Source: Pseudomonadota bacterium (lineage in GTDB: Bacteria > Bdellovibrionota_C > UBA2361 > OMII01). Taken from it: a DNA stretch of 64,000 nucleotides. Under the pieces are notes generated by a model. The model worked only from the letters and a program-made list of their open reading frames with translations. It ran no database searches and had not been told where the DNA came from. This document shows, one piece after another, positions 1 through 64,000 of the stretch (the first letter of the stretch is position 1; every line of letters starts with the position of its first letter). The stretch spans positions 64,693 to 128,692 of the forward strand of contig JBEGVS010000064.1 in NCBI GenBank assembly GCA_041178185.1. The letters are read 5' to 3'. The position numbers were made by a program, and so were the translations under genes.

Positions 1-929
1 ATGAGGCGCGCCCACATCCGTCTCCCCGCTCGGAACTTTGCGATCTCCTCAAAGAAATCGTTGTGAACGTCAAAGAAGAAGGAGAGCTGCGGAGCGAAAC
101 TATCGATAGCCATCCCTCTGCCAAGGCAGTGATCGACATATGCTAAACCGTCCGCGATCGTAAACGCGAGCTCTTGCACCGCGGTCGACCCCGCTTCCCG
201 GATATGATAGCCACTAATACTGACCGGGTTAAACTTCGGAGCCGACGAAGCACAGAACTCAATTACATCACACACCAACTTGACCGATGGCTTTGGCGGA
301 GAGATCCATTCCTTCTGTGCGATGAACTCCTTGAGCATGTCGTTCTGGATAGTGCCACCTACTTTGTCGAACGGAATGCCCCGACGGCGGGCTACAGCGA
401 AATAGAACGCGAATGCGATCGTCGCCGTGCAGTTGATCGTCATCGACGTGGTGATCTTATCCTGTTCGATGCCGTCGAAGAGGGTCTCCATATCTTGAAT
501 AGTTGCGACGCTGACCCCTTCTCGCCCAACCTCTCCGAGCGACCGAGGATGATCCGGGTCGTAGCCCATTAAGCACGGCATATCGAACGCCGTGGAGAGT
601 CCGGTTTGCCCGTGATCGAGCAGGTACTTGAATCGCTGATTCGTGTCCTCAGGGCTTCCAAACCCGGCGAATTGTCGCATCGTCCAGAGACGACCACGAT
701 ACATGGTTGGTTGCACACCTCGCGTGAATGGATATTCACCGGGAAACCCCAGGTCGGCGTGATGGTCTACCGCTCCACCGTTGTCGGGGGTTACGAGCTC
801 GGGTTGCTTTCGAAAGCTGATCGATTCGTATGCGGACTTGCGCTCCTTCTGAAGGAAGTAACGGTGTTTACGCCACTCCTCATAAGAGGCGCTCTTGGAA
901 AAAGATGGTGCGCTCGGTTTCTTGCTCAT
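1..929 (-). CDS. methylmalonyl-CoA mutase family (acyl-CoA mutase) large subunit, N-terminal part; the 3' end of the gene runs off the window start
   Basis: Reverse-strand translation from an ATG at 929 gives [10 protein letters not shown]...[34 protein letters not shown]...[10 protein letters not shown]. The TMRQ(F/Y)AGFG and GYHIREAG motifs are diagnostic of B12-dependent acyl-CoA mutases. The gene is not in the ORF track because no stop lies inside the window. Confidence 0.7.
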
Positions 930-943
930 ACCTAGGGCAGAAA

Positions 944-2104
944 CTACTCTTTTAAGAGCTGGGTGGCTATCAAGATCCGCTGAATCTCGCTCGTTCCCTC
1001 GTAAATCTCCGTAATCTTTGCATCTCGAAGGTGTCGCTCGGCTGGATAGTCGGTCACATACCCATACCCGCCATGAATCTGGATGCCTTTATTGGCGCAG
1101 AACATCGCGGTCTCAGAGGCTGAGAGCTTGGCCATAGCGGCCTGGCGCACATAGCTCTTCTTTTGATCTTTTCGCTTCGCCGCCGCCAAGGTGAGGTATC
1201 GGGCGCTATCGATACGACACACCATATCGGCGAAGTAGTTTTGAATCGATTGATGCTCGCAGATCGACTTTCCAAACGCCTTTCGCTCTTGAGCATACTT
1301 GAGCGCATCATCTAACGAGGAGCGAGCGATGCCGACCGCTTGAGCTGCCACCCCTATACGTCCACCATTGAGCGTCGTCATCGCAACGGTGAAGCCCCTA
1401 TTCTCCTCATAGAGCAAGGCGCTTTTCGGAAGGCGTACGTTGTCATACATGATACTCGAGGTCGGAGAACCTCGAATTCCCATCTTATCCTCGTGCTTAC
1501 CGCGAGAGATACCCGCAAGACTCATATCGTGAACGAAGGCGGTGATAGCTTTATTGCCCTTCGATGTATCACGAGATGCGAATACGACACACACACCCGC
1601 CTCGGGGGCGTTCGTGATCCAATTCTTGGTTCCATTGAGAACGTACCCGTCCCCATCCTCCCGATACGTTGTCGTTATCGCGGCGGCATCACTTCCGGTG
1701 CTCGGCTCAGAGAGCGCGAAGCATCCGAGTGCCTGACCAGAGGCTAGTCGAGGTAGGAAATATCGTTTCTGCTCCTCGGTCCCATACTCAAGGATCGGCG
1801 TTACACACAGCGATGTGTGTGCACTTACGATAATGCCCGTCGAGGCGCATGCTGCCGACAATTCCTCAATGATGAGCGCATACGCAAGCGTGGAAAGCCC
1901 CGCCCCCCCATACTCAGATGGGATAATTGAACCGAGCAATCCCAGCTCACCCATTTTCGGAATCAGCTCTCGCGGAAAGTAGTGTTCGCGATCGATCTTG
2001 GCAGCAAGTGGCGCGACATCCTTTTCAGCGAAGGCCTGCGCCGTATCACAGGCGAAGTTCTCTTCATCTGAGAGCTCAAAAGGAAAACTGTCTCGCCACA
2101 CCAT
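944..2104 (-). CDS. acyl-CoA dehydrogenase (short/branched-chain type)
   Basis: A 386 aa ORF with the ACAD fold signatures (GGx[14 protein letters not shown] at the C-terminus). It is co-oriented with the mutase and hydratase genes. Confidence 0.9.
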
Positions 2105-2115
2105 AGAGATCTCCG

Positions 2116-2910
2116 TTATCGCCCGGTGAATGTCGCAGGACGTTTTTGCAGAAAGGCGCTCATCCCCTCCTCTCTATCCGCGGTACCAAAGAGCCTGAGG
2201 AACTCTTCAACTTCAAGTCGCAATCCGGAAAGAAGCAGAGACTGCTGCGCCTCATTGATGACCTTCTTCGCGCCTTTCACGGCGAGAGGGGCCTTCGACG
2301 CAATAGTTGTCGCCATCTTCTTCACCTCCTCCATCAGTTGCGCATCTGGGAAGACCTTATCAGCCAAGCCGATGATGCGAGCCTCCTCAGCGCCGATCAG
2401 CTCACCGGTGTAACACAGACGACGAGCGGCCCCGATACCACACCGCTGGATCAGTCGCTGCGTACCACCGAATCCGGGGATGATCCCCAAATTAACCTCA
2501 GGCTGTCCGAGCTTCGCACTCTCGCAACAAACGATAAGGTCGCATGCCAGTGCCAGCTCAAGACCACCTCCGAGCGCAAAACCATTGACCGCCGCAATCA
2601 CAGGAACCTCACACGTTTCAATGAGCCGCATAGCCCGCTGCCCCAGTTCGACGTAGTCGGCTATGGGTCGGGCACCGAGTCCGTGCATCGAGCGGATGTC
2701 AGCGCCCGCCACGAAAGCCTTCGGCCCCCTTCCTGTTAGTATAACGCCGCGGATCGACGGGTCTGAGGCGATTTTTCCAAACTCAATGATAAGTCCCTGA
2801 AGAACATCAGGATTTAGGGCATTTAGGCTCTCCTGGCGGTTAATCGTAACCGTCACAACAGCGCCATCCCTCTCCACTAAAACGGTATTCTCTTCCATCA
2901 ACGTAACCAT
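2116..2910 (-). CDS. enoyl-CoA hydratase/isomerase (crotonase family)
   Basis: A 264 aa ORF with the crotonase motifs (AAVNGFALGGGLELALACD). It sits 12 nt upstream of the ACAD gene. Confidence 0.9.
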   Translation of the reverse strand: MVTLMEENTVLVERDGAVVTVTINRQESLNALNPDVLQGLIIEFGKIASDPSIRGVILTGRGPKAFVAGADIRSMHGLGARPIADYVELGQRAMRLIETCEVPVIAAVNGFALGGGLELALACDLIVCCESAKLGQPEVNLGIIPGFGGTQRLIQRCGIGAARRLCYTGELIGAEEARIIGLADKVFPDAQLMEEVKKMATTIASKAPLAVKGAKKVINEAQQSLLLSGLRLEVEEFLRLFGTADREEGMSAFLQKRPATFTGR

Positions 2911-3123
2911 ACAAATTCCTGTGTTAGATGAGATGCTTACTAGCGTACCCCTGTTTCGCCGGGGCCGCTATATTTAAGATCGGTTGGGGGAAATGTGGGG
3001 GAGTCCGGTGACGTTGCGACCACCTGAGACATTCCAGCGACCAGGATGGGGCCGCCCTCCCACGTACCGGGTACGACCAAAGACAAAGACTAACGAGCGA
3101 CATTCTTGCGTGCCGTCACCACC

Positions 3124-3477
3124 CTACCCTGGTGGCCACAACATCTGACGACCACCGATGACATGGAGGTGAAGATGAGGGACGGTTTGCCCCCCATCAG
3201 TACCGATATTCGTAACAAGTCGATAACCTCCTGGCTCGAGTCCCTCCTTCCGTGCCACCTCAGCCGCAGCGAGCATCAGCTCCCCCAGGATCTCGGCGTC
3301 TGTTTGAACCGCTGTGGCGATACTCTCGATCGGCTTCTTGGGAATGACGAGCACGTGAGTCGGTGCTACTGGATTGATGTCCCTGAAGGCGAGGACTCGC
3401 TCTGTCTCATACACCACGTGAGCAGGGATCTCTCGTCGAATGATCTTACCGAATATAGTATCACCACCGTGTGCCAT
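3124..3477 (-). CDS. HIT family (histidine triad nucleotide-binding) protein
   Basis: A 117 aa ORF whose C-terminus, [12 protein letters not shown], is the HxHxHxx histidine triad. Confidence 0.85.
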
Positions 3478-3491
3478 ACGTTTCTTATCTC

Positions 3492-5639
3492 CTAGAGATT
3501 CATCGCCATCGCTTCAACTTGCTCGAACACATCCGTGGAACGAACGAGCGCACTACCTGACACCTCATCGTAATCAACTTGGATGAGATGTTGTACCCCA
3601 TCTTTTACATCATCAAGATGGGTGATGATAATAATTTGCTCGAACCGATTCCGCAGCTTTTCCAGTAACGCGAGCACATTGCCACGCCGCCCTTCATCGA
3701 GAGATCCGAACACCTCATCCAGAATAAGGAGCGAGAAGTGTTGTCCCGCTCGCTCAGCCAACATATGCGAGAGCGAGATACGCATGCATAGGTTTAGGAT
3801 ATCCTCCTCACCGCCACTGATAACAGCCTTGGCCTCGCCATCTTCAACCACGGTCGGGGTAAAATCCTCTCCGAGCTCTACCGCGGTATATCTTCCATCA
3901 GTGAGATCCGCGAGGTACTCACTCGCCAACTCCGCCATTCGAGGACGGATCGAGGAGTTCACGTGCTTCCGGAACTCGGTCACCATGCGGTCACATTCAT
4001 CGCATAATCGAACATCGCGACGAAGGCGCTCGACCTCGATCTGACGCTCTGCGAATTTAACCAGCTCAGAGCGGGTTCGTTCAACCAAGGCCTCTTTTGT
4101 ATTCACTTCACCTTCGAGACGCACTCGTTGCAAACGAGCAACCTCAACGAGGCGCTGAGAGGCATCGAACGCTCCCTTCTCTCGATTGTAATCCTCCTCC
4201 GAGAAGCGAAGATCCGCCATGCGCTCACTGGCGAGTCGCTTATGCTCCTCAGCCAACTTCATTTCACCCTCAAGGACTACCCGTTCTTGACGCAGCGACT
4301 CAATCTTTGCTTGAAGCTGCGCGCACAGGTTCAACTCCTGAAGCTTGGCCTCAGCCTGCTTCACCTTTTGTTCAAGATCAGCTCGCTCACTGTTCAGACG
4401 CTCTACCGATGTTGGCTGGCTCTGGATCTCCTTGCACGCCCGCTCAAGGTCGCGAACCTTCGCAGCAAGGGCTCTCTGCTCCCCTTGGAAGTGCTTACGA
4501 ACCTGCTCAAACGACTCACCAAGCGCCTGTCCACAGGTCGGGCAATCACTACCCCCTTCGAGCTCACCCACCTTGGCAACCCGTTTCTCAAGCTGAGCAT
4601 ACTGCGCTTTCGCCATATCTCGCTCGGCGGCGGCCTTTGAAACAGCCTCCCGCCACGTGAGCTCAACACCTCGCAACTCTTCAAGCTTGAGAGCCAGTCG
4701 CTCCCGCTCGGTAGCTACCTGTCTTTTGACGGAGCCGAGGGCCGCATCAAGATCGCGAGAGGCGGAGAGCGGCTTGAGCACCCTTGCCAAATCCTCCTCT
4801 GCCAAGGAGATAGTAGAGGCGACATCCTTCAATCGTCGACCTCGCTCCTCCAGACGGACAGAGGACGACTGAACGCTCTCCCGCTCCCGAAGGAATCGGG
4901 AGCGTAGTTCCTCAAGCTTCACCATCTTTTCACGAACACTCCCAAAGTCACTCTCTGCTTTCTGCAGGACCTTTTGGGCCTCGGCGTGACGCTCCCGCAT
5001 CGCCACGAGCTCTCCGTTCTCGGCCTCAAGGCGCTGCTCTATCTCCTCTTTCGTTCCGAGGCTCGCTTCGTAGCCGGTCAAGATGGCGCGCTTTTCTTTA
5101 CGATCTCCTCGAATAACCTCTTGAACCTCTTCAAGACGATCGTACCCCATCATTCGAACGATGAACTTCTCTCGCTCCGTTGCACCCTTTTTGCCACTGA
5201 GGAACTCCAATCCCTTCTGCTCGGTGCAGTAGGTCGATATAAACTCCTCATAGGTCATACCAACGATTGCACTGATGCGGGCTGAAACATCGCGGCTCCC
5301 AACAGCTACCGGCTGCGATTCACCCCCAACGTAGATCGCGGCGTCGTTGAGCGAGCGCTCGATACGAAAAACAACACCATCGTGTTCAAGGCTCAAGGCA
5401 ACTCGAAGGTCTTGATCCCTCTTTCCGCGACCGGTCTTCGCAGGGGCAGACCGTGTACGCACATCCTCAACTCGCCCCCTGAGAGCGCGCGATCCGTAAA
5501 TCGCAAAACCGATCGCCTCAACGATCGTGGTCTTTCCAGAGCCATTGGTACCGATAACGCCCACCAAACCGTCGGGAAACTCGATGTGGCTTGAGAGGTG
5601 CTGCCGAAAGAGATGTAAAGAGAGGCTACGAAGCTTCAT
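3492..5639 (-). CDS. sbcC: exonuclease SbcC / Rad50-like ATPase (compact form, ~715 aa)
   Basis: Walker A motif GTNGSGKTT, long coiled-coil, CPTCGQ zinc hook, and C-terminal [13 protein letters not shown]. The ORF track begins at a GTG (5654); the ATG at 5639 gives the typical [15 protein letters not shown]-terminus. Confidence 0.8.
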
Positions 5640-6801
5640 ACTTAGCCTCCACACGAGCTACATACGATGCGAGTAACTCACCTATCTCCTCCTGACTGGC
5701 GCCTGGAACCTCAAAGGTTTTGCTAAACTCCTTCAATTGATCTTTTAACAAGCCCCTACCTGGTTGACCTATCGACCGAGATTGAGATCCCGTGGAGGCG
5801 AAGGTTATATCGAGGGTGAGGTTCAAGGCCCGCGCCCGAAACGCCCGAAGCTCTTTGTGATCGAGGTGGCGATACGTCTCACGGGTCATCCCCCGAACCT
5901 CAAGGCGGACGATCTTTCCGTCCATCCCTCCACTCACGGAATCTAAACGATCCCGAATGAGTCCCATGACATCCTGGGGCTCCAATCCCTCAACCTCAAG
6001 AGGCTCAAGCACTGCGATCTCACGCGGAGAGGTCAGTGGGTGAAAGGTTCGCTTGCCACCGGGGAGGGTTACTTCAAGAAAACCCTTTCCAACTGAAGCC
6101 TCACTCCAGATATTGTTCGAGGTGTGCTCAAGTGCACCAGAGTAGGCGGCATTCAGCGCCACAGGGCGATGGAGATGCACGTGCCCAAGCGCAATATAGT
6201 CCCATTCATGTGGCGCTAATGCTTTGAGTTCGACCTCAGCCCCACCAAAATCACTTACCCACCGCTCGTTCACCTGTCCGTGCACCACGAGTATATTGTG
6301 AGCGAATCGATCATCGGCTCGCAGTGAGAGCGTCCCGAGCTCCAGCAACGCGGTGTGCGGCAAACACGAAACTGCGAGCCCCTTCTCTTTGAACGTGAAC
6401 ACCTCGTAACCGCTCTCAGCTACATACACGTTGTCTATCTCGCTAAAGAGCTGGAGCACTGAGCCGGTATCAGCACGTTTGGGCGTCTCATGGTTACCCG
6501 CGATAAGCACCACAGGGGCATTGGTATCCCGGGCAAGTCGTCGCAACTGTCGAAAACAGAACGTTACGATGGAGTTTGAGGGACGCACCGCATGAAAGAG
6601 GTCGCCAGCGATAATGGTAACATCAGGCTTGAGGGAGATAATCCGAGTTATGGCCTCTTGAAAAGCCAAGTTGACATCGAGTTCACGTTGATTAACTCCG
6701 GACTTGGAGAGTCTGTTGTACCGACGATACCCCAAGTGCACGTCCGCTAGGTGACAGACCCGGAGCGGTGCTTTAGAGGTCGGACTCAATGGAGTTGGCA
6801 T
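5626..6801 (-). CDS. sbcD: exonuclease SbcD / Mre11-type metallophosphoesterase
   Basis: VCHLADVHLG, GDLFH and GNHE metallophosphoesterase motifs. The stop overlaps the sbcC start. Confidence 0.85.
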   Translation of the reverse strand: MPTPLSPTSKAPLRVCHLADVHLGYRRYNRLSKSGVNQRELDVNLAFQEAITRIISLKPDVTIIAGDLFHAVRPSNSIVTFCFRQLRRLARDTNAPVVLIAGNHETPKRADTGSVLQLFSEIDNVYVAESGYEVFTFKEKGLAVSCLPHTALLELGTLSLRADDRFAHNILVVHGQVNERWVSDFGGAEVELKALAPHEWDYIALGHVHLHRPVALNAAYSGALEHTSNNIWSEASVGKGFLEVTLPGGKRTFHPLTSPREIAVLEPLEVEGLEPQDVMGLIRDRLDSVSGGMDGKIVRLEVRGMTRETYRHLDHKELRAFRARALNLTLDITFASTGSQSRSIGQPGRGLLKDQLKEFSKTFEVPGASQEEIGELLASYVARVEAKYEAS

Positions 6802-6983
6802 AGAGAAAAACTAATCGGTGAATCGATGAGGCGAATGTACCCAATCCATCCCCGGACTTCAATCAAGAAGAGGGGGCTAATTCACCTCGAAGGCCCGGAA
6901 AGATGGAGGTTTTACTCCATCATGGACATTTCGTTGGGGGGCTGACGGAACAGGACCTCCTGAATGGGCTCTCAGGCGTCTCC

Positions 6984-7778
6984 TTACATCGAAACGGAGG
7001 GATCGTCCTTACACTGAGCATCGCTTGGCTCGAGTTGAAAAACCCAGATTCGGACATCTCCGTGGGGTGCCGTTCGGACACGACACGCCGATCGGTAGCC
7101 ACGCGAGTGTACATGTTGCGGGAGCTGAACTGTCTGATGAAGGGCCACTGAGGTATCTGCGTCGATCTTTTTGCGGATCTCTGCGTAGACCTCCATCGAC
7201 ATAAAACGGACGGCGACCTCCTCTGCTCGCATAGCTGGCGCTCCCTCGATGACCCGACCTAAGAACTCGTTGCAATATGCAAGCGATCCATCACTGCGCT
7301 GCGCGAAGATCGCTTCGCTGTTGAGCTCTTCAATCGCTCGGCGCAACCCCAAAAGATTTCCTATCCTCACTCGCTGCTCCTCGCTCTGTCGACGGGCCTG
7401 ACTCAGGCTAATATGGTTATATACCCGTGCAAGAAAAGCTGTGCGATCGAGAGGCTTAGTCAAAAAATCGTTAGCACCAGTAGTTAGTCCTCGAACGACA
7501 TCATTCCCCTCAGCGCTCGCGGTAACGAGCAGTACAGGAACAGAGTCAGCAGCATATCGTTGACGTATCTGACGCAAAAGGTCGAAGCCATCTATGTCGG
7601 GCATCGAGATGTCGAGTAAAATGAGGGCGGGTATATCCTTGTCGAGAAAGTCGATACACTGCGTGCCACTGCCACATTCAACGGCATCATAGCCGCATGC
7701 GGCTAGTATCGAGGTAGCCATTCCCCGGCTTACCGGACAGTCGTCTACGACAAGGATTGACTGCTGTTTCGTCGGCAT
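6984..7778 (-). CDS. response regulator: receiver domain followed by a PAS-like C-terminal region, with no recognisable DNA-binding output
   Basis: ILVVDDxxxxR...LLDISMPDIDGFDLL receiver motifs at the N-terminus; the C-terminal ~130 aa are PAS-like. Confidence 0.7.
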   Translation of the reverse strand: MPTKQQSILVVDDCPVSRGMATSILAACGYDAVECGSGTQCIDFLDKDIPALILLDISMPDIDGFDLLRQIRQRYAADSVPVLLVTASAEGNDVVRGLTTGANDFLTKPLDRTAFLARVYNHISLSQARRQSEEQRVRIGNLLGLRRAIEELNSEAIFAQRSDGSLAYCNEFLGRVIEGAPAMRAEEVAVRFMSMEVYAEIRKKIDADTSVALHQTVQLPQHVHSRGYRSACRVRTAPHGDVRIWVFQLEPSDAQCKDDPSVSM

Positions 7779-7859
7779 ACATCTCCCCTTTTTGAGCGGC
7801 GATCTCTGTGCAGGGTGTATCCCGTTGCACAGTGACTCTCGGATTTCTTCCGAGAGTCC

Positions 7860-8516
7860 TTGCTCTCCGTTGCCTTTCTCCTACTGGCTCACCTCTTGCA
7901 ATCGACCTATTCCGCAAGATCCTTTAGGAATGGGAGTTTCAAAAAACCAAGGGAATACATGACCTTAGAAACCAACCCCTTAGAGCAACCTGCCACAAGT
8001 GCGCAGGAGTTGCGGGGCGACGCTCCATATTTGTCCACCGGATGCGTTCTTCTGGGGATCCTAAAGTCCACCGAGAATGAGCTCCGCAAGAGGGACCACC
8101 TATGGTCCTCAGGCACTCCCCCTACCCCACTCTGGTTTATCGCAGAGACAGAACGAAACATCTTCCTGTGGCGCACAAACCAGAGCCTAGACGATTCCCG
8201 CAAGTACAGCTTTTGGGTTGATGTACGAGGGCTTATCAGCAAACGACGGGAGCAATTGGCACGACCCCAAGATTCCAATCCCTTTACGAATCCCTTGTGG
8301 GGAAGCGGTTCCCTCGATCCGTCTCTCGTTGAACGGGAACGGGACTACCTCGACGCCCTTGAGGACCTTATTCCAAATGCCTTTCGAAGAGCCGAAACCC
8401 TAAGTCGGGCTAGTGAGTCTCTCCGACTCGAGATCGACCCGGAGGCGGTCCGCACCGCCATCATTATTCCGGCTCCGGGATGTGGACCACTTCCCAACAA
8501 AGCCGAAGAGCCCTAA
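7860..8516 (+). CDS. hypothetical protein (start uncertain; possibly the internal MTLETNPLEQ)
   Basis: An ORF only, with no recognisable motif. Confidence 0.3.
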   Translation: MLSVAFLLLAHLLQSTYSARSFRNGSFKKPREYMTLETNPLEQPATSAQELRGDAPYLSTGCVLLGILKSTENELRKRDHLWSSGTPPTPLWFIAETERNIFLWRTNQSLDDSRKYSFWVDVRGLISKRREQLARPQDSNPFTNPLWGSGSLDPSLVERERDYLDALEDLIPNAFRRAETLSRASESLRLEIDPEAVRTAIIIPAPGCGPLPNKAEEP

Positions 8517-8631
8517 ATAGAGAACTCAAGCACTCCCCTCTCACATACTTTGGGGGAGCGTTTTACTGCTATTTGCTATACCGTAAGGGAGCTGGCGGCG
8601 CCTCATTGCCTTCACAGCGCTGCATTTTGGA

Positions 8632-9780
8632 ATGCTTATGACCTACGCATGTATCGACCCCCTCGTGATTGAAACGGTAACTCGGCTGTGCGAATCGGAG
8701 ATCCCCAAATATCAGAGCGACGAACACTACAATACCATTCCTCGCCCTCTCTTCACCTCGATGTGCGACGCCGGCTTAGGAGGTCTCAGCATACCAGAGG
8801 AGTACGGCGGAATCGGCGCAAGTGCAGCGACCAGCGCTGCTGTCTTTGAAACCATCTCGAGATACGACGTTGGACCGGCGATCTTCCTATCGGTACATGC
8901 CATGGTGAGCGGAATCATAGCTCGACATGGCTCAGAGGAGCAGAAGCAGATCTACTTACCCAAACTAGCCTCGGGTGAATTACTGGGCGCGTTTGCTCTG
9001 ACCGAACCGCACGCTGGATCAGATACCGCTGCGCTCGCCACCGAAGCAAAGATACTTTCAGATGGCTTCGCCCTAAATGGGAACAAGTGCTATATTACGA
9101 GCGCCGGATTTGCCGATATCTACCTCACCTTTGCGAAGACAGAGGACAACACCACCTCAGGTCTCTCTGGATTCATAGTGCCATCTACAACACCGGGCCT
9201 TTCTTGGGGCAAACCGGAGAAAAAAATGGGAGCAGAGCTCTCTCCGATAGCCTCGCTCTTTTTCGATAACGCAACCCTTCCCAAGAACGCACTTCTGGGA
9301 GCGCTGCACGGCGGTCGAAAGGTAGCGCTCTCTGGACTTGCTGGGGGACGTGTCAACATCGCCGCATGCGCGAACGGACTCTCCCGAGCTGCTATCGAGG
9401 ATAGTATCGCCTACATGAAGGAGCGACACCAATTTGGTAAGGCTCTCGTTGACTTTCAAGGTCTCCAATTCATGCTCGCGGATATGTACTCAAAGCTCAC
9501 AGCCGCCCAACTTCTCACTGAGAAAGCTGCGAACGATATAGACGCCCTCGCAAGCGGCAACTCCTCGTGCAATACGAAGTTATCATCATCAACGGCGAAA
9601 TGTTTCGCCACTGACGCTGCTATGGCGATTACAACTGACGCAGTGCAGCTCTTTGGTGGCGCCGGGTATATCAAAGACTATACCGTTGAGCGCTACATGC
9701 GAGACGCCAAGATGCTACAGATCGTTGAGGGCACCAACCAAATTCAGCGCGTTATTATCGCTCGGGAGATGATAGAATAA
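8632..9780 (+). CDS. acyl-CoA dehydrogenase
   Basis: A 382 aa ORF with the ACAD fold; the C-terminus reads IVEGTNQIQRVIIARE. Confidence 0.85.
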   Translation: MLMTYACIDPLVIETVTRLCESEIPKYQSDEHYNTIPRPLFTSMCDAGLGGLSIPEEYGGIGASAATSAAVFETISRYDVGPAIFLSVHAMVSGIIARHGSEEQKQIYLPKLASGELLGAFALTEPHAGSDTAALATEAKILSDGFALNGNKCYITSAGFADIYLTFAKTEDNTTSGLSGFIVPSTTPGLSWGKPEKKMGAELSPIASLFFDNATLPKNALLGALHGGRKVALSGLAGGRVNIAACANGLSRAAIEDSIAYMKERHQFGKALVDFQGLQFMLADMYSKLTAAQLLTEKAANDIDALASGNSSCNTKLSSSTAKCFATDAAMAITTDAVQLFGGAGYIKDYTVERYMRDAKMLQIVEGTNQIQRVIIAREMIE

Positions 9781-9923
9781 GGGTTTCTCAAACCTGCGCT
9801 GCTCGTGAGAGAGCGCAAAGACCGTTCACTGCTGCAGCAAGACAAACCACCGCAGAGACATTGCGTCCGGAGAGAATCTCTCCCAGCAGCACACAGCTAC
9901 GAACATCTTTATGTAGTACGACC

Positions 9924-10910
9924 CTATCCCCTCATGTCCACAACTTGAAGGAAGGTTGTTGGATCGATATTAGAGCCGCATAGAACCAAGGCACACGTGT
10001 AATCCTTCAGTCTCTCACGCTCCTTCAGATATGCAGCAACTGAAAGCGCCCCCGCTCCCTCAACAACAAGTCTATGCTCATAAAAAAGATATCGCATCGC
10101 CGCGCTAATATCGGACTCTTCCACAAGTATCCACTGATCAACGAGCGCTTTGCACATATCGATCGTGATAGACCCCTCCTCCACCGACCCAGCAGTACTA
10201 TCCGAGAGCGTTTCAATATGAGCAGCGAATTCCGCACCAATGCCGGTTACCTTGTCGTACATTCCTGCGGAATTTGCCGGCGACACGCCGATAACTTTGA
10301 GCGAGGGCTTCACAGCCTTGAGGTAGGCGGCCACTCCCGCCACCAATCCACCACCTCCGACAGCAACCAGTACCACATCCATGTGCGGCACCTGACGAAA
10401 CAACTCAATCCCGATCGTGCCCTGTCCCGCGAGAACCCACGGGTCATTGTAGGGCGAGATGAAGGGGCTCCCTGTCTCCAACGCTGCCTGCCGCGCGCAT
10501 GATTCGCACTCCTCGTACGTTTCCCCACTGACGCGCACAACGCACGAATACTCCTCAAACATACGTCTGCGAGCTTTGTCGACGGTCCGAGGCAAAAAGA
10601 TAGTAGAGGCTACTCCGTACACCTCGGACGCCATAGCTACCCCGAGACCGTGATTACCCGACGAGCAGGCGATGACACCACTGCTCTGCTCACGGTCAGA
10701 CAGAGCGCTCAAACGATGGAGAGCACCACGCACTTTAAATGAACCCGTAACCTGTTGGCACTCCAGTTTGAGCCATACCTCTCCGGTCGCGCTTTCAAGG
10801 GAGCGAGCTCGCTCTACCCCGGTTTCTCGGATGTATGGCTGAATCACCCCGTGGGCTTGCCGCACACCCTCGTGCCCAGCGAATATCGTTGTGTGCGAAA
10901 CCTTACTCAT
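9924..10910 (-). CDS. PLP-dependent threonine/serine dehydratase (threonine ammonia-lyase family)
   Basis: The PLP lysine motif SFKVRGA and the SSGNHG motif are present. The ORF track starts at a TTG (10946); an ATG at 10910 preceded by GGAGAAGGGG is more plausible. Confidence 0.8.
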   Translation of the reverse strand: MSKVSHTTIFAGHEGVRQAHGVIQPYIRETGVERARSLESATGEVWLKLECQQVTGSFKVRGALHRLSALSDREQSSGVIACSSGNHGLGVAMASEVYGVASTIFLPRTVDKARRRMFEEYSCVVRVSGETYEECESCARQAALETGSPFISPYNDPWVLAGQGTIGIELFRQVPHMDVVLVAVGGGGLVAGVAAYLKAVKPSLKVIGVSPANSAGMYDKVTGIGAEFAAHIETLSDSTAGSVEEGSITIDMCKALVDQWILVEESDISAAMRYLFYEHRLVVEGAGALSVAAYLKERERLKDYTCALVLCGSNIDPTTFLQVVDMRG

Positions 10911-10961
10911 GCCCCTTCTCCAGCGCCGCACCTCCAGGCGACACAACTGTTTGAGATGCGA

Positions 10962-11336
10962 TTACTCATCTGCTGGAAAGGGTCGATGCGCACCCCCAAG
11001 TTGCTCCGGACCAGGGACGGCTCCAATCACATGCTCCACCATCACCACTGATTGCTGCTGGTCGTTGGCGACGAATTCAAGGCGGGGATCACCATGCGTC
11101 TTTGCGTGAAGCACGTGGGCGGCCATGACGAACCCAACGAGGCTGGCGTAGAACGCAGCTCCTGAGCTAAGTAAAAACGTCTGCATCCTCGGCGAAAATT
11201 CCAACCCCTCTACTGGAGTGTCTGGGGGCAGATCAACCACATCCCGCCCACGATGAAACTTCATGCGAAAACAGGTTTCGCATAGCCGGTCAGCACTACC
11301 ATCCGCCAGACCGCACCGATAACATCCGCCGCTCAT
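10962..11336 (-). CDS. hypothetical Cys-rich (CxxC...CxxC) small protein with one hydrophobic segment
   Basis: The N-terminus contains CYRCG...CETC, zinc-ribbon-like, followed by a hydrophobic stretch. Confidence 0.4.
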   Translation of the reverse strand: MSGGCYRCGLADGSADRLCETCFRMKFHRGRDVVDLPPDTPVEGLEFSPRMQTFLLSSGAAFYASLVGFVMAAHVLHAKTHGDPRLEFVANDQQQSVVMVEHVIGAVPGPEQLGGAHRPFPADE

Positions 11337-11530
11337 ACCATCGCCTCTAAGGGTGGGTCGGCGTAACCACCTTAGGGCTGAAGATTACGGGGCTACTTTA
11401 TACAAGCCTCTGACATCGCGGGGAAATAATCGGGATCCGTCAGTGTATCAAGCACCGAGGCCCCGCGGCAGCTTAGTAAGAACCGGCGACCCCAACGGTC
11501 GGGCGCGCTCTCCCCGCGCCCGCGCAAACC

Positions 11531-12940
11531 TCAGCATGAGGTGCTATTGACGCACCTGTTAGCTTCGAACGGGCCATAGCAGACACCGCCGAACTTCATG
11601 TAGATCTTGGATGAGCCGGAGCTCTGCTGCGCTCGAGATGCGACCTCAGCCCCTCCATACGGGGTGCTCTTCGCGCAGCGAATGCCGGCATAGTATCGAG
11701 CGCCCCATCCCCCACCAACAGCGTAGAGGCCGAGCTTTGCGACCACATTACCCTTGGTATCGATGGCGTCGATACAGGAGGGGAACGGTCCCGGCGCACC
11801 ACTCTTGAGAATTAAACCTATCGTCTTGCGCCGAATATCTGAGAAATGTTTCGAGCCAAATGTCTTGTAGATGTGCGTGCTCGGCATCCTTACAAACTTC
11901 GAGCATTGTGCCGGTGCTCCCGCGGCAGGGGTCTCACCACCTGTCGGCGTGCTCGGCGGGGCGGGAACGGCGGCCTCTAATCCAAGAGAATTGATATTCA
12001 CCTCGTCGACTGGAATGCCACCGAGTGCGACGGTCTCCGTAAGATCGATCGCTCGAGGATTGAGAAACGTCGCATACTCTCCACTCTCGTACAAAACTTC
12101 GTACCCAGGCTCTTGCATGAATTCACCGACGACACTCGTTCCGCCACCCGAGAATACACTGGAGGAGACAGCACCGCCCTCGAGATTAAACACCTTGACC
12201 GAAGTCTTTCCTCCACCTCCAACACTAAATCCGATCAAGTCGGCTCCCGTGCTCTGGCGCACCGGGAACGGTCGTGGGCGGCTTCCTTGGCTCGCCAATC
12301 GCGGAAGACGAGGAAACTGCTTTATCGCCCCTGAATTGATATCCATCATCCGGGCGAGCGTTCTAGAGTTTTTACCCGTGCGAGTAATACCGATCCAATC
12401 GACAGCCGAACCGGTCTCGGCTCTGGCATAGAAAACCCGGTCGCCTGCATCACCAAATTGAAACGTCTTCTGAACAGGCGAGTCTGAAGCGAAGAGATCG
12501 AACACCACCACCCACTGCGCCTTTCTATTCTCTAGACGAACCACCGCAGCATCCGCCAGGCCATTACCATCGAAATCAGCTCCGGAAACCACAAGGTCTC
12601 CCTTCTTACCCAACACCTTGGTGCGAACGTTTCCACTACCATCACGAATAGACCACTCAATCGCATTCGTCGCTGTGTTCAACGAAGCCACTCCTATCTG
12701 AGTACCTTCAGCCAACCACTGTGCCATGGTGATTGCATCACCCGCCCGGCCAAGTGTACCGAGAGCGGTCTGCGTCTGAGATGTCGAAAGTTGGGCTATC
12801 CATGTCAAAGATTTGTCACCCTCTATCTGAATGAAGGTCCGATCAGAGATACCATCACCGTCAAAGTCGTTGGGAACCGCGCCGTGGGCGTTCGACGCAA
12901 ACATGACACAACCAAGCAGGCCGATTACTATTTTTTTCAT
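11531..12940 (-). CDS. secreted FG-GAP/VCBS-repeat protein
   Basis: Signal peptide MKKIVIGLLGCVMFASNAHG, then repeated DFDGDGISD and DFDGNGLAD calcium-binding beta-propeller motifs. The ATG at MKKIV is preferred over the track's upstream GTG. Confidence 0.65.
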   Translation of the reverse strand: MKKIVIGLLGCVMFASNAHGAVPNDFDGDGISDRTFIQIEGDKSLTWIAQLSTSQTQTALGTLGRAGDAITMAQWLAEGTQIGVASLNTATNAIEWSIRDGSGNVRTKVLGKKGDLVVSGADFDGNGLADAAVVRLENRKAQWVVVFDLFASDSPVQKTFQFGDAGDRVFYARAETGSAVDWIGITRTGKNSRTLARMMDINSGAIKQFPRLPRLASQGSRPRPFPVRQSTGADLIGFSVGGGGKTSVKVFNLEGGAVSSSVFSGGGTSVVGEFMQEPGYEVLYESGEYATFLNPRAIDLTETVALGGIPVDEVNINSLGLEAAVPAPPSTPTGGETPAAGAPAQCSKFVRMPSTHIYKTFGSKHFSDIRRKTIGLILKSGAPGPFPSCIDAIDTKGNVVAKLGLYAVGGGWGARYYAGIRCAKSTPYGGAEVASRAQQSSGSSKIYMKFGGVCYGPFEANRCVNSTSC

Positions 12941-13215
12941 AGATCCCCGAAAGCTCCCTACACGCACAAGAGACGGTCTTGTGAAGGGGGTGGCAAGCCA
13001 ACCCCGGTAACCAAGTCCTATTCAAACTTCATGCCCCCCAAGGTGCTTTGAACGATCCGATTGGTATCGCTACGGGTCGAGAGACGACATTCGCTTCCCG
13101 GCTCTCCATCGAGAGCTCGCTTCGGCCTCGCCGCCGAATCACTTAGCGAGTGTGTACCAGGCCTTCCATCTCCTGGCTCATGGGAGACCGAGACAAGCAG
13201 CAAAACCCAAATTCA

Positions 13216-15045
13216 CTATATATGGTTACTGTCTGAACGACCGAGGCTTGACGCCCGCAAAGCGTTTCCAACCGCCCACAGATCTATCAACTCCTGGAGG
13301 AGAGCTCCCGCAACCGGTGCAAGATAGCCGGCGGCAGCTAACAACATCCCTCCGACACTCAATACCATCCCACCAACCGCGCTCTGCAACGCCACACGCC
13401 GCATATGACTACTAATGTGAAGGAACTGATCCACCTTACGCAATGACGGCTCAAGTATGACCGCTCCAGCGGCCTCCGATGTAATATCGCTTCGAGGTCC
13501 AAATGCCACACCGACGGTCGCCGTTGTGAGAGCTGGCGCATCATTAATACCATCTCCAAGATAGAGGGTCGCTGCACGCTCGGTCTCGGCACGGACGATA
13601 TCAACTTTCTCCTCTGGCGATTTACCGGCGTACACCTTTGAGATGTGTAGCTGCTTAGCTAGGTACTGCACCTCTTCATCCCGATCCCCGGAAAGCAGAA
13701 TAATCTCCTTAAAGTTGTGGTGGGGGCCCAAGTGATTGACGAATTCCCTACTCTCTGGGCGAGCTTCGTCCTGAAATCGAAATACCGCCGCCGGAGCATC
13801 ATCGATAAAAACAAGGCACTCAAGACCACTAGGAGCAGCCGTAAACGCATTTGAGAGATGCGGCGCCACTGCACGCCGCCCCGTAATAGCTATTTTTCGA
13901 CCCGCTACATTTCCCACAAGTCCTTGACCAGGAATCTCCTGCACATCCGACGAATCCGCCAGAAGGAGATGGCGCTGTTCAGCGGCCTGAATAACCGGTT
14001 GCGCCAGCGGATGTTTCGAGTATCTCTCAACGCTCGCCGTTAAGCGCAGCACCTCATCTTCTGCAATCCCAAGAGCCTCAATCTCGACCAAGCGGGGCTC
14101 CCCGATGGTAAGCGTACCGGTCTTGTCGGTAATCAATACCTCGCAGTTGTGCGCGCGCTCCAGTGCTATCGGGTCTTTAATAATAATCCCCCTCTTAGCT
14201 GACCACGAAATCGCTCCAATAATCGCGACCGGGATGGCGATGATCAGAGGGCACGGCGTCGCAACGACAAGCACAGCCAGAAACCGAGTGGCTTCCCCCG
14301 AAATGCCCCATGCTCCCAGCGCGATAACAACGGCTATGGGGGTGTAGAGAGCCCCGAGCCTATCCGCGAGCCGACGCAAGCGAGGGCGCTTCTGCCTGGA
14401 CACATCCATCACCTGCATGATCTTGGCGTAGCGTGAATCCTTCGCCTCCTTGCTCGCCCGAATGACAAGTGCCCCTTCCCCATTAATTGCACCTGAAATA
14501 ACCTCACATCCAGGGGTCTTCGAGATCCGATACGGCTCGCCCGTGAGATACGATTCATCCATGGAGCTTCGTCCCTCAGTGACTATCCCATCGACCGGGC
14601 AAAGCTCGTGCGGCAGCACTACTACCTCATCTCCAGCTCTCACCTGGTCGGCGGAGATATCCACCATGGTCACTCCGCTTCGCTTGTGAGCAAGAGAGGG
14701 CATCCTGCGTGCGAGGGCATCAAGCACTGATGAGGCTCGACGCATCGCGTATTCCTCCAGTGCGGTGCCACCGGACAGCATCAACACCACCAGTGCTCCT
14801 GCGATGTATTCCCCTAACACGACCGAGGTCACGATCGAGATGCCCGCCAGGAGATCGGAACCGAACTCGCCTTTGAACATCGCGACTAAGAGATTGAAAA
14901 CTAAAATGAGGCCGCCACCAATCAGCACCGTTATGACCGGCCAATCAGCTCCAGGGGAGTCGATACCGACGACATGGCGCAGTGCAACCGTCGCCGCAAT
15001 AGCAAGCACCGTCGCAACAGCTATAATAATGTTGAGATACTTCAT
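13216..15045 (-). CDS. heavy-metal (P1B-type) P-type ATPase, short form without an N-terminal metal-binding domain
   Basis: DKTGTLT phosphorylation site, GDGINDAPAL hinge, and the TM6 motif ATPCPL (TPCP rather than CPC). The protein is 609 aa. Confidence 0.85.
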   Translation of the reverse strand: MKYLNIIIAVATVLAIAATVALRHVVGIDSPGADWPVITVLIGGGLILVFNLLVAMFKGEFGSDLLAGISIVTSVVLGEYIAGALVVLMLSGGTALEEYAMRRASSVLDALARRMPSLAHKRSGVTMVDISADQVRAGDEVVVLPHELCPVDGIVTEGRSSMDESYLTGEPYRISKTPGCEVISGAINGEGALVIRASKEAKDSRYAKIMQVMDVSRQKRPRLRRLADRLGALYTPIAVVIALGAWGISGEATRFLAVLVVATPCPLIIAIPVAIIGAISWSAKRGIIIKDPIALERAHNCEVLITDKTGTLTIGEPRLVEIEALGIAEDEVLRLTASVERYSKHPLAQPVIQAAEQRHLLLADSSDVQEIPGQGLVGNVAGRKIAITGRRAVAPHLSNAFTAAPSGLECLVFIDDAPAAVFRFQDEARPESREFVNHLGPHHNFKEIILLSGDRDEEVQYLAKQLHISKVYAGKSPEEKVDIVRAETERAATLYLGDGINDAPALTTATVGVAFGPRSDITSEAAGAVILEPSLRKVDQFLHISSHMRRVALQSAVGGMVLSVGGMLLAAAGYLAPVAGALLQELIDLWAVGNALRASSLGRSDSNHI

Positions 15046-15393
15046 TCCGTCTCCCGAGACCGAATTCTAACGTATTTCCATGTACGTTAGTACAAAAGGC
15101 TTCCATCGTGCCCATGGTGAGAGTTGTAACAAAACCAGGCGGAGAGAACGAAAAGCGGGCACGTATACTCTACGATACGTTGAAGACTCTTTCGTTAGCT
15201 CCACCAAGGTTGAAGTCAAACTATCGAAATGCGCAACAGAGGATAGTCCTCCACATCCGTGCTAGCCGGCGTACCGATAACTTACCATTCCATCCCGCGG
15301 AGACACCATGCGATTTCTAGCGCGATAACCTCGTAGACAGTTTGAATCCAACTCTGCGATGATGTCGGTGACGCATTTGAGCCAACTAGCTTC

Positions 15394-16437
15394 ATGACCC
15401 ATCCCCACTCCACAGCCATCATTCACCCAAAAATCGACCCACTACTCGTAGGGGGGCTTTCGATCCCCGTATTGCTCGCATTTATACTCCTAAGCTCCGA
15501 GATCCCTCGAGAGCTCATCCTTGGAAATTTCTTACTACTAACCGTCCTCGTGAACGGGAGTCATTTTATGGCTTCCTATTCCCTCCTGTACTCATCTCGG
15601 GAATCGATACAACGTTATCGCATGGCATCCACCTACATGCCGCTCGCCTTGCTATCGGTGGGTGCGCTCGGACTTTGGATGGCAGCCCCGCCACGTAATG
15701 AGCCCGGGATTGTGCAGGGCATCTTGGTTATTACCGCCCTCTACCTGGCCCTGCACTATACCGGCCAAGCATGGGGCATGATAGCTTCATACGCCTACCT
15801 TCACGGCATTCGATTCACCAACGGAGAGCGTTTTCTCTTACGCGCATGCCTCCGCGTCATGGCGGGGTGGCAAATGGTGTGGGCCCTCACAACCAGCCCT
15901 TCCTACATTCCAACCCCGTTACTGCCTTGGCGGGAACCGTGCATGAGATGGGTCACCATCGCAGCGCTTTTGTCCCTCGTCGTGGGCGTGTGCACCCTTT
16001 TGGCGCTTCGACGTCGCCGGCAGGCTCCCCTTCCAGCCTCTATGATCCTACCGTTCGGAAGTCTTTATGTGTGGTACGGCTTCCTCTACCTGTATCCCCA
16101 ATCACTTTTCTGGGTGCAGATATTTCACGCAGTTCAGTATCTATCCTTTCCCGTAAGGGTTGAAGCAAACAGAATCGCCCAAAAGCAGAAAGAGCTTCTC
16201 ACCTCCTCTCAAGCACGACATCTCCTTACCTATTCGTTGAAGGTATGTGGTGCGAGCTTGCTCGTTTTTGTTGGGGTCGATAAGGCTCTCAACTATCCCA
16301 ACGGTGGATTCGAGGTCTACTCTCTCGTGTTCGTATCACTGATCAATATCCATCATTACTTCATCGATGGATGTATCTGGCATATCAGAAATCCTGCCGT
16401 TCGCGCTGATCTCTTTGCACACACCAAAGTACCCTAG
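15394..16437 (+). CDS. hypothetical polytopic membrane protein
   Basis: A 347 aa ORF with at least 8 hydrophobic segments. Confidence 0.5.
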   Translation: MTHPHSTAIIHPKIDPLLVGGLSIPVLLAFILLSSEIPRELILGNFLLLTVLVNGSHFMASYSLLYSSRESIQRYRMASTYMPLALLSVGALGLWMAAPPRNEPGIVQGILVITALYLALHYTGQAWGMIASYAYLHGIRFTNGERFLLRACLRVMAGWQMVWALTTSPSYIPTPLLPWREPCMRWVTIAALLSLVVGVCTLLALRRRRQAPLPASMILPFGSLYVWYGFLYLYPQSLFWVQIFHAVQYLSFPVRVEANRIAQKQKELLTSSQARHLLTYSLKVCGASLLVFVGVDKALNYPNGGFEVYSLVFVSLINIHHYFIDGCIWHIRNPAVRADLFAHTKVP

Positions 16438-16509
16438 GGAAGTGAGTCAAAAATCCTCCCTAGAGCTGTAAGAGCCCCACAGGAGGGGCTCTCACAGCTC
16501 TCAGCGCAA

Positions 16510-17883
16510 CTACCTCACGTAGATGCGTTTGGTGGAGATCTTGGCAGCTTTAGCTCGTTGAGCGATTACTCGCTTCAGCTCAGGCGTACATGCTGCGTTT
16601 TTCATATTCACGCTCCCCGTCGTTATCGCACCAAAGAGTGGATCAGTGGCGCTTGCCTGCGGCCCCAGAGCTGAAAGATATCGTTTCAGCGACGATTGAA
16701 CCTGTCGACTCACCTTAACCGAGGTCGTTGGCGCACCCTTCTTTAAGGACACCTTTAAGGTCCGAGCCGAAGGATCGTAATCCCCTATCCGGACGTTGAC
16801 TAACGCACCCACCGGCATCAGTCGAGTCGCATACAGATATGCAAGAGCCCTATCGCGCAAACCTATCGTTCCCTTCGCGAGCCCTTTCGTCACAAATGCT
16901 TTAAGAGACCGACGGGAAACCCGTACCTTTAATCCAGATCCCTGTTCGCTTGTCGAACAGAACGACGCATTTTGAGCCCGCGGATTTGATCCCCCCGGTC
17001 CAAATGGAGACTCAGGAGTTCCCCGATCAACACCACCATCACTATCGTCGGGATCTGGGGTTGGAGTAGGAGCCGGTCCTCCAGTCACATCCGGACTGGT
17101 CGGTGGACACGACGCCACTGAGCTCGGTTGAACCGCCGTCGACATTCCTGCCGGAATCGGGCCGGTCGTGGTGATAGTAAAGTTATCGATACGAACCCTT
17201 CCGTTTACCTCAGCAGCAAAAACTCCGAATGCTCGAACGGTTCCCGTCGTTGGGAGGGAAGTAGCATAGCCGTTAGGGGTCGCGGCACCGAGCCCCGTTA
17301 CATACGGAACAACTCCGTACAGTAGCTCGGAAGGATCTACCCTCACAGGCTCCCAGCGGTTCGGGTTACTCTGGCGAGTTGCCGTGCCCGAAATGTACCA
17401 GTTGTCATCAATAAGAAAGATAAGCTGCGTCTGATTCATGACGCCCGCAGCATCGATCCCACTGAGACGTTGCTCGTACTCAACGGTGGCGGGATATTTC
17501 GAGATGAGGCCGACATCGAAAGGGAATTCAGCAGTCAGGAACGAGAGTCCGTAGGTAGGTCTGAACCAAAACGAGTACCCCTCTGCCTTACCCCATGGGG
17601 AACTGTTGATCGAACCTCCCACGATGCGGCTGCCATACGAAAAGACCTTTAAGTTACTAAATTTCTCCTTCGGTAGCCCTGTCACTAACCCCAACCATCC
17701 AGTCTCATCAGCAGCCGGCTTTCCTAAACTAGCGGTGCAGTATTGGAAGGTCTCCTTATAGATGGTCTGTGACTCAGCCCACGCTCGCAACGGTGTGCCG
17801 ACTAGGGTTGCACTAAATCCGAGCACGAATGCGCCCGCACATGCTCTTGAAATTGATCTCGACACAAAGGGGGAAAATTTCAC
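16510..17883 (-). CDS. hypothetical secreted protein with a Pro/Thr-rich linker and a basic C-terminal domain
   Basis: Signal peptide, then a PTPTPDPDDSDGG linker, then a lysine- and arginine-rich C-terminus. Confidence 0.5.
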   Translation of the reverse strand: MKFSPFVSRSISRACAGAFVLGFSATLVGTPLRAWAESQTIYKETFQYCTASLGKPAADETGWLGLVTGLPKEKFSNLKVFSYGSRIVGGSINSSPWGKAEGYSFWFRPTYGLSFLTAEFPFDVGLISKYPATVEYEQRLSGIDAAGVMNQTQLIFLIDDNWYISGTATRQSNPNRWEPVRVDPSELLYGVVPYVTGLGAATPNGYATSLPTTGTVRAFGVFAAEVNGRVRIDNFTITTTGPIPAGMSTAVQPSSVASCPPTSPDVTGGPAPTPTPDPDDSDGGVDRGTPESPFGPGGSNPRAQNASFCSTSEQGSGLKVRVSRRSLKAFVTKGLAKGTIGLRDRALAYLYATRLMPVGALVNVRIGDYDPSARTLKVSLKKGAPTTSVKVSRQVQSSLKRYLSALGPQASATDPLFGAITTGSVNMKNAACTPELKRVIAQRAKAAKISTKRIYVR

Positions 17884-18027
17884 GGGAAACTCCTCGAAAA
17901 GGTAGGCATCGCATCATCTGCGGGACATGTAACCACGGAGGGTGGTACCCACAGGGATGTTAGCTATGTGATAGTCCTAACGAGAGCTTGTCTGAATGAC
18001 TAGCATCATGAGTTGAGGGCAGATCCT

Positions 18028-18813
18028 CTAGGCTCTCTCTGCCCACATGAGGAACTCTTTGTTTCCCTCGGTGCCCAATATCGGGGACGCGATCGTCGCC
18101 CGATGCGTAAGACCGACCGTGGGTAGAAACTCTTGTATGGCGTGGGTGACTTTGTCATGCACCACAGCACTCTGAATGATCCCCCCTTCGCCCACATCCT
18201 CTCGGGGGGCCTCGAACTGGGGCTTCACGAGCGCAACAATCACACCTCCGGGGACGAGCCACTTCGAGACAACCGGCAGAACTTTGGTCAGAGAGATAAA
18301 AGAAACGTCTATTGTCACTACATCAATCGGGTCGGGCAGTTGCTCCACGTAGCGAACATTTGTTCGCTCCATCACGACGACTCGAGGGTTTGTTCGGATC
18401 TTCCAATCAAGATCTCCATAGCCAACATCAATCGCGTAGACCCTCTCGGCCCCTCGCAGCAAGAGAACCTCTGTGAATCCTCCCGTGCACGCCCCAACAT
18501 CGGCGCATATCTTGCCGGAGGGGTTGATGTTGAATGAATCAAGCGCTCCGGCGAGCTTCAGAGCGCCCCGCCCCACAAAATCCTTTCGAGGCGCCAAGGT
18601 GATCTGAGCCTCAACGCTTATCATAGTGCCCGGCTTATCAACTAACACTCCCTCGACCCTCACCAGCCCAGCTCGAATGTGTTTCTCGGCGACCTCGCGT
18701 GAAGGAACGATCCCCTCGCGCACGAGTCGTTCGATCAGTTGTTGCTTACTATGAGATTTAGGGGCCATACACGAACAGTATCTCACACAATCGAGAGAAC
18801 ATCTCCTCCCCAT
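18028..18813 (-). CDS. tlyA: TlyA-family rRNA 2'-O-methyltransferase (S4 domain + FtsJ fold)
   Basis: S4-like N-terminus followed by GxGxG (DVGACTGGFTEVLL); GAGGTGA ribosome-binding site before the ATG at 18813. Confidence 0.8.
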   Translation of the reverse strand: MGRRCSLDCVRYCSCMAPKSHSKQQLIERLVREGIVPSREVAEKHIRAGLVRVEGVLVDKPGTMISVEAQITLAPRKDFVGRGALKLAGALDSFNINPSGKICADVGACTGGFTEVLLLRGAERVYAIDVGYGDLDWKIRTNPRVVVMERTNVRYVEQLPDPIDVVTIDVSFISLTKVLPVVSKWLVPGGVIVALVKPQFEAPREDVGEGGIIQSAVVHDKVTHAIQEFLPTVGLTHRATIASPILGTEGNKEFLMWAERA

Positions 18814-19061
18814 ATACGCTTCACCTCGTACGAGCCCGTTACTACTGAATCCGACTAAGCCACCCCGATCTCGCCTTGTATGCTTTTGATTCTGAGTTGG
18901 GGTCTGTCTGTTAGGGTCACGATCGGCAGCGCGCTAATCCTCAAGCATCGAATTGATTCCAGCGCAATCATCTGAAGCGCTAACTGGATCAAAAATTATT
19001 TAGAGCTGTACACCGCACCACTAATCGACTACAAACCATCTCAATCTCGTAGGCAGTTCTA

Positions 19062-19325
19062 TTGCAAGGTCGCTACTTCATGACACACAGCCCCGAACAC
19101 CTTTCTCATACGACATGCCTCAAAAAGGATCCCCGAGAGCTCATCGTGCTCGCCGATGTATGCTTCGAGATGTTCCCGATAAAAGAGCTACGCAGGCCGG
19201 GGCTTATTATTGACGAACTACGAGCGGCTTTCCCTGAATTCGATGAAGCAGAGATTCTGCAGGCGATCTCGATGGCCCTTTCATGGAGACGTCTTCTTAG
19301 GGATGCGGGGCGCCCGCTGCATTAA
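19062..19325 (+). CDS. hypothetical protein
   Basis: An ORF only, with no recognisable motif. Confidence 0.3.
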   Translation: MQGRYFMTHSPEHLSHTTCLKKDPRELIVLADVCFEMFPIKELRRPGLIIDELRAAFPEFDEAEILQAISMALSWRRLLRDAGRPLH

Positions 19326-19392
19326 GCAAAAGGTATTGGGGCTCTCGCGGCGATAAGGCGTTTCTTTGCAGCGCCCTTCTCAACACACGAGG

Positions 19393-19434
19393 TAAAAAAA
19401 AGAGGCGGCCGTGGTATCTACCACGACCGCCTCT
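19393..19434 (-). terminator. rho-independent terminator of the RRM-protein gene
   Basis: 13-bp GC-rich stem GAGGCGG(C/T)CGTGG with a 6-nt loop, followed on the minus strand by an 8-nt U-run. Confidence 0.6.
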
Positions 19435-19456
19435 TCCCTTAGGTTACGGGATGAAC

Positions 19457-19792
19457 TTAGCGACGACCGCCAAATCCTCCACCACCACCTTCACGGCGAC
19501 GAGGACGATCCCCACCACCACGATTGAAACCACCTTCTCGAGGTGCTCGCTCACGAGCGATATCAACCACGATAGAGCGGCCCTCAACATCGGTTCCGTT
19601 CAAGGTGTTTGCTGCGTTTTGAGCCTCATCCTCGCTGGACATCTCAACGAAGCCGAAGCCTCGCTTACGACCTGTAGCGGGATCAAGTACCACTCGTGCA
19701 GATACAACAGTCCCTGCTTGCGCGAACAAGCGATTAAGATCAGCGTCCTCAAGCGAGAATGGCAGGTTTCCTACGTACAACTTCTTTGACAT
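19457..19792 (-). CDS. RRM-type (RNP-1) glycine-rich RNA-binding protein
   Basis: LYVGNLPF (RNP-2) and RGFGFVEM (RNP-1) motifs, with a Gly/Arg-rich tail. Confidence 0.9.
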   Translation of the reverse strand: MSKKLYVGNLPFSLEDADLNRLFAQAGTVVSARVVLDPATGRKRGFGFVEMSSEDEAQNAANTLNGTDVEGRSIVVDIARERAPREGGFNRGGGDRPRRREGGGGGFGGRR

Positions 19793-20096
19793 TTACATTC
19801 CTCCACGGCATTTACAGTTCTGATAAGCCGCGGGAACGAAGTGACGGATCGTACACTTTCGCCTCTGAAGTAACTCGGTCGAGTGAGCCCAAACGAGCGA
19901 CCTCGGCGATGAACATCTTCCGGTATTGTCCCGGAGCGGAAACCAGATTAACTCCCACATGCTATCAAGCTCTTGACAACCGGGTCAATGATGATTTAAG
20001 GCTTCGCGCCCACTCGGCCTGAAGTGCCAGTAACCCCTTGAAGTAATGGAACTAAATTATTTGGCGATTAGCCCATCTCAAGGTGCATAAGCGGCC

Positions 20097-21299
20097 CTAT
20101 ATCCGCTGCGTGGTGGAAAAATCGGAGGAAGCCCCCATCTCCTCCAACCGAGTCCCGCGGGACACGAGCCCCTGAAAGGCGACCTCACCATAGAGGGAGA
20201 CATACTGATCCGTCACTGAGTCGAGAGAATATCCCTCAGAGATTCTGGTGCGCGCACGAGCGCCTCGAGCTCGCCGGGCATCCGCGCCCTCCTCACACAT
20301 GGAGACGAGGGCCTCCGCAAGATAGAGGCTCGATCGAGGGGGAACAACAATCCCTACCCCATCCAGCAACTCCCGAGCGTTCCCAACATCAGTGGCTACG
20401 CACGGCACCTCACAGCACATCGCCTCTCCCAGTACGTTTGAAAACCCCTCAACAACAGACGAGGAACAAAGTATATCCAGAGCCGAATAGAGGTCGACTA
20501 TCGGAGAGTACTCCCCGACAAGAATAACCCGTGAGGCTACCCCGGACGACACCAAGAGACGCCGCAGCTCCGGATTCGCCTCACTCATACCTCGACCGAC
20601 CAACATGAGGCGGGCGTTAGGAATACGCTTTATCACCTGGGATAGCGCACTGATCAGATAGGTGCGCCCCTTGGCTGTATCATCTCGGCCGATACTACCA
20701 ATCAGGATCTCGGACTCAGAGACGCCGTATCGCTGTCGCGCCATGTGTCGCATCTCAGATGACGCTGCGAGTCGCTCGACGTCGAATCCATTTCCAATAA
20801 CCACGCCGTTATGGGCCGAAAATCCGATCGCTTCATGTTGACTGCGACATGTATGGGTGCAGTGTACGATTCGATCTGCGTACGATGAGAGATGTCTGTT
20901 TGCACTAATCACCAAACGGGTCGAGAGCTTTCGCTCTCGGAAATCATCCGTCCCCCGCCGGATATTCCACAACAGCGGAACATTTCGTTTCAAGAGGGGC
21001 CTGGCAAGCGTCATCATGAGGTTAGCGTGATACATCCATCCCTGTAGCACGTTAGGGGCGAGGTCATTCAGAAGGGTTCTCAACCTGAGGAGAGCAACCA
21101 TCCCCCGAATCCCGGAGGATAGATTGAGTGAGTGAACGGGAATACCTCGAGCCTCGAATGCGTCAGCGAGAGGCTCTCTATCCGAAAGGCTCACAACAAC
21201 GTTGCTCACCCCTCGACGCTCAAGTCTTTCGGCCAACCGGAGCAACATCTTTTGAGCGCCATCTCCGCTCAATCCGGTGATACAGTGAACTACTCGCAT
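20097..21299 (-). CDS. glycosyltransferase family 4 (GT-B)
   Basis: A 400 aa ORF with the GT4 C-terminal EGFxxxxxEAMAxxxPVV motif (EGFSNVLGEAMCCEVPCVA). Confidence 0.85.
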   Translation of the reverse strand: MRVVHCITGLSGDGAQKMLLRLAERLERRGVSNVVVSLSDREPLADAFEARGIPVHSLNLSSGIRGMVALLRLRTLLNDLAPNVLQGWMYHANLMMTLARPLLKRNVPLLWNIRRGTDDFRERKLSTRLVISANRHLSSYADRIVHCTHTCRSQHEAIGFSAHNGVVIGNGFDVERLAASSEMRHMARQRYGVSESEILIGSIGRDDTAKGRTYLISALSQVIKRIPNARLMLVGRGMSEANPELRRLLVSSGVASRVILVGEYSPIVDLYSALDILCSSSVVEGFSNVLGEAMCCEVPCVATDVGNARELLDGVGIVVPPRSSLYLAEALVSMCEEGADARRARGARARTRISEGYSLDSVTDQYVSLYGEVAFQGLVSRGTRLEEMGASSDFSTTQRI

Positions 21300-21448
21300 A
21301 CTAGCTCGGCACCTCGCGCACAGTCTCCGAGACCCTTATACGGACTGATCTAATCCACGGTTATGAGCGTGCTTATCCCTGTGCCAACGGGAACCCGGAT
21401 ACAGGCGTATTAGTGGAGCACCCCGACAAACGGGGCGAACATAGCGTT

Positions 21449-21826
21449 TTAGGTTACCGAGGTCGTGCGAAGCTCTGCGAGCGCCTTATCGGCATCACGA
21501 GTAACCTTCTCCATGGCGTCGACACAATATGAGGTGCGAACTGAACCGAGCCCATCACTTCCCAAATCCTCGGTCGCTAAACGAAGCGCCTTGGTGAAAG
21601 CTTGGGCAAGCACAAGAACAGAATCGAGACCAACGGAGTTATCTCCGAGCTCATTAAGGATATACGCCGTTACATGTTCTACACGGGTATCATAGGGCTC
21701 CCACTTCTGTACCCCCATGACCTCTCTTTGCGCTGGAGTTCGCTGCATCGCCCGAGCCACTTGCGTATCAATGGCATGCATCGCCTGGAGAAGCCCCTCC
21801 TCTAACTTGTCACCTTTCGTGCCCAT
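21449..21826 (-). CDS. hypothetical protein
   Basis: An ORF only, with no recognisable motif. Confidence 0.35.
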   Translation of the reverse strand: MGTKGDKLEEGLLQAMHAIDTQVARAMQRTPAQREVMGVQKWEPYDTRVEHVTAYILNELGDNSVGLDSVLVLAQAFTKALRLATEDLGSDGLGSVRTSYCVDAMEKVTRDADKALAELRTTSVT

Positions 21827-21920
21827 ATCCGTGCCCCTCTTCCTGTGTGGCGATACACCGTTCCTACCCGTTAAGACTCACTTGGTGGGGTCCGAGATGC
21901 GGTTTTTACGGTCAATCGCC

Positions 21921-23588
21921 CTACCTCCGGGTTGCCCCAACCCACATGAACCGAGACGATACCATTCCATCGGTTGTTTCCATATACGTATACACCTGCC
22001 TTCCCGAAGGTACCGAGAATTTAACCAGCACCTGATATTCCCCGTCGTCATTGGTAACGACCTGTGCAACCGTCTTTTCCTGAACCACCAGGTTTAGCTT
22101 GACTGCTCCTATCGGCATTCCCGTATCCGAGAGCACCCTTCCACTCACTCGAGAGATCCTCTCTCGTCCGGAGCGTACGAGCTCGCGACGCACGGATATT
22201 CGAGCCGGTAATTTCCCCGGATCGGCGACGGGAGGCTCAGGAGCTGCCGTCGGACCAGGGGCAGGCGCCTGGCGCGGGGTCATCATCTCTGTAGAGAGGC
22301 ACCGACTGTACCTCGACAGATGATTGGAAATTTCCTGTACGCTTACACTTGAGAACCTCGTCGCTGATGGGATCGATATGCTTGGATACATGAGCCCGCC
22401 TCTATCACTCACGTCGTGGAACCCTCCGAAATTGTGTCCGAGCTCGTGAGCAAAGATGCCAGGTAGCGCTGCGTCTACGTAGGATTGCGTAACACCGAAT
22501 GCCAACGCTGGCGCGGCACAGACGGTCCCGATGTAGGCGATACCGATGACGCTTCCATCGAGATCCTTGCCGGTAAAGAGATGCTTGAGATCGACCTGGT
22601 CATGGAAGTCGGCGTCCGCCGTGCTCAAGTTGGCTCGGTTCTCCGAGTTTCCGGTAAACACCTTCAATAACGTCGCCGCATCGGTCATGGTATACGGCGA
22701 ACTTTGCGTATACACATGTTGTTTCACCAAGCGAAATCTGATGTTTAATTGAGAATCATAGATGGCTTCGGCGGTGTTGAGGATACTAGCAATAACCGCA
22801 TTACTGGATTCGCCGTACTTCGCATACCACTCAGGATCAGCGTCCGTGCTGATAGTAATAACCCGCGTTGATTTTGCCTCACCAGGTTCCCCAACGGGCG
22901 ATTCCTCGGTAGCAATCGGCATAATCGTATACTCAGTATGTTCCTCTGCGTGTTGATGAACGGCTTCAGCGATACTGACCGAACCTACGGCAGCTCCGCA
23001 TGCCCCTCGATGAAAAGCATGAGCGGGTACGCTGGTAACGCGCGCGGACACCTTAATGGATCCATTCAGCAATACGCGTACCGTGTAGATACGCTGGCGA
23101 CTCTGACGGGAGCCGGTAGCTCTTCCCGGAATAGTGATCTTCAATTCTTTGTTGATAACGGAAGCTGCGGTGGCATACACCCGGCGCCCCTTGCGGATCG
23201 TTCCTCCCCCAACTGCCACCTTACCCCGCAAGAGGAGCGGCTCCGTTGAGTCGATATACTTGGTACCACGCCGATCGACGACTGAGGTCCAGGTCTTATT
23301 TCTTCGAAGATTAAAGCGCGCATCGATTCTTCCAAGGTTCGCGACGCGACCTGAAACCTTTACGCTGGGGATGACATCAAAGGCTTTTGCGGAAGAGGCC
23401 CGCACGACAACGTCCCGTAACCCATGAACCTCAAGCGAGGCTCGGTAGGGTGAGGTCGCAGCGCGAGCTGACTGTGGCGCTACAACTGTCAAAAACGTTA
23501 GTAAAACCAAAGAGAACTGCTGGAGCAAACAGCCACTTCTCATAACCTTCTCCACTCTTTTGCAGGCATCCATTCCTACGGCGGACAA
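21921..23588 (-). CDS. secreted reprolysin/adamalysin-like (M12B metzincin) zinc metalloprotease with a C-terminal carboxypeptidase-regulatory-like beta domain
   Basis: FAHELGHNFGGFHD matches the HExxHxxGxxHD metzincin motif; N-terminal signal peptide; the C-terminus GRVLSDTGMPIGAVKLNLVV...DDGEYQV is CarbopepD_reg-like. Confidence 0.7.
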   Translation of the reverse strand: MSAVGMDACKRVEKVMRSGCLLQQFSLVLLTFLTVVAPQSARAATSPYRASLEVHGLRDVVVRASSAKAFDVIPSVKVSGRVANLGRIDARFNLRRNKTWTSVVDRRGTKYIDSTEPLLLRGKVAVGGGTIRKGRRVYATAASVINKELKITIPGRATGSRQSRQRIYTVRVLLNGSIKVSARVTSVPAHAFHRGACGAAVGSVSIAEAVHQHAEEHTEYTIMPIATEESPVGEPGEAKSTRVITISTDADPEWYAKYGESSNAVIASILNTAEAIYDSQLNIRFRLVKQHVYTQSSPYTMTDAATLLKVFTGNSENRANLSTADADFHDQVDLKHLFTGKDLDGSVIGIAYIGTVCAAPALAFGVTQSYVDAALPGIFAHELGHNFGGFHDVSDRGGLMYPSISIPSATRFSSVSVQEISNHLSRYSRCLSTEMMTPRQAPAPGPTAAPEPPVADPGKLPARISVRRELVRSGRERISRVSGRVLSDTGMPIGAVKLNLVVQEKTVAQVVTNDDGEYQVLVKFSVPSGRQVYTYMETTDGMVSSRFMWVGATRR

Positions 23589-23720
23589 CGCGTGAGCGTC
23601 TCCTTCTTACGATGCCCCTCGGAGAAGGAGGGCTCGAAAATTTTTTCAAAAAATTTACAACCCTTGTGCGAATCCCCTGGGAGCAGCTACATAAGCTAGG
23701 AAAGACGACGGAAGTGGCGG

Positions 23721-24965
23721 ATGACACGAGCCACCCTAAGCTACCCCTCCTGTATGAATCGTTACGCCGCTCATCCCCTTAGAAAGATCGCCCACTTACT
23801 GTTGTATGCCGTTTTTGTTTCCTCAGGGTGTGGTCGACCAACCGTTGTCTCTCCAGAAAATGCTTTTCGTTCAATCGAGGCTCACCGTCTCGATATCTCC
23901 GACGACCTCGGCTTTGAGGGACTTGAAGCGGCGATTTCGCTCCAAAGGGAGACGCTCCGAAAAAGTGGGGATACCCCTATGAAATTCGGCACTGAGAGCA
24001 TCTCACGGTCGGAATACAGCGTAGCCCTCGACGCACTCTCAACTATGCTCAAGAGCCCTCGAACGCAAACCGAGAAGCTCACCTATATCCGAGACAATTT
24101 CCGATTTCTTGAATGGTATGGCGGAAGCGATTGGGGGGAGATCCTCCTCACCAGTTATTTCGAACCTATCATTCCAGGCAGCACTACGCGCACCACTCAG
24201 TTCTCTCAGCCGCTTTACGCCAAACCTGACGACCTTGTGGTAATCGACCTCAAAAAATTTTCGGAACGTTTCAAAGACGAATCAAACTTGCGAGGACGAA
24301 TCCATGCGGGAACGGTCACTCCGTACTTCTCAAGGGAGGAGATAGATACCGGACATGCACTCAAGGGAAGAAAGCTTGAGCTGTGCTGGGTCGATCCAAC
24401 AGATGCCTTCTTTCTCCATATTCAGGGATCAGGCACCGTGCGACTTCCGGATGACAGGGAGCTTTTTATAACCTACGCAGAGAAAAACGGGCGCCGCTAT
24501 GAGCCGATCGGCAAATACCTCAAGGAGCAGCTCGCCCCGCTGCCCGTTACCATGCAACGAATCGAGCAAGTCACGAAATCCATGTCCCCTGAAGAGCGGT
24601 CGAAGCTCTTCGCAAAGAATCCAAGTTATGTCTTCTTCAATATATCGAAGCGACGAGCGATTACCTCCCTCGGTGTACCGGCGACGCCGGGACGGACCAT
24701 CGCAGTAGATTCCAAATTTGCGCCGAAGGGCTCCCTGGCACTCATTACCTTCAATAAACCTGAGGTAGACCAACCTGAGTCACCAGACTCCGGCATGCCT
24801 CCGACAACTCGTGTCTCACGATTCGTTTTGGATCAGGACTCTGGTGGCGCGATCACCGGCACGGATCACGTAGATCTCTTTTGGGGACGAGGAGAGGAGG
24901 CGAAAAAGGTAGCAGGAATTCTTCAGGATAAAGCTCGAATAGTGTTCCTCATACCGAAACGATAA
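23721..24965 (+). CDS. mltA: membrane-bound lytic murein transglycosylase A
   Basis: The MltA core motif EWYGGSDWGEILLTSYFEPII and a C-terminal 3D domain (GRTIAVDSKFAP...GGAITGTDHVDLFWGRGEEA). Confidence 0.75.
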   Translation: MTRATLSYPSCMNRYAAHPLRKIAHLLLYAVFVSSGCGRPTVVSPENAFRSIEAHRLDISDDLGFEGLEAAISLQRETLRKSGDTPMKFGTESISRSEYSVALDALSTMLKSPRTQTEKLTYIRDNFRFLEWYGGSDWGEILLTSYFEPIIPGSTTRTTQFSQPLYAKPDDLVVIDLKKFSERFKDESNLRGRIHAGTVTPYFSREEIDTGHALKGRKLELCWVDPTDAFFLHIQGSGTVRLPDDRELFITYAEKNGRRYEPIGKYLKEQLAPLPVTMQRIEQVTKSMSPEERSKLFAKNPSYVFFNISKRRAITSLGVPATPGRTIAVDSKFAPKGSLALITFNKPEVDQPESPDSGMPPTTRVSRFVLDQDSGGAITGTDHVDLFWGRGEEAKKVAGILQDKARIVFLIPKR

Positions 24966-24970
24966 GACGC

Positions 24971-25498
24971 CTATTGATCCTCCTCCTCCTCAATACTGGG
25001 CACAACAACTCCCGGAGCGATGGCTGGTTGCCCACCCCTTTGAGGGGGGACAGCATTTGGAATTAAACCGGCAAGATTAGGATCACTTGAGGGAGGCGCT
25101 CCACCCGATGCCGGACCATCCGGACCCGAAGGGATCTCTCGTACGATGTCACGCAGAATATCCTTTGAGTCATCTGCTTCAGGGGCAACGTTTTTGACCG
25201 GCTGCTCAACCGTAACCTTCTTCACCTGCGGCTGATGCCCTACCTCACCCGTTCTGAATGAGGACACCTTGCCATGCTTGAACACCACTTGTGCGCCACT
25301 CTTGTAGTTCCACACCAGCTCCTGTTTTACCCCTCGAACGACACGCTCCGAGGGCTCGCCCCATGCGGCAAGAACCTCACGAAGCGACGCCCCTACGGCG
25401 ATTCTCTCGTCGCGTCTCGACTGAGCTTCGCTCGATGAAGCCCCGCAGCACGCCACCAGACATATTCCCATCACCAAGCTACGAAAGATGCCCCTCAT
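24971..25498 (-). CDS. hypothetical secreted protein with a Pro-rich C-terminus
   Basis: Signal peptide MGICLVACCGASSSEA and a proline-rich tail. Confidence 0.45.
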   Translation of the reverse strand: MRGIFRSLVMGICLVACCGASSSEAQSRRDERIAVGASLREVLAAWGEPSERVVRGVKQELVWNYKSGAQVVFKHGKVSSFRTGEVGHQPQVKKVTVEQPVKNVAPEADDSKDILRDIVREIPSGPDGPASGGAPPSSDPNLAGLIPNAVPPQRGGQPAIAPGVVVPSIEEEEDQ

Positions 25499-25655
25499 GT
25501 CGCTTCCTCTGTGGTTGAACCTGCACTAAAGGCCGATTCGATATACACGGCGGTAGAAACCCGCCTCTACAGCTCACCGTCTCTGGTATCGGCAGATGTG
25601 ACAAAATCCCTGAGAGGTATTGAAACACTCAAATGATAACGAGCCAATGGCCCAT

Positions 25656-27053
25656 TTATGAACGAGGTTTGAGATATAGAGAGAATGTCGAACCCTGTCC
25701 TAACACGCTTTGGACATCTACGCGTCCCCCGTGTACTTGGGCGATATGCTTGACGATCGCAAGGCCGAGGCCGGTCCCACCCATCTGGCGACTCCGTCCT
25801 TGGTCTACACGGTAAAATCGCTCAAAAAGACGGGGGAGATGTGCCGACTCAATACCGGGACCTGTGTCGGCAACCATACATCGTATGTATTCTCCCTGTC
25901 GCTCAACCCCGATATCCACCTTCGTTCCCGCATCAGAATACTTGATAGCATTGTCTATCAGGTTCACGAAGGCTTGTTGCAGCAAACTGGAGTTCACAGC
26001 GACGCGGATATCATCGCCTATTGAGGAGCTCACCGTTATAGATTTAGCTGCGGCGTTAGCCGCACACACCTCTATCGCCTCTCGCACGATGTCAGCGATC
26101 TTATGATTTGAAAGGTCTATGCCCTCATGCTGATCGCCTGCTTCCAAGCGTGAAAGCACCAAGAGATCATTAAAGATAGCATGCAATCTCTCCGCGTGCT
26201 TCGCGATGATACCCAAAAACCTGTTAAGAGACTCAGGCTCATGCATCGCACCATCGAGGAGGGTTTCGGCGAAGCCCTTAATCGACGTCACGGGTGTGCG
26301 TAGCTCATGCGAGACATTCGCGACGAAGTCCCGTCGGACATTCTCCAGTTTATGCATGCGGGTCATGTCCCTCAGCACAATCAGGGTACCTGACGATGAG
26401 CCATCATCTTGGAAGAGCGGGGACCCATACATGTCTAGGATCGTCTGAGGCTCCTGGCGTAACTCAACGGTCCGAGTGGTAGGAACCATCGAGGAGGAAG
26501 CCTCTCTCATGAACCGCCGAATCTCATCGATGGTAATGATATCATCAATTGCCTCCCCTTCTACGTACGCCTTGGAGATTCCGAGAAGACCTCTCGCAGC
26601 TTCATTCACCCGTCGAATCTTTCCCTCTGAGTCAACAGTAATAACCCCCTCGGTCATACTTCGTAGGATTGCATCTTGCTCGCGGCTTAACTGAGAGAGC
26701 GCTCGCACACGCTCCTGGAGCTGTGTGGCCATATCATTCAGACCCTCCGTCAGAGCGCGAAGACGCCTCCGTCGAGGGATCTCAACAGGCTTCTCGAAGC
26801 TCCCCTCGGCGAAACGAGCTGTAGCTTCCTCAACGCGCTTGAGGGCCTCTTCACTGAGATATGAAAGCCTCAATCCTCCACATACCGCGATAACTATGGA
26901 CATGAGGGAGGCCGCAACTGATGCCCTTGAGATCTCCGGCGTAACGAGCAGCTGAAGCATGAGGGGCACCGAGGCGATGAGAGCTATCGCTCCTCCCCAC
27001 ACTACAAATCGACTGAATCCCACCATCCTCATGCCGCTCAACTTAACAAACAC
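25656..27053 (-). CDS. sensor histidine kinase (PhoR-like: TM, HAMP, PAS, HisKA, HATPase_c)
   Basis: H-box SHELRTP, N-box NLIDNAIKYS, and G-boxes DTGPGI and GGTGLGLAI. Confidence 0.85.
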   Translation of the reverse strand: MFVKLSGMRMVGFSRFVVWGGAIALIASVPLMLQLLVTPEISRASVAASLMSIVIAVCGGLRLSYLSEEALKRVEEATARFAEGSFEKPVEIPRRRRLRALTEGLNDMATQLQERVRALSQLSREQDAILRSMTEGVITVDSEGKIRRVNEAARGLLGISKAYVEGEAIDDIITIDEIRRFMREASSSMVPTTRTVELRQEPQTILDMYGSPLFQDDGSSSGTLIVLRDMTRMHKLENVRRDFVANVSHELRTPVTSIKGFAETLLDGAMHEPESLNRFLGIIAKHAERLHAIFNDLLVLSRLEAGDQHEGIDLSNHKIADIVREAIEVCAANAAAKSITVSSSIGDDIRVAVNSSLLQQAFVNLIDNAIKYSDAGTKVDIGVERQGEYIRCMVADTGPGIESAHLPRLFERFYRVDQGRSRQMGGTGLGLAIVKHIAQVHGGRVDVQSVLGQGSTFSLYLKPRS

Positions 27054-27083
27054 ATACTTCCGAGCGCCACACCGAAGGTATCT

Positions 27084-27767
27084 CTAGCCTTTAAAACGGT
27101 AGCCAACTCCTCGAACGGTCTCTACCAAAGCGCCTATCTCTCCGAGTTTCTTGCGAAGTCCTACCACCTGAACATCGACCGAGCGATCCGTGACTGGGTA
27201 ATCATCCCCATGAACTCCGTCGACTATCTGAGTGCGCGTGAAAACCACACCAGGTTGACGCATTAAGAAATGAAGGAGCTTGAATTCAGTATTCGTAAGC
27301 TCCACAAGGTGGTCAGCTACATGCACCTCCCTTCGGGTAGGGTTGACCTTCAGTCCCTCAATCGAAAGGGTGGCGTCCGGCGCTACGGGAGATGCTCCCA
27401 CACGCCGAATAACGCTCTTAACCCTGGCCAGAAGTACGCCCGGGCTAAATGGCTTCGCCACATAGTCGTCAGCCCCCAGCTCGAGGCCGGCGACAACATC
27501 CTTCTCCTCCCCCAAGGCCGAGATCATGACGATGGGAATCTTTGATAACCTCGGACTACCCTTGAGGCGGCGACACACCTCCAAGCCATCCATACCCGGG
27601 AGCATAATATCAAGAACTAGCAAGATCGGGTTTATCTCCTGCGCAATCTGTAACGCTTCCTCTCCCGTTCCAGCAGTCATGACGTTATATCCCGCCCTAG
27701 AGAGGTTGTAGGTGACAAGCTCTCTGATATCCTCTTCGTCATCCACAACTAAGATAACATCTTTCAT
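27084..27767 (-). CDS. OmpR/PhoB-family response regulator
   Basis: ILVVDDEEDIRELV receiver domain followed by a winged-helix C-terminus (VRGVGYRF). Confidence 0.9.
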   Translation of the reverse strand: MKDVILVVDDEEDIRELVTYNLSRAGYNVMTAGTGEEALQIAQEINPILLVLDIMLPGMDGLEVCRRLKGSPRLSKIPIVMISALGEEKDVVAGLELGADDYVAKPFSPGVLLARVKSVIRRVGASPVAPDATLSIEGLKVNPTRREVHVADHLVELTNTEFKLLHFLMRQPGVVFTRTQIVDGVHGDDYPVTDRSVDVQVVGLRKKLGEIGALVETVRGVGYRFKG

Positions 27768-27899
27768 AGTTTAGGCTTCCTGCGGTTTAAAACTTGGCTC
27801 TGCTCAAAATTGTATCTCTTTCACATGGGAAGGTATCGCAAGAACCGCAAACTCACCGAAAATTAACAGTTCAGACCCCTCTCTCGTCATCACCCTTTC

Positions 27900-27917
27900 G
27901 AGAGAGAGAGAGAGAGA
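27900..27917. repeat. (GA)9 dinucleotide microsatellite in the divergent promoter region between the PhoB-like regulator and ridA
   Basis: gagagagagagagagaga read directly from the sequence. Confidence 0.9.
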
Positions 27918-28061
27918 CCTTGGCACGACACATCACCGCCCTCGCGTTGGAGGATGACCATGGCTCGCCACCGTTGATTGCAACACAAAAAACACCTTTC
28001 TATGAGGGACTATCCGAGACTATGCTACCTCCACAATCGCCACAACCGAGAGGTAACTGAC

Positions 28062-28454
28062 ATGGGAACTAAGATCGAGTGCTTTGAGTCTATCACCAAC
28101 GCGCCTAAGGCGGTCGGCCCATATTCTCCGGTTGTGAGAGCTGGAAACCTCGTATTCCTGTCAGGCCAGGTGGGCATACATCCCGAGACCTCGCAATTAG
28201 TGGGAGCTGGCATCCAAGAGCAAACCGAGCAGGTTCTAAAGAATCTTCAAACAGTGCTGGCAGGGGTCGGACTCTCGTTTAAGGATGTCGTAAAGAGCGT
28301 TATCTTCCTGACAGACCTCTCGAATTTTCAGACCGTTAACAAGATCTACGGAGAGGCGCTTCAGGGCCATAAACCTGCGCGCTCAACCATCCAAGTGAGC
28401 GCCCTACCGCTCGGCGCGATCGTTGAGATAGAGATGATTGCAGTAGCGGGTTAG
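28062..28454 (+). CDS. ridA: RidA/YjgF-family reactive-intermediate deaminase
   Basis: APKAVGPYSPVVRAGNLVFLSGQ...IEMIAV. The ATG at 28062 is preceded by GAGAGG; the track's longer ORF begins in the upstream intergenic region. Confidence 0.85.
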   Translation: MGTKIECFESITNAPKAVGPYSPVVRAGNLVFLSGQVGIHPETSQLVGAGIQEQTEQVLKNLQTVLAGVGLSFKDVVKSVIFLTDLSNFQTVNKIYGEALQGHKPARSTIQVSALPLGAIVEIEMIAVAG

Positions 28455-28659
28455 CGTTTGTGCGCTGTCGGCGCATAGCCCCCTCGCACGCGGTGCTCCG
28501 AGCGTCCTTCGTGCAGCACGAGAAAAAACTCCAACAGAGAGGACGTTTCCACTCGGTTGTGTCGCTACACAAACACAAATTCGGATCTCTTAATTAAATT
28601 TGATCAACACGAGAAGACTGGGCAGAGCCTAAAGTGAATGGCGGAGGGAGGATCGTTGC

Positions 28660-28688
28660 GGGGTCTACTCCGCGCGGGAGTAGACCCC
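28660..28688. other. perfect 12-bp GC-rich hairpin (GGGGTCTACTCC gcgcg GGAGTAGACCCC) with no U-tract on either strand
   Basis: An inverted repeat read directly from the sequence. It lies inside a 600-bp ORF-free convergent intergenic region. Confidence 0.5.
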
Positions 28689-29052
28689 ACTCCGAAGAAG
28701 CAAATTAGGGAACCAGAACCAACTACTTAAAACCCTGTCAAAGTGCGCAAGTAGATACGCTTCACAATGTGAAGACCTCGCTCACCAGTACGACAGAAGT
28801 AATTCCTATAGCCGACATGGATCACCTCCTTTCTCAAAGCAGGCCCCCTTCCCTATAGGAGAGAAGGTTCGCCTGAACTAGGCGACCGAACTTAGATCAT
28901 CCGTTGAAAGACGATCGAGAACTTGGAATTAGAATGAAGAGGGAACGAAGATAGCGCAATGACTAAAATGCGATTGCACTCAAACTTTTCCCTCTTGCGT
29001 GCGTTCAATCTGAATCCGCGCTGTGGGAATTCCAACGAGCTCTTCAACGCAG

Positions 29053-30249
29053 CTACTCAACCAACAACATCAGCCCTTTGAGATAGTCTCCCTCGGGATG
29101 AAAGATGCTCGTCGGATGACATGGAGCTTGATGCAGGAAATCAACAATGCGCACAAACCTTCCTGCAGAGACCGCCGCACGCATCACCGCGTCTCGAAAC
29201 ATCTCTCGCGATATAAGCTGCGAGCATGAAAAGGTAGCGAGCGTTCCGCCCGGTTTAATTTTCTTGAGAGCCAGCGCATTGATCGTCTCATACCCTCGCA
29301 TCGCCCGCTGAACCGCCCTTTGGTGCTTAGCGAAGGCCGGAGGATCGAGCACGATCAGGTCGAATGTATCTGGAATTTGCGTGAGGTAGCTGAAACAGTC
29401 GGCGACTTCGGCGTGATGAGGAGCACTCGCAAAGTTGGCCACAACGTTCTGTCGACAGAGATCGATAGCTGACTTTGAGGCGTCCACCGAGGTGACAGAC
29501 TCGGCCCCGCCTGCAAACGCGTACACCGAAAACGCGCCGGTGTAGCAGAAGGCGTTCAAAACGTGTTTACCACCCGCCGCATCTCGAATCTTTTGTCGAT
29601 TAACCCTCTGGTCAAGAAAAAATCCGGTCTTTTGACCCGCGGTGATGTCTGCCAAAAAGCGCAACCCATTCTCTGAGAATGAGACGACCTGCGAGGGCTC
29701 CGCCACCATCGGCTCACCCTCTCCATCCCCGCTGGCCTCCTCTATTTGAGATTCCACTCGACGGAATACAACCTTTGAGAGACCTAGTTCGGCTATCTCC
29801 AGAAGGCTCTCCTGGATCGATTCTTTAACCCGCCACATGCCAGCCGAGTGGCATTGCACCACTGCGGTATCACCGTATAAATCTATGACGAGACCCGGTA
29901 ACTCATCCCCCTCAGCGTGAACCAATCGAAATCCATTGGTCGAGGGATTCCCGACAAGCCCTAGCCGCTGTCGCACCTGCGCGGCGTTGAGGATCTTCGC
30001 ATGAAGCAACTCTCCCTCGTCCCTCACCTCTTCAAAGGAGAGAAGTCGAACGGCGATCCCACGAGTTCCCCAGTGGCCACACCCCAGCAAAGCGCCATCT
30101 TTGGAACGAACATCGACGAGACAACCTCGCTGTAACGTGCCTCTACGATCGGCTATAGCCCCCGAAAATATCCATGGGTGGCGACGCTTGACGGCTGATT
30201 CTCGACCTTGACGAAGGACTACAACGGGACGCGCGGATTTTTCACTCAT
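29053..30249 (-). CDS. rlmI: RlmI/RlmK-type class I SAM-dependent 23S rRNA methyltransferase (PUA-like N-terminus + MTase)
   Basis: A 398 aa ORF with an N-terminal PUA-like region and a C-terminal Rossmann MTase (VLNAFCYTGAFSV, DPPAF). Confidence 0.8.
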   Translation of the reverse strand: MSEKSARPVVVLRQGRESAVKRRHPWIFSGAIADRRGTLQRGCLVDVRSKDGALLGCGHWGTRGIAVRLLSFEEVRDEGELLHAKILNAAQVRQRLGLVGNPSTNGFRLVHAEGDELPGLVIDLYGDTAVVQCHSAGMWRVKESIQESLLEIAELGLSKVVFRRVESQIEEASGDGEGEPMVAEPSQVVSFSENGLRFLADITAGQKTGFFLDQRVNRQKIRDAAGGKHVLNAFCYTGAFSVYAFAGGAESVTSVDASKSAIDLCRQNVVANFASAPHHAEVADCFSYLTQIPDTFDLIVLDPPAFAKHQRAVQRAMRGYETINALALKKIKPGGTLATFSCSQLISREMFRDAVMRAAVSAGRFVRIVDFLHQAPCHPTSIFHPEGDYLKGLMLLVE

Positions 30250-30602
30250 GAAGGGGCCTATGCATTACAACCTGACGCGCCCATACCTTGGGCACGTAGC
30301 GTACTAGTCGTATCACAAACGCTGATAGACCGGTCAACGCTTGCCCAGATCGGGCCGACGGCTCAAGCCGTGCTGGAATGTTAGCCTAGGTTGATGAGAG
30401 ATGCGAGGCAAAACCCTGCGTAGAACGGGGAGCTCCTAAGGATTATGGAGAACTGGCATGAAAACTGGGGGCCAGAACCGCCCTCTGGCCCGCTTCCGCC
30501 CCCGCTTACGATGCGCCACGAGCACACGGCGCCCAAAGCTCCAGCTTCGCGAAACCGTTCGGCGTCGGGTTCGGGTCCTAACCCGACGCCGCTCCGATAC
30601 AC

Positions 30603-31406
30603 TTACTCAGGAGCCGGCTCTTTCGAACCACCTGAGTAGCGCCGTCCATTGATCGTTATTCTGCTGTGAACATCAGCAACCCCCTCCACATCGAGGATCG
30701 TGGCGAGAACCTCATCGACTTGACGATGATTAGAGAGTTGCCCGTCAACGGTAGCAACACCGTCTCGCACAGCAACCTGCAAATCCTTCATCAACCTCGG
30801 GTACTCCTCGCTAAGGGTGCGCCGTATCGAAGCTTCGAGGTCGGCGTCGGAGAGGTGCGCGCCCGGTCGGATACCTTGTATGACGAGTTGATCGGAGACC
30901 GGGCGCTTGGCGATCGAAGCAGCAGAGGAAACTATCTTCTCTCGCGTCGCCTGGGAGTCAACAGTTCCCCGTAGAACCACCCTTTCCGGCTCCGTAAAAA
31001 CCGAAACATTATAGCGACCATGAGGGACATCGCGCCGAAACGCCTCCTCCATGCGGGTAATCTCCTCAGTTCGACGGTTTTGTGGCGAGGTCGAAACGGC
31101 GAGACGATTATCCACTCGAGAAACTCCGTGAGCCCGCTCTGCCGCCTCTTGAACACGACGACGAGCCTCTTCACTTTCGACATATCCCTCAAGGCGAATC
31201 TCACCGCGCCCACGGTTATCGATATCGATGTTGTGTGGGCCGATCGGTGGCTGGAGCATCGCTATCCGATCGCTTACGTCGTTGTTGACCTCCCGCCAGT
31301 CGGCCCCACGGGCATCCCCGATCCCGTACAAACCGAGTACCGCAAGGGTGCACCCTACGAACATAGACCGATAAACTCTTGAGTGTGCGCGGGCTTTCAT
31401 AGACAC
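30603..31406 (-). CDS. BON-domain (OsmY-like) periplasmic protein with three BON repeats
   Basis: Signal peptide and three tandem BON-like segments. Confidence 0.75.
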   Translation of the reverse strand: MSMKARAHSRVYRSMFVGCTLAVLGLYGIGDARGADWREVNNDVSDRIAMLQPPIGPHNIDIDNRGRGEIRLEGYVESEEARRRVQEAAERAHGVSRVDNRLAVSTSPQNRRTEEITRMEEAFRRDVPHGRYNVSVFTEPERVVLRGTVDSQATREKIVSSAASIAKRPVSDQLVIQGIRPGAHLSDADLEASIRRTLSEEYPRLMKDLQVAVRDGVATVDGQLSNHRQVDEVLATILDVEGVADVHSRITINGRRYSGGSKEPAPE

Positions 31407-31665
31407 CTCTCCTTATTGCCGTGGAACCTGACTCCACAAAAACCTAGTCACCATGCACTATGGTGCTCCTGGATGGTATGACGCACAACGGCCTTCTCCC
31501 ACCATCTAGCCCTTGAGCCACCGCAGAAGTCCCGCCCTCATCTCAGAGGAGTCGCTAACTTATTGATATAAATAGCTTGAAACCTTCACTTTTCCGGACT
31601 CTGTAATTGTCTTAGCCGGCTAGAAAAGGGATACTACGGAAGGCTCTCAAAGCCGGCAGCGTTGA

Positions 31666-33432
<1,767 letters not shown>

Positions 33433-33434
33433 CT

Positions 33435-34250
33435 GTGACCGTTCAGATTACCCCTTCAGTGAAGGTGGGGAGGGGAGAAAAACTCCTTCTCATCGCTGGC
33501 CCGTGTCAGATCGAATCTAAGGACCACGCTTTCAAGATCGCGGAGTTTTTGTGCGCCGCGACCTCCAAGCTTCCGATCTCACTCGTCTACAAATCCTCTT
33601 TTGATAAGGCTAACCGTACGAGCGTAACGAGTCAGCGGGGCGTTGGCATGGACGCGGGCCTGCGCGTCTTGGACGATGTTCGAACTCAGTTCAATATCCC
33701 CATCCTCACTGACGTTCACTCAGAGGAACAGGCTCGTGAGGTTGGCGCTGTGGTTGACGTGCTCCAGATCCCAGCGTTTTTGTGTCGACAAACAGACCTG
33801 CTCCTTGCAGCCGGAAAAACCGGTAAAACGATTAACGTTAAGAAAGGACAATTCCTCCATCCAGCCGACATGCAGTTTGTGGCTGAGAAGATAGCGAGCA
33901 CAGGCAATTCAAAGATCCTTCTCTGCGAACGAGGTACCTGCTTTGGCTATCGAGACCTCATCATGGACCCTCGAAACCTCGTCATTATGCGCGAAACGGG
34001 CTATCCGGTAATATTCGATGCAACTCATAGCGTCCAAAGTATGGGAGGTGGTGCCGGGAGCTCGGGCGGGTCGCGCCATTTCGTAGAGATCCTCGCGCGC
34101 GCAGCTGTTGCAACCGGGGTTGATGGATTATTTATGGAGTGTCACAACGACCCTGACAACGCACCCTCGGACGGGCCTTGCATGCTCCCCTTAGATCGGG
34201 TTACCCCTCTTCTAGAGCGCTTGCTACGCATACGAGAAGCCGCTGAATAG
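33435..34250 (+). CDS. kdsA: 3-deoxy-8-phosphooctulonate (KDO-8-P) synthase
   Basis: LLLIAGPCQIES and the DAHP/KDO8P synthase fold; GTG start. Confidence 0.9.
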   Translation: MTVQITPSVKVGRGEKLLLIAGPCQIESKDHAFKIAEFLCAATSKLPISLVYKSSFDKANRTSVTSQRGVGMDAGLRVLDDVRTQFNIPILTDVHSEEQAREVGAVVDVLQIPAFLCRQTDLLLAAGKTGKTINVKKGQFLHPADMQFVAEKIASTGNSKILLCERGTCFGYRDLIMDPRNLVIMRETGYPVIFDATHSVQSMGGGAGSSGGSRHFVEILARAAVATGVDGLFMECHNDPDNAPSDGPCMLPLDRVTPLLERLLRIREAAE

Positions 34251-34259
34251 GAACTATCC

Positions 34260-34901
34260 GTGCCGATTATCCTAACCCGAAAAAAAAGTTTGGCTCTTGG
34301 GCTAGGGCTTCTCGGCTTGTTTTTCCTGATTAGTGGACTCGTGATCTGGACGCACAACTCCTCACGCACCCCTCCTTCAAGTGCCGCTCTGAATCGTGCA
34401 ACGATTGAGGGGCAGACCGGTCTCACACTCTCTCAAACACCAGGCGCAGGCATCGGCTTCGTTCTCAACGACTTCCACCGCAGCGCAGTCAAAGACGGTA
34501 AGATTGTGTGGGAAATATTCGGGAAAAGGGGGCGATACGACGCGGGAAAAAACCACGCTGAGATTGAGGAGCCTCGACTCAACGTGCATCGTGCAAACGG
34601 CGACACCGTCAACCTTACCGCTAAACGAGCAGACGTGGAACTCACAGGAACAGAGATCCTCAGAGCAGAGCTCTTTGATGACGTTGTTGTAGTCCACAAC
34701 AAAGAAACCACCATTAAAACCGATCGAGCTATTTATACGAAAGCCACCGAAACGGTCGATATGCCCAACTATGTGCAGGTAGACAATCCGATCTTCACCA
34801 TTAATGGTAAGAGGCTCCATGGCAACATAACCGATCAGACTATAAATATTACCAACGGCGTAAAGAGCACGTTCAAGCCACGACAAAAAAGGAAGAGGTA
34901 A
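34260..34901 (+). CDS. lptC: LPS export protein LptC
   Basis: A single N-terminal TM segment plus an OstA-like beta-jellyroll, positioned between kdsA and lptA; GTG start. Confidence 0.7.
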   Translation: MPIILTRKKSLALGLGLLGLFFLISGLVIWTHNSSRTPPSSAALNRATIEGQTGLTLSQTPGAGIGFVLNDFHRSAVKDGKIVWEIFGKRGRYDAGKNHAEIEEPRLNVHRANGDTVNLTAKRADVELTGTEILRAELFDDVVVVHNKETTIKTDRAIYTKATETVDMPNYVQVDNPIFTINGKRLHGNITDQTINITNGVKSTFKPRQKRKR

Positions 34902-34904
34902 CGC

Positions 34905-35528
34905 ATGAAATATTACACTACCGCCCTCACCCTTCTCCTCGCCCTCAGCACACCCACCTACGCTGAAAACAAACCCACAGGGTCGATGACGAATCTCATG
35001 GACTCGCAGGCGTTCGATGACAGCTTTGGCAAGCTTCCGACCAACATCACCTCCGACTCGCTCTCCTTCAACGCAAAAGACCGCGTATTCGCATACTCCG
35101 GCAACGTTCAAGTAACACAGGGGGACATGCGTCTCACCTCGAAGACACTTGAGGGAACCTATAGCGAAAAGAATGAACTCTTGAAGTTAATCGCAAAGGG
35201 CGACGTATTCATCTCTAAGCAGGATATCCAGGCTACCGGCCAGACCGCGTCCTATGATGCGGTCGCATCGATCGTCACCCTCTCAGACAATCCCCAGCTG
35301 CAGCAGAAAGAGAGCATCCTCAGGGCAGACAAGATCAAGATCTTCCTCAACGAGAACCGCAGCCAAGCGGAAGGTGACGTTCGCGTGACCTTTGTGAACT
35401 CAAAGGATGGAAATCCGGGCCTGCCATCCCTCAACCCGGTCGCGGCACAACCCTCACCTCAACCGACCGCGACTCCGGCAGCACCTAAAAAGGCGGCATC
35501 TGCCCCAGCTAAGGCCAAGAAGAAGTAA
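34905..35528 (+). CDS. lptA: LPS export periplasmic protein LptA
   Basis: Signal peptide MKYYTTALTLLLALSTPTYA, an OstA-like N-terminal domain, a Pro-rich tail, and a good ribosome-binding site (AAGGAAGAGG). Confidence 0.75.
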   Translation: MKYYTTALTLLLALSTPTYAENKPTGSMTNLMDSQAFDDSFGKLPTNITSDSLSFNAKDRVFAYSGNVQVTQGDMRLTSKTLEGTYSEKNELLKLIAKGDVFISKQDIQATGQTASYDAVASIVTLSDNPQLQQKESILRADKIKIFLNENRSQAEGDVRVTFVNSKDGNPGLPSLNPVAAQPSPQPTATPAAPKKAASAPAKAKKK

Positions 35529-35564
35529 CTGCAACCCTTGGCAGTCCTAATGGGAGTTCTCTTG

Positions 35565-35600
35565 CAGGAGGACAGCTCCTCCTATCCTTTTCTCTTTTCT
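35565..35600 (+). terminator. rho-independent terminator after lptA
   Basis: AGGAGGAcagcTCCTCCT hairpin followed by a T-rich tract. Confidence 0.55.
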
Positions 35601-35796
35601 CTGTAGGGGGCTACCTCCTCCGCCTCTATAAGGAACCTCTCTTTGGGTTCCCCGAATAGCTCCCCATGGAAAGGAAGATGAAATACCACCCTCACGGGAG
35701 TATATTTTTTTGAACCTTTAGCCTTGAGGAGGGATTGCTGCTGTTACAGACAGAAGAATAGGCGCTACCCGTTTTGGTTAGCTATGGTCCTCCGTG

Positions 35797-37329
35797 TTAC
35801 CCGACCCAACGGGCGGCGATAGAAGCCGGTGGCTCATACGGATACGTTGCAGGGAAATCCTGGCGTACCATCTCGGCAATCAACCGCCCGGATGTCACAG
35901 CGCCGGAGATCCCCCCTATCCCCTGGAATCCCCCTCCAGAGAGGAAGAGATTGGGAATCCGATGCATACGATGCTGAAAGCTGAGTCCGCCGGTGAGCGA
36001 TATCGTGGTTGCTAGCGGGAACGGTGCACCGTGGGGATGGGATAGCACATCCCGCGCATACCGCGGATCGATCGATTCGGCGAACACTTGAGTACATTTC
36101 AAAGTAGGGAGCACTCGCTCTCGAAGCTTCGTGAGAATGATATCCTTAAATCCGGTGCCGTCGAACTTCCACCCGCTGTAGCGGCCAAGATGGGGGACCG
36201 GGACGAAGACCGAGAAGAGTTCCCCCTCCTCGTGAGGCCCCCTGAGAGCCGTTCCCGAGAGACGACATACCGCGAAGATCGGATCCTTAGGAAGTCGGGG
36301 CCCCTTCCCTATCTGCGAGAGCAGACCTTCCCACCGCTCGGAAAAAACAACCGTCTGATCAGCGACCTCCGGATAGGAACGCTTCGTTTTGAGGAAAAGG
36401 ACATACATTCCGAAAGATGGCTGAATTGGACGAAGTGCAATCCTCTCAATCGGTGATAGATCGTCGCCACCAAAAGCTTGATGCAGGCTCTGGGAAGCAC
36501 TACTCCACACCACGAGTTCACAGGGGATAACAACGCGTTCTCCTCGATGCGCAGAGTAGAGTGATACTATTTTGCCTGTTCCATCCCGAGAGACACTGAC
36601 CACTTTGTGGTCATAGTGAAATCGGATCCCGTGACGCTCTCCCAAGTTTACAAGAGCGCTTACAAGCTTCGAAGTCCCCCCCTGTACGACCCAGACCCCT
36701 CCCCTGCGTTCAATAGCATGCATTGCAATAGCACGCGCGGGCGCAACGAATGGATGCAAGCCGGTTGTGAAGGCCGGCCATGCGAAGGCCTGTCTGACCC
36801 GTCTGTCCCCAAAGTATCGTCCCGTACATCGCCAGAGATTAGAGAACACCTTTGGAGCAACACGCGAAGGCATCGTGTGAAGGAGCCTTTTCAGGTCAAT
36901 CGATGTATCTCGATGGCCCTGGTCGATATCCTTTGTGTAGAGCTCTTCGCACTGCTTCAGAAAGCCTCGATACCGCTTGGCATCTTCAGGAGCAATGCTC
37001 CCTATCTCGAGCTCCTGTTGCTCAACCGATGAGACGATATCGAGACGAGTTCCATCGGCATAGAGATTTCGACGGTACAGAGGGGACGGAGTGAACTCAA
37101 TGAAATCCGGTCGACGCTCCTGAAACAGGTCGAAGAGCTCATCAAACAGCCATGGGCAACTAATAGTGGGAGGAACAACCTCCAGGGTATCGCCTTGATG
37201 GAAAAAGCCTCGCGCCCACTCACCCGGAGCTGTACCCTCTTCGAGCACGTCAACTTCATAGCCGAGCGCACGAAGCTGCAGGGCGCTCGCCAAACTCTCG
37301 AATCCGGTGCCAACTACAACCGCTTTCAT
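35797..37329 (-). CDS. FAD-dependent oxidoreductase of the phytoene-desaturase (CrtI) family
   Basis: N-terminal dinucleotide-binding motif VVGTGFESLASA...DVLE, and C-terminal GGGFQGIGGISGAV. Confidence 0.7.
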   Translation of the reverse strand: MKAVVVGTGFESLASALQLRALGYEVDVLEEGTAPGEWARGFFHQGDTLEVVPPTISCPWLFDELFDLFQERRPDFIEFTPSPLYRRNLYADGTRLDIVSSVEQQELEIGSIAPEDAKRYRGFLKQCEELYTKDIDQGHRDTSIDLKRLLHTMPSRVAPKVFSNLWRCTGRYFGDRRVRQAFAWPAFTTGLHPFVAPARAIAMHAIERRGGVWVVQGGTSKLVSALVNLGERHGIRFHYDHKVVSVSRDGTGKIVSLYSAHRGERVVIPCELVVWSSASQSLHQAFGGDDLSPIERIALRPIQPSFGMYVLFLKTKRSYPEVADQTVVFSERWEGLLSQIGKGPRLPKDPIFAVCRLSGTALRGPHEEGELFSVFVPVPHLGRYSGWKFDGTGFKDIILTKLRERVLPTLKCTQVFAESIDPRYARDVLSHPHGAPFPLATTISLTGGLSFQHRMHRIPNLFLSGGGFQGIGGISGAVTSGRLIAEMVRQDFPATYPYEPPASIAARWVG

Positions 37330-37396
37330 ACAAGAAAGGGTACCAAGGCAACGGAAGGAGCAACATCACAAAATCAGCGGCTCATACCTGAGTTCG

Positions 37397-38404
37397 CTAC
37401 CAACGAATGAGATTGCCACCCCAGGTGAACCCCGCACCGAACGCGAGCGTAAGCACCACGTCGCCCTGCTTGAGGCGCCCCTCTGCGACAGCCTCCGACA
37501 TACAGATCGGAATAGTCGCGGCGGTGGTGTTGCCATACCTGTTGATGTTGTTGAACACCTTCTCTGGAGGGAGGGCAAGTTGAGTCCTCACCATTTCATT
37601 AATCCGAAGATTCGCTTGATGAGGAATCACAAGATCTATCTGCTCAGCAGCTATCCTATTTCTTTGCAACAACACACTAGCGGTCTCAAGAAGACGGGTG
37701 ACTGCGTTCTTAAACACAAGCTTACCATCCATGGAGGGATGCACTCGCGATTGGGCAACATCATCGGTCGAGATAAAGCCGGGGGTCGCGGTCCCTGGAA
37801 TCTTCATGCACAGAACCTCAGCGCCACTCCCATCACTGCCGAGAAATGAATCGATAATCCCTCGATCTGATGCAGCTCCCTCGACAGCTTCGATCGTCAC
37901 AGCTCCAGCCCCATCGCCGAATAAAACCGCCATGTCCCTACCACGTGTGGTGAGATCGAGCACCGGCGACTGAACCTCAGCGCACACAAGGAGCACCTTT
38001 CGCGCTTGCCGGCTCTTCACATAGCCATCAACGACCGAAAGCCCATACACAAGACCACTGCATTGCGCCCTGATATCGAGTGCCGGGATCGTGCGACACC
38101 CTAACTTTTGCTGAAGCATGACGCCGACACCAGGAAAGTAGTAATCGGGAGAGAGGGTAGCAACGACTATGAGATCGAGTTCCTCTGCCGTCCACCCAGC
38201 CTTTTGAAGGGCCTGGCGAGCAGCACGTTCGCCCAACTCAGAGGTCCCAACGCACTCGCCGTCGATAAACCGTCGCTCCTTGATACCGGTACGCTCAGTA
38301 ATCCATGCGTCGCTGGTATCCATCAGTTTAGAGAGATCGTCATTCGTGACACGACGCTCGGGAACGTAGTGAGCCACGGACCGGATCTGAGCTCGAAGCT
38401 CCAT
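37397..38404 (-). CDS. fabH: 3-oxoacyl-ACP synthase III (KAS III)
   Basis: Active-site Cys in AAACSG-like QCSGLVYGL, and HQAN and GNTTAAT motifs. The ATG at 38404 (MELRAQIRSVAHYVPE) fits the FabH N-terminus better than the track's TTG. Confidence 0.85.
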   Translation of the reverse strand: MELRAQIRSVAHYVPERRVTNDDLSKLMDTSDAWITERTGIKERRFIDGECVGTSELGERAARQALQKAGWTAEELDLIVVATLSPDYYFPGVGVMLQQKLGCRTIPALDIRAQCSGLVYGLSVVDGYVKSRQARKVLLVCAEVQSPVLDLTTRGRDMAVLFGDGAGAVTIEAVEGAASDRGIIDSFLGSDGSGAEVLCMKIPGTATPGFISTDDVAQSRVHPSMDGKLVFKNAVTRLLETASVLLQRNRIAAEQIDLVIPHQANLRINEMVRTQLALPPEKVFNNINRYGNTTAATIPICMSEAVAEGRLKQGDVVLTLAFGAGFTWGGNLIRW

Positions 38405-38508
38405 AGGAATCTCCATCAACAAACTATACGAGCCTACTGTAATAGACTTGGGCCATCCGCACCAATATCTTATCGCCGAGCCTGAATCCGCTGTGGTACG
38501 ATGGGGTT

Positions 38509-38943
38509 ATGGGTACCAAGGTTCAAAAATTCCGCGTCGCGCTCTACGGTGTGCTGATCGAAAACAATCGGGTTCTGCTCGCGACAACCCGAGTTCCCTC
38601 CGGCCTTATAACCAATTTCCCTGGCGGCGGGCTGGAGTTAGGCGAAGCTCCCCTTGAGGCCGTCGCGCGAGAGTTTCAGGAGGAGACGGGTTTGCACGTA
38701 GCGGTCCAGGAGCTCCTCTTTTGCTCTCAACGTTTTCAACAAAATCCGGAGTACCCAACCGAACAACTCATGCATATCTTCTACCGGGTTGAGCGCATAC
38801 GTGGGGAGATAACGACCCACGGGAATGACGACGATGTTGCAAGCGTTGAGTGGTCCACCCTTGAGGAACTCGAACACAAACGAATCTTGGCAGTAGATAG
38901 AGAATTTACGGATCATCCCTCATTCCGCGGGCTCTTTAGGTAG
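38509..38943 (+). CDS. NUDIX hydrolase
   Basis: Nudix box GGGLELGEAPLEAVAREFQEETG. Confidence 0.8.
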   Translation: MGTKVQKFRVALYGVLIENNRVLLATTRVPSGLITNFPGGGLELGEAPLEAVAREFQEETGLHVAVQELLFCSQRFQQNPEYPTEQLMHIFYRVERIRGEITTHGNDDDVASVEWSTLEELEHKRILAVDREFTDHPSFRGLFR

Positions 38944-38976
38944 ACAGGTATTTCGTCCCCTGGTACACACCTTTTC

Positions 38977-39273
38977 ATGACCTTCGAGCAATTCCTAACC
39001 GTATGTGAGTCGGGCTCAGAACCGCGCGCGCTCTCATCCCATCTTAAGGCGCTTTGGTTCGACCGCCGAGGGGATTGGGACACCGCACATGAGCGGATTC
39101 AGGATGATCACGATAGAATCAGCGCCGCAATTCACGCTTATCTTCACCGGAAAGAGGGGGATATCTCAAACGCCCGTTACTGGTACAGCACCGCTCACCG
39201 GCCTGTGTTCAAGGGCTCACTCGATCAAGAGTGGGAGGCACTCGCCAGGGAGATTCTGGCCTTACCGGAATAA
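38977..39273 (+). CDS. hypothetical protein
   Basis: An ORF only, with no recognisable motif. Confidence 0.3.
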   Translation: MTFEQFLTVCESGSEPRALSSHLKALWFDRRGDWDTAHERIQDDHDRISAAIHAYLHRKEGDISNARYWYSTAHRPVFKGSLDQEWEALAREILALPE

Positions 39274-39412
39274 GAGATCCGACAACCCCCGTGGTCAAAA
39301 CACAGTAAACGGCACGAGAAGCAACCCGTTGCGCTACCAAGTCCCTGCCCCCTTTCGCGCCGAACTCTGTGCGGATGTCGTTACATTGATACGCGCCTGC
39401 GACACGCGGCAC

Positions 39413-40201
39413 CTACTGCAGGCCGAGCTCCTTCCTCATGACAAATCGGGAGATCCTGACGAGCCATGAACGGGGAACGAAACGAGTACCGTGAGAGAGG
39501 ATCTTATTAAACCAACCATCAACTACGATCGGCTGCCTTCCCAGGGCAGCGAATGCTGACTCAACAACATGTTCAGCTTTCCGATACGGGGAGTGATACT
39601 CGCGCATCCCCGCCCCTGCTTGAAATTCCGTTTTGGTGAGCCCCGGGAGCACCGTTACGACATCGACCCCGGTGCCAAGACATTCCCCGTAGAGCCCTTC
39701 ACCAAAATAGAGATCAAACGCTTTCGTGCCGCTGTAGGCTGAGAACCAGGGAGTTGGAATTGTCCCGACGACGCTTGAAACAATAATAACCGCCCCTCGC
39801 CGCCGCTCCTTCATGCCAGGAAGGAAGCGAATAGTCATATCGACCACCGCGCGGCAGTTAAGGTTTATCATGGAAAGGGTCCTATCTCGGTCGACCGTTT
39901 CAACGGAACCCAAGAACCCAACGCCCGCGTTGTTCACGAGAACGTCAATTGAGAGACCCGCTGCTTCAACCGCGTGAACAACGGTATCAACACCTTCCGA
40001 CCGTGAGAGGTCTGCAACAACAGGAACAACCGTACCCATGCCCGCTCGAGAGACCTCGGCCTGCAGCTGTTGAAGTCGCTCTTCGCGACGCGCGACAGCA
40101 ACCACGGTAAATCCCTGCGAAGCGAGCTTTCTGACGAACGCCTCACCGATACCTGAACTGGCGCCGGTTACGAGAGCAGTTGTACCGTAGGAGGTATGCA
40201 T
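39413..40201 (-). CDS. SDR-family short-chain dehydrogenase
   Basis: TALVTGASSGIG and a YxxxK catalytic motif. Confidence 0.85.
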   Translation of the reverse strand: MHTSYGTTALVTGASSGIGEAFVRKLASQGFTVVAVARREERLQQLQAEVSRAGMGTVVPVVADLSRSEGVDTVVHAVEAAGLSIDVLVNNAGVGFLGSVETVDRDRTLSMINLNCRAVVDMTIRFLPGMKERRRGAVIIVSSVVGTIPTPWFSAYSGTKAFDLYFGEGLYGECLGTGVDVVTVLPGLTKTEFQAGAGMREYHSPYRKAEHVVESAFAALGRQPIVVDGWFNKILSHGTRFVPRSWLVRISRFVMRKELGLQ

Positions 40202-40300
40202 ACAAGGTATTTTCCCCAGGAAGGGTGGATAACGCTATAGCTTTTGTGCCGTGTTGCGAAGTCGGAAACGGGGACCATCTCTGGTCACAGATCCCCCACC

Positions 40301-40918
40301 CTATCTTGCAACGATCATGATCCCGACCTGCGCCAAGCCAACCAAGAATCCCAGCACACCACCAAGAACCTCAATCGTCTTCAACTCACGGGCAGAGACC
40401 TCGTAGATCAACGATTCAAGCTTGGAGAGGTCGAATCCCTCGATCTTGCGAGCCACTATCTCACTGACGTCGAGTCGGTGCTCAACGCGGGTCACTACCC
40501 GCTCCATGAATTCAGGAAAGCGCTCGGACATCTGCGCCGCAAGGGTTTGCTTAATCTGATCGAGTAACGGCCCCTGCAGGAACATCCCAACCATTGGGTT
40601 CTGAGCCCCGATCTTTTGTGCAAAGGCGTCTATCTGTTCGGAGAGGAATGCGGTCGCCTCCTCCGCGGTCTCCGTTCCACTCAGGGCCGCGTGGATATCC
40701 TCTTGAGAGAAGAGATCCCGCTCGATCATTGAACCGAGACTCGCTGCGATCTCCTTCTGTCGACGCGGCACGAGCCCCTGGAAGGTTATCCCCAAAAGGC
40801 GAACGGGCTTGTGCGGACGAAACAACATTCGCACTGCGATGTAGTTAGTGATGTACCCGATAAGGGCGGCTATTGCCGGAACCGAGAGCAGGGCCCAGAG
40901 AGAGTAGTGGGATGTCAT
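40301..40918 (-). CDS. DUF445-like membrane protein
   Basis: N-terminal TM segment, and RMLFRP and GQGLVPRRQ motifs typical of DUF445. Confidence 0.5.
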   Translation of the reverse strand: MTSHYSLWALLSVPAIAALIGYITNYIAVRMLFRPHKPVRLLGITFQGLVPRRQKEIAASLGSMIERDLFSQEDIHAALSGTETAEEATAFLSEQIDAFAQKIGAQNPMVGMFLQGPLLDQIKQTLAAQMSERFPEFMERVVTRVEHRLDVSEIVARKIEGFDLSKLESLIYEVSARELKTIEVLGGVLGFLVGLAQVGIMIVAR

Positions 40919-40997
40919 GTGGGGAATTATTTGGGAAACGCTCCCTAGCCTGCCTCGCGGATAGAGCGAAGTGCCGACTAGGGAGCGCGTTATCGAC

Positions 40998-41489
40998 TTA
41001 GAACGGAATATCGTCGTCGTCGAAGGTCACTGGCTCATCACGAACCGCTGGAGAACGACCTCCGTTTGCGGCCTTCGGAAGAGCATCTGCGGTCGGAATT
41101 CCAGCAAGAACGTTGCTGTTAGCCGGCTCACCGCCGAAATCCATATCCGCGCCCTCACCCTTGGCTCCACCAACGAACTGCACGGTGTCAGCAAGGATCT
41201 CAGTTGTGTAACGATCCTTTCCTTCCTTATCCTGCCACTTACGTGTGCGGATACGCCCCTCGATAAAAGCCTGACGGCCCTTCTTCAGGAAACGAGCGCA
41301 GTTCTCTGCGGTCTTACCGAACACAACGATGTTGTGCCACTCGGTGTGATCAACCCACTGACCGTTTGAATCTTTCTTACGCTCACCCGTAGCCAAAGAG
41401 AACTGGCAGATAGCCATCTGCTGAGGTGTGTAGCGAACCTCTGGATCTTTTCCGAGATTGCCAAGTAACATCACTTTATTGATACCCAT
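40998..41489 (-). CDS. ssb: single-stranded DNA-binding protein
   Basis: OB fold, Gly-rich linker, and acidic tail DDDIPF. Confidence 0.9.
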   Translation of the reverse strand: MGINKVMLLGNLGKDPEVRYTPQQMAICQFSLATGERKKDSNGQWVDHTEWHNIVVFGKTAENCARFLKKGRQAFIEGRIRTRKWQDKEGKDRYTTEILADTVQFVGGAKGEGADMDFGGEPANSNVLAGIPTADALPKAANGGRSPAVRDEPVTFDDDDIPF

Positions 41490-41712
41490 ACTGAAGCTCC
41501 AAAATTAGACACGGAAGTATATCGGAGACACACCCTCAAGGGTTGCGTTGACACGCGGTTATAGCTCACTTTTCCTCAGGTTCAAAGAGTTGAGTGCAGT
41601 CGGCCTCAACTTTCAAAACCCAAATAAAACTGACGAGTTAGCTTCATTTTTTTGACCGCAACGGGCGCTTCGAGTTGAGAAGTTTCCCGACTGAGGTACA
41701 CTATTCCTCATC

Positions 41713-42261
41713 ATGAGAATTTGCACGACCACTATCCCCTTTTCGGGGATGAAAATTCAGACGGATCTCCCCCTCGAGGCGCTCAATGCTCGTCTGGCCG
41801 AGGGCTCGGAGAAGCAAGAGTTCCTCTTTGAAGGCCCTCCCATGGTTGACCTTACCCTGACTCGCACGCACGGCGGCATTCTGGTGAAGGGGGTCGTGTC
41901 CGGCCGCTGTCGACAGCAGTGTGCTACCTGCGCCGATCCTGTTCCCCACGAGATCATCTCCACCATCGACTGGCTCCTTCAAACTGAGAGCGACCGCGCA
42001 GGCCCCGAGGATGAGCTCGATGACCCCGGGGTCATCGTGTACGAGGGTGATCACGTCGAGCTGGAGGAGCCTTTGCAGGAGGCGCTGATCCTCAACATCA
42101 ATCCGTTCTGGCATCCAGAGCGAGATGCTCACGAGCGATGCACGGTATGCAAACGTGATTGCAGCTCGAGAGTATGGGGCGAGGAGAAGGAAGAGGGAAC
42201 AAAGACGAGCTCGACATTCGGCTCGTTGCTCCAAGGGGCCCTTAACGCTGCGAAGAAGTAG
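41713..42261 (+). CDS. yceD: YceD/DUF177 family protein
   Basis: CxxC...C pattern and DUF177 length. No rpmF or plsX follows. Confidence 0.65.
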   Translation: MRICTTTIPFSGMKIQTDLPLEALNARLAEGSEKQEFLFEGPPMVDLTLTRTHGGILVKGVVSGRCRQQCATCADPVPHEIISTIDWLLQTESDRAGPEDELDDPGVIVYEGDHVELEEPLQEALILNINPFWHPERDAHERCTVCKRDCSSRVWGEEKEEGTKTSSTFGSLLQGALNAAKK

Positions 42262-43252
42262 TCAGAAACCTAACCTCGCGCTGCAGGTCCCTTCTATCCC
42301 ACCCATATTTTTTAGAGAGCGCCTCGTAGAACGAACACCGCTCTCGAGTCATCGTCTCATATACACTCATGAGACCTGAGACCCCCTTTCGTGCAACGAT
42401 AGCTTCGAACTCAAGTGATGCGATGGCGTAGTCCTGACCTCCTCCATCAAAGGTGGAGGTTCCAACGTCAGCCTGGGATCGAATCATTCCTCTATACCGA
42501 TCTTGCACACTTCCCCTTGGGATTGAGGAGCTAAACGTAGCGCTGTATCCTTCAAACCACGCGGCGAACCCTTCAGCTCGCTTCCTATCATGAGCCCCTT
42601 TCCCCTCAAGCAACTCAAACTCAAGAACATGCCCCATCTCATGGAGCAGCACCTGTGTGAGAAGCGCATCAACGTCCCCACTCGGCTGGCAGTTTGGAGA
42701 GATGTATTCGACAACCATGTAGATCTGGTTTGGTGGAACCATAAAACCTGGGTGGCCCCCTAAGCTCAACGCAACGGGGAATTGGGAGACAGCGCTCGCC
42801 CGATCAATAAAAATCAGGGACCAATCTCGTCGCTCGCTCTTGATACGGTCATCGAAGCGCGCGGTCCGGAGCGCTCGATTAACAGCCGAGGCTGCCTCTG
42901 AGATGGCCCGCGTAGGAGGGCGCCCGAAGCACCGCTCCGCCGACCGGGGCCACCGAACATCCATCGCTCCCAAGGGAGTGCTGAACGAGGAACTTCGCTG
43001 GGCTCCTCTCAGTTCGACGTCCTCGACCTTCGGTATGTTTCGTGGTTCGGCAGTTTGGCACGTCGTCTTCGCTCGAAAACGCGCAGGCACATCCTTGAGC
43101 GTAGCTGCACTGTGAATGTTTCCTCTCTCATCGGCGTAGACGCACGACTCCTGAGCTTGACTCGGATACGGTTGCAGAACTACGGCGCTGATGAGGAGTG
43201 TTCGCGTAGCGCGATACAGAAACCTACCACTCCCCAGAGCTGCGATGGTCAT
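42242..43252 (-). CDS. hypothetical secreted HExxH zinc metallopeptidase-like protein
   Basis: Signal peptide and VLLHEMGHVLEF. Confidence 0.45.
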   Translation of the reverse strand: MTIAALGSGRFLYRATRTLLISAVVLQPYPSQAQESCVYADERGNIHSAATLKDVPARFRAKTTCQTAEPRNIPKVEDVELRGAQRSSSFSTPLGAMDVRWPRSAERCFGRPPTRAISEAASAVNRALRTARFDDRIKSERRDWSLIFIDRASAVSQFPVALSLGGHPGFMVPPNQIYMVVEYISPNCQPSGDVDALLTQVLLHEMGHVLEFELLEGKGAHDRKRAEGFAAWFEGYSATFSSSIPRGSVQDRYRGMIRSQADVGTSTFDGGGQDYAIASLEFEAIVARKGVSGLMSVYETMTRERCSFYEALSKKYGWDRRDLQREVRFLTTSSQR

Positions 43253-43255
43253 GGG

Positions 43256-45691
43256 CTACAGAGAGAGCTCTCTCCGCTTTACCTTCTTGCGCGGTGGCAG
43301 CGCCCTCTTGCCCCGGCCAAGGAGCGCAAGCGCGAGCACCTCGCTCACATGTTTTACCGGCACGAATTGAATCTGCTTGCGCTGCTCCTCGGGAATCTCC
43401 TCAAGGTCCTTGATGTTCTCGTACGGAATGATCACCTTAGTGATACCGTGCTGAAGCGCAGCCAGCGCCTTCTCGCGAAGACCTCCAACAGCTAGCACAT
43501 TTCCTCGCAGGGTCATCTCACCCGTCATCGCCACATCTTTAGACACCTTTCGTCCGGAGAGTGCCGACACAAGGGCCGTCGCTATCGTAATACCTGCAGA
43601 TGGACCATCCTTAGGAATAGCTCCACTCGGGACGTGGATGTGAATGTCGTACTTCGAGTGGAAATCCGGCTCCAGACCTAGCAATGACGCGTTTGCTCGA
43701 GCGTAGAAGAGCGCAGCTTGTGCCGACTCCTGCATAACGCTTCCGAGTTGTCCCGTGAGCGTGAGGGATCCCCCTCCTTTGGCGAGGGAAACCTCAATCG
43801 GCATTACCTCTCCACCGAGAGCGGTCCACGCCAAACCACGAACGAGCCCCACTGCCTCTGAGTGTTCGGCGACCTCGGGATCGTACTTGGTTGGACCGAG
43901 CAACGTCGCCACTCGTTTTTCATCGACCACTCGCAGAAGTTTTTTCTTCTCGGCGACATCTCGAGCGAGCTTACGACACAACGCGCCGATCTCACGCTCA
44001 AGTGAACGTACCCCTGCCTCACGTGTATAGCGCTCGATGACGAGCTGAATAGCCGCGTCCGTAAACTGAACCTTATGGCTCGATAATCCGGCCTCTTTAA
44101 GCTGACGAGGTACGATGTACTTGGTGGCGATCTTCTGTTTCTCTGCCGCCGTATATCCAGGAATCGAGAGGATCTCCAACCGATCCATGAGGGGCTCCGG
44201 TATCGTATCCATCGTATTCGCGGTTGCGATAAAGAGCACATCGGACAGATCAAAGGATACATTTAAGTAGTGATCGAGGAACTCGATATTCTGGTGTGGA
44301 TCCAAAACCTCAAGGAGTGCAGAGGCAGGATCGCCTCGGAAATCGGCACCCACTTTATCGAGCTCGTCCAAAACAAAGACCGGATTACGGGTACCGCACT
44401 GCTTGAGCCCTTGAAGAATTCGACCGGGAAGAGCTCCGACATAGGTTCGTCGATGTCCCCGAATCTCAGCTTCGTCACGCATACCACCGAGCGACATGCG
44501 ATTAAAGCTTCGCCCCAGCGCACGCGCGATGGACTTACCGAGCGAGGTCTTACCAACACCGGGAGGTCCGACGAAACACAAGATAGGCCCCTTTGAATTA
44601 GGATTGAGCGCGCGAACGCTCAGGTACTCCAGAATGCGGTCCTTCACCTTCTCAAGGCCGAAGTGATCCTCATCGAGGATCTGCTTTGCCTTTTTGAGAT
44701 CGAGTTTATCGATGGATTTGGTGTGCCACGGCAGATCGGTCATCCACTCAAGGTAGGTTCGAAGGAGCGCAAACTCGCTCGACTCGGGGCTCATGCGCTC
44801 AAGCCTCTTGAGCTGCTTAAAAGCCTCATCGTGAGCCTGCCTGGGCAACTTGAGCGCAAGCAATCGCTCTCGCACAGCCTGGAGATCTTCCGACCCCATG
44901 TCGGTCTCTCCAAGTTCACGTTGAATCTGTTTGATCTGCTCACGCAAGTAGTACTCGCGTTGCCCCTTGCTCATCTCATCGCGAGCTTTATCCTTGATTT
45001 TCTCTGCAAGGATGAATTTATTGAGATCGTCGCTGATGGTCTTGTCAGTCAGTCGAAGCCGCTTCACCGGATCTAACTCCTCAAGGGAAGCCTGCGCATA
45101 CGGAATCTCGACTTTATAGTGTGCCAAAATAACATCCGCGAGAGTGCCCGGGTCTTGAAGCTCCTCAGTGATAATCAACATCTCCTCGGGCAGATGCTCA
45201 TACTCCACGAGCACCTGCAAATTCTCTCGGATGCGATTGATGATGGCTTGGTTCTCGGCCGATACACGCTTCATCGGAACCGAAGGAAGGGGCTCTATCT
45301 TACACGAGAGAAACTTCTTCCCCTCATACTTTTTTGCGCGAGCGCGAACGAGTCCCTGTAGCAGCACCTTTACTCGGCCGTCTGGAACTTGAAGGGTGCG
45401 AACGATGTGCGCCACGACCCCCATCTTGTACAGATCGCGCCCCTTGGGAGCATCAACATCAGGATTCTTTTGCGTAACAACAAACGCGAGTCGCTCCTCA
45501 CCCATGGCGGCCTCGACAGCTCGCATGCTCTCCGGCCGACTCAGGTAGAGCGACATCATCACTCCGGGAAAGGCAACCATATCCTTCGCTGCCAGCACTG
45601 GAAGGACGTTCGGCACTAAAACCGGTTCGGGAGAACCCGCTGATGTTGCTGAAGATCCCTTCTTACCCTTGGACGACTTTCTTTGTGCCAT
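43256..45691 (-). CDS. lon: ATP-dependent protease Lon
   Basis: Lon N-terminal domain, AAA+ GPPGVGKTS, and a catalytic Ser-Lys proteolytic domain (PKDGPSAG). Confidence 0.95.
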
Positions 45692-45984
45692 GCTTCCCCT
45701 GGATCGAGATTCTCAAACGGCTGTTCTAAAAACCGTTTTCACACTGAGAGCCGTGACGCCTCTTCAAACACCACACTCTTGTGCAATTTCAACGAGATAC
45801 GCAATCTTAACAACAGTCGTTGTTGAGACGAAGACGGTAGTGCGTTTTTAACCCACTACGCCCCTATCTCGTTGGATGACTATAGCCCCGCTATCGATGT
45901 CGAAAACAGGGGGAAAGCGAACAAGAAGGGGGCAATCATTCCCGTGGGAAGGAAGCGGGTGGGCAGGGTCGCCCTCCGGCTGCT

Positions 45985-46785
45985 CTACGCGAGGCGGGGT
46001 GCACCAGAGGCAGCGATATGCCGGACGGTGGAGATATCGACTATGGTAGAATCACCATCGCTGCATCGCTCTAAAGCCACACCCATCCGAGGTTCGCATC
46101 GAAGTGCATATCCCGCGACAGAACCTCGCACGAAAGCCGAGCAGAAAAGGTCGGCTCCTTGATGTGCGCACGCATGCAGCGCTGCGGCCAGAACTTGATC
46201 TCTGGGGTCAGCGAAAATGAGCCCAATCTCATTGAGTATTTGCTCCTGTTCGCTACGGCCACTACCGAACGACTCCTTAACTACTGCGCGAATGGAGACC
46301 ACTCGCTCTTGTGAGAGATCCCGAGGCACAACCTGTTTGAGGATTTGTTGCGGTAGAGCTTCACACCAGGCAATCAACTTGGGATCTACGGCGTCTCTCC
46401 CAAACCTAGGAAGGGTGGCTCGAAAGTAATGATTGAGTACTTTCATCGCCAAGCCGTCGGTAACTCCAACCGGAAGTGTGAAGGTCGAGACACCTGTCTC
46501 TGTGCTGAAGGAATACGACCACAATATCTGCTCCGCTAAACGGAATGGAGTTTTACGTAGTATCGCTGGCGCTTCGCTGGCGGCTACATCGGTATGAAGG
46601 TCTGGCACCTTGGGTAGAGTCACCCCTGATTGGGAATCGAGAGTCGAACTTCTCGAGGCTTCCACCATCGCAACGATCTTCCTGGCGAGCACAGGATCGT
46701 TATCCAACGCCTCAATAACTTGCTCTCGCTGAGCGAGTGTTATCTTTTCATTCCTCACAATATCCATCTTCACATGCCTGAACAA
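45985..46785 (-). CDS. hypothetical protein (possibly an HDOD-like signalling domain)
   Basis: ORF with weak resemblance to an HDOD domain (HACAHQGADLF). Confidence 0.3.
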   Translation of the reverse strand: MFRHVKMDIVRNEKITLAQREQVIEALDNDPVLARKIVAMVEASRSSTLDSQSGVTLPKVPDLHTDVAASEAPAILRKTPFRLAEQILWSYSFSTETGVSTFTLPVGVTDGLAMKVLNHYFRATLPRFGRDAVDPKLIAWCEALPQQILKQVVPRDLSQERVVSIRAVVKESFGSGRSEQEQILNEIGLIFADPRDQVLAAALHACAHQGADLFCSAFVRGSVAGYALRCEPRMGVALERCSDGDSTIVDISTVRHIAASGAPRLA

Positions 46786-47204
46786 ATACCCGTGCTCTCA
46801 GCTCTCCGTCGGCGTGCTCAGAATTCCACGCAACGAAGAGCATAAAGTTTTGCCCCGATACGGAGCGACTCCCCTCTCTGGCAACGTTCGTTACTCGCGC
46901 GCCATCCCGCTCCCGAAGAGAAGGTGGAGTAACGCAGTATACATAGTAGCAAACGGGGCGATTTATGCTTTTTAGGGTGCGTATAGCTGCTAGTTTTAAC
47001 ACCTGTAAGCTACTGAACCGTGTAGCTGTCAACGAGCGCTCTCTAGTGTAAGCAGCTGATACTAGGCGCGGATCAACGATACAAGCTTTTTCCCCCCGTT
47101 CTACTTTACGTAGAATAGCGCCCGGTCAACGATTCAGAGCTAGATTCACACTAGCCACAAGAGCTCCGATGGACCACGTCGATCGCATCGAAAAACCGCA
47201 TCAC

Positions 47205-49121
47205 CTAATAGCCACTCTCCACGCGCTCTTCGTCCTTTAGGAAGGATGGGCCCGTTCGCACCGGTGCGATAGAGCCGGTCATTCCTGCTGACGGCGCGAC
47301 GTTCACACCCCCAGCTCCAGGGAATCGCTCAAGGAATCCGTTTTTGGAAACTTCGACGACGTAGAACGAACGACGGACCTCTCCGCCAGGCGCCATCTCT
47401 ATCAACCCGGTCACACCCTCATACCGAGGCAGCGAAGCGAGCGCATCGGAGAAGCTCTTTCGCTCACGCGCCGCTTTATGGATCGCGGAGACTACAAGAG
47501 TTCCAGCATCAAATCCCTGCGCCGCGAGGAAGTTGGGAGCAACCTTGAACTTTCCTTTGTAGGATTCGTTAAACTGTTGCACGACGGGGCGCATACTTTG
47601 TGGAAAAAATGGGGTCACAAAGATTGCGGAATCAAAGAGCGCCTGAGAGTTCGCTATCTTGCTTGGATTATCCCACAGCGCCGTTCCAAGAGGGCGCATC
47701 GTCTTACGGGTTGTTGGACTCACATTCGAGAGGAGCTTTACACTTATCTCGATCGAGTCGGGAATGAGCACCGCTTGAGCACCTGCACTATCGAGGCGCT
47801 GCGCGACCTCAAGTATGGACGCTTCATCGGAGGCGGTGTACGGAGCCTCTAAAACCGGCGTGATTCCATATCCAGCGAGTCTCTTCTTGAAAAGATGCAA
47901 AACCTCATTGCCATTCGCGCTCTCAGGATAGGCGATAGCAAACTGTCGAAGCCCATAATCCTGATAGGCGGCGGTCACAAGGGCGTCGACCTGCGAGGTC
48001 GTGGTTGCTCCGAGGCGAGTTATCCCATTACCGATCGGGAAAGATTCACTCTTTGAGAAGGAAAGTAGCGGAGTTCGAAGCTCACGAGCCGTATCAGCAG
48101 CAGCTACCGACACATCGGTGAGAAGTGGTCCCACAATCACTGCCGGGCTTGAGGTAGCAACCAGCTCACGCACCGCTGCGGATGCGGCCGCTGCATCAGA
48201 CCCTACATCTCGAACCTCAACGCGGGCTCGAGGGGTCTCTCTATCGGCCTCAACTGCCAGATCCAGCCCCTGTCGGGTATCTCGCCCCAGGGAACCGAAC
48301 TTATCTGAGAGGCTCAGGATAACTCCGACGACGGCCGACTGTCCGCTCCCGACGATCTCAGGAGTAGGGAGATCGGTCGCGAGAATGCTTTGGGATCCTG
48401 CCTCCCAGAAGGGTCTGCGCAGGTCTGTGTACTCACGATATCCTGGGGTGGAGCGTCGCAATCGCTCACGCCCCACTAACTCATGAATGAAGGGGTCACT
48501 ACTCCAGTCGAGTGCAACGGTTTCGAAATTCTTTTCGGGGATCGTCCGCAGAAGGAGAACAGCGCCCGTCTCTGATGCCTGCGCACCTGTGCGCTCCCCC
48601 TGCTGTGCCTGGCGATTGGCTTTAGAGAACCAGGCAAGAGATTGCTCCGTATCTCCGTGACGCCCGTACGCATACCCCAGAAGGAGGGAGAAGCTTGCGG
48701 GAACATCAGTTTCACCCAATCCGCGTGATTTAAAATACTGACTGATCGTGGACAGCGCCCGAGCCGACTCATCAAGCGCGAGATACTGACTCGCCGCTCG
48801 CAGGGTTGCGGCCTCAGACTCCGAGTCCGACAGTTTGGTTTTTTTAGCTTGCAGGTATGCTTCGAGAGCCGAACGCCGCTTTCCTTTACGGAGCATCTCA
48901 TCGCCCAGTAGAAGCGAGGCATTCGTGAGCTTCACACCCGCCGAATCGTAGAAGGGTCGCCAGATCTCCCATGGCATCGGTTCAGCGGGCGAGGTCGCCG
49001 ATAGCTCGGCTCCTCGCTTCGAAGCGGGACGTCGAGGACGAACTCCTTCATCAAATGAGCAACCAACCATAGTAACCACCACGGTTGAAAGGAGTAGCGT
49101 GCGAACAGTTTGTCGAACCAT
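47205..49121 (-). CDS. LpoA-like lipoprotein: N-terminal TPR-like region plus a C-terminal type-I periplasmic-binding-protein fold
   Basis: Lipobox LSTVVVTMVGC; N-terminal helical repeats; C-terminal Leu/Ile/Val-binding-protein-like domain. Confidence 0.55.
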   Translation of the reverse strand: MVRQTVRTLLLSTVVVTMVGCSFDEGVRPRRPASKRGAELSATSPAEPMPWEIWRPFYDSAGVKLTNASLLLGDEMLRKGKRRSALEAYLQAKKTKLSDSESEAATLRAASQYLALDESARALSTISQYFKSRGLGETDVPASFSLLLGYAYGRHGDTEQSLAWFSKANRQAQQGERTGAQASETGAVLLLRTIPEKNFETVALDWSSDPFIHELVGRERLRRSTPGYREYTDLRRPFWEAGSQSILATDLPTPEIVGSGQSAVVGVILSLSDKFGSLGRDTRQGLDLAVEADRETPRARVEVRDVGSDAAAASAAVRELVATSSPAVIVGPLLTDVSVAAADTARELRTPLLSFSKSESFPIGNGITRLGATTTSQVDALVTAAYQDYGLRQFAIAYPESANGNEVLHLFKKRLAGYGITPVLEAPYTASDEASILEVAQRLDSAGAQAVLIPDSIEISVKLLSNVSPTTRKTMRPLGTALWDNPSKIANSQALFDSAIFVTPFFPQSMRPVVQQFNESYKGKFKVAPNFLAAQGFDAGTLVVSAIHKAARERKSFSDALASLPRYEGVTGLIEMAPGGEVRRSFYVVEVSKNGFLERFPGAGGVNVAPSAGMTGSIAPVRTGPSFLKDEERVESGY

Positions 49122-49351
49122 AGGAGTGATACGTCAGTCGGGTGATGGTAGATCCAGGAGCGCTCCACGAATACCCGTTCCATCAACAGGCGAAAGAGTT
49201 TTCTGGACCGAGCACTCAGCTCCCTCACTATAATAGGGGCCAAAGGGCGTAGCCAACGGGCATTTTAAGTACCGGGCTGAGAGACTGGCAAACGAGCGCC
49301 CCGCCCCTAGTCAAAAGACGTTCGTACTGCAGCGCCCCCGGACGAGCTCTC

Positions 49352-50482
49352 TTACGAGAACATATCCTTTACTTTATCGAAGAAGCCCTTATCGGTGCCA
49401 TCGTCGACCACAGTCCCCTGAAGCTCGGCGAGCTTTTCGAGAAGGTTGCGTTCCTCCTCGGATACCTTTTTAGGAACGTGCACATACACCCGCACATGCT
49501 GGTCACCGCGGCGCTGCGGGTTGCTTCCCAGCACCGGAATACCTTTGTTTTTGATACGGAAAACCTTGCCGGATGGTGTTCCCGCTGGAATCTTTAACTT
49601 GAGCTTCCCGTCGAGCGACGGCACATCTATCTCTGTTCCAAGCGCTGCAGCTGCATAGGTTATCGGAACCTCACAGATAACTTCCTGATCCTGACGTTGA
49701 AAGATCGGATGCTCCTCGATATTTACCTGAACGTAGAGATCTCCGCTCGGACCACCACCGATTCCCCCCTCACCCTCTCCACGCATCTTGAGGCGTTGGC
49801 CGTGATCAACACCCGCTGGAACCTTAACTTTGATCGTGGATTGTTTGACCCGTAGACCGGTACCTGAGCAGTCACCACACGGCGTCTTCACAACTTCACC
49901 CGCTCCACCACATGCATGACATGTTCGTGCGAGGGTGAAAAAGCCCTGTTGAACCCTAATCTGTCCGGCGCCTTCACACTGAGGACAACGCTCACGTGAG
50001 GTCCCCTTCGCAGCGCCTGACCCTGAGCAGGCTTCACAACTTGAACGTCGTCCGATGGAGATCTCTTTCTCACATCCGAAGGCTGCTTCCTCAAAGGTTA
50101 GCTCAAGATCGTAGCGAAGATCGTTGCCAGCGCGCCCGCGGCCACGACGGGGATCGCTCCCCATACCACCACCGAAGAAGTTGCTGAAGATATCTCCGAA
50201 GATATCCTCGAAGCCTGAGAAGTCTCCGCCCTGGAAACCACCCATGCCACCACCCTGCTGGAATGCGGCATGTCCGAAGCGATCGTAACGAGCACGATTT
50301 TCGGCGTCGCTCAGAACTGAGTACGCTTCGGTCGCTTCCTTGAACTTCTCCTCTGCTTCTTTGTTGCCGGGGTTCTTGTCGGGATGAAATTGGACGGCTT
50401 TTTTACGATAGGCTTTCTTGACGTCCTCAAGAGACGCGCCTTTGGAGACCCCTAGTACTTCGTAGTAATCACGTTTTGACAC
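49352..50482 (-). CDS. dnaJ: chaperone DnaJ
   Basis: J-domain HPDKN, G/F region, and four CxxCxGxG zinc-finger repeats; GTG start. Confidence 0.95.
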
Positions 50483-50632
50483 GGTGGCACCTTACACTAA
50501 AAACATCCTTGGTGTCTGCACTTGGCAGGGTGAATTTCAGCTCTTTCTAGGCCCCCAAACGAAAAGAGCCCCCGAACCAACCCTCTACAAGGTCAGCCGG
50601 GGGCCCTTCCCTAAACCGCGCTGAAAGTCGGT

Positions 50633-52555
50633 TTACTTGTTGTCGCGAACCTCTTCATAGTCGGCGTCAACAACGTCATCCTTATGGCTTGCACCTGCGC
50701 CGTTCTGCGACTCAGCTGCTCCAGCTCCGTTGGCGGTAGCTCCTGCAGCAGCAGCTCGCTTGTACGCCTCTTCGGAGAGCTTGTGACTCGCCTTCTCAAG
50801 GTTCTCGTACGCGCGCTTGATAGCATCCTGATCGTTGCTCTCGAGGGCCTTCTTGGCTTCCTCAAGCGCCGTATCGACGGTGCCCTTGAGTTCAGCAGTT
50901 GCCTTATCTCCGAGCTCCTTCAAGGTTGACTCAGTTGCGTAGACCATCGTGTCGAGCTTGTTCCGCTCCTCGATCAGCTCTCGACGCTTACGGTCCTCTT
51001 CGGCGTGCTCTTTCGCGTCCTGAACCATGCGCTCGATCTCCTCTTTCGAGAGTCCGGAGCTTGAAGTGATCTTAATCGACTGCTCCTTGCCCGTACCGAG
51101 GTCCTTAGCGGAAACCGATACGATACCGTTAGCATCGATGTCGAAGGTTACCTCGATCTGAGGAACTCCTCGAGGGGCAGCCGGAATTCCAACGAGCTCG
51201 AAACGTCCGAGTGTCTTGCTATCCGCAGCCATCTCTCGCTCTCCCTGGAGCACGTGAATCGATACTGCTGGCTGATTATCAGACGCCGTTGAGAACACCT
51301 GCGATTTGCGAGTGGGGATCGTTGTGTTCTTCTCGATCAGCTTCGTGTTCACTCCACCGTAGGTCTCGATTCCGAGACTGAGTGGGGTAACGTCGAGAAG
51401 GAGAACATCCTTAACGTCACCTTGAAGAACGCCTCCCTGAACTGCCGCTCCTATAGCAACGGCTTCGTCCGGATTTACGCTCTTCGAAGCTTCCTTACCG
51501 AAGATCTCCTTAACGCGCTGCTGTACAGCAGGCATACGGGTCATACCACCCACGAGGATAACCTCGCCGATATCGCTCGCACTAAGGCCCGCATCCTTGA
51601 GCGCAGTCCTGCACGGAGCCTCAAGACGTCGCAGAAGATCAGCGCACAGCTGTTCAAACTTGGCGCGGGTGATCTTCAAGTTAAGGTGCTTAGGTCCTGA
51701 AGCATCCGCCGTAATGAACGGAAGATTGATGTCGGTCTCCATAGAAGAGGAGAGCTCGTGCTTCGCCTTCTCAGCCGCCTCTTTGAGACGCTGAAGCGCC
51801 ATCGTGTCCTTGCGGAGGTCGATCCCCTGATCCTTCTTAAACTGATCCGCGATGTAATCAACGAGGATCAGATCGAAATCCTCTCCTCCGAGGAATGTAT
51901 CGCCATTCGTTGACTTCACTTCAAACACCCCATCGCCGAGCTCAAGAATCGATACGTCGAACGTACCTCCTCCAAGGTCGAACACAGCGACGGTCTTCTC
52001 GTGCTTCTTATCGAGGCCGTAGGCAAGCGCTGCCGCCGTTGGCTCGTTGATAATTCGAAGAACGTTCAGTCCAGCGATCTTTCCAGCGTCCTTCGTAGCT
52101 TGACGCTGCGCGTCATCGAAGTATGCAGGAACGGTAATCACAGCATCGGTCACAGCCTCCCCGAGGTAGTCCTCAGCGGTCTGCTTCATCTTAGTAAGAA
52201 CCATCGCGGAGATCTCTTGCGGGCTCTTGGCTTCACCCTTGAGCTTGACCCATGCATCCTGATTTTGCGACGAGGCGATCTCGTACGGCAGAACACCCTT
52301 GGCCTTCTCCACCTCTGGGGCGTTAACCTTCCGACCGATCAATCGCTTCACCGCGAAGATTGTGTTCTTCGGATTTGTAACGGCCTGACGCTTCGCTATC
52401 TGACCTACAAGACGCTCTCCTGCGTCGTTGACACCAACCACAGAGGGGGTCGTGCGGCTTCCCTCGCTGTTGGCGATGACGGTCGGTGCTCCAGCTTCCA
52501 TCACGGCAACGCACGAGTTCGTGGTTCCAAGGTCAATTCCAATTACTTTTCCCAT
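50633..52555 (-). CDS. dnaK: chaperone DnaK (Hsp70)
   Basis: [18 protein letters not shown], and an EEVD-less bacterial C-terminus. Confidence 0.97.
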
Positions 52556-52607
52556 AGCTCGTAGTACTCCTTGCTTAAAATCTTTAAATCTTTCTACCGT
52601 TCTTCTC

Positions 52608-53195
52608 TTAGGCTCCGTCTCCTGCTGTGGCGACGATCACCTCTCCGAACCGGATCAACTTATCCTTGTAGTAGTAGGGCTTCTTCAGCTCACCCACGAT
52701 TACTCCTGACTCGGCTCCCGGCACTCGGCTAATCGCCGCGTGCTTTTGTGGGTCGAACTGGGTTCCCATGCTCGACTCCCCCCGAATCTGCCACTTTCCA
52801 AGCTTTTCAACGAAGAGCCTGTGCACCATCTCCAACCCAGTTTTCAGGCTGTCTTGGCTTGCCGAGCTGTGGGAAAGCGCGAGCTCCAGGTTGTCCAGGA
52901 CCTCGAGCATATCTACAACGATCTTCTCTCCTTGGTATTTAAGTAGCTCAGACTGCTCCTTCAAGGCCCGGCGCTTAAAATTTTCAAAATCGGCCGCGAG
53001 TCGTAGGTAGCGGTCCTTTGCATCCGCTAGTTCAGCCTCAATGGACGGCTTCTCTCCAGCCTCAGGCTGAGCCTGATTCTCATTAGTAACATCTTGATTT
53101 GGCTCGGTATTATCTCCGCCTACATCCATGGCTTCGGCCTCTTCACGTGACTGCTTTTTTGACATTCGTGGTCTTTGCGTTTTGTTGAGTGGCAC
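52608..53195 (-). CDS. grpE: nucleotide exchange factor GrpE
   Basis: GrpE coiled-coil and beta-domain. The start may be the ATG at 53165 rather than the GTG at 53195. Confidence 0.85.
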
Positions 53196-53302
53196 CCTTT
53201 CGGCCTGAACCAGACCTCGAGAGCTTTCAGATCGATTAAAGGGCTCCGGCCCTTAAACCTTTCGGATAGGGTGTGCTATAAACACTTGCCGAGGCTTTTT
53301 CA

Positions 53303-53941
53303 ATGTCCACCCCTCAAAACGACTCACTTATTCCCGCAGAACAGCTAAAAAGGGGTCAAGAGACCTCGGTTCCGGCGATCGTCCTTCGAGTCACCCCGTT
53401 CCGAGAGAGCGACCTGATCGGACACCTCCTGACCCCAAGTATGGGCAAGATCTCGGTCATAGCCCGACATGCTCGTGGCAGTCGCAAACGGTTCCCGAGC
53501 TCCCTTGATCTCTTCGACCGAGGAACGGCTCGCCTCACCGTCGAAAAGAGCGGCGCCCTCGGCGTGAAGGAATTTTCACCATCGCACTCCCTTGTTCGGA
53601 TACGCCATGACCTCGATAAGCTCACCCTGGCCTCCCTCCTCTGCGAAGCGTTCGATATCGTTATCCCTGAGCACGGTGGGCATGCGACCCCACACCTCTT
53701 CGAGGTTCTCGACCTCTCCTTGAACGCGATCGATGAGGCCGCAGACGTCAAAGGGAGTCTCCGAGCAACCTTTATCGCCCTGGCGTCGCTGACACAGGAC
53801 AGTGGTATCGCCGATGTCTCGTCAGCGACTCCTGGCAGTCGCGCACTCGCACATCTCCTCGACACCATCGAACGATTCTGCGAACGTCGCCTCATGACAC
53901 GGAGCGCCCTGAAAGACATCATTAAACGAGCGGCGACGTGA
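53303..53941 (+). CDS. recO: DNA repair protein RecO
   Basis: RecO N-terminal OB-fold (AIVLRVTPFRESDLIGHLLT). Confidence 0.7.
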   Translation: MSTPQNDSLIPAEQLKRGQETSVPAIVLRVTPFRESDLIGHLLTPSMGKISVIARHARGSRKRFPSSLDLFDRGTARLTVEKSGALGVKEFSPSHSLVRIRHDLDKLTLASLLCEAFDIVIPEHGGHATPHLFEVLDLSLNAIDEAADVKGSLRATFIALASLTQDSGIADVSSATPGSRALAHLLDTIERFCERRLMTRSALKDIIKRAAT

Positions 53942-53963
53942 CGCCGCGCACGAGAGGATTACT

Positions 53964-54761
53964 ATGAGCACAACCACTACCTGCCTTGGTGTGATACCGG
54001 TTCGACTGGAGAGCTCACGCTTTCCCAACAAACCCCTTAAAGATATCCACGGAAAAACGCTCGTTGAGCGGGTGTGGCTTCAGGCCGGTCAGAGTAGTTG
54101 CGTAACGACCCTCGTCGTCGCAACGAACAATGAGGAGATCGCTGCCGAATGTACCAAGAAGGGCATGCGACACATCATGACCAGCGCATCACACGAAACA
54201 GGAACGGATAGAGTGGCGGAGGCTTGTGCCATACTTGAGAAACAGGGGCACTCATTTGACCTCGTAGCAAACATCCAAGGAGATATGCCCTTCGTGAATC
54301 CAACCGTGATCGACAGCGTGATCACATCGCTCGCGCGCTCCGAATCGGAATTTGGAATGGCGACCATCGGAACGCCGATTACAAGCCGCGAGGAGTTTGA
54401 GCGACCAGCCTCGGTTAAGATCGCGCTAGGAGAGTCGGGGCGTGCGCTGTACTTCTCACGTTCTGCTGTTCCCCACTGGCGAAACTTTCCAGGCGATTCG
54501 GCTATCTCAGCGGAGAGTCCGCTCGGCTACAAACATATGGGGCTCTATATATTTCGTCGAGAAACACTTGCGCAAATAGCGACCCTTCCAAAAGCCTTTA
54601 CCGAACAACGCGAGGCGCTGGAACAGCTCCGCGCTCTCGCCCACGGAATCGCCATTAAGGTGCATATCGTTTCGAGAGAGTCAGTTGAACCGTGCATTGA
54701 GGTCGACACGCCAGAGGATCTAGAACAAGCAATCCGCTTCGCCGCGCTCAAGAACCTCTAG
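53964..54761 (+). CDS. kdsB: 3-deoxy-manno-octulosonate cytidylyltransferase (CMP-KDO synthetase)
   Basis: IPVRLESSRFPNKPL and a ribosome-binding site (GAGAGGA). Confidence 0.9.
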   Translation: MSTTTTCLGVIPVRLESSRFPNKPLKDIHGKTLVERVWLQAGQSSCVTTLVVATNNEEIAAECTKKGMRHIMTSASHETGTDRVAEACAILEKQGHSFDLVANIQGDMPFVNPTVIDSVITSLARSESEFGMATIGTPITSREEFERPASVKIALGESGRALYFSRSAVPHWRNFPGDSAISAESPLGYKHMGLYIFRRETLAQIATLPKAFTEQREALEQLRALAHGIAIKVHIVSRESVEPCIEVDTPEDLEQAIRFAALKNL

Positions 54762-55333
54762 CTTGGTGGGGCTTTGCAGCTCAAGCGGCAGCATGGTGAA
54801 AGTCGCTGCACACGCAGCGAGGGCGCTCTAACAACGAGCACATGACTTCATTCGTTCAGTACACAGCGATCTGTCGACCTGTCCATTCAGCTCCCACGCC
54901 CATTCCTCTTCGCAGCAGGAAAATAAAAAACGGCCGGATTTGTATCCGCAAGCCAGGTAGCTGCAATCGTTTGTGGTAGCCGGCAACGGGTAGTTTGCAA
55001 GCTCTCACCAGGTCCATAGATTTAGTCATCCGTCTCTGTGAGCCCATGCCTGCTCTATCGGATATAGCGAAAACAAGTCTCTTGCCCCAGAACACACGAT
55101 CCGGTGATCTACCCCATATGGAGCATTGAACGGACCGGCTCTAATCGCCATCCTCTGGCCTAACAACCTGTATACATGGGGCTTTGTTGCAGCTTGAGTA
55201 GGGTTTGAGCGATGCGGTATCCTTGAGGCTTGAGTTAAGGTGCTGGATCAGGGGATCTGCACAATACCTATGTTATGCCCTCTTCTTGTGCTTCACCCCC
55301 TCCTGTGTTCTCGTTAGCGACGGAGGTGCGGAT

Positions 55334-56140
55334 ATGCTTCAGCCAACGAATACAAACATTTTCTCTGAATTTAGTCATTTTGGAGACTCCCTGATATCAC
55401 AGACTCACGAGCTAGTGCTTTCGCTGTGGAATCAGAGCTCTATTCACTCTGAGCTGAAGGAGGATCAGACCCCGGTGAGCGAAGTTGATCTTCGCTGCGA
55501 GGAGCTGGTTCGACAGCGAGTAAGACAAGCATTCCCCTCTCATGGAATCGTAGGTGAGGAGTTCGGATGGGAGAACAGAGGAGCTGAATTTACATGGACT
55601 ATTGATCCCATCGACGGCACTCAGAACCTGATTAATCGGATTCCAACCTTTGGGACCATCCTTGGGCTCCTTCATAAAGGTCAGCCGATCATGGGGTGGA
55701 TTGATCATCCTGTCTTGGGGGACTCCCTTCGCGGTGGAGTTGGAGTGGGCACCTTTTTCAACGGCACCAAGGTAACCTTAAATGATATACCAGAGTCAGG
55801 GATGACTCCTAACGATATAATTGCGACGAATTGCCCCGCGACATTTGCCAGAGGGGATCACCTGTCAGTTCTCGACGCTATTCTCAGGTTTCACCCCCAT
55901 TCCAGGATATACTACGACGTCTACTCTCACTCTCTCGCGATACGGGGTAGTCTCGCTGTAATGGTCGAATACAATCTTAAAATTTGGGATTTGTCGGCAA
56001 CAAAAGCGCTTATTCTGGGAGCGGGGGGCGCATTTCAAGAGCTTGGTAGCGAAGAGCTGACTGACGGGACAACCCTGTTTCACGCGGCATTTGGCAAGAA
56101 GCGCGCTGTGAATCTCATGGCAAAAGCATTATCAGAGTAG
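55334..56140 (+). CDS. inositol monophosphatase / CysQ family phosphatase
   Basis: WTIDPIDGT metal-binding motif. The ATG at 55334 is preceded by GGAGGTG, and the track's upstream extension lacks a ribosome-binding site. GC is visibly lower than in the upstream core genes. Confidence 0.75.
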   Translation: MLQPTNTNIFSEFSHFGDSLISQTHELVLSLWNQSSIHSELKEDQTPVSEVDLRCEELVRQRVRQAFPSHGIVGEEFGWENRGAEFTWTIDPIDGTQNLINRIPTFGTILGLLHKGQPIMGWIDHPVLGDSLRGGVGVGTFFNGTKVTLNDIPESGMTPNDIIATNCPATFARGDHLSVLDAILRFHPHSRIYYDVYSHSLAIRGSLAVMVEYNLKIWDLSATKALILGAGGAFQELGSEELTDGTTLFHAAFGKKRAVNLMAKALSE

Positions 56141-56198
56141 GCACGCGGCTCCTTTAAAGGGTATGTCAGAGCTGCTTTGCTAATGATACCATCGGACT

Positions 56199-56474
56199 AT
56201 GACTTTGCTCTTCGAATGGGACGCCTCCAAGGCTCGGTCAAATCTCAAAAAACATGGAATCTCTTTTGAAGAGGCCACTACTATTTTCGGTGATCCACGA
56301 GCAATTACCATTCAATCCTCAGTAGTTAGCGGAGAGAAGAGGCTGGTCACAATCGGCCGCTCTGCCGCAGGTCGGTTTGTCATAGTGGTGGTACATACCG
56401 ATAGAAATGATAGAATAAGAATTATAAGTGCTCGGCCCGCCAGCAGGGCGGAGCGGAAGCAATACGAGGGCTGA
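56199..56474 (+). CDS. brnT: BrnT-family (DUF497) type II toxin
   Basis: MTLLFEWDASKARSNLKKHGISFEEA...VVVHTDRNDRIRIISARPASRAERKQY, a close match to the BrnT pattern. Confidence 0.8.
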   Translation: MTLLFEWDASKARSNLKKHGISFEEATTIFGDPRAITIQSSVVSGEKRLVTIGRSAAGRFVIVVVHTDRNDRIRIISARPASRAERKQYEG

Positions 56475-56478
56475 TGAT

Positions 56479-56688
56479 ATGAAGCAGGAATATGACTTCT
56501 CCGAGGGTGTGCGGGGCAAATACTTCAAGCGTTATCAAGCAGGCTCAAACGTGGTGATTCTCGATCCTGAAATTGCCAAGGTGTTTAAAGACTCTGCATC
56601 CGTAAATGACGCTCTCCGCTCTCTTATCCGAGCAGCCGGACATAACAAAACTCTGCTGCGGACGCGCAAGACGCGCCGCAGAGCGTAG
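56479..56688 (+). CDS. brnA: BrnA-like antitoxin
   Basis: MKQEYDFSEGVRGKYFKRY; the gene overlaps and follows brnT; the 3' end lies inside an attC. Confidence 0.65.
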   Translation: MKQEYDFSEGVRGKYFKRYQAGSNVVILDPEIAKVFKDSASVNDALRSLIRAAGHNKTLLRTRKTRRRA

Positions 56689-56696
56689 CGTTACAC
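56641..56696 (+). repeat. attC-like site 1
   Basis: CATAACaaaa / CTCTGCTGCGGACGCG caa GACGCGCCGCAGAGCG / tagc GTTACAC. Confidence 0.65.
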
Positions 56697-56709
56697 AAAT
56701 TACTTACAG

Positions 56710-57033
56710 ATGAATGTTTCGAGGCTGATCAAGAAAAAGACGGGGAAAAGATGCGAGAGTTGTAGGGGAAGCGGCTTTCGCTGGGGGTGGTGGACAGCGA
56801 TCATAACTCTCCCTCTAAGTCTCTTGCTTGATTTAATCGTTCAAGTCCTTCCGATTGCTGTGCTAATCCTTCTCTTGGTCCTCGGATTTTCTTTTATGAC
56901 ACGGGCTTTTGAATGCATCTATTATGCCGTGACGGCCGTTATTGGCCTACCTCTGATTTGGTACGCGTCTAAATTTATTTTTCCGAGGTGTCTAGTTTGT
57001 AATGGTCGTGGACGAGTTGAGCACAATGTGTAA
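56710..57033 (+). CDS. hypothetical cassette protein: N-terminal CxxC, hydrophobic core, C-terminal CxxC
   Basis: CESCRGSG ... two TM-like segments ... CLVCNGRG. Confidence 0.45.
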   Translation: MNVSRLIKKKTGKRCESCRGSGFRWGWWTAIITLPLSLLLDLIVQVLPIAVLILLLVLGFSFMTRAFECIYYAVTAVIGLPLIWYASKFIFPRCLVCNGRGRVEHNV

Positions 57034-57085
57034 CAAGGCATTCGAGCGGGAGCGCCTTAGCGCCCGCTCACTGAAACGTTATGTG
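57028..57085 (+). repeat. attC-like site 2
   Basis: TGTAACAAG gcATTCGAGCGGgagCGCcttaGCGcccGCTCACTGAAac GTTATGT. Confidence 0.75.
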
Positions 57086-57103
57086 CACTAAGGAATTTCA
57101 GGC

Positions 57104-57346
57104 ATGCACGCAGAATTAGATAATTTCGGAACAGGCTGGTACGGGGTAACGCTTGGACTGAAAGAGAATGAAATTGATCACCTCATTGCTGCGCTGAACG
57201 GGTTAAAGAGAGAGAAAACGCACTTCCATTTTCGAAGTGAGTTTAAAGGCGACGGGGGAATTGGCGACGTCGAAATCTATTACCTGAAAGACGAGCAGCT
57301 AGACAATATGGAGCTTGAAGCGAGTGCAACACCTTTGCGGAAGTAG
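57104..57346 (+). CDS. hypothetical cassette protein (80 aa)
   Basis: ORF framed by attC 2 and attC 3. Confidence 0.4.
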   Translation: MHAELDNFGTGWYGVTLGLKENEIDHLIAALNGLKREKTHFHFRSEFKGDGGIGDVEIYYLKDEQLDNMELEASATPLRK

Positions 57347-57431
57347 ACCGGGCGTTACACCACGAGCGGTTCACTTCATCTTTCTCACCTAGGTGGTAAG
57401 AGAGGTCTGTGTATGGTGGCGTATTGTGCAC

Positions 57432-57515
57432 GTAACAACCGCATGGAGTTCGCGTCTGCTGACGCAGCCGCCGGACCTCGCTTACGCTCGGCCGCTCATG
57501 CGGAACGTTATCTCT
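57432..57515 (+). repeat. attC-like site 3 (long, ~84 bp)
   Basis: cGTAACAAcc GCATGgag...ctCATGCgg aac GTTATCT. Confidence 0.6.
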
Positions 57516-57527
57516 TGGAATTCTGTT

Positions 57528-58097
57528 ATGGGAACTAAGCGATTTTTGTTACGTCGGACTACCGCCCTGTGCGCGTTGGCGTTGAGTCTGAGTATGTTCA
57601 CCTATGCTTGTCATCGTGATGAGGTCGACGACGCTGGTGTTTGGCTTGCGAACACTACCAACGTGCCCGTTATTGTGTTCCAAATTCGCGCCGCAGATCA
57701 GCAGAATATCAACGACTATGAGCCTCGAAAGACCAAAAATGGAGAGAATCTATTCGTCAGTAAATCTGTCAGTGTTTCTAACGCGGATATCGGTCGTGTA
57801 CGTGTGATGGGGCATCAATTGGACGGAGTAGCGGAGTTTGAGGTGCAAATAGAGCTTTCCGAAAGTGGAGCGGAACGATTTGCCAACCTCACCGAAGATC
57901 GCATAGGGAAACAGGTCGCTCTTTTGATAGACGGGGTTGTTCAGGTAGCTCCTGTAGTTCGAACAAGAGTATCGAGTCGAACAATAACTCTAGCTGGTTT
58001 TCAGTCGGAAGAAGAAGCCACACGAGTGGCTCTTGGAATGATTGGGATCAGAGATAACATGGAAGCGGAGCGGATCGCCAACGCGCCCGCTCACTGA
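57528..58097 (+). CDS. hypothetical cassette lipoprotein with a SecD periplasmic-head-like segment
   Basis: Lipobox LSLSMFTYAC; KQVALLIDGVVQVAPVVRTRVSSRTITLAGFQSEEEATRVALGM resembles the SecD P1 head. The ATG at 57528 lies just after attC 3. Confidence 0.45.
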   Translation: MGTKRFLLRRTTALCALALSLSMFTYACHRDEVDDAGVWLANTTNVPVIVFQIRAADQQNINDYEPRKTKNGENLFVSKSVSVSNADIGRVRVMGHQLDGVAEFEVQIELSESGAERFANLTEDRIGKQVALLIDGVVQVAPVVRTRVSSRTITLAGFQSEEEATRVALGMIGIRDNMEAERIANAPAH

Positions 58098-58107
58098 AAC
58101 GTTGTGC
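58054..58107 (+). repeat. attC-like site 4 (overlaps the last 13 codons of the preceding ORF)
   Basis: ATAACAT ggaagcGGAGCGGATCGCcaacGCGcccGCTCACTGAAac GTTGTGC. Confidence 0.7.
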
Positions 58108-58178
58108 CCTATAGTGTGGTAGGGCACAGACCTCTATGAAATGCCCCTGTTGAGGGACAAGACCACGGTGCTCCTCGG

Positions 58179-58928
58179 ATGACTAATTACTCAAACATTT
58201 ACAGAGGCGCAGAGTACGCATCCTACAGACCCGAATACCCCGAGGGGTTGTTTCGCTGGTTGTGTTCTCTTCCAGAATCAAAAGAGCATGCGTGGGATTG
58301 TGGTACCGGTAATGGACAGGTTGCTCGCAATCTAGCGGGATTCTTCGAGCGCGTCACAGCTACTGATAGCAACCATGAACAGATTCAGAAGTGCTCTATG
58401 TTGCGAAATATTCGCTATGCGGTTGAACACGCGGAGAAATCATCACTCCCAGACAAAAGTATTGATCTTGTCACGGTTGGGTGTGCGGTACACTGGTTCG
58501 ACACCGAAAAGTTCTACGCCGAGGTCAGCCGTGTACTCAAACCGGGTGGTATGATTGCTGTTTGGTGTTATGAGTATCCGTGGACTGGAAATCACGAAGT
58601 GGATGAAATTCTCCGACATTACAAGGAGGCCATCTTGGGTGATTTTTGGCCTCCGGAGGCTCAGATTTATTTTAATCGTTACCAAAATCTTCAATTTCCC
58701 TTCGAGGGAATACGGGCACAAATCCCCACCTTTGAGATCGATTGTCAGTGGGGGCCGTCCGACGTGCTCAACTTTCTGTCGACCTGGACAGGACCAATCA
58801 GATATAAAAATGAGACCGGGCAGGATCCGAAATTGTGTGTTGAGGAAGATCTGTCAAAGGCATGGAGTGCTGCAGGTCTTACTGTAGGGGTTAAATTGCC
58901 GATCTATATGAAGGTAGGAAAGCTCTAA
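58179..58928 (+). CDS. class I SAM-dependent methyltransferase (Methyltransf_11-like)
   Basis: Motif I DCGTGNGQVARNL and motif II DLVTVGCAVHWF. Confidence 0.8.
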   Translation: MTNYSNIYRGAEYASYRPEYPEGLFRWLCSLPESKEHAWDCGTGNGQVARNLAGFFERVTATDSNHEQIQKCSMLRNIRYAVEHAEKSSLPDKSIDLVTVGCAVHWFDTEKFYAEVSRVLKPGGMIAVWCYEYPWTGNHEVDEILRHYKEAILGDFWPPEAQIYFNRYQNLQFPFEGIRAQIPTFEIDCQWGPSDVLNFLSTWTGPIRYKNETGQDPKLCVEEDLSKAWSAAGLTVGVKLPIYMKVGKL

Positions 58929-59035
58929 ATTTTCTCCATTGTTTAACTAGTTGATGGATCAGCACTAAAGGTGACTGCTTCAGTGTTATGATCGGATAAT
59001 TATCTTGGATTGCACGACCTTGGTTTGGTAAAGTG

Positions 59036-59091
59036 GCACAACAATGTATTCGAGCGGATCGCTAAAGCGGCCGCTCACTGCGACGTTATGC
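59036..59091 (+). repeat. attC-like site 5
   Basis: ACAACAATgtATTCGAGCGGatCGCtaaaGCGgccGCTCACTGcgac GTTATGC. Confidence 0.75.
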
Positions 59092-59098
59092 CGAAGTC

Positions 59099-59728
59099 AT
59101 GATACCCAAGAGAATAATCGTCATCGGTGGCAGCACGGTTCACGGGCAAGGCGACCCCTACAGCGGGGGCTTTGTAGCTCGCCTGCGCAGATGGCACGAG
59201 ACCTCGAGTGTTGAAAACAATCGCGTATTTAACCTTGGTGTCGGTGGCGACGGTGTGTTTGAGATGCTTACTCGAGGCCCGGGAGAATGTCGCGCCCGAC
59301 GGCCTGACCTGATTGTCCTTTACCCCGGCCTCAACGATACGAGAAGAGTTGGCGGACCAGAGGCCCCGCCCCAGCATTCATTTGAAAGTGTTAGAAAGAC
59401 CCTGGGGGCGCTTATTTCTGAGCTAGGCCAAATCTCTCCGCTTGTTGTCTTGAGTGCGGTGCCAGTAGATGAGTCAAGGACCAGCCCATTCTGGGGCAAG
59501 TGGTATTTTCGAATGTCCGATGCAGTGACGATGGCAGAGGTAGTGGCTGAGGTCTGCCGCGTGACTGACACGCCGCATATGCCTTTGTTTGAGACATGGG
59601 CAAGTCGCGCTGACCTTAAAGATCTTCTCGCTGATGGAGTGCACCTGAATTCGGCAGGGCATGAATTGTTGTTTCAGGAGCTTACATCATTTCTTTGCGG
59701 ACTCTTCACGACCAGCCAATCATTATAA
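59099..59728 (+). CDS. SGNH/GDSL-family hydrolase
   Basis: N-terminal block IVIGGSTVHGQGD (GDS(x) variant), LYPGLND, and C-terminal DGVHLN (catalytic DxxH). Confidence 0.75.
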   Translation: MIPKRIIVIGGSTVHGQGDPYSGGFVARLRRWHETSSVENNRVFNLGVGGDGVFEMLTRGPGECRARRPDLIVLYPGLNDTRRVGGPEAPPQHSFESVRKTLGALISELGQISPLVVLSAVPVDESRTSPFWGKWYFRMSDAVTMAEVVAEVCRVTDTPHMPLFETWASRADLKDLLADGVHLNSAGHELLFQELTSFLCGLFTTSQSL

Positions 59729-59766
59729 GTCTTGGCTTATTATAACACAGAGCTTATACTACGCTG

Positions 59767-60099
59767 GTGAAGGTCAGATACTATCAAACCCCAAGTGGGC
59801 GCTCTCCCGTAGAAGACTTCCTGGTACGCTTGCCCGAGGCGATGCGTTCGGAAATCTTCGATGCTCTTGCGCTTTTACAGGCTGGTGTGACACTAGCGAT
59901 GCCCCTCAGTAGAAATCTGTCGGGCATCAGGTTCGGGCTGCACGAGCTTAGATTCAGAGATCGCACCGGTCAGGTACGTGTATTTTATTATTTGAAACGT
60001 GGCGATGCGATATATCTCGTCCATGCGTTCAGGAAGAAGACCCAGCACATCCCTCAAAAAGAGCTTGATATAGTTTTGAAACGAATTAAGGAGATATAG
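59767..60099 (+). CDS. RelE/ParE-superfamily toxin (HigB / Gp49-DUF891-like)
   Basis: 110 aa with a GTG start, immediately followed by an HTH antitoxin gene; KVRYYQTPSGRSPVEDFL...IYLVHAFRKKTQ. Confidence 0.65.
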   Translation: MKVRYYQTPSGRSPVEDFLVRLPEAMRSEIFDALALLQAGVTLAMPLSRNLSGIRFGLHELRFRDRTGQVRVFYYLKRGDAIYLVHAFRKKTQHIPQKELDIVLKRIKEI

Positions 60100-60100
60100 T

Positions 60101-60382
60101 ATGCCTTGGAAAGAAATAACTATCGAGGGTCTCGCCAAGTCTCTGGGAGCTAATGTGTCTGAAGTTCGAGAGAAACAGCGCCTTATAGGGATGATCGTAA
60201 AGATAAGGAAAGCTAAAAGAATGTCTCAGGCTGCCCTTGCTAAAAAGCTAGGCGTAAGCCAGGCGAGAGTCGCACAAATCGAAAGTGGTGTCGGGACATC
60301 GAAGGTTAGCTTTGATGTAATTTTCGGTATTTTGACGACGTTAGGTTATGATTATAGGGTCGTAACCCGTAAGGCGGCATAA
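60101..60382 (+). CDS. XRE-family HTH antitoxin (HigA-like)
   Basis: MSQAALAKKLGVSQARVAQIE helix-turn-helix; 2-nt gap after the toxin gene. Confidence 0.75.
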   Translation: MPWKEITIEGLAKSLGANVSEVREKQRLIGMIVKIRKAKRMSQAALAKKLGVSQARVAQIESGVGTSKVSFDVIFGILTTLGYDYRVVTRKAA

Positions 60383-60432
60383 CAACATCATCCAGCAGAC
60401 CGCTGATGCGGCTGCTGATAGCAACGTTATAC
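60377..60432 (+). repeat. attC-like site 6
   Basis: GCATAAC (supplies the TAA stop) aacatcatccAGCAGaCCGCtgatGCGGcTGCTgatagcaac GTTATAC. Confidence 0.7.
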
Positions 60433-60452
60433 GCAAGAAGATAGCTTGATGC

Positions 60453-60923
60453 ATGGAAATAAAATTTCTTGCCGATCGACCCGATGCGGTTCCCATATTG
60501 GCTCGCTGGTACTTCGAGCAGTGGGGCCACGAGGAGCCGGGCAACTCATTTGAACTTACTTGCGAGCGTCTTAATGGCAAGTTAAATCGAAATTTTGCTC
60601 CGATTCCGATAATAGCGGGCGAGGCAGATGGTACTGTGATTGGTGCTGCCCAGCTCAAGTTACGCGAAATGGACATTTTCCCCGAGAGAGAGCATTGGAT
60701 CGGTGGAGTTTATGTTGATCCATCTGTCAGAGGGCGAGGAGTAGCAGCCGCGCTTGTTGCCAAGCTGATTGAGTTGGCGAAAAATCTCAGCATTAAGGAG
60801 CTCTGGTTACAAACGGAAGCACTGGACGGTGGTCTTTATAAACGCCTGGGGTGGTCAGTTGTTGAGATACTGGATTACAGAGGGCATAGGGTCGCTGTCA
60901 TGGTGAAACAAATTGGCGTATGA
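60453..60923 (+). CDS. GNAT-family N-acetyltransferase
   Basis: Acetyl-CoA-binding motif A, VRGRGVAAALVAKLIELA. Confidence 0.8.
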   Translation: MEIKFLADRPDAVPILARWYFEQWGHEEPGNSFELTCERLNGKLNRNFAPIPIIAGEADGTVIGAAQLKLREMDIFPEREHWIGGVYVDPSVRGRGVAAALVAKLIELAKNLSIKELWLQTEALDGGLYKRLGWSVVEILDYRGHRVAVMVKQIGV

Positions 60924-60973
60924 CAATCGAAGCCAGCAGAGCTTTCTGCACCTGCTGCTCCTAACCGTTATAC
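60921..60973 (+). repeat. attC-like site 7
   Basis: tgACAATcgaAGCCAGCAGagctttctgcaCCTGCTGCTcctaacc GTTATAC. Confidence 0.6.
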
Positions 60974-61148
60974 CCTAGGTTCTATGGGGGTTTAGCCCCT
61001 GGCCCTTCGGAAGAACTGTAGCCACTCTCGAGCAAGTTTGCCCTGGTGATTCGGTAGTTACATCGCTTCGACGGAAGGTTAGCCTCTTGTTCCAGCATCT
61101 TAATTTTTCGTGTTTGAGTATCTCTGCGTAAACCCGTAAGATTAGGGG

Positions 61149-61204
61149 TATAACAAGCCATTCGAGCGGGAGCGCTTTAGCGCCCGCTCACTGAGGCGTT
61201 ATGC
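61149..61204 (+). repeat. attC-like site 8 (closes an ORF-less ~175-bp cassette)
   Basis: gtATAACAAGcCATTCGAGCGGgagCGCtttaGCGcccGCTCACTGAGgc GTTATGC. Confidence 0.75.
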
Positions 61205-61205
61205 G

Positions 61206-61553
61206 ATGAACGATTTTATTTTTGTATTCCTTGATGATGGCACGCTCGATGTTGTTAGCTCTGCTAGCAACATTAACGGAGCCTATGAGGGAATCGATGT
61301 GGAAGAAGGTAGATACGCCTTTTTCAATTCCAAGTTGCATGAGTTGACGCCTAAGTTCACGACAGCGAACAAGAACTCCGGTATTTTTGGGCTCTCGTTG
61401 GTTTCCTCTGGCGCCTACCAGCTGGAAGATTCCGAAGGTGGTAGCAGTGATTTCATGGGGCGACTTAAGCTTGTCTCGAGAGTAAATTCGAATTCATGGT
61501 TTGCGACAATTTCGCAAATCGAGGATTACGCGCGGTCTCTCGGGATCGCATAA
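61206..61553 (+). CDS. hypothetical cassette protein (115 aa)
   Basis: ORF framed by attC 8 and attC 9; the ATG is 2 nt after R'. Confidence 0.45.
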   Translation: MNDFIFVFLDDGTLDVVSSASNINGAYEGIDVEEGRYAFFNSKLHELTPKFTTANKNSGIFGLSLVSSGAYQLEDSEGGSSDFMGRLKLVSRVNSNSWFATISQIEDYARSLGIA

Positions 61554-61603
61554 CAAAACATTCGAGCGGATCGCTAAGGCGCCCGCTCACCGAAACGTTA
61601 TCC
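61548..61603 (+). repeat. attC-like site 9
   Basis: GCATAAC (TAA stop) aaaaCATTCGAGCGGatCGCtaagGCGcccGCTCACCGAAac GTTATCC. Confidence 0.75.
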
Positions 61604-61614
61604 TCCGCACCAAT

Positions 61615-62118
61615 ATGAAAGAAATTACAGTAAGAAAAATGATTGAAGCTGACATTGACGAGATGGCAGAAGTTCATTCAAAGGTGTTCCCGCGCCAATC
61701 ATCTTCACTCGAATGGATTGAATGCAACTTTAAGGCATTTCCTAGAATCCAGTATTTCGTGGTCGAATGTGATAACCGGGTCGTTGGTTTTATCGAATGG
61801 ATCCAGAAAAGTGGATTCCGAAAAGAAGCGGTCCTGGAGCTCGAGCAGATGGGGGTTTTGCCGGACTACCAAGGAAAAGGCTTCGGGCGACTACTGATTG
61901 AAAAATCTCTTCCCTTTGTGAAGCATCAACTTGCATCGAGAGGCGCCACAATAAAGCATGTTGTAGTGACGACGCGCACCGATAATGCCGCGCAAAAACT
62001 GTATGCATCGACTCTAGGGGCAGAGGTGGAAACTACGATTGCTAATCTCTACTCTGCCGATGAAGTGATCATGATTGCCCGTAATGTGGATCGGCAAGGT
62101 GAAATGAGAAGAGGATAA
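61615..62118 (+). CDS. GNAT-family N-acetyltransferase
   Basis: QMGVLPDYQGKGFGRLLIEKSL. The ATG at 61615 is used; the track's longer ORF starts inside the previous cassette. Confidence 0.8.
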   Translation: MKEITVRKMIEADIDEMAEVHSKVFPRQSSSLEWIECNFKAFPRIQYFVVECDNRVVGFIEWIQKSGFRKEAVLELEQMGVLPDYQGKGFGRLLIEKSLPFVKHQLASRGATIKHVVVTTRTDNAAQKLYASTLGAEVETTIANLYSADEVIMIARNVDRQGEMRRG

Positions 62119-62176
62119 CAATCCTGCGCACGATGATTTCGGACTATCGTCCGAAACACGTGGCAAAAACATTATC
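62114..62176 (+). repeat. attC-like site 10 (degenerate R')
   Basis: GATAACAATcctgCGCACGatgaTTTCGGACtatcGTCCGAAAcaCGTGgcaaaaac ATTATCT. Confidence 0.5.
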
Positions 62177-62207
62177 TTACTAATTCAGTTTGTAGACTCG
62201 ATTTACT

Positions 62208-62786
62208 ATGTTCGACGAGAAGCAGCAAAAGCACCTTGAGCGGATCCGGGATGTCGCGGTAAAGGATATAGAGCGAGGCGGAGACAGGAATGGATACACA
62301 AGATGTATTCAAATTCTGGACAAACTGCATGCGCCAGAGAAAGTGAAGGACGAACTCCGTGAAATCGCCTGCTGGGAGCTCGTAAGAGATCTTGTTGATC
62401 CGACGGCTTCTTTTGAAATTCTACGCGGGCATCGGCTTCCTAAGATCCCAAATTATCTGCCGGACGATTTTGGCCATCGCCTTCAATCAGGTACAGCACC
62501 TGAAGTTATGATATCACTTGCAGAGTTGTGCAAGAAGTATGGACTTGCATACGAATATTGGGCTGTTTTAGGCAACTTATACGACCGTAAAGGATTAGTC
62601 GATTTGGCTTGCGAGTATTTTAATCGACAGCATGAATTGACTTTCGACAACCACGACGAATTTTTGGTAGTCTTCGCTAGTTTTTGTGAAAATGTCGCTG
62701 ATAAAGTTCCTAGTGTATCAGACCTTGCGGAGCGTAGATCACGCCTGGCTCAAACTGTGCGGAATATCTCTTTGTCAGATCTGTGA
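62208..62786 (+). CDS. hypothetical cassette protein (192 aa)
   Basis: ORF framed by attC 10 and attC 11. Confidence 0.4.
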   Translation: MFDEKQQKHLERIRDVAVKDIERGGDRNGYTRCIQILDKLHAPEKVKDELREIACWELVRDLVDPTASFEILRGHRLPKIPNYLPDDFGHRLQSGTAPEVMISLAELCKKYGLAYEYWAVLGNLYDRKGLVDLACEYFNRQHELTFDNHDEFLVVFASFCENVADKVPSVSDLAERRSRLAQTVRNISLSDL

Positions 62787-62805
62787 GATGAATGATATGA
62801 ACAGA

Positions 62806-62859
62806 GATAACCAGTAAATTGAACCGACTGCATAGCAGCGGCACATTTTGACGTTATCT
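62806..62859 (+). repeat. attC-like site 11
   Basis: GATAACCagtaaattgaaccgaCTGCatagcaGCGGcacattttgac GTTATCT. Confidence 0.55.
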
Positions 62860-62880
62860 TCCCCTCATCACGGGACAATT

Positions 62881-63354
62881 ATGGCCACAGCATTCAATCC
62901 AAAGGGTATCTTCGAAGTGCACTTAAGTGTCGAAGATCGTCGGCGTTCGACGGAGTTTTACCAGCGAGTGCTTGGTTTTGAGCTAGCCACTCACATTGAT
63001 CGCCGCGACATCACCTTTCTTTGGATGGGCGGTCACGGGTCGGGAATGCTAGGCCTTTGGGGGCCCGAATGTCCTGACTCGCCAATAAGTCGTGGCATAG
63101 GGCACTTTGCGATGCGCCTCTCGAAAGAAGAGGTTATTGAGGCCGTTGATAAACTGCGGCAACTTGGGGTAATTCCGCTAGATTTTGATGGCAAGCCGAC
63201 ACAACAGCCAGTGGTGCTTGCATGGATGCCTGCAGTGTCCATTTATTTTCAAGATCCTGACGGCCACTCACTAGAGTTCATCAGTATGCTCAACGAGCAG
63301 CCGGAAGCGGAACTCGGAGTTTTGAATTGGCAAGATTGGGAGCACAGAAGATAA
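62881..63354 (+). CDS. VOC-family (glyoxalase / bleomycin-resistance / dioxygenase fold) protein
   Basis: FEVHLSVEDRRRSTEFYQRVLGFEL...HFAMRL...DPDGHSLEF. The ATG at 62881 is used. Confidence 0.75.
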   Translation: MATAFNPKGIFEVHLSVEDRRRSTEFYQRVLGFELATHIDRRDITFLWMGGHGSGMLGLWGPECPDSPISRGIGHFAMRLSKEEVIEAVDKLRQLGVIPLDFDGKPTQQPVVLAWMPAVSIYFQDPDGHSLEFISMLNEQPEAELGVLNWQDWEHRR

Positions 63355-63399
63355 CAAGCATCGGCACGGGAGCTACGCCCCGTGCGCAAGACGTTATCT
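63350..63399 (+). repeat. attC-like site 12
   Basis: GATAACAAGcatcGGCACGGGagctacgCCCCGTGCgcaagac GTTATCT. Confidence 0.7.
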
Positions 63400-63410
63400 T
63401 CGTTTCAGGC

Positions 63411-63971
63411 ATGAAAAAATTCGTAATCATTCATGGAACCAAAGGCTCGCCCGAAGGCAATTGGTTCCCCTGGCTCGCGGATTCCCTACGACAACAACAC
63501 GCAGAGGTTGTGGTCCCAAGAATGCCAACTCCCGAAGGCCAGAATCTAGAGAATTGGCTCGAGGAGCTTCGGCGACAAGCTGGAGCACTCGACGAGACTA
63601 CCACTCTCATCGGGCACAGCTTGGGCGCCACATTTCTGCTGCGTGTTCTTGAAAGCCAAAAGGTTTCCATGGCTCAGTCAGTGTTTGTTGCGGGTCTTCT
63701 GGGTCCAATCGGCATTGCGGAATACGATCAACTGAATTCGACTTTTATCGCAACTTCTTACGATTGGGGCACGATACGGAGCAATGCAGGATCTGTGGTA
63801 TGCGTCTCTGGCGAGGGGGACCCGTACGTTCCCGCGGAGCAAGGGAAAGAACTCGCCGCAAAACTCGGGGCCCAGAATCATGTTGTACCCAAAGGCGGGC
63901 ACCTAAATGCCGAGTTTGGCTATACTTCCTTTCCGCAGCTCTTGGGCCTGCTCACTAACGCAGCGGCTTAA
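63411..63971 (+). CDS. alpha/beta hydrolase (YdeN/RBBP9-like serine hydrolase)
   Basis: MKKFVIIHGTKGSPEGNWFPW, a nucleophile elbow GHSLG, and a C-terminal GGHLN. The ATG at 63411 is used. Confidence 0.7.
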   Translation: MKKFVIIHGTKGSPEGNWFPWLADSLRQQHAEVVVPRMPTPEGQNLENWLEELRRQAGALDETTTLIGHSLGATFLLRVLESQKVSMAQSVFVAGLLGPIGIAEYDQLNSTFIATSYDWGTIRSNAGSVVCVSGEGDPYVPAEQGKELAAKLGAQNHVVPKGGHLNAEFGYTSFPQLLGLLTNAAA

Positions 63972-64000
63972 GACCCATCTTAAGAGCGTTGAATTCTGTA

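Follow-up and report, generated by a model that had tools for sequence, protein, structure and literature searches.

A probable new family of small structured RNAs that joins a maximal ribosome-binding site to a fixed-length mini-ORF

CC2171 (RF01867) is an alphaproteobacterial small RNA that is expressed in Caulobacter and Methylorubrum and whose function is unknown (bioRxiv 10.1101/2022.01.24.477521). In a ribosome-profiling study the Caulobacter copy, CCNA_R0051, is a primary transcript of 193 nt and is flagged 'Translated CCNA_03965' (PMC4117421 Dataset S7). For comparison with the locus described here we used four loci from alphaproteobacterial chromids, one of which (L118) scores above the Rfam threshold, at 84.3 bits, and three of which score below it. 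All four contain GAAAGGAGGUG(A/G)UC with a GUG or AUG at the same spacing and an ORF of 24-26 codons that starts MSHC, and all have a terminator as well as a long-range helix in which the first codons take part. There is no NCBIfam model for the CC2171 peptides.

Short structured transcripts that carry a very small ORF are also familiar as dual-function sRNAs and type I toxin mRNAs (SgrS/SgrT, RNAIII/hld, SR1/SR1P, Ibs/Sib, hok). A different kind of precedent is the pseudoknot of the E. coli rpsO (S15) operator, which traps the 30S subunit in an inactive complex. In that operator a hairpin loop pairs with the first codons, and the Shine-Dalgarno (SD) sequence and AUG lie in the connecting loop of an H-type pseudoknot (PMC3985624, PMC8470358). 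In S. aureus, extended start-proximal SD pairing is documented as functional (PMC13009471, which also deals with uORF control).

The locus that we describe lies in the window, by which we mean the whole stretch of 64,000 nucleotides that was analysed. The original prediction, made from the plus strand, pointed to a gap of about 600 bp on which two genes converge, free of ORFs of at least 60 aa between 28579 and 29022, and to a 16-nt copy of the 16S rRNA 3' tail within it. All of this holds on inspection: the gap measures 598 bp, no ORF of that size is present in the interval, and GGATCACCTCCTTTCT occurs as an exact 16-mer at 28819-28834 on the plus strand. The accompanying chance figure of about 3e-5 for a pre-specified 16-mer is also arithmetically correct. 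The flanking genes are as follows.

ending at 28454, plus strand: Rid-family protein (ridA), matching TIGR00004 at 146.8 bits, above cutoff
29053-30249, minus strand: RlmI-type PUA/SAM rRNA methyltransferase (rlmI), below the NCBIfam equivalog cutoffs, with relatives named RlmI by JGI

The end of ridA, which is upstream on the plus strand, is 365 nt from the 16-mer. T28818 adds one base to the match, giving a 17-nt identity (28818-28834) to the generic bacterial 16S 3' end that was used for the comparison; the organism's own 16S end, expected to read ...GGAUCACCUCCUUU-3', may differ. No other match of more than 10 nt to the 16S tail or its complement was found on either strand of the 64 kb window, and a full-text literature search for the 13-mer returned 16S primer papers only.

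Read on the minus strand, 28834..28816 is AGAAAGGAGGUGAUCC-AUG, in other words an SD sequence that is complementary to the entire single-stranded 16S tail, with 6 nt between its GGAGG core and the AUG (28818..28816, minus). The mimic of the anti-SD that had been proposed is thus, on the transcribed strand, the full complement of the anti-SD, an extended SD placed before a start codon. Ordinary genes of the window show only 3-7 nt of complementarity to the 16S tail, even with the most favourable of four candidate starts chosen for each, and the predicted duplex of this site with the 16S tail (-25.5 kcal/mol over 15 nt) compares with -6.6 to -12.6 kcal/mol for ordinary sites of 5-7 nt. The features that surround this site, in the order in which they would be transcribed, are listed below.

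~28963-28969, minus strand: A/T-rich ATTTT block, just upstream of the -35-like box
28954..28959, minus strand: -35-like box TTGCGC, of which TTGC is family-invariant (24-locus alignment)
28931..28936, minus strand: -10-like box CATTCT, 17 nt past the -35-like box
28895..28916, minus strand: helix P1 and its loop (GAUCGUCU / GGAUGAUC), 8 pairs, both-side changes in 6/8, 93.5% of cells paired
28878..28884, minus strand: single-stranded CGCCUAG, candidate cis anti-SD, invariant in 21/21 distinct sequences
28840..28875, minus strand: helix P3, consisting of an outer stem, an inner stem and an 11-nt loop
28871-28875 / 28840-28844, minus strand: P3 outer stem CAGGC/GCCUG, compensatory changes in 3/5 pairs
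28863-28867 / 28847-28851, minus strand: P3 inner stem CCUUC/GAAGG, compensatory changes in 3/5 pairs, 97% of cells paired
28852-28862, minus strand: P3 loop UCUCCUAUAGG, 11 nt
28853..28859, minus strand: CCUAUAG in the P3 loop, 5' strand of a candidate H-type pseudoknot, complementary to CUAUAGG
28819..28832, minus strand: extended SD AAAGGAGGUGAUCC, family-invariant, the reverse complement of the 16-mer first noted
28762..28818, minus strand: mini-ORF of 18 codons (MSAIGITSVVLVSEVFTL), an open frame from AUG (28816-28818) to UGA (28762-28764)
28805..28811, minus strand: CUAUAGG in codons 3-5, 3' strand of the candidate pseudoknot
28735..28796, minus strand: 3' domain (P4, P6, P5), the 5' arms of all three helices lying inside the ORF
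28792-28796 / 28735-28739, minus strand: P4, CUGUC/GACAG, compensatory changes in 2/5 pairs, 64% paired
28777-28785 / 28743-28751, minus strand: P6, compensatory changes in 7/9 pairs
28760-28774, minus strand: hairpin P5, with the stop codon in its 3' arm, compensatory changes in 3/6 pairs, 93-98% paired
28751-28758, minus strand: near-invariant GUAUCUAC of the 3' domain
28705..28735, minus strand: G/U-rich linker of variable length (GGGUUUUAAGUAGUUGGUUCUGGUU...), as defined by the alignment
28692-28704, minus strand: pyrimidine-rich, anti-SD-like UUUGCUUCUUCGG before the terminal hairpin, conserved in most, not all, homologues
28653..28696 (core 28660-28688), minus strand: terminal GC-rich hairpin without a U tract, the probable 3' end or terminator

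The gene was recovered in 23 further loci, some of them near-duplicates, which together with the window make 24 loci and gave 21 distinct sequences for alignment. Two routes led to them: syntenic contigs fetched via RlmI homologues of 69-92% identity, and a scan of metagenome contigs for GGAGGTGATCC-N7-CTATAGG, whose 25 hits comprised 16 homologues and 9 chance matches within coding sequence that were discarded. All of the further loci come from freshwater or lake metagenomes, and where RlmI on the same contig can be compared it is 68-92% identical to that of the window. A motif scan of viral contigs gave 0 hits, and an RlmI scan of GTDB genomes gave, among the matches listed, relatives of at most 49% identity, mostly in Bacteroidota and of no bearing on the element. 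The 14-nt complement of the 16S tail and the AUG are invariant in the window and in all 23 further loci, while the flanks diverge. AAAGGAGGUGAUCCAUG is likewise invariant in the family, as are AAAGGAGGUGAUCCAUGUC and the CUAUAGGA that comes after it, and the linker immediately upstream varies both in sequence and in length. A covariance model of the element (R1) finds exactly one copy per locus, at 100-215 bits; the copy in the window is at 28713-28924 on the minus strand and scores 214.8 bits. Rfam 15, searched at the gathering threshold over the whole window, gave no hit and has no family for this RNA. An empty Rfam result had been named in advance among the signs of coincidence, and that rule would have misled here, since nothing scored above threshold yet the element is real and conserved. 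We consider it very probable that these loci represent a new family of small structured RNAs that combine a maximal ribosome-binding site with a mini-ORF of fixed length.

The small RNA gene extends from ~28924 to ~28650 on the minus strand, or ~275 nt, with a predicted transcription start at ~28924 +/- 3 that follows from spacing alone. The -10-like box has the approximate family pattern CAnnAT/CAnnCT, and A2 and T6 are retained in the loci that were read by eye. A strict scan for sigma-70 and terminator consensus sequences found no site belonging to the element, and we therefore describe the boxes as a conserved promoter-like block and not as a proven promoter. Strong GC-rich hairpins, unrelated in sequence, occur at a similar position in most homologues. 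The upstream neighbour may be rlmI (+), DUF4397 (+) or a divergent metallophosphoesterase (-), and is divergent in five loci (L092, L097, L104, L113, L114). Where the gene downstream can be read, it is convergent (ridA, leuA or a HAD hydrolase) in all loci but L116; in that locus a co-oriented acs-like gene lies beyond a GC hairpin and then UCUCUUUU. The sequence and orientation of the element remain constant while the neighbouring genes change. Promoter-like boxes, a terminal hairpin, covarying helices and conservation that is independent of the neighbours are marks of an independent small RNA gene, and we infer from the sequences that it is transcribed, with approximately these ends, and probably translated in this lineage.

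The proposed structure, consisting of P1, the two-part P3, P4, P6, P5 and the candidate pseudoknot, was tested on the alignment of 21 distinct sequences. Over 45 pairs, 87.1% of cells are paired, whereas sliding the 3' partners by 1-3 columns leaves 42-50%, and 24 of the 45 pairs show compensatory changes on both sides. The covariation score is 0.40, compared with 0.09-0.13 for the slid controls, and the observed values were reached by none of 500 shuffles. RNAalifold independently finds P1, the inner P3 stem and P5, and the window sequence by itself folds better than its shuffles (z = -3.4). RNAalifold also draws a helix P2 (GCCU/AGGC), which conflicts with the outer P3 stem; we prefer the latter because it has compensatory changes. 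A further small hairpin that it places over the SD and AUG is uninformative, as that region is invariant, and the figure of only 64% paired for P4 reflects poor alignment of the distant sequences there. On the minus strand G.U cells number 97 and A.C cells 28, and pairing drops from 87% to 80% when the other strand is read, which together identify the window's minus strand as the folded molecule. A noncoding RNA had been among the options originally offered for the 16-mer; that option survives as a conserved structured small RNA gene, on the opposite strand from the one that was read.

The CCUAUAG/CUAUAGG segments form standard pairs in 99% of cells, with both strands invariant and so without support from covariation, and in L113 one pair is broken and uncompensated. 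The loop lengths of 3 nt, 1 nt and ~28-35 nt would fit H-type geometry, with the SD and AUG inside the long loop. Such a fold would resemble the rpsO operator, with which the present RNA is compatible in sequence, except that no ribosomal protein gene lies downstream and only an 18-codon ORF follows. The SD site may be closed for much of the time, since in thermodynamic folds its GGAGG core has a mean unpaired probability of 0.14 and is thus mostly paired in cis. Our hypothesis for the invariant CGCCUAG is that it could serve as a cis anti-SD: the segment and its flank (GGUCGCCU, 28880-28887) are able to pair with AGGUGAUC in the ribosome-binding site, a pairing that appears in the single-sequence folds of several homologues. 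In several such folds GGUUUGCUUCCU, a pyrimidine-rich segment before the terminal hairpin, pairs with the SD, the folds using either GGUCGCCU or GGUUUGCUUCCU. The SD is invariant, and therefore neither the CGCCUAG-SD pairing nor any other pairing of the SD could show covariation. When the window sequence is folded singly, the SD pairs with a CCUCC segment; this was dropped from the model, as the segment is not conserved in other homologues. Gated access to the SD is in our opinion plausible but unproven; type I toxin mRNAs, in which distant segments sequester the SD in cis, offer a possible likeness.

The AUG opens a frame of 17-18 codons in all 23 complete copies, and UGA stands at codon 19 in all but two of them. 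The exceptions have 17 codons, L101 with UGA at codon 18 and L105 with UAG at codon 18 and the usual UGA next. Alternative frames contain stops in 20/20 and 13/20 sequences. The sole indel within the ORF is one of 3 nt in L101, larger insertions (L085, L090) falling just past the stop. The codon-position entropies of 10.97/13.23/13.55 are not protein-like, and the variability of second codon positions, which is as great as that of third positions, makes a functional peptide unlikely. The synonymous fraction is slightly raised in frame 0 (0.20 vs 0.12 in the other frames). Conservation of the peptide ends with MSAIG, the codons of which overlap an RNA motif: residues 6-18 vary freely, position 10 being V, A, E, G, N, S or R, with position 16 being L or F in all copies bar one. 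The peptides span MSAIGITSVVLVSEVFTL to MSAIGNQSVSVERGALTP and MSAIGNKSASHVNEVLEV and are hydrophobic in some copies and charged in others. Substitutions in the ORF coincide with compensatory changes in P4, P6 and P5, and hence track RNA pairing and not protein constraint. The UGA itself lies in the conserved 3' arm of P5 (GUGAG), so its conservation could be explicable without translation. By analogy with CC2171, we think that the ORF is fairly likely to be translated, the CCNA_R0051 record being the best available support for this, and that it is probably the decoding of the ORF that matters and not the peptide. The 5' arms of P4, P6 and P5 are all within the ORF, so that any ribosome translating it has to unfold the 3' domain.

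How close is this RNA to the systems with which we began? At E<=10 over the gap, Rfam gave a sub-threshold match to CC2171 and two chance hits. RF01867 matches 28661-28841 of the minus strand at 18.2 bits (E = 0.19), far below the gathering score of 75 that marks membership, and the alignment covers the SD string and the terminal hairpin only. Conversely, model R1 has no hit at E<=10 in the four CC2171-related loci (L118-L121). With no detectable homology in either search direction, the two RNAs share a design and not an ancestry. Both are stand-alone small transcripts (159-193 nt for CC2171, ~275 nt here) that have a near-identical extended SD (GAAAGGAGGUGAUC[C/U] in CC2171) at the same spacing to the start codon, a very short ORF (24-26 codons in CC2171, 18 here) and a GC hairpin at the end. 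In both, pairing with a distant segment appears to account for the conservation of the ORF's first codons as RNA; in CC2171 the partner (GACAAUGGA) lies downstream, and here it is the P3 loop, which lies upstream. The long-range helix that closes CC2171 just before its terminator (UCUCAUUGUC / GACAAUGGA) is absent from the window, where the analogous P4 (CUGUC/GACAG) has the G/U-rich linker between it and the terminal hairpin. In contrast to the short unstructured leader that precedes the SD of CC2171, there is here a covarying 5' domain of ~100 nt (P1, P3) with the candidate pseudoknot. CC2171 is alphaproteobacterial, whereas the present RNA comes from uncultured freshwater MAGs that are labelled only 'Pseudomonadota bacterium'. 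Leader peptides and uORFs, such as those of attenuators, the erm leaders and the S. aureus rbf uORF, also join a tiny ORF to a strong or extended SD and a poorly conserved peptide, and in both cases the passage of a ribosome would remodel RNA structure downstream. They differ in that the present RNA has no co-oriented downstream gene to regulate, the exception, L116, having a terminator-like hairpin in between. Nor does it resemble the type I toxins in its product, as the peptide is neither conserved nor consistently hydrophobic, and we saw no antisense partner, repeat copies or target-pairing seed for it.

We suggest that the element is a structured and translated RNA of very small size which docks the full 16S tail with its ribosome-binding site, whose structure is remodelled by the passing ribosome, and whose site is gated in cis, and we put the probability of this reading at about 0.6. 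It would be a three-part molecule, with a 5' domain (P1, CGCCUAG, P3), a central AAAGGAGGUGAUCC-AUG and a 3' domain (P4/P6/P5, the linker and the terminal hairpin). A 30S subunit would dock through an SD:anti-SD duplex of 14-15 bp, for which the complementarity is plain, and would initiate at the AUG 6 nt past the GGAGG core. Translation of the short ORF, whose frame and stop are conserved although its peptide is not, is suggested by the analogy with CC2171/CCNA_R0051. In passing, the ribosome would melt P4, P6 and P5 and so free or remodel the conserved 3' segments, and by this means the RNA might report or exploit ribosome loading. Access to the SD would probably be controlled in cis, by the pseudoknot that would join the P3 loop to codons 3-5, and by the anti-SD-like segments, with both of which the sequence is compatible.

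An exact identity of 16-17 nt to the 16S tail might be thought to betray the remnant of an rRNA operon 3' end, as the original prediction allowed, or a chance match in spacer DNA, and to these explanations we attach practically no weight. On the plus strand the sequence upstream of the 16-mer, ...ccuauagccgaca, is unlike the ...GGGGAACCUGCGGC of 16S rRNA; the flanks have no SSU or ITS similarity and are instead conserved as a different, covarying structure; and rRNA families of Rfam, SSU models included, gave no match at the gathering threshold in the whole window and none at E<=10 in 28300-29200. Moreover, 23 further loci (RlmI 68-92%) conserve the stretch together with ~250 nt around it, with covariation, and the invariance of AAAGGAGGTGATCCATG across all of these, in related bacteria, excludes a chance match. 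Only a little more credible is a plus-strand reading, in which the 16S-tail sequence would belong to the ridA 3' UTR or to a plus-strand sRNA and, as a mimic of the anti-SD, would pair with the SD sites of mRNAs. The sequence is indeed identical to the anti-SD, ridA does end 365 nt upstream on that strand, and alphaproteobacterial sRNAs with CCUCC motifs exist; but the excess of G.U over A.C (97 vs 28) favours the minus strand, the promoter-like boxes are on the minus-strand side, the AUG, ORF and stop have meaning on the minus strand only, and the element keeps its orientation and sequence where leuA, HAD or acs replaces ridA. The conservation, covariation and strand data thus lead us to reject the rRNA remnant, the chance match and the plus-strand mimic. 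For genome scans, the lesson is that what matches the 16S 3' tail on one strand is an SD site on the other, and such matches therefore need to be read on both strands before an rRNA fragment is claimed.

The main rival, which we consider unlikely though ahead of the others, is that the RNA acts untranslated as a ribosome decoy or sponge, its full complement of the 16S tail capturing and holding 30S subunits, or free or immature 16S 3' ends, in trans. As in the entrapment that occurs at some translational operators, the AUG and ORF would then be incidental or would merely help to seat the subunit. Such a decoy would account for a conserved complement that spans the whole 14-15 nt, far beyond the needs of initiation, for an unconstrained peptide, for a site set between the candidate pseudoknot and anti-SD-like segments in a manner that suggests regulated exposure, and for the convergence of the unrelated CC2171 family on the same long SD. 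The invariant and well-spaced AUG, the open ORF, the fixed position of the stop and the 3-nt size of the indel favour real decoding, however, the CC2171 analogue is recorded as translated, and a small RNA made from a single gene copy would have to be very abundant in order to titrate ribosomes. The opposite view, that this is an ordinary small-protein gene in which an 18-residue peptide (MSAIG...) is functional and the long SD just ensures high expression, seems to us improbable. The perfect SD, the AUG, the conserved length and stop of the ORF, the synonymous fraction that is slightly higher in frame 0 (0.20 vs 0.12) and the L or F at position 16 in all but one copy are all in keeping with it, but residues 6-18 are free to vary, codon position 2 varies as much as position 3, and the compensatory pairing of P4, P5 and P6 explains the substitutions that do occur. 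A plain mRNA, furthermore, needs neither ~100 nt of covarying 5' structure nor a conserved 3' domain.

With this element an apparently empty 600-bp spacer becomes a gene. Its structured RNA family, well supported and missing from Rfam 15, comprises 24 loci and has five helices that covary. Specialists may find notable the invariant complement of the full tail and the convergence with CC2171, whose function has been open since 2008 and which shares the design of full-tail SD and mini-ORF. That two independent families share it suggests that maximal SD:anti-SD pairing on tiny transcripts has a selectable function. We would go further only as speculation, for which we claim little confidence: convergence may have brought this RNA and the unrelated CC2171 into one as yet unrecognised class of riboregulators directed at the ribosome. 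If so, such RNAs would dock the whole single-stranded 16S 3' tail through a duplex of about -25 kcal/mol, a switchable cage of pseudoknot or anti-SD segments around that site would enable them to sense or titrate free 30S subunits (or 16S 3' ends that are still immature), and the mini-ORF would be a step of release or readout and not a protein-coding gene. The family also offers a natural system for studying the effects of very long SD duplexes on the capture of 30S subunits, on seating at the start site and on release.

Some smaller features of the element were also recorded. A T7-promoter-like CUAUAGGGA was judged coincidental, and a prfB-like CUUUGAC after the ORF is present in the window only. 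The G/U-rich linker has undergone tandem duplication in three loci (L095, L098, L088) and carries (GUA)n in L113.

In the minimum-energy fold of the window sequence, the extended Shine-Dalgarno (SD) site of the small RNA gene between ridA and rlmI is paired with an anti-SD-like segment at the 3' end of the gene:

28640-28654, minus strand: anti-SD-like GAUCCUCCCUCCGCC, directly 3' of the RNA gene's terminal hairpin

This segment is limited to the window and the near-identical locus L081, and is absent from the other homologues. The usual 3' pyrimidine segment of the window strain carries a C-to-U change, reading GCUUCUUCG in place of GCUUCCUCG, and GAUCCUCCCUCCGCC may have been acquired in compensation for that change. 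One other SD-like string in the window is of note:

33332-33341, plus strand: AGAAAGGAGG, 10 nt, the second-longest SD-like string of the window

This string is located within the 3' end of the CTP synthase ORF; the next ORF begins approximately 94 nt further downstream, at 33435, too far for the string to be its ribosome-binding site.

The G/U-rich linker between helix P4 and the terminal hairpin contains repeats in some of the related lake-metagenome bacteria, with a tandem duplication of CAGUGUUUGUUGA (two to three copies) in one sublineage (L095, L098 and L088) and (GUA)n in L113. Runs of N, marking scaffold gaps, fall in the linker or the hairpin of L088 and L083, which suggests that this region is hard for assemblers. 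Logan contig L082 (SRR35180140), from the same strain as the window, has its 3' end exactly at ...GGGGGCCTGC, just before TTTGAGAAAGGAGG; this may reflect either a break of the assembly in the SD region or coincidence.

Where rlmI is present on the contig, the RNA gene lies approximately 0.2-3 kb downstream of it, and in some lineages (L086/L087, L090/L091 and L116) a GDSL-lipase and DUF4397 gene pair is inserted between the two. The convergent neighbour in L090 and L091 is leuA, which replaces ridA. The ridA side of the window has two features:

27978-28454, plus strand: longest ridA ORF, TTG start at 27978, 158 aa
28455-28650: about 200 nt separating the ridA stop from the RNA gene's terminal hairpin, missing in several relatives

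Because ridA is called at 130 aa in relatives, and a GAGGU site is found upstream of an alternative start at 28062, the sequence indicates that 28062 is probably the true start. In L085 the spacer is about 40 nt, versus about 200 nt in the window, where it contains GGAGUUUUUUCUC on the minus strand as well as a hairpin, GUGCUCCGAGCGUCCUUCGUGCAGCAC; the ridA terminator may lie within it.

We also compared CC2171-type RNAs (Rfam RF01867), a family non-homologous to the RNA gene, in chromids of Methylobacterium, Azospirillum, Sphingobium and Skermanella (L118-L121). These RNAs have a conserved ORF of 24-26 codons, beginning MSHC, immediately after an extended SD; the peptides have no model in NCBIfam. 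Although three of the four copies score below the Rfam gathering threshold, the 5' 37 nt and the GACAAUGGA-terminator module are clearly shared by these as well. The Skermanella copy is directly downstream of hflX.

Follow-up and report, generated by a model that had tools for sequence, protein, structure and literature searches.

The analysis of a 64,000-nucleotide stretch of DNA (the window), from a freshwater bacterium of the Bdellovibrionota that has not been cultured, suggests that its positions 54762-56198 span the proximal end of a chromosomal platform of the sedentary integron type whose integrase gene is not in cis. In the reading that we prefer, and to which we give a probability of about 0.6, the array of cassettes and an attI-type site are served in trans by an integrase encoded elsewhere. 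This reading is based on canonical attC hairpins, exact G|TT boundaries, a conserved first junction of the double-strand type, a difference of one cassette between strains and a cassette shared between contexts. Cassette hairpins of the attC type, G|TT boundaries and one-cassette strain differences are hallmarks of IntI-driven attI x attC and attC x attC recombination.

Twelve attC sites were located by eye in the window, each folding into an R''/R' hairpin, and all of them (12/12) run left to right, as had been predicted. When they were aligned, 5 of the 11 consensus pairs showed compensatory changes, and AAC and GTT were conserved. A covariance model (R1) was built from these 12 aligned sites and run with filters off. 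It returned exactly the same 12 on the plus strand (25.8-63.6 bits) and nothing else in 64 kb, with no attC in 54762-56638 or in 59094-60376; these scores are partly circular, because the model was trained on the same sites. Measured between G|TT crossovers, the cassettes range from 231 to 1,418 bp. Cassettes 2-12 occupy 56691-63393 on the plus strand, as judged from attC crossovers and gene content, with the G of G|TT at 57078, 57507, 58101, 59085, 60426, 60967, 61198, 61597, 62171, 62853 and 63393. Cassette 13 starts at 63394 and runs on the plus strand to the window's last position (63394-64000), with a Ser_hydrolase gene at 63411-63971. A near-identical contig, L097, carries the array at least 3.8 kb and at least four more cassettes past the window before it ends inside the array. 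Cassette 1 is followed by at least 12 further cassettes, and an array of attC-bounded cassettes, as expected of an integron, is present.

Several features of individual cassettes were recorded. The attC at 62112-62180 has a degenerate R' with ATT in place of GTT at the crossover triplet, and on this ground the junction between cassettes 61598-62171 and 62172-62853 may no longer be recombinable. The 231-bp cassette at 60968-61198 contains no plus-strand ORF; the single ORF in it, of 59 aa, is on the minus strand (60982-61161). It could be an ORF-less or a promoter/regulatory cassette. Three-gene cassettes were found in which an enzyme gene and a toxin-antitoxin pair have one attC: IMPase-BrnT-BrnA (55273-56690) and GDSL hydrolase-HigB(Gp49)-HTH (59086-60426). 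At 3543-5217 of the oriented contig L095 a large gene, which resembles the periplasmic binding protein genes of contigs L001 and L002, is likewise followed by BrnTA. Toxin-antitoxin modules seem to hitch-hike with cargo instead of making cassettes of their own.

Cassette 1 spans 55273-56690 on the plus strand (1,418 bp). It holds an IMPase-family gene (55334-56140; Pfam Inositol_P, 1.6e-38), a brnT gene (56199-56474) that starts 58 bp past it, a brnA-like gene of the small antitoxin-like kind (56470-56688) that overlaps brnT, and one attC. For the IMPase-family gene the nearest NCBIfam model was HisN, with a score below its cut-off. The attC (56639-56699, plus strand) is a hairpin with R'' ACATAAC and R' GTTACAC, the G being at 56690, and it scored 43.7 bits with R1 (E 1.4e-07). 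The absence of an attC directly after the IMPase gene had already been pointed out; R1 with filters off found none between this gene and brnT, because the attC is common to IMPase and brnTA.

Contigs for comparison were retrieved from metagenomes by exact-protein look-ups of the IMPase protein and KdsB. One of these (L006, a 32.9-kb JGI contig) is 100% identical to the window over 52000-55275, then jumps to 56690 and continues with 99.97% identity across 7,311 bp. Another (L007, a Logan assembly) is 100% identical over 53107-55275 and makes the same jump. Since the match ends at 55275 and resumes at 56690 in both, 55273-56690 is one cassette; GTTA is common to both junctions of the jump. Either the window gained cassette 1 by insertion or L006 and L007 lost it by excision, at G55272|T55273. 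This presence/absence polymorphism places an attI-type junction at the very head of an array for which the original prediction had seen no attI.

The same cassette was also found in L001-L005 (98.9-100% identity) after four other upstream partners, and its homology always begins at 55272/55273. The partner in L002 and L003 is a long attC ending in ...ACTGAAACA|TT (ACA|TT at the crossover), that in L005 is another attC with the end ...CGAAACG|TT, that in L001 is a third attC of which 2 nt are visible, and that in L004 is a divergent leader. Downstream, cassette 1 is followed by three different cassettes, with the junctions at 56690. Overall, it occurs in at least five contexts at no more than 1.1% divergence; the junction of the window's leader with the IMPase cassette was seen in the window only. 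As cassette 1 is absent from L006 and L007 and present in L001-L005, the IMPase gene is mobile and not a core gene, and the suggestion that it might be a fixed former cassette gives way to a mobile cassette of three genes. Another contig, L008, is identical to the window and ends exactly at 55275; L001 and L005 start at 55272. Independent short-read contigs thus break exactly at the attI/attC crossover, which agrees with the coexistence of several alleles in the samples concerned.

The last core gene before the array is kdsB (CMP-KDO synthetase; 53964-54761, plus strand), identified by Pfam CTP_transf_3 and by NCBIfam TIGR00466 (186.9 bits against a cut-off of 155.2). To its left lie recO (53303-53941) and grpE (52608-53195, minus strand), with dnaK and dnaJ farther left. 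GC content falls from 0.544 (1-54761) through 0.526 (54762-55272) to 0.493 in the array. No coding signal was detected in 54762-55333, where Pfam was run on every stop-free segment of 54740-55300 with E up to 10. Scans of the whole window and of 54700-55400 gave no tRNA or tmRNA, and no Rfam family, whether with the gathering threshold or with E up to 1 as the cut-off. All of this is in line with the original prediction, which had listed the same core genes on this side, a drop in GC and a noncoding stretch.

The first part of that stretch, 54762-55029, is a non-conserved spacer of ~270 bp without strand assignment, found only in the window's strain lineage and showing no ORF homology and no RNA family. 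Inside it, at 54935-54948 on the minus strand, there is a terminator-like hairpin with a T run, oriented as if terminating a leftward transcript out of the leader. Shuffles of the region gave a mean of 1.7 such sites, so that a single one is within chance. A minus-strand RNA in the spacer was considered and rejected, since its fold was no better than that of shuffled sequences (z-score 0.32).

Proteins with 89-90% identity to KdsB are found in MAGs of freshwater Bdellovibrionota. In the closest four relatives (L009-L012, ~84% nucleotide identity) synteny covers dnaJ-dnaK-grpE-recO-kdsB and breaks at 54754-54764, which is the kdsB stop codon; in L010 the sequence past kdsB is unrelated and not integron-like. 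No R1 attC, leader core or IntI1 match was found within 10 kb in 79 kdsB loci, these four included. With no array at their kdsB loci, the relatives could not reveal an ancestral intI. Comparison of the kdsB/IMPase junction with related contigs, which had been proposed as a check, thus revealed two differences: the leader and array are missing at kdsB in L009-L012, and cassette 1 is missing in L006 and L007. The presence of a leader and array at the kdsB position is specific to the window's lineage. In more distant relatives (L022-L030) kdsB is followed by a homologue of the window gene 31687-33432, which in the window sits 22 kb upstream of kdsB; the 3' end of kdsB is therefore a rearrangement breakpoint in the lineage.

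Between the spacer and the crossover lies a conserved leader (55030-55272, plus strand; ~245 bp). At its end, an attI-type core, GCACAATACCTATG|TTA, occupies 55259-55275 on the plus strand, with the crossover between G55272 and T55273. The 22-mer at this core has a single occurrence in the window, against a chance expectation of 0. On the evidence of the cassette 1 polymorphism with its exact boundaries, and of the different first cassettes behind this conserved core in other contigs, it is an attI-type primary insertion site that heads the array and has its crossover at G|TT. Farther upstream there are a conserved CTAAC at 55160 and a promoter-like motif, TTGAGT-18 nt-TATCCT (55194-55223, plus strand), which points into the cassettes. 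In all seven aligned leaders (7/7) the motif is kept as TTGAGN, 18 nt, TAnnnT with fixed spacing, and the TTGAG columns are invariant. It agrees with 8 of 12 consensus positions, which is below the threshold of the scan, and the scan called no consensus sigma-70 promoter; we infer that it is a candidate for Pc.

Two palindromes bracket the promoter-like motif. The distal one, GATCCGGTGATCT (GATC-N4-GATC; 55098-55110, no strand assigned), is a conserved block in the leader alignment. The proximal one (55245-55258, no strand assigned) lies between the promoter-like motif and the crossover and is degenerate in the window (GGATCAGGGGATCT); its consensus, GTGYTAGATC-ACCG-GATCTGCAC, is the only consensus helix of the leaders. 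The leader palindrome sequence reads AGATCACCGGATCT. The palindromes are 14 bp long and are inverted copies 147 bp apart (~14 helical turns), and each GATC-N4-GATC carries two GATC sites. Given this arrangement and the absence of compensatory changes between the copies, they look like protein-binding sites and not like a stem; control by a methylation-sensitive or looping regulator is conceivable. Direct repeats of the attI kind had been suggested as something to look for in 54762-55333. The pair at 54767 and 55177, with a score of 21 where shuffled sequences average 18.3 ± 2.4, was discarded as not significant. At 55176 and 55212 there is a 24-nt direct repeat, 71% identical, which is shared with L096 only.

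Left of the crossover, the window and L004 have only the core GGATCTNCNCARTACCTATGTT in common. An exact-pattern scan of metagenomes with this core, built from these two sequences only, returned nine contigs. The leader is homologous in seven of them (L088, L089, L091, L093, L094, L095 and L096); the matches in L090 (inside an 86.6-kb contig) and L092 were judged to be due to chance, having no leader homology and no attC. The seven leaders align with the window over ~245-260 bp where the contig extends far enough, with pairwise identities of 52-74%. Invariant columns make up 25 of the 31 up to GTT, 19 of the 98 farther upstream and 0 of the 7 after GTTA, and the last 22 nt before the crossover are identical or nearly so across the leaders. 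Such invariance at the crossover amid an overall identity of 52-74% points to selection on the recombination site. Past GTT the divergence is immediate: nine different first cassettes (in the window, in L006/L007 and in the seven contigs) all start with TTA. In five of the seven contigs (L088, L091, L094, L095 with three sites, and L096) R1 found attC downstream of the leader in the predicted orientation at E<0.5.

In L088, L091 and L095 the leader is preceded on its left by an SRPBCC-epimerase/DUF1731 gene; in L096 its left neighbour is a response regulator gene on the minus strand. The left flanks of several of the leader contigs are short (0.1-1.1 kb). That of L095 is 2.8 kb and contains DtxR-like, YqeY-like and SRPBCC-epimerase/DUF1731 genes, all on the plus strand; the first two names come from reading the translations and the third from a domain scan. 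In this contig the leader is followed by three cassettes and then by an AsnC-type HTH gene and an epimerase gene, with no recombinase on either side, and it appears to be a complete small platform. A tblastn search of the leader contigs with IntI1 gave no match at E up to 10. The leader family is present in at least three distinct chromosomal contexts without an integrase in cis. The divergent leader of L004 (JGI 3300043449, the sample of L006) lies at 1-114, is ~50% identical and has the core GGATCTACTCAGTACCTATGTT. The first two cassettes of L004 are those of the window at 99.8% identity, which suggests either exchange of a cassette block between platforms or two platforms in one population.

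Searches for an integrase employed an IntI1 sequence validated by its matches to Pfam Phage_integrase (168 bits) and Phage_int_SAM_4 (97 bits). With this query no integrase was found by tblastn against the whole 64-kb window (best E 0.98) or by phmmer --max against all 918 of its stop-free segments of at least 40 aa (best E 0.29), as had been predicted. Regular expressions for catalytic motifs gave no match over the window's segments, and the larger ORFs scanned were metabolic genes or had no Pfam match, none belonging to a recombinase family. Three ORFs of the core region, at 15394-16437, 42242-43252 and 45985-46785 (347, 336 and 266 aa), were without a Pfam match at E≤0.001, and none of them is recombinase-like. 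The 510 bp from kdsB to the crossover contain no intI remnant detectable by tblastn, phmmer or Pfam (54740-55300). No integrase was seen in ~2.4 kb to the left of the window (contig L099), which holds core metabolism genes, or to its right (contig L097), where there are further cassettes. No IntI was found in 99 related loci; viral contigs lack both the attC core and the leader core, and plasmids contain nothing resembling 54762-56700. A complete integron has, next to attI, an intI gene for a tyrosine recombinase with the IntI-specific insertion; no such gene was found in the window. The original prediction left room for an intI immediately outside the window, which would have made this a complete integron. 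That does not apply here, as the side on which intI was expected lies inside the window, with 55 kb free of recombinase genes. Its proposal that the integrase end had been deleted was not borne out either: the attI-type end is intact, and homologous leaders in at least three other contexts without intI argue against a private deletion in the window's genome.

With no recombinase within 55 kb, the enzyme would have to act in trans. In the arrangement that we propose, kdsB is followed by a spacer of 270 bp, a leader of ~245 bp, the attI-type core GCACAATACCTATG|TT and the cassettes, which enter or leave at G55272|T55273. An IntI-type integrase encoded at another chromosomal locus or on another replicon would recognise the attI-type site and the attC hairpins. 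The leader motif would act as the Pc promoter, and the palindromes would bind a regulator or an accessory protein. Integron integrases do act on unlinked arrays, and about half of CALINs are in genomes with IntI elsewhere (PMC4889954).

By the operational definition of Cury et al. (2016, PMC4889954), which asks for at least two attC and no nearby intI, the array is a CALIN, one of the outcomes that had been predicted, and it is one at both clustering distances, 4 kb and the 10 kb of the relaxed test. It is like other CALINs in that at least 12 attC share one direction and that intI is missing over 4 kb (in this case over 55 kb), and, as in 95% of them (PMC4889954), there is no recognisable intI pseudogene nearby. 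It differs in that its proximal end is not a ragged break: the attI-type site there is intact and conserved and has a promoter-like leader, and this leader is common to several lineages, all without a cis intI. A further difference is the single cassette that sets near-identical strains apart, which suggests recent turnover at the attI-type site. CALINs are usually taken for dead integron remnants. Applied to this array, that would mean that the integrase was lost genome-wide and the array is frozen, strain differences being due to homologous recombination or predating the loss. The polymorphism could indeed be obtained without a resident integrase, by homologous recombination with another strain in which the leader and cassette 2 serve as flanks. 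Decay would also agree with the 55 kb devoid of intI, with the fact that CALINs are common, with the degenerate R' of one attC, and with the multi-gene cassettes, which suggest some loss of attC. This is the main rival of the trans reading; we nevertheless regard it as unlikely. The difference between strains is one cassette with exact G|TT boundaries between flanks that are 99.97-100% identical, and cassette 1 has kept within 1.1% divergence in all its contexts. The 31 columns by the crossover have stayed nearly invariant in leaders otherwise so diverged, and neither a remnant of intI at the window's array nor an intI in any leader context was seen.

The possibility was also considered that the leader is a long diverged attC and that the array is an internal fragment of an integron moved next to kdsB by rearrangement. 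In all leaders CTAAC stands ~112 nt upstream of GTTA, in the manner of R''/R', and the 3' end of kdsB is, as described, a rearrangement breakpoint. However, R1 with filters off gave no match there on the plus strand, and neither the MFE fold nor the consensus fold of the seven leaders pairs CTAAC with GTTA or contains an L''/L' helix, so that 55155-55282 shows neither the RYYYAAC/GTTRRRY pairing nor the helix of an attC. The same leader, moreover, heads every array found, and in L088, L091 and L095 it comes immediately after a core gene, not after another cassette. We consider this explanation very improbable.

Integrases use many genomic GWT sites, and these have been proposed as a source of small CALINs and SALINs (bioRxiv 10.1101/2022.09.11.507474). 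The array could have begun with a cassette at such a random site downstream of kdsB and grown from there, with no true attI. Like attG sites, the locus has chromosomal cassettes without an adjacent integrase and a junction at GTT, and the array directly abuts core genes. Unlike attG sites, for which only a GWT consensus is described (bioRxiv 10.1101/2022.09.11.507474), it has a flank of ~245 bp that is conserved at seven other loci beside different core genes. A random, non-conserved site would share no such flank, and an origin of this type is more improbable still. Least credible of all is a misjoin of the array to the kdsB contig: attC repeats do break assemblies, as the ends of L008 at the crossover and of L097 inside the array illustrate, but the kdsB-leader-array join is found in three independent assemblies (L006, L007 and L008; one JGI and two Logan runs), and across the junction the leader of the window has only 11 nt in common with that of L004, probably too few for a k-mer graph chimera.

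In function, the platform served in trans that we favour resembles sedentary chromosomal integrons such as the Vibrio cholerae superintegron and the ilvD-linked integron of Xanthomonas. Like these, it is chromosomal and located beside core genes, with a long array of cassettes mostly of unknown function, homogeneous attC, BrnTA/HigBA-like cassettes and a GC content below that of the core. Unlike in these, intI is not next to attI; in known sedentary integrons, intI, functional or as a pseudogene, lies directly upstream of attI. The putative site also resembles the attI of classes 1-3 (attI1 consists of a simple site with DR1/DR2) in that the crossover G|TT falls in a GTTRRRY-like box, in its likely role as a partner for attC, in that conservation stops at the crossover, and in that repeated motifs lie upstream (the palindrome pair, and the 24-nt repeat in the window and L096). 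It has, however, no sequence similarity to known attI sites, and the GATC-N4-GATC palindromes 147 bp apart take the place of DR1/DR2.

A wider version of the trans reading can be formulated for the whole lineage as a "split integron": in freshwater Bdellovibrionota-like bacteria, one or several modules of attI, Pc leader and array would persist at separate places on the chromosome, never linked to intI, and all be served by one unlinked, perhaps mobile, integrase, the GATC-N4-GATC palindromes providing leader-specific control. We put this forward tentatively, as an idea with somewhat less than even chances. L004, which comes from the sample of L006 and combines a divergent leader with the window's first two cassettes, agrees with a cassette pool that is shared and served in trans.

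To our knowledge, attI sites outside classes 1-3 have almost never been identified. What is new here is an attI-type site placed to the base from natural polymorphism, together with a diverged and locally invariant leader family whose members are all without a cis integrase. Should these modules be served by an unlinked integrase, surveys centred on integrases would count too few active integron platforms, and the cis-linkage of intI and attI, which belongs to the textbook definition, would not be obligatory.

Follow-up and report, generated by a model that had tools for sequence, protein, structure and literature searches.

A chromosomal integron array with attI and a relic of intI in an uncultured freshwater bacterium

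In a 64-kb stretch of DNA from an uncultured freshwater bacterium (hereafter the window), the distal 9 kb carry short genes on one strand that are separated by imperfect palindromes. Do these palindromes mark an integron and, if so, where is its integrase? We are highly confident that ~55.0 to 64.0 kb of the window represent a chromosomal integron at its integrase-proximal end, made up of an intI relic, attI and a cassette array. This reading stands directly on the attC sites with the structure they form, the restriction of these sites to the array, the homology of attI to that of intact integrons, the near-absence of intI, and a first cassette that is a discrete mobile unit. The chromosomal setting is clear from the neighbouring lon, dnaJ, dnaK, grpE, recO and kdsB genes within the window, the integron being located 3' of grpE-recO-kdsB.

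In integrons, the bottom strand of an attC site folds into a hairpin, and its extrahelical bases mark the hairpin for the tyrosine recombinase IntI, which cuts 5'-AAC-3' after its second A (top strand: G|TT). IntI excises a cassette as a circle, by attC x attC or attI x attC recombination, or inserts a circle at attI. The palindromes of the window are real, far beyond chance expectation, and lie where the earlier note had placed them. Its count of at least 13 attC sites was one too high: 12 sites are supported, all on the + strand (Table 1), while a 42-nt candidate at 63953-63994 and another near 59740 were not. The sites have the RYYYAAC/GTTRRRY arrangement of R'' and R' boxes that had been described, with AAC at the left end in all 12 and GTT at the right end in 11; attC10 ends in ATT (R' = ATTATCT). 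The outer 7-mers were complementary without mismatch in two of the six pairs scored and with one mismatch in the other four. When folded as DNA, as the earlier note had advised, the bottom strands of all 12 sites formed hairpins whose 3' arm has one or two bulged bases; in attC1 these are a bulged T and a second bulge with a 6-bp stem between them. On the top strand it is the left (R''/L'') arm that carries the extra bases, not the right one as had been thought. RNAalifold analysis of 15 sites yielded 17 pairs, 12 of which have compensatory changes on both sides, confirming that the fold is preserved while the arms differ in sequence, and a bulged A of the top strand (T on the bottom strand) is invariant across the alignment. 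Both the arm that carries the extrahelical bases and the conserved T agree with the published description of attC sites, in which these bases are on the bottom-strand arm opposite AAC (PMC5027507).

Being imperfect, GC-rich and placed where ORFs end, the hairpins might instead be intrinsic terminators or dispersed REP/MITE-like repeats, both of which occur in that position. We built a covariance model, R1, from the attC sites of the window and ran it with filters off over the window and an overlapping metagenome contig, L001. R1 scored the 12 sites at 36-67 bits, the lowest being the 85-nt attC3 at 36.4 bits; this is expected by construction, as the sites were the training set. Nothing else in the whole window scored above 15.6 bits (E=0.4), and therefore the family is not dispersed over the remaining 55 kb; within the 64-kb window its matches are confined to the array and are all on the + strand. 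In L001 the model found three further attC sites (11166-11228, 12022-12084 and 12520-12590), bringing the model-supported total to 15. R1 also recognized bona fide attC sites. On the class 1 integron of pMAK3 it detected those of aadA2 (35.3 bits, E=3.7e-6) and aac(6')-Iae (21.8 bits, E=0.005), with no further significant match in the 13 kb of pMAK3 searched, and it detected several attC sites in a cyanobacterial plasmid integron. A search of Rfam 15 returned no attC-type match for the window. No T-run follows the palindromes, their AAC/GTT ends stay constant while the stems change in sequence and show covariation, the same family of sites adjoins IntI genes in other genomes, and the natural indels and cassette transfers described below break precisely at G|TT. 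A REP/MITE or terminator identity, to which we give practically no credence, is refuted by the confinement of the sites to the array, the G|TT indels, and the cross-detection of true attC sites.

Table 1. Features of the integron in the window. All attC sites are on the + strand and are supported by architecture, fold and covariance model.
Feature	Coordinates	Strand	attC site	Content and basis
intI relic, ~43 nt	55005-55047	-		nhmmer profile, attI alignment and minus-strand translation
attI region	55048-55278	+		Homology to intI-proximal region of intact integrons
Candidate Pc-like cassette promoter	55194-55223	+ (facing array)		TTGAGT-18 nt-TATCCT, inferred from six-attI alignment
Cassette 1 (1418 nt)	55273-56690	+	attC1, 56640-56696	Inositol-monophosphatase/HisN-family gene 55334-56140; BrnT 56199-56474 (Pfam and NCBIfam)
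Putative BrnA-like antitoxin ORF, cassette 1	56428-56688	+		No family match here
Cassette 2	56691-57078	+	attC2, 57028-57084	107-aa ORF without assigned function 56710-57033, stop TAA in R''
Cassette 3	57079-57507	+	attC3, 57429-57513	80-aa ORF without assigned function 57104-57346
Cassette 4	57508-58101	+	attC4, 58052-58107	Putative lipoprotein with SecDF P1-head-like domain 57528-58097
Cassette 5	58102-59085	+	attC5, 59036-59091	SAM methyltransferase 58179-58928
Cassette 6 (3 genes)	59086-60426	+	attC6, 60377-60432	GDSL/SGNH hydrolase 59099-59728; Gp49/HigB-like toxin 59767-60099; HTH antitoxin 60101-60382
Cassette 7	60427-60967	+	attC7, 60918-60973	GNAT acetyltransferase 60453-60923
Cassette 8 (231 nt)	60968-61198	+	attC8, 61148-61204	No + strand ORF of >=40 aa
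Cassette 9	61199-61597	+	attC9, 61548-61603	115-aa ORF without assigned function 61206-61553
Cassette 10	61598-62171	+	attC10, 62113-62177	GNAT acetyltransferase 61615-62118
Cassette 11	62172-62853	+	attC11, 62805-62859	192-aa ORF without assigned function 62208-62786
Cassette 12	62854-63393	+	attC12, 63349-63399	VOC/glyoxalase-family gene 62881-63354
Cassette 13, cut by window end	63394-64000	+		Ser_hydrolase 63411-63971

The window holds 12 complete cassettes, each with an attC at its end, and a thirteenth cut by the window end, all in the same orientation. As had been predicted, the array runs past this end: in L001, cassette 13 goes on with BrnT, a CopG-like antitoxin and an attC, followed by at least three more cassettes, so that the array comprises at least 16 and is still open-ended past L001. 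At its other end the array had been taken to begin at 56150, with the inositol-monophosphatase-like gene counted as part of the core region. Its true start is the attI crossover at 55272/55273, ~0.9 kb earlier, and that gene belongs to cassette 1. Seven ORFs have their stop in R'' or within attC. The statement that every ORF ends at a palindrome does not hold: three cassettes carry three genes each. The cargo assignments stand, namely BrnT, the Gp49/HigB toxin with its HTH partner, two GNAT acetyltransferases, VOC, GDSL, methyltransferase, Ser_hydrolase and the ORFs of no assigned function, as does the lower GC content of the array (48-50% versus 52-57% upstream). Resistance genes are absent from the cargo in the window. 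Besides cassette 1, four cassettes are common to other metagenome-assembled genomes (MAGs) as units. The whole of cassette 9 is 88% identical to L009 3329-3743, and the HigBA part alone of cassette 6 is common to L008 at 70% identity.

The earlier note had proposed a search of the flanks for intI. No integrase gene was found: tblastn with full IntI gave a best E of 0.73 over the 64 kb, and no tyrosine-recombinase motif was found in the window, including the 55 kb upstream of the array. What the search yielded was a relic of ~43 nt next to a conserved attI. An nhmmer profile of intI plus attI, built from three relatives (L019, L025 and L033), matched window positions 55005-55279 (E=8.8e-25; profile positions 967-1240). 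The surviving part of intI corresponds to profile positions 967-1009, with the intI ATG at ~1007; the start codon is the complement of 55045-55047 and ~14 codons (M..S.R....MDLVR) remain of a gene of ~980 nt. The attI region has homologues in these three integrons with intact IntI and in two intI-less arrays (L004 and L032), and in each of the six aligned regions similarity breaks off at the GTTAT crossover. In the conserved core of the window's attI, AGATCAnnnGATCTGCACAATACCTATG|TTATGC, the crossover falls at G55272/T55273; this attI region also contains the conserved blocks GATCCGGTGATCTAC (55097-55111) and TCTAACA, and it lacks an attC-type hairpin fold (z=-1.2). A promoter in or near attI transcribes the cassettes nearest to it in integrons. 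A candidate for such a promoter has hexamers that are conserved in the six attI regions (TTGAGT/TTGAGG and TATCCT/TATCAT/TACAAT/TACGAT) around an 18-nt spacer of variable sequence; a consensus promoter scan detected no sigma-70-like site in attI, the candidate falling below the scan threshold.

An integrase could also be encoded outside the window, for example farther upstream or where the array ends distally, in which case the integron would be complete and nothing would have been lost. The array indeed leaves the window and continues for 3.2 kb in L001 without reaching an end, and for about half of the attC clusters without an integrase (CALINs) the genome has IntI in another place (PMC4889954). 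Against this, intact relatives have intI on the opposite strand, starting ~225 nt from the attI crossover, and the window keeps attI and the start of intI (~14 codons) at that very place. Beyond the relic there are 243 unrelated nt and then kdsB, which has its stop at 54761, only 285 nt from the point where intI starts, and no tyrosine recombinase is found in the 55 kb upstream. We therefore regard an intact integron with a remote integrase as very improbable. Because attI and ~14 intI codons are kept at the syntenic position and are followed by unrelated sequence and kdsB, the array has lost its own integrase gene, whatever else the genome encodes, and we infer from the sequence that intI was removed by deletion.

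The first cassette provides a view of the integron in natural populations. Two metagenome contigs (L001 and L035) match the window at 99.97-100% identity except that precisely 55276-56689 is missing, with GTTA at both breakpoints, the break falling at G|TT and mapping to the attI crossover. The same unit, comprising the IMPase-like gene, BrnT/BrnA and attC, recurs at 98.9-100% identity in five further contigs (L037-L041), bounded by 55272/55273 and 56690-56693; these contigs represent at least four contexts other than that of the window. There the unit is preceded by either of two attC sites or by a variant attI, the junctions reading ...G/A|TTATGCC and ...GTAGCG|TTA..., and the base before TT (G or A) comes from the upstream partner. 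The junction of attI with cassette 1 as it stands in the window is not reproduced by any independent contig. These natural variants are cassette gain or loss at the exact G|TT crossover and constitute the strongest evidence for the integron reading; together with the attC architecture, folds, covariation and confinement, they bear out the claim of an integron-type cassette array.

Both cassette-1 variants have a 100% identical intI relic and attI, and gain or loss of the cassette therefore probably postdates the loss of intI. From this order of events it follows that an integrase was probably supplied from elsewhere, and the sequences suggest that the reaction was probably catalyzed by an enzyme whose gene lies in a second integron of that genome or on a mobile element. 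It is alternatively conceivable that the polymorphism is older than the loss of intI, or came from another strain, and spread by homologous recombination across the flanks without any integrase acting in trans. The long flanks of 99.97-100% identity would be good substrates for such exchange. Related arrays that could be donors co-exist: the JGI sample that gave L001 also gave L040, in which the window's cassettes 1 and 2 stand behind a variant attI. The identity of relic and attI in both forms speaks against this, because the variant then had to arise on an attI of the window's type; moreover, only ~230 nt of homology extend from relic to crossover, leaving little room for a left-hand exchange, and this route takes more steps than one attI x attC event driven by an integrase from elsewhere. 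On balance we consider homologous spread unlikely, though not far-fetched.

With an integrase acting from elsewhere, the history of the locus may be outlined as follows. Deletion of intI would have left the ~43-nt 5' relic beside an intact-looking attI, and cassette 1 would then have been gained or lost at attI through that enzyme. Toxin-antitoxin cassettes stabilize integron arrays against loss, and the BrnTA and HigBA-like cassettes may hold this array in the same manner. Among the three intI-less arrays (the window, L004 and L032), the truncation end points differ and so do the upstream genes. We tentatively propose, with more doubt than conviction, that this integrase-less integron could still be an active exchange platform in nature, its attI serviced by an integrase from elsewhere, and that loss of intI in cis with retention of attI may be recurrent, and possibly selected, in a freshwater family. 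If so, the three would in effect be "client" arrays that rely on a shared integrase.

Related integrons come from the 29 genome loci, mostly freshwater MAGs, that matched an attC 23-mer pattern derived from the window. Two of them, L019 ("delta proteobacterium" Loclat_bin-13748) and L025 (DEBay_Sum019D), share with the window the attI core GATCTGCACAATACCTATGTTAT, the attC pattern and the orientation of cassettes relative to attI. Unlike the window, L004 and L032, they keep a full-length IntI, adjoining attI and divergent from the array (TIGR02249 434 and 439 bits, cutoff 265); over 99% of its length the L019 enzyme has 46% identity to IntI1. No integron lies downstream of kdsB orthologues at 74-82% identity, and hence the platform does not go back to the ancestor of a broad clade. 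The class 1 mobile integron of pMAK3 (intI1-aac(6')-Iae-aadA2-qacEdelta1-sul1) has the same attC architecture, whereas the window's integron is not on a plasmid or transposon, has no resistance genes and no integrase, and has a much longer array; blastn against 72,556 plasmids gave no match to its element.

Sedentary chromosomal integrons of Xanthomonas offer a parallel for the decay of the integrase. Their intI lies downstream of ilvD and has decayed (Gillings et al. in 10.1101/2025.06.18.660453), and strains that have one intI lesion in common usually do not differ in their arrays (10.1101/2025.06.18.660453). Like the window on the present reading, they combine a fixed housekeeping locus, inactivation of intI by a large deletion, a persisting array and diverse, mostly uncharacterised cargo. 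They differ in host, in locus (kdsB in the window) and in attC and attI sequences, and where a shared lesion there usually goes with identical arrays, the identical relic here goes with a different first cassette.

IntegronFinder would call the window a CALIN, because the integrase gene is absent and an attC array is present. A CALIN is a cluster of at least two attC sites that lacks an integron-integrase, with no intI within 4 kb, while an integron counts as sedentary chromosomal if it has >19 attC sites or is found in all genomes of a species (PMC4889954). In the window 12 attC sites are clustered, intI is absent from both the 55 kb upstream and the 3.2 kb visible downstream, and, as in CALINs, the cargo is mostly non-resistance or of no assigned function. 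Unlike a typical CALIN, the window has attI and the first ~14 intI codons beside at least 12 attC sites (at least 15 including L001); among CALINs, 6.6% have >10 attC sites and ~95% are without a recognisable intI pseudogene nearby (PMC4889954). The pseudogene screen of that survey required >50% profile coverage (PMC4889954), and the relic described here is below the size needed. Because attI and these codons are kept, the window is recognisable as a decapitated complete integron, not a split-off or secondary-site array. The array itself is an ordinary representative of a well-known kind, and what sets it apart is the near-total absence of intI together with a variable first cassette.

Short + strand ORFs, each with an imperfect palindrome of 51-85 nt behind it, run from about 56.6 kb to the end of the window. 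Twelve such attC sites were located by their ends (see table), which read xxxxAAC on the left in 12 of 12 sites and GTTxxxx on the right in 11 of 12. The exception is attC10, where ATTATCT replaces GTTRRRY at the crossover position (62171-62177). The 100-nt attC found before cassette 1 in contigs L038 and L039 also reads ...ACA/TTATGCC (L038, ~997-1003; slashes mark the crossover), and on these two cases this attC family seems to accept an A next to the cleavage point. Single-stranded DNA folds of the bottom strands are hairpins whose 3' arm carries one or two bulged bases; in the site at 56640-56696, a 6-bp stem separates the bulged T from the second bulge. Alignment of the 12 window sites with three from contig L001 (MAFFT/RNAalifold) gave 17 consensus pairs, 12 of which show compensatory double changes, and an unpaired A on the top strand, corresponding to T on the bottom strand, is invariant across the 15 sites. 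Published attC sites carry extrahelical bases opposite the bottom-strand AAC triplet, with a conserved T and ~6 bp between the first and last extrahelical base (PMC5027507), and the window sites agree with this description in their extrahelical bases, T and ~6-bp spacing. The earlier note had assigned the extra bases to the right-hand arm of the top strand, while the folds show them on the left arm.

A covariance model built from the attC sites of the array (R1) was run with filters off over the complete window and contig L001. The 12 window sites, all on the + strand, scored 36-67 bits, which is expected since these sites trained the model. The rest of the window held no match above 15.6 bits (E=0.4), indicating that this repeat family is confined to the array, against the dispersal that the earlier note had named as refuting its reading. 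As a less circular, reciprocal test, R1 was applied to the textbook class 1 integron pMAK3, where it recovered the attC sites of aadA2 (35.3 bits, E=3.7e-6) and aac(6')-Iae (21.8 bits, E=0.005), both on the correct strand and immediately 3' of their cassette genes, with no further significant match in 13 kb. No Rfam family detected the attC sites at gathering and E-value thresholds, the matches being at chance level only. Two further candidates, a 42-nt segment at 63953-63994 and one near 59740, were unsupported by R1, and the supported count is therefore 12 sites in the window rather than the "at least 13" proposed previously. Cassettes 1, 6, and 13 were treated as multi-gene cassettes.

Features of the array and of related contigs
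Feature	Position	Observation
attC site 1	56640-56696	
attC site 2	57028-57084	
attC site 3	57429-57513	
attC site 4	58052-58107	
attC site 5	59036-59091	
attC site 6	60377-60432	
attC site 7	60918-60973	
attC site 8	61148-61204	
attC site 9	61548-61603	
attC site 10	62113-62177	
attC site 11	62805-62859	
attC site 12	63349-63399	
IMPase-like + BrnTA	55273-56690	one cassette, no internal attC
GDSL + HigBA-like	59086-60426	one cassette, no internal attC
Ser_hydrolase + BrnT/CopG	63394 to L001 11219	one cassette, no internal attC
Cassette 1 in L038, L039		preceded by 100-nt attC; junction ...GAAACA/TTATGCC
Cassette 1 in L041		preceded by another attC; junction ...GAAACG/TTATGCC
Cassette 1 in L040		preceded by variant attI
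Cassette 1 in L037		upstream partner seen only as last 3 nt (ACG)
Array L004	2921-3323	~175 nt of intI left, in-frame stop
Array L032	705-946	~10 nt of intI left

The first cassette provides natural variants of the array. L001, a JGI metagenome contig retrieved by exact-protein look-up, is 100% identical to the window over 51993-55275 and 99.97% identical over 56690-64000, and the window segment 55276-56689 is absent from it; GTTA is common to both breakpoints (GTTATGC at 55272, GTTACAC at 56690). A Logan contig from a different run (L035) has the same arrangement as L001, and a third contig (L036) stops exactly at 55275. The absent segment holds an inositol-monophosphatase/HisN-family gene, BrnT, BrnA, and an attC. 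This cassette 1 was found in five further contigs (L037-L041) at 98.9-100% identity, with homology that begins at 55272/55273 and stops at 56690-56693 and with surroundings that vary among the five; downstream of it are differing cassettes, joined as ...GTAGCG/TTATCT... and ...GTAGCG/TTATGG.... At the junctions the base preceding TT comes from the upstream partner and TTATGCC from the cassette, exactly as the G/TT crossover of integron recombination predicts. The junction of a circular cassette 1 is predicted to read ...GCAGAGCGTAGCG/TTATGCCCTCTTC.... Four other window cassettes are common as units to unrelated MAG contigs at 70-88% identity, and cassette sharing is no taxonomic marker. These variants place the start of the array at 55273 and make the phosphatase gene cargo, where the earlier note had begun the array at 56150, leaving this gene in the upstream core region. 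Its reading of the region as an integron cassette array is borne out by the attC fold, the confinement of R1 matches, the recovery of the pMAK3 sites, and the cassette variants at G/TT; the finding is real and the integron interpretation is correct.

One genome per species was searched for a 23-mer pattern taken from the right arm of the commonest attC subfamily. Of the 29 loci found, most belong to MAGs from freshwater lakes that carry the label Bdellovibrionota or "delta proteobacterium". Two of the 29, L019 and L025, encode a tyrosine recombinase divergent from the array that scores 434 and 439 bits, respectively, against TIGR02249 "integron integrase" (cutoff 265), and the L019 integrase is 46% identical to IntI1. 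L025 also has an attC (45.6 bits) at 21-81 (+), past the 3' end of intI (875-1852, -), so that attC sites lie on both sides of intI there. Window positions 55048-55278 align with the region between intI and the first cassette of these two loci; the attI core AGATCAnnnGATCTGCACAATACCTATGTTAT is nearly invariant, and similarity ends at the crossover in six of the six attI sequences compared. A long attC was considered for 55158-55278 (GCCTAAC...GTTATGC, 121 nt), but this segment forms no hairpin (z=-1.2) and aligns with the attI regions of other integrons, and it is thus attI and not attC. Scanning metagenome contigs for the attI core returned only two short contigs, one with intI and one without, a number that allows no population statistics. 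A possible Pc consists of TTGAGT (55194-55199), an 18-nt spacer, and TATCCT (55218-55223), with hexamers conserved and spacer variable across the six attI regions; this element is weak and was not flagged by a consensus promoter scan. Two GATC-based palindromes of the attI/intI-promoter region, GATCCGGTGATC (55097-55111) and (A)GATCAnnnGATCT beside the crossover (55245-55258; window copy GGATCAGGGGATCT), are conserved in all six attI regions and may be binding sites for the integrase or a regulator.

A nucleotide profile of intI plus attI from intact integrons matches 55005-55279 (E=8.8e-25) and stops there. Positions 55045-55047 are the complement of the intI start codon, and the recognisable relic amounts to ~14 codons (M..S.R....MDLVR); the next 243 nt, up to the kdsB stop at 54761, are unrelated sequence. 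The earlier note had proposed a search for intI; none was found within the 64 kb, where the best tBLASTn match to full IntI had E=0.73. Since the profile stops at the relic and tBLASTn gave nothing better than this, the array is missing its own integrase gene and has kept attI; we infer that intI was lost by deletion. Two other arrays with the same attI (L004 and L032) are also without intI, with differing end points and different adjoining genes. These differences in truncation end point and upstream genes suggest repeated independent integrase loss in this integron family. The ancestral kdsB-intI-attI arrangement was sought in kdsB orthologues (74-82% identity), whose neighbourhoods differ and contain no integron. 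A terminator-like hairpin with a T-run (54935-54948, - strand) falls ~100 nt downstream of the relic start codon, within the 243 nt that separate the relic from kdsB; such sites are no more numerous than expected by chance.

On established integron biology, taken to apply here, IntI recombines folded attC bottom strands at AA/C. Cassettes would leave as circles and re-enter at attI, a platform promoter would express the attI-proximal cassettes, and toxin-antitoxin (TA) cassettes would stabilise the array. Between the window and L001, the relic and attI are 100% identical, and only the window has cassette 1. The simplest reading of these sequences is a single attI x attC event following the loss of intI, which an integrase encoded elsewhere would catalyse. 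A less likely but plausible alternative is that homologous recombination carried the cassette 1 variant over from a lineage whose integrase was functional. The locus is a decapitated integron, and its attI appears to remain in use.

Searches of Pfam and NCBIfam confirmed the cargo of the array, in agreement with the earlier note for all but the last family listed: BrnT, Gp49/HigB-like with HTH, two GNATs, a VOC protein, a GDSL hydrolase, a methyltransferase, Ser_hydrolase, and a SecDF-P1-head-like putative lipoprotein, while several cassette ORFs match no family in either database. The lower GC content it had described also holds (48-50% in the array vs 52-57% upstream), and the sign of the GC skew flips at the array relative to upstream. 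Seven ORFs have their stop codon in the R'' box or within the attC. The window holds three TA cassettes, and L001 adds two. In three cassettes an enzyme gene precedes a TA pair and no attC separates the two; what other MAGs (L007, L008) have in common with window cassettes is only the TA part, suggesting either fusions via attC loss or TA modules travelling at the cassette 3' end. Cassette 8 (60968-61198, 231 nt) has no + strand ORF of at least 40 aa; it may lack an ORF altogether and could represent a small RNA, promoter, or decayed gene.

The genes upstream of the array are ordinary chromosomal ones (lon, dnaJ, dnaK, grpE, recO, and kdsB). No plasmid has DNA similarity to the array and the attC 23-mer occurs on no viral contig, and nothing thus points to a location of the array on a known mobile element, plasmid or phage. 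Intergenic positions 35665-35733 are 80-86% identical to L003 3161-3229 and L023 4054-4109, two Bdellovibrionota/Bdellovibrionales MAG loci chosen solely for containing an attC site. This segment matches no Rfam family above chance and could be a small conserved gene or RNA, or else point to the host lineage.

The array is a well-resolved integron from the environment that falls outside the clinical classes, and natural variants document its cassette mobility at the base-pair level, as the 1.4-kb cassette 1 occurs not only at attI but also at a variant attI and behind different attC sites. If turnover of the first cassette does post-date intI loss, it would provide evidence from the field that arrays without an integrase are serviced in trans, which to our knowledge is generally assumed and rarely observed in natural populations. 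The understanding of how integrons work is unchanged by these results; this is a new array of a well-known kind, raised slightly above routine by its mobility record and as a clear decapitated example. It shows how a cluster of attC sites lacking an integron-integrase (CALIN) can arise, from a complete integron with intI deleted. Pseudogene screens of the usual kind cannot pick up so short a relic, which suggests that databases list some decapitated integrons with a usable attI as "orphan" arrays.

CALIN is the class that an automatic call would give the window array (PMC4889954). Only 6.6% of CALINs have more than 10 attC sites and ~95% show no pseudogene (PMC4889954), and in comparison the window array is unusual in its size, its retained attI, and its intI stub, which is too short for the CALIN pseudogene screen. 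Biologically, its closest parallel is the chromosomal integron of Xanthomonas, in which intI is often truncated or deleted and arrays persist (10.1101/2025.06.18.660453). Identical lesions in Xanthomonas usually accompany identical arrays (10.1101/2025.06.18.660453); in contrast, the window and L001 share an identical relic yet differ by cassette 1.
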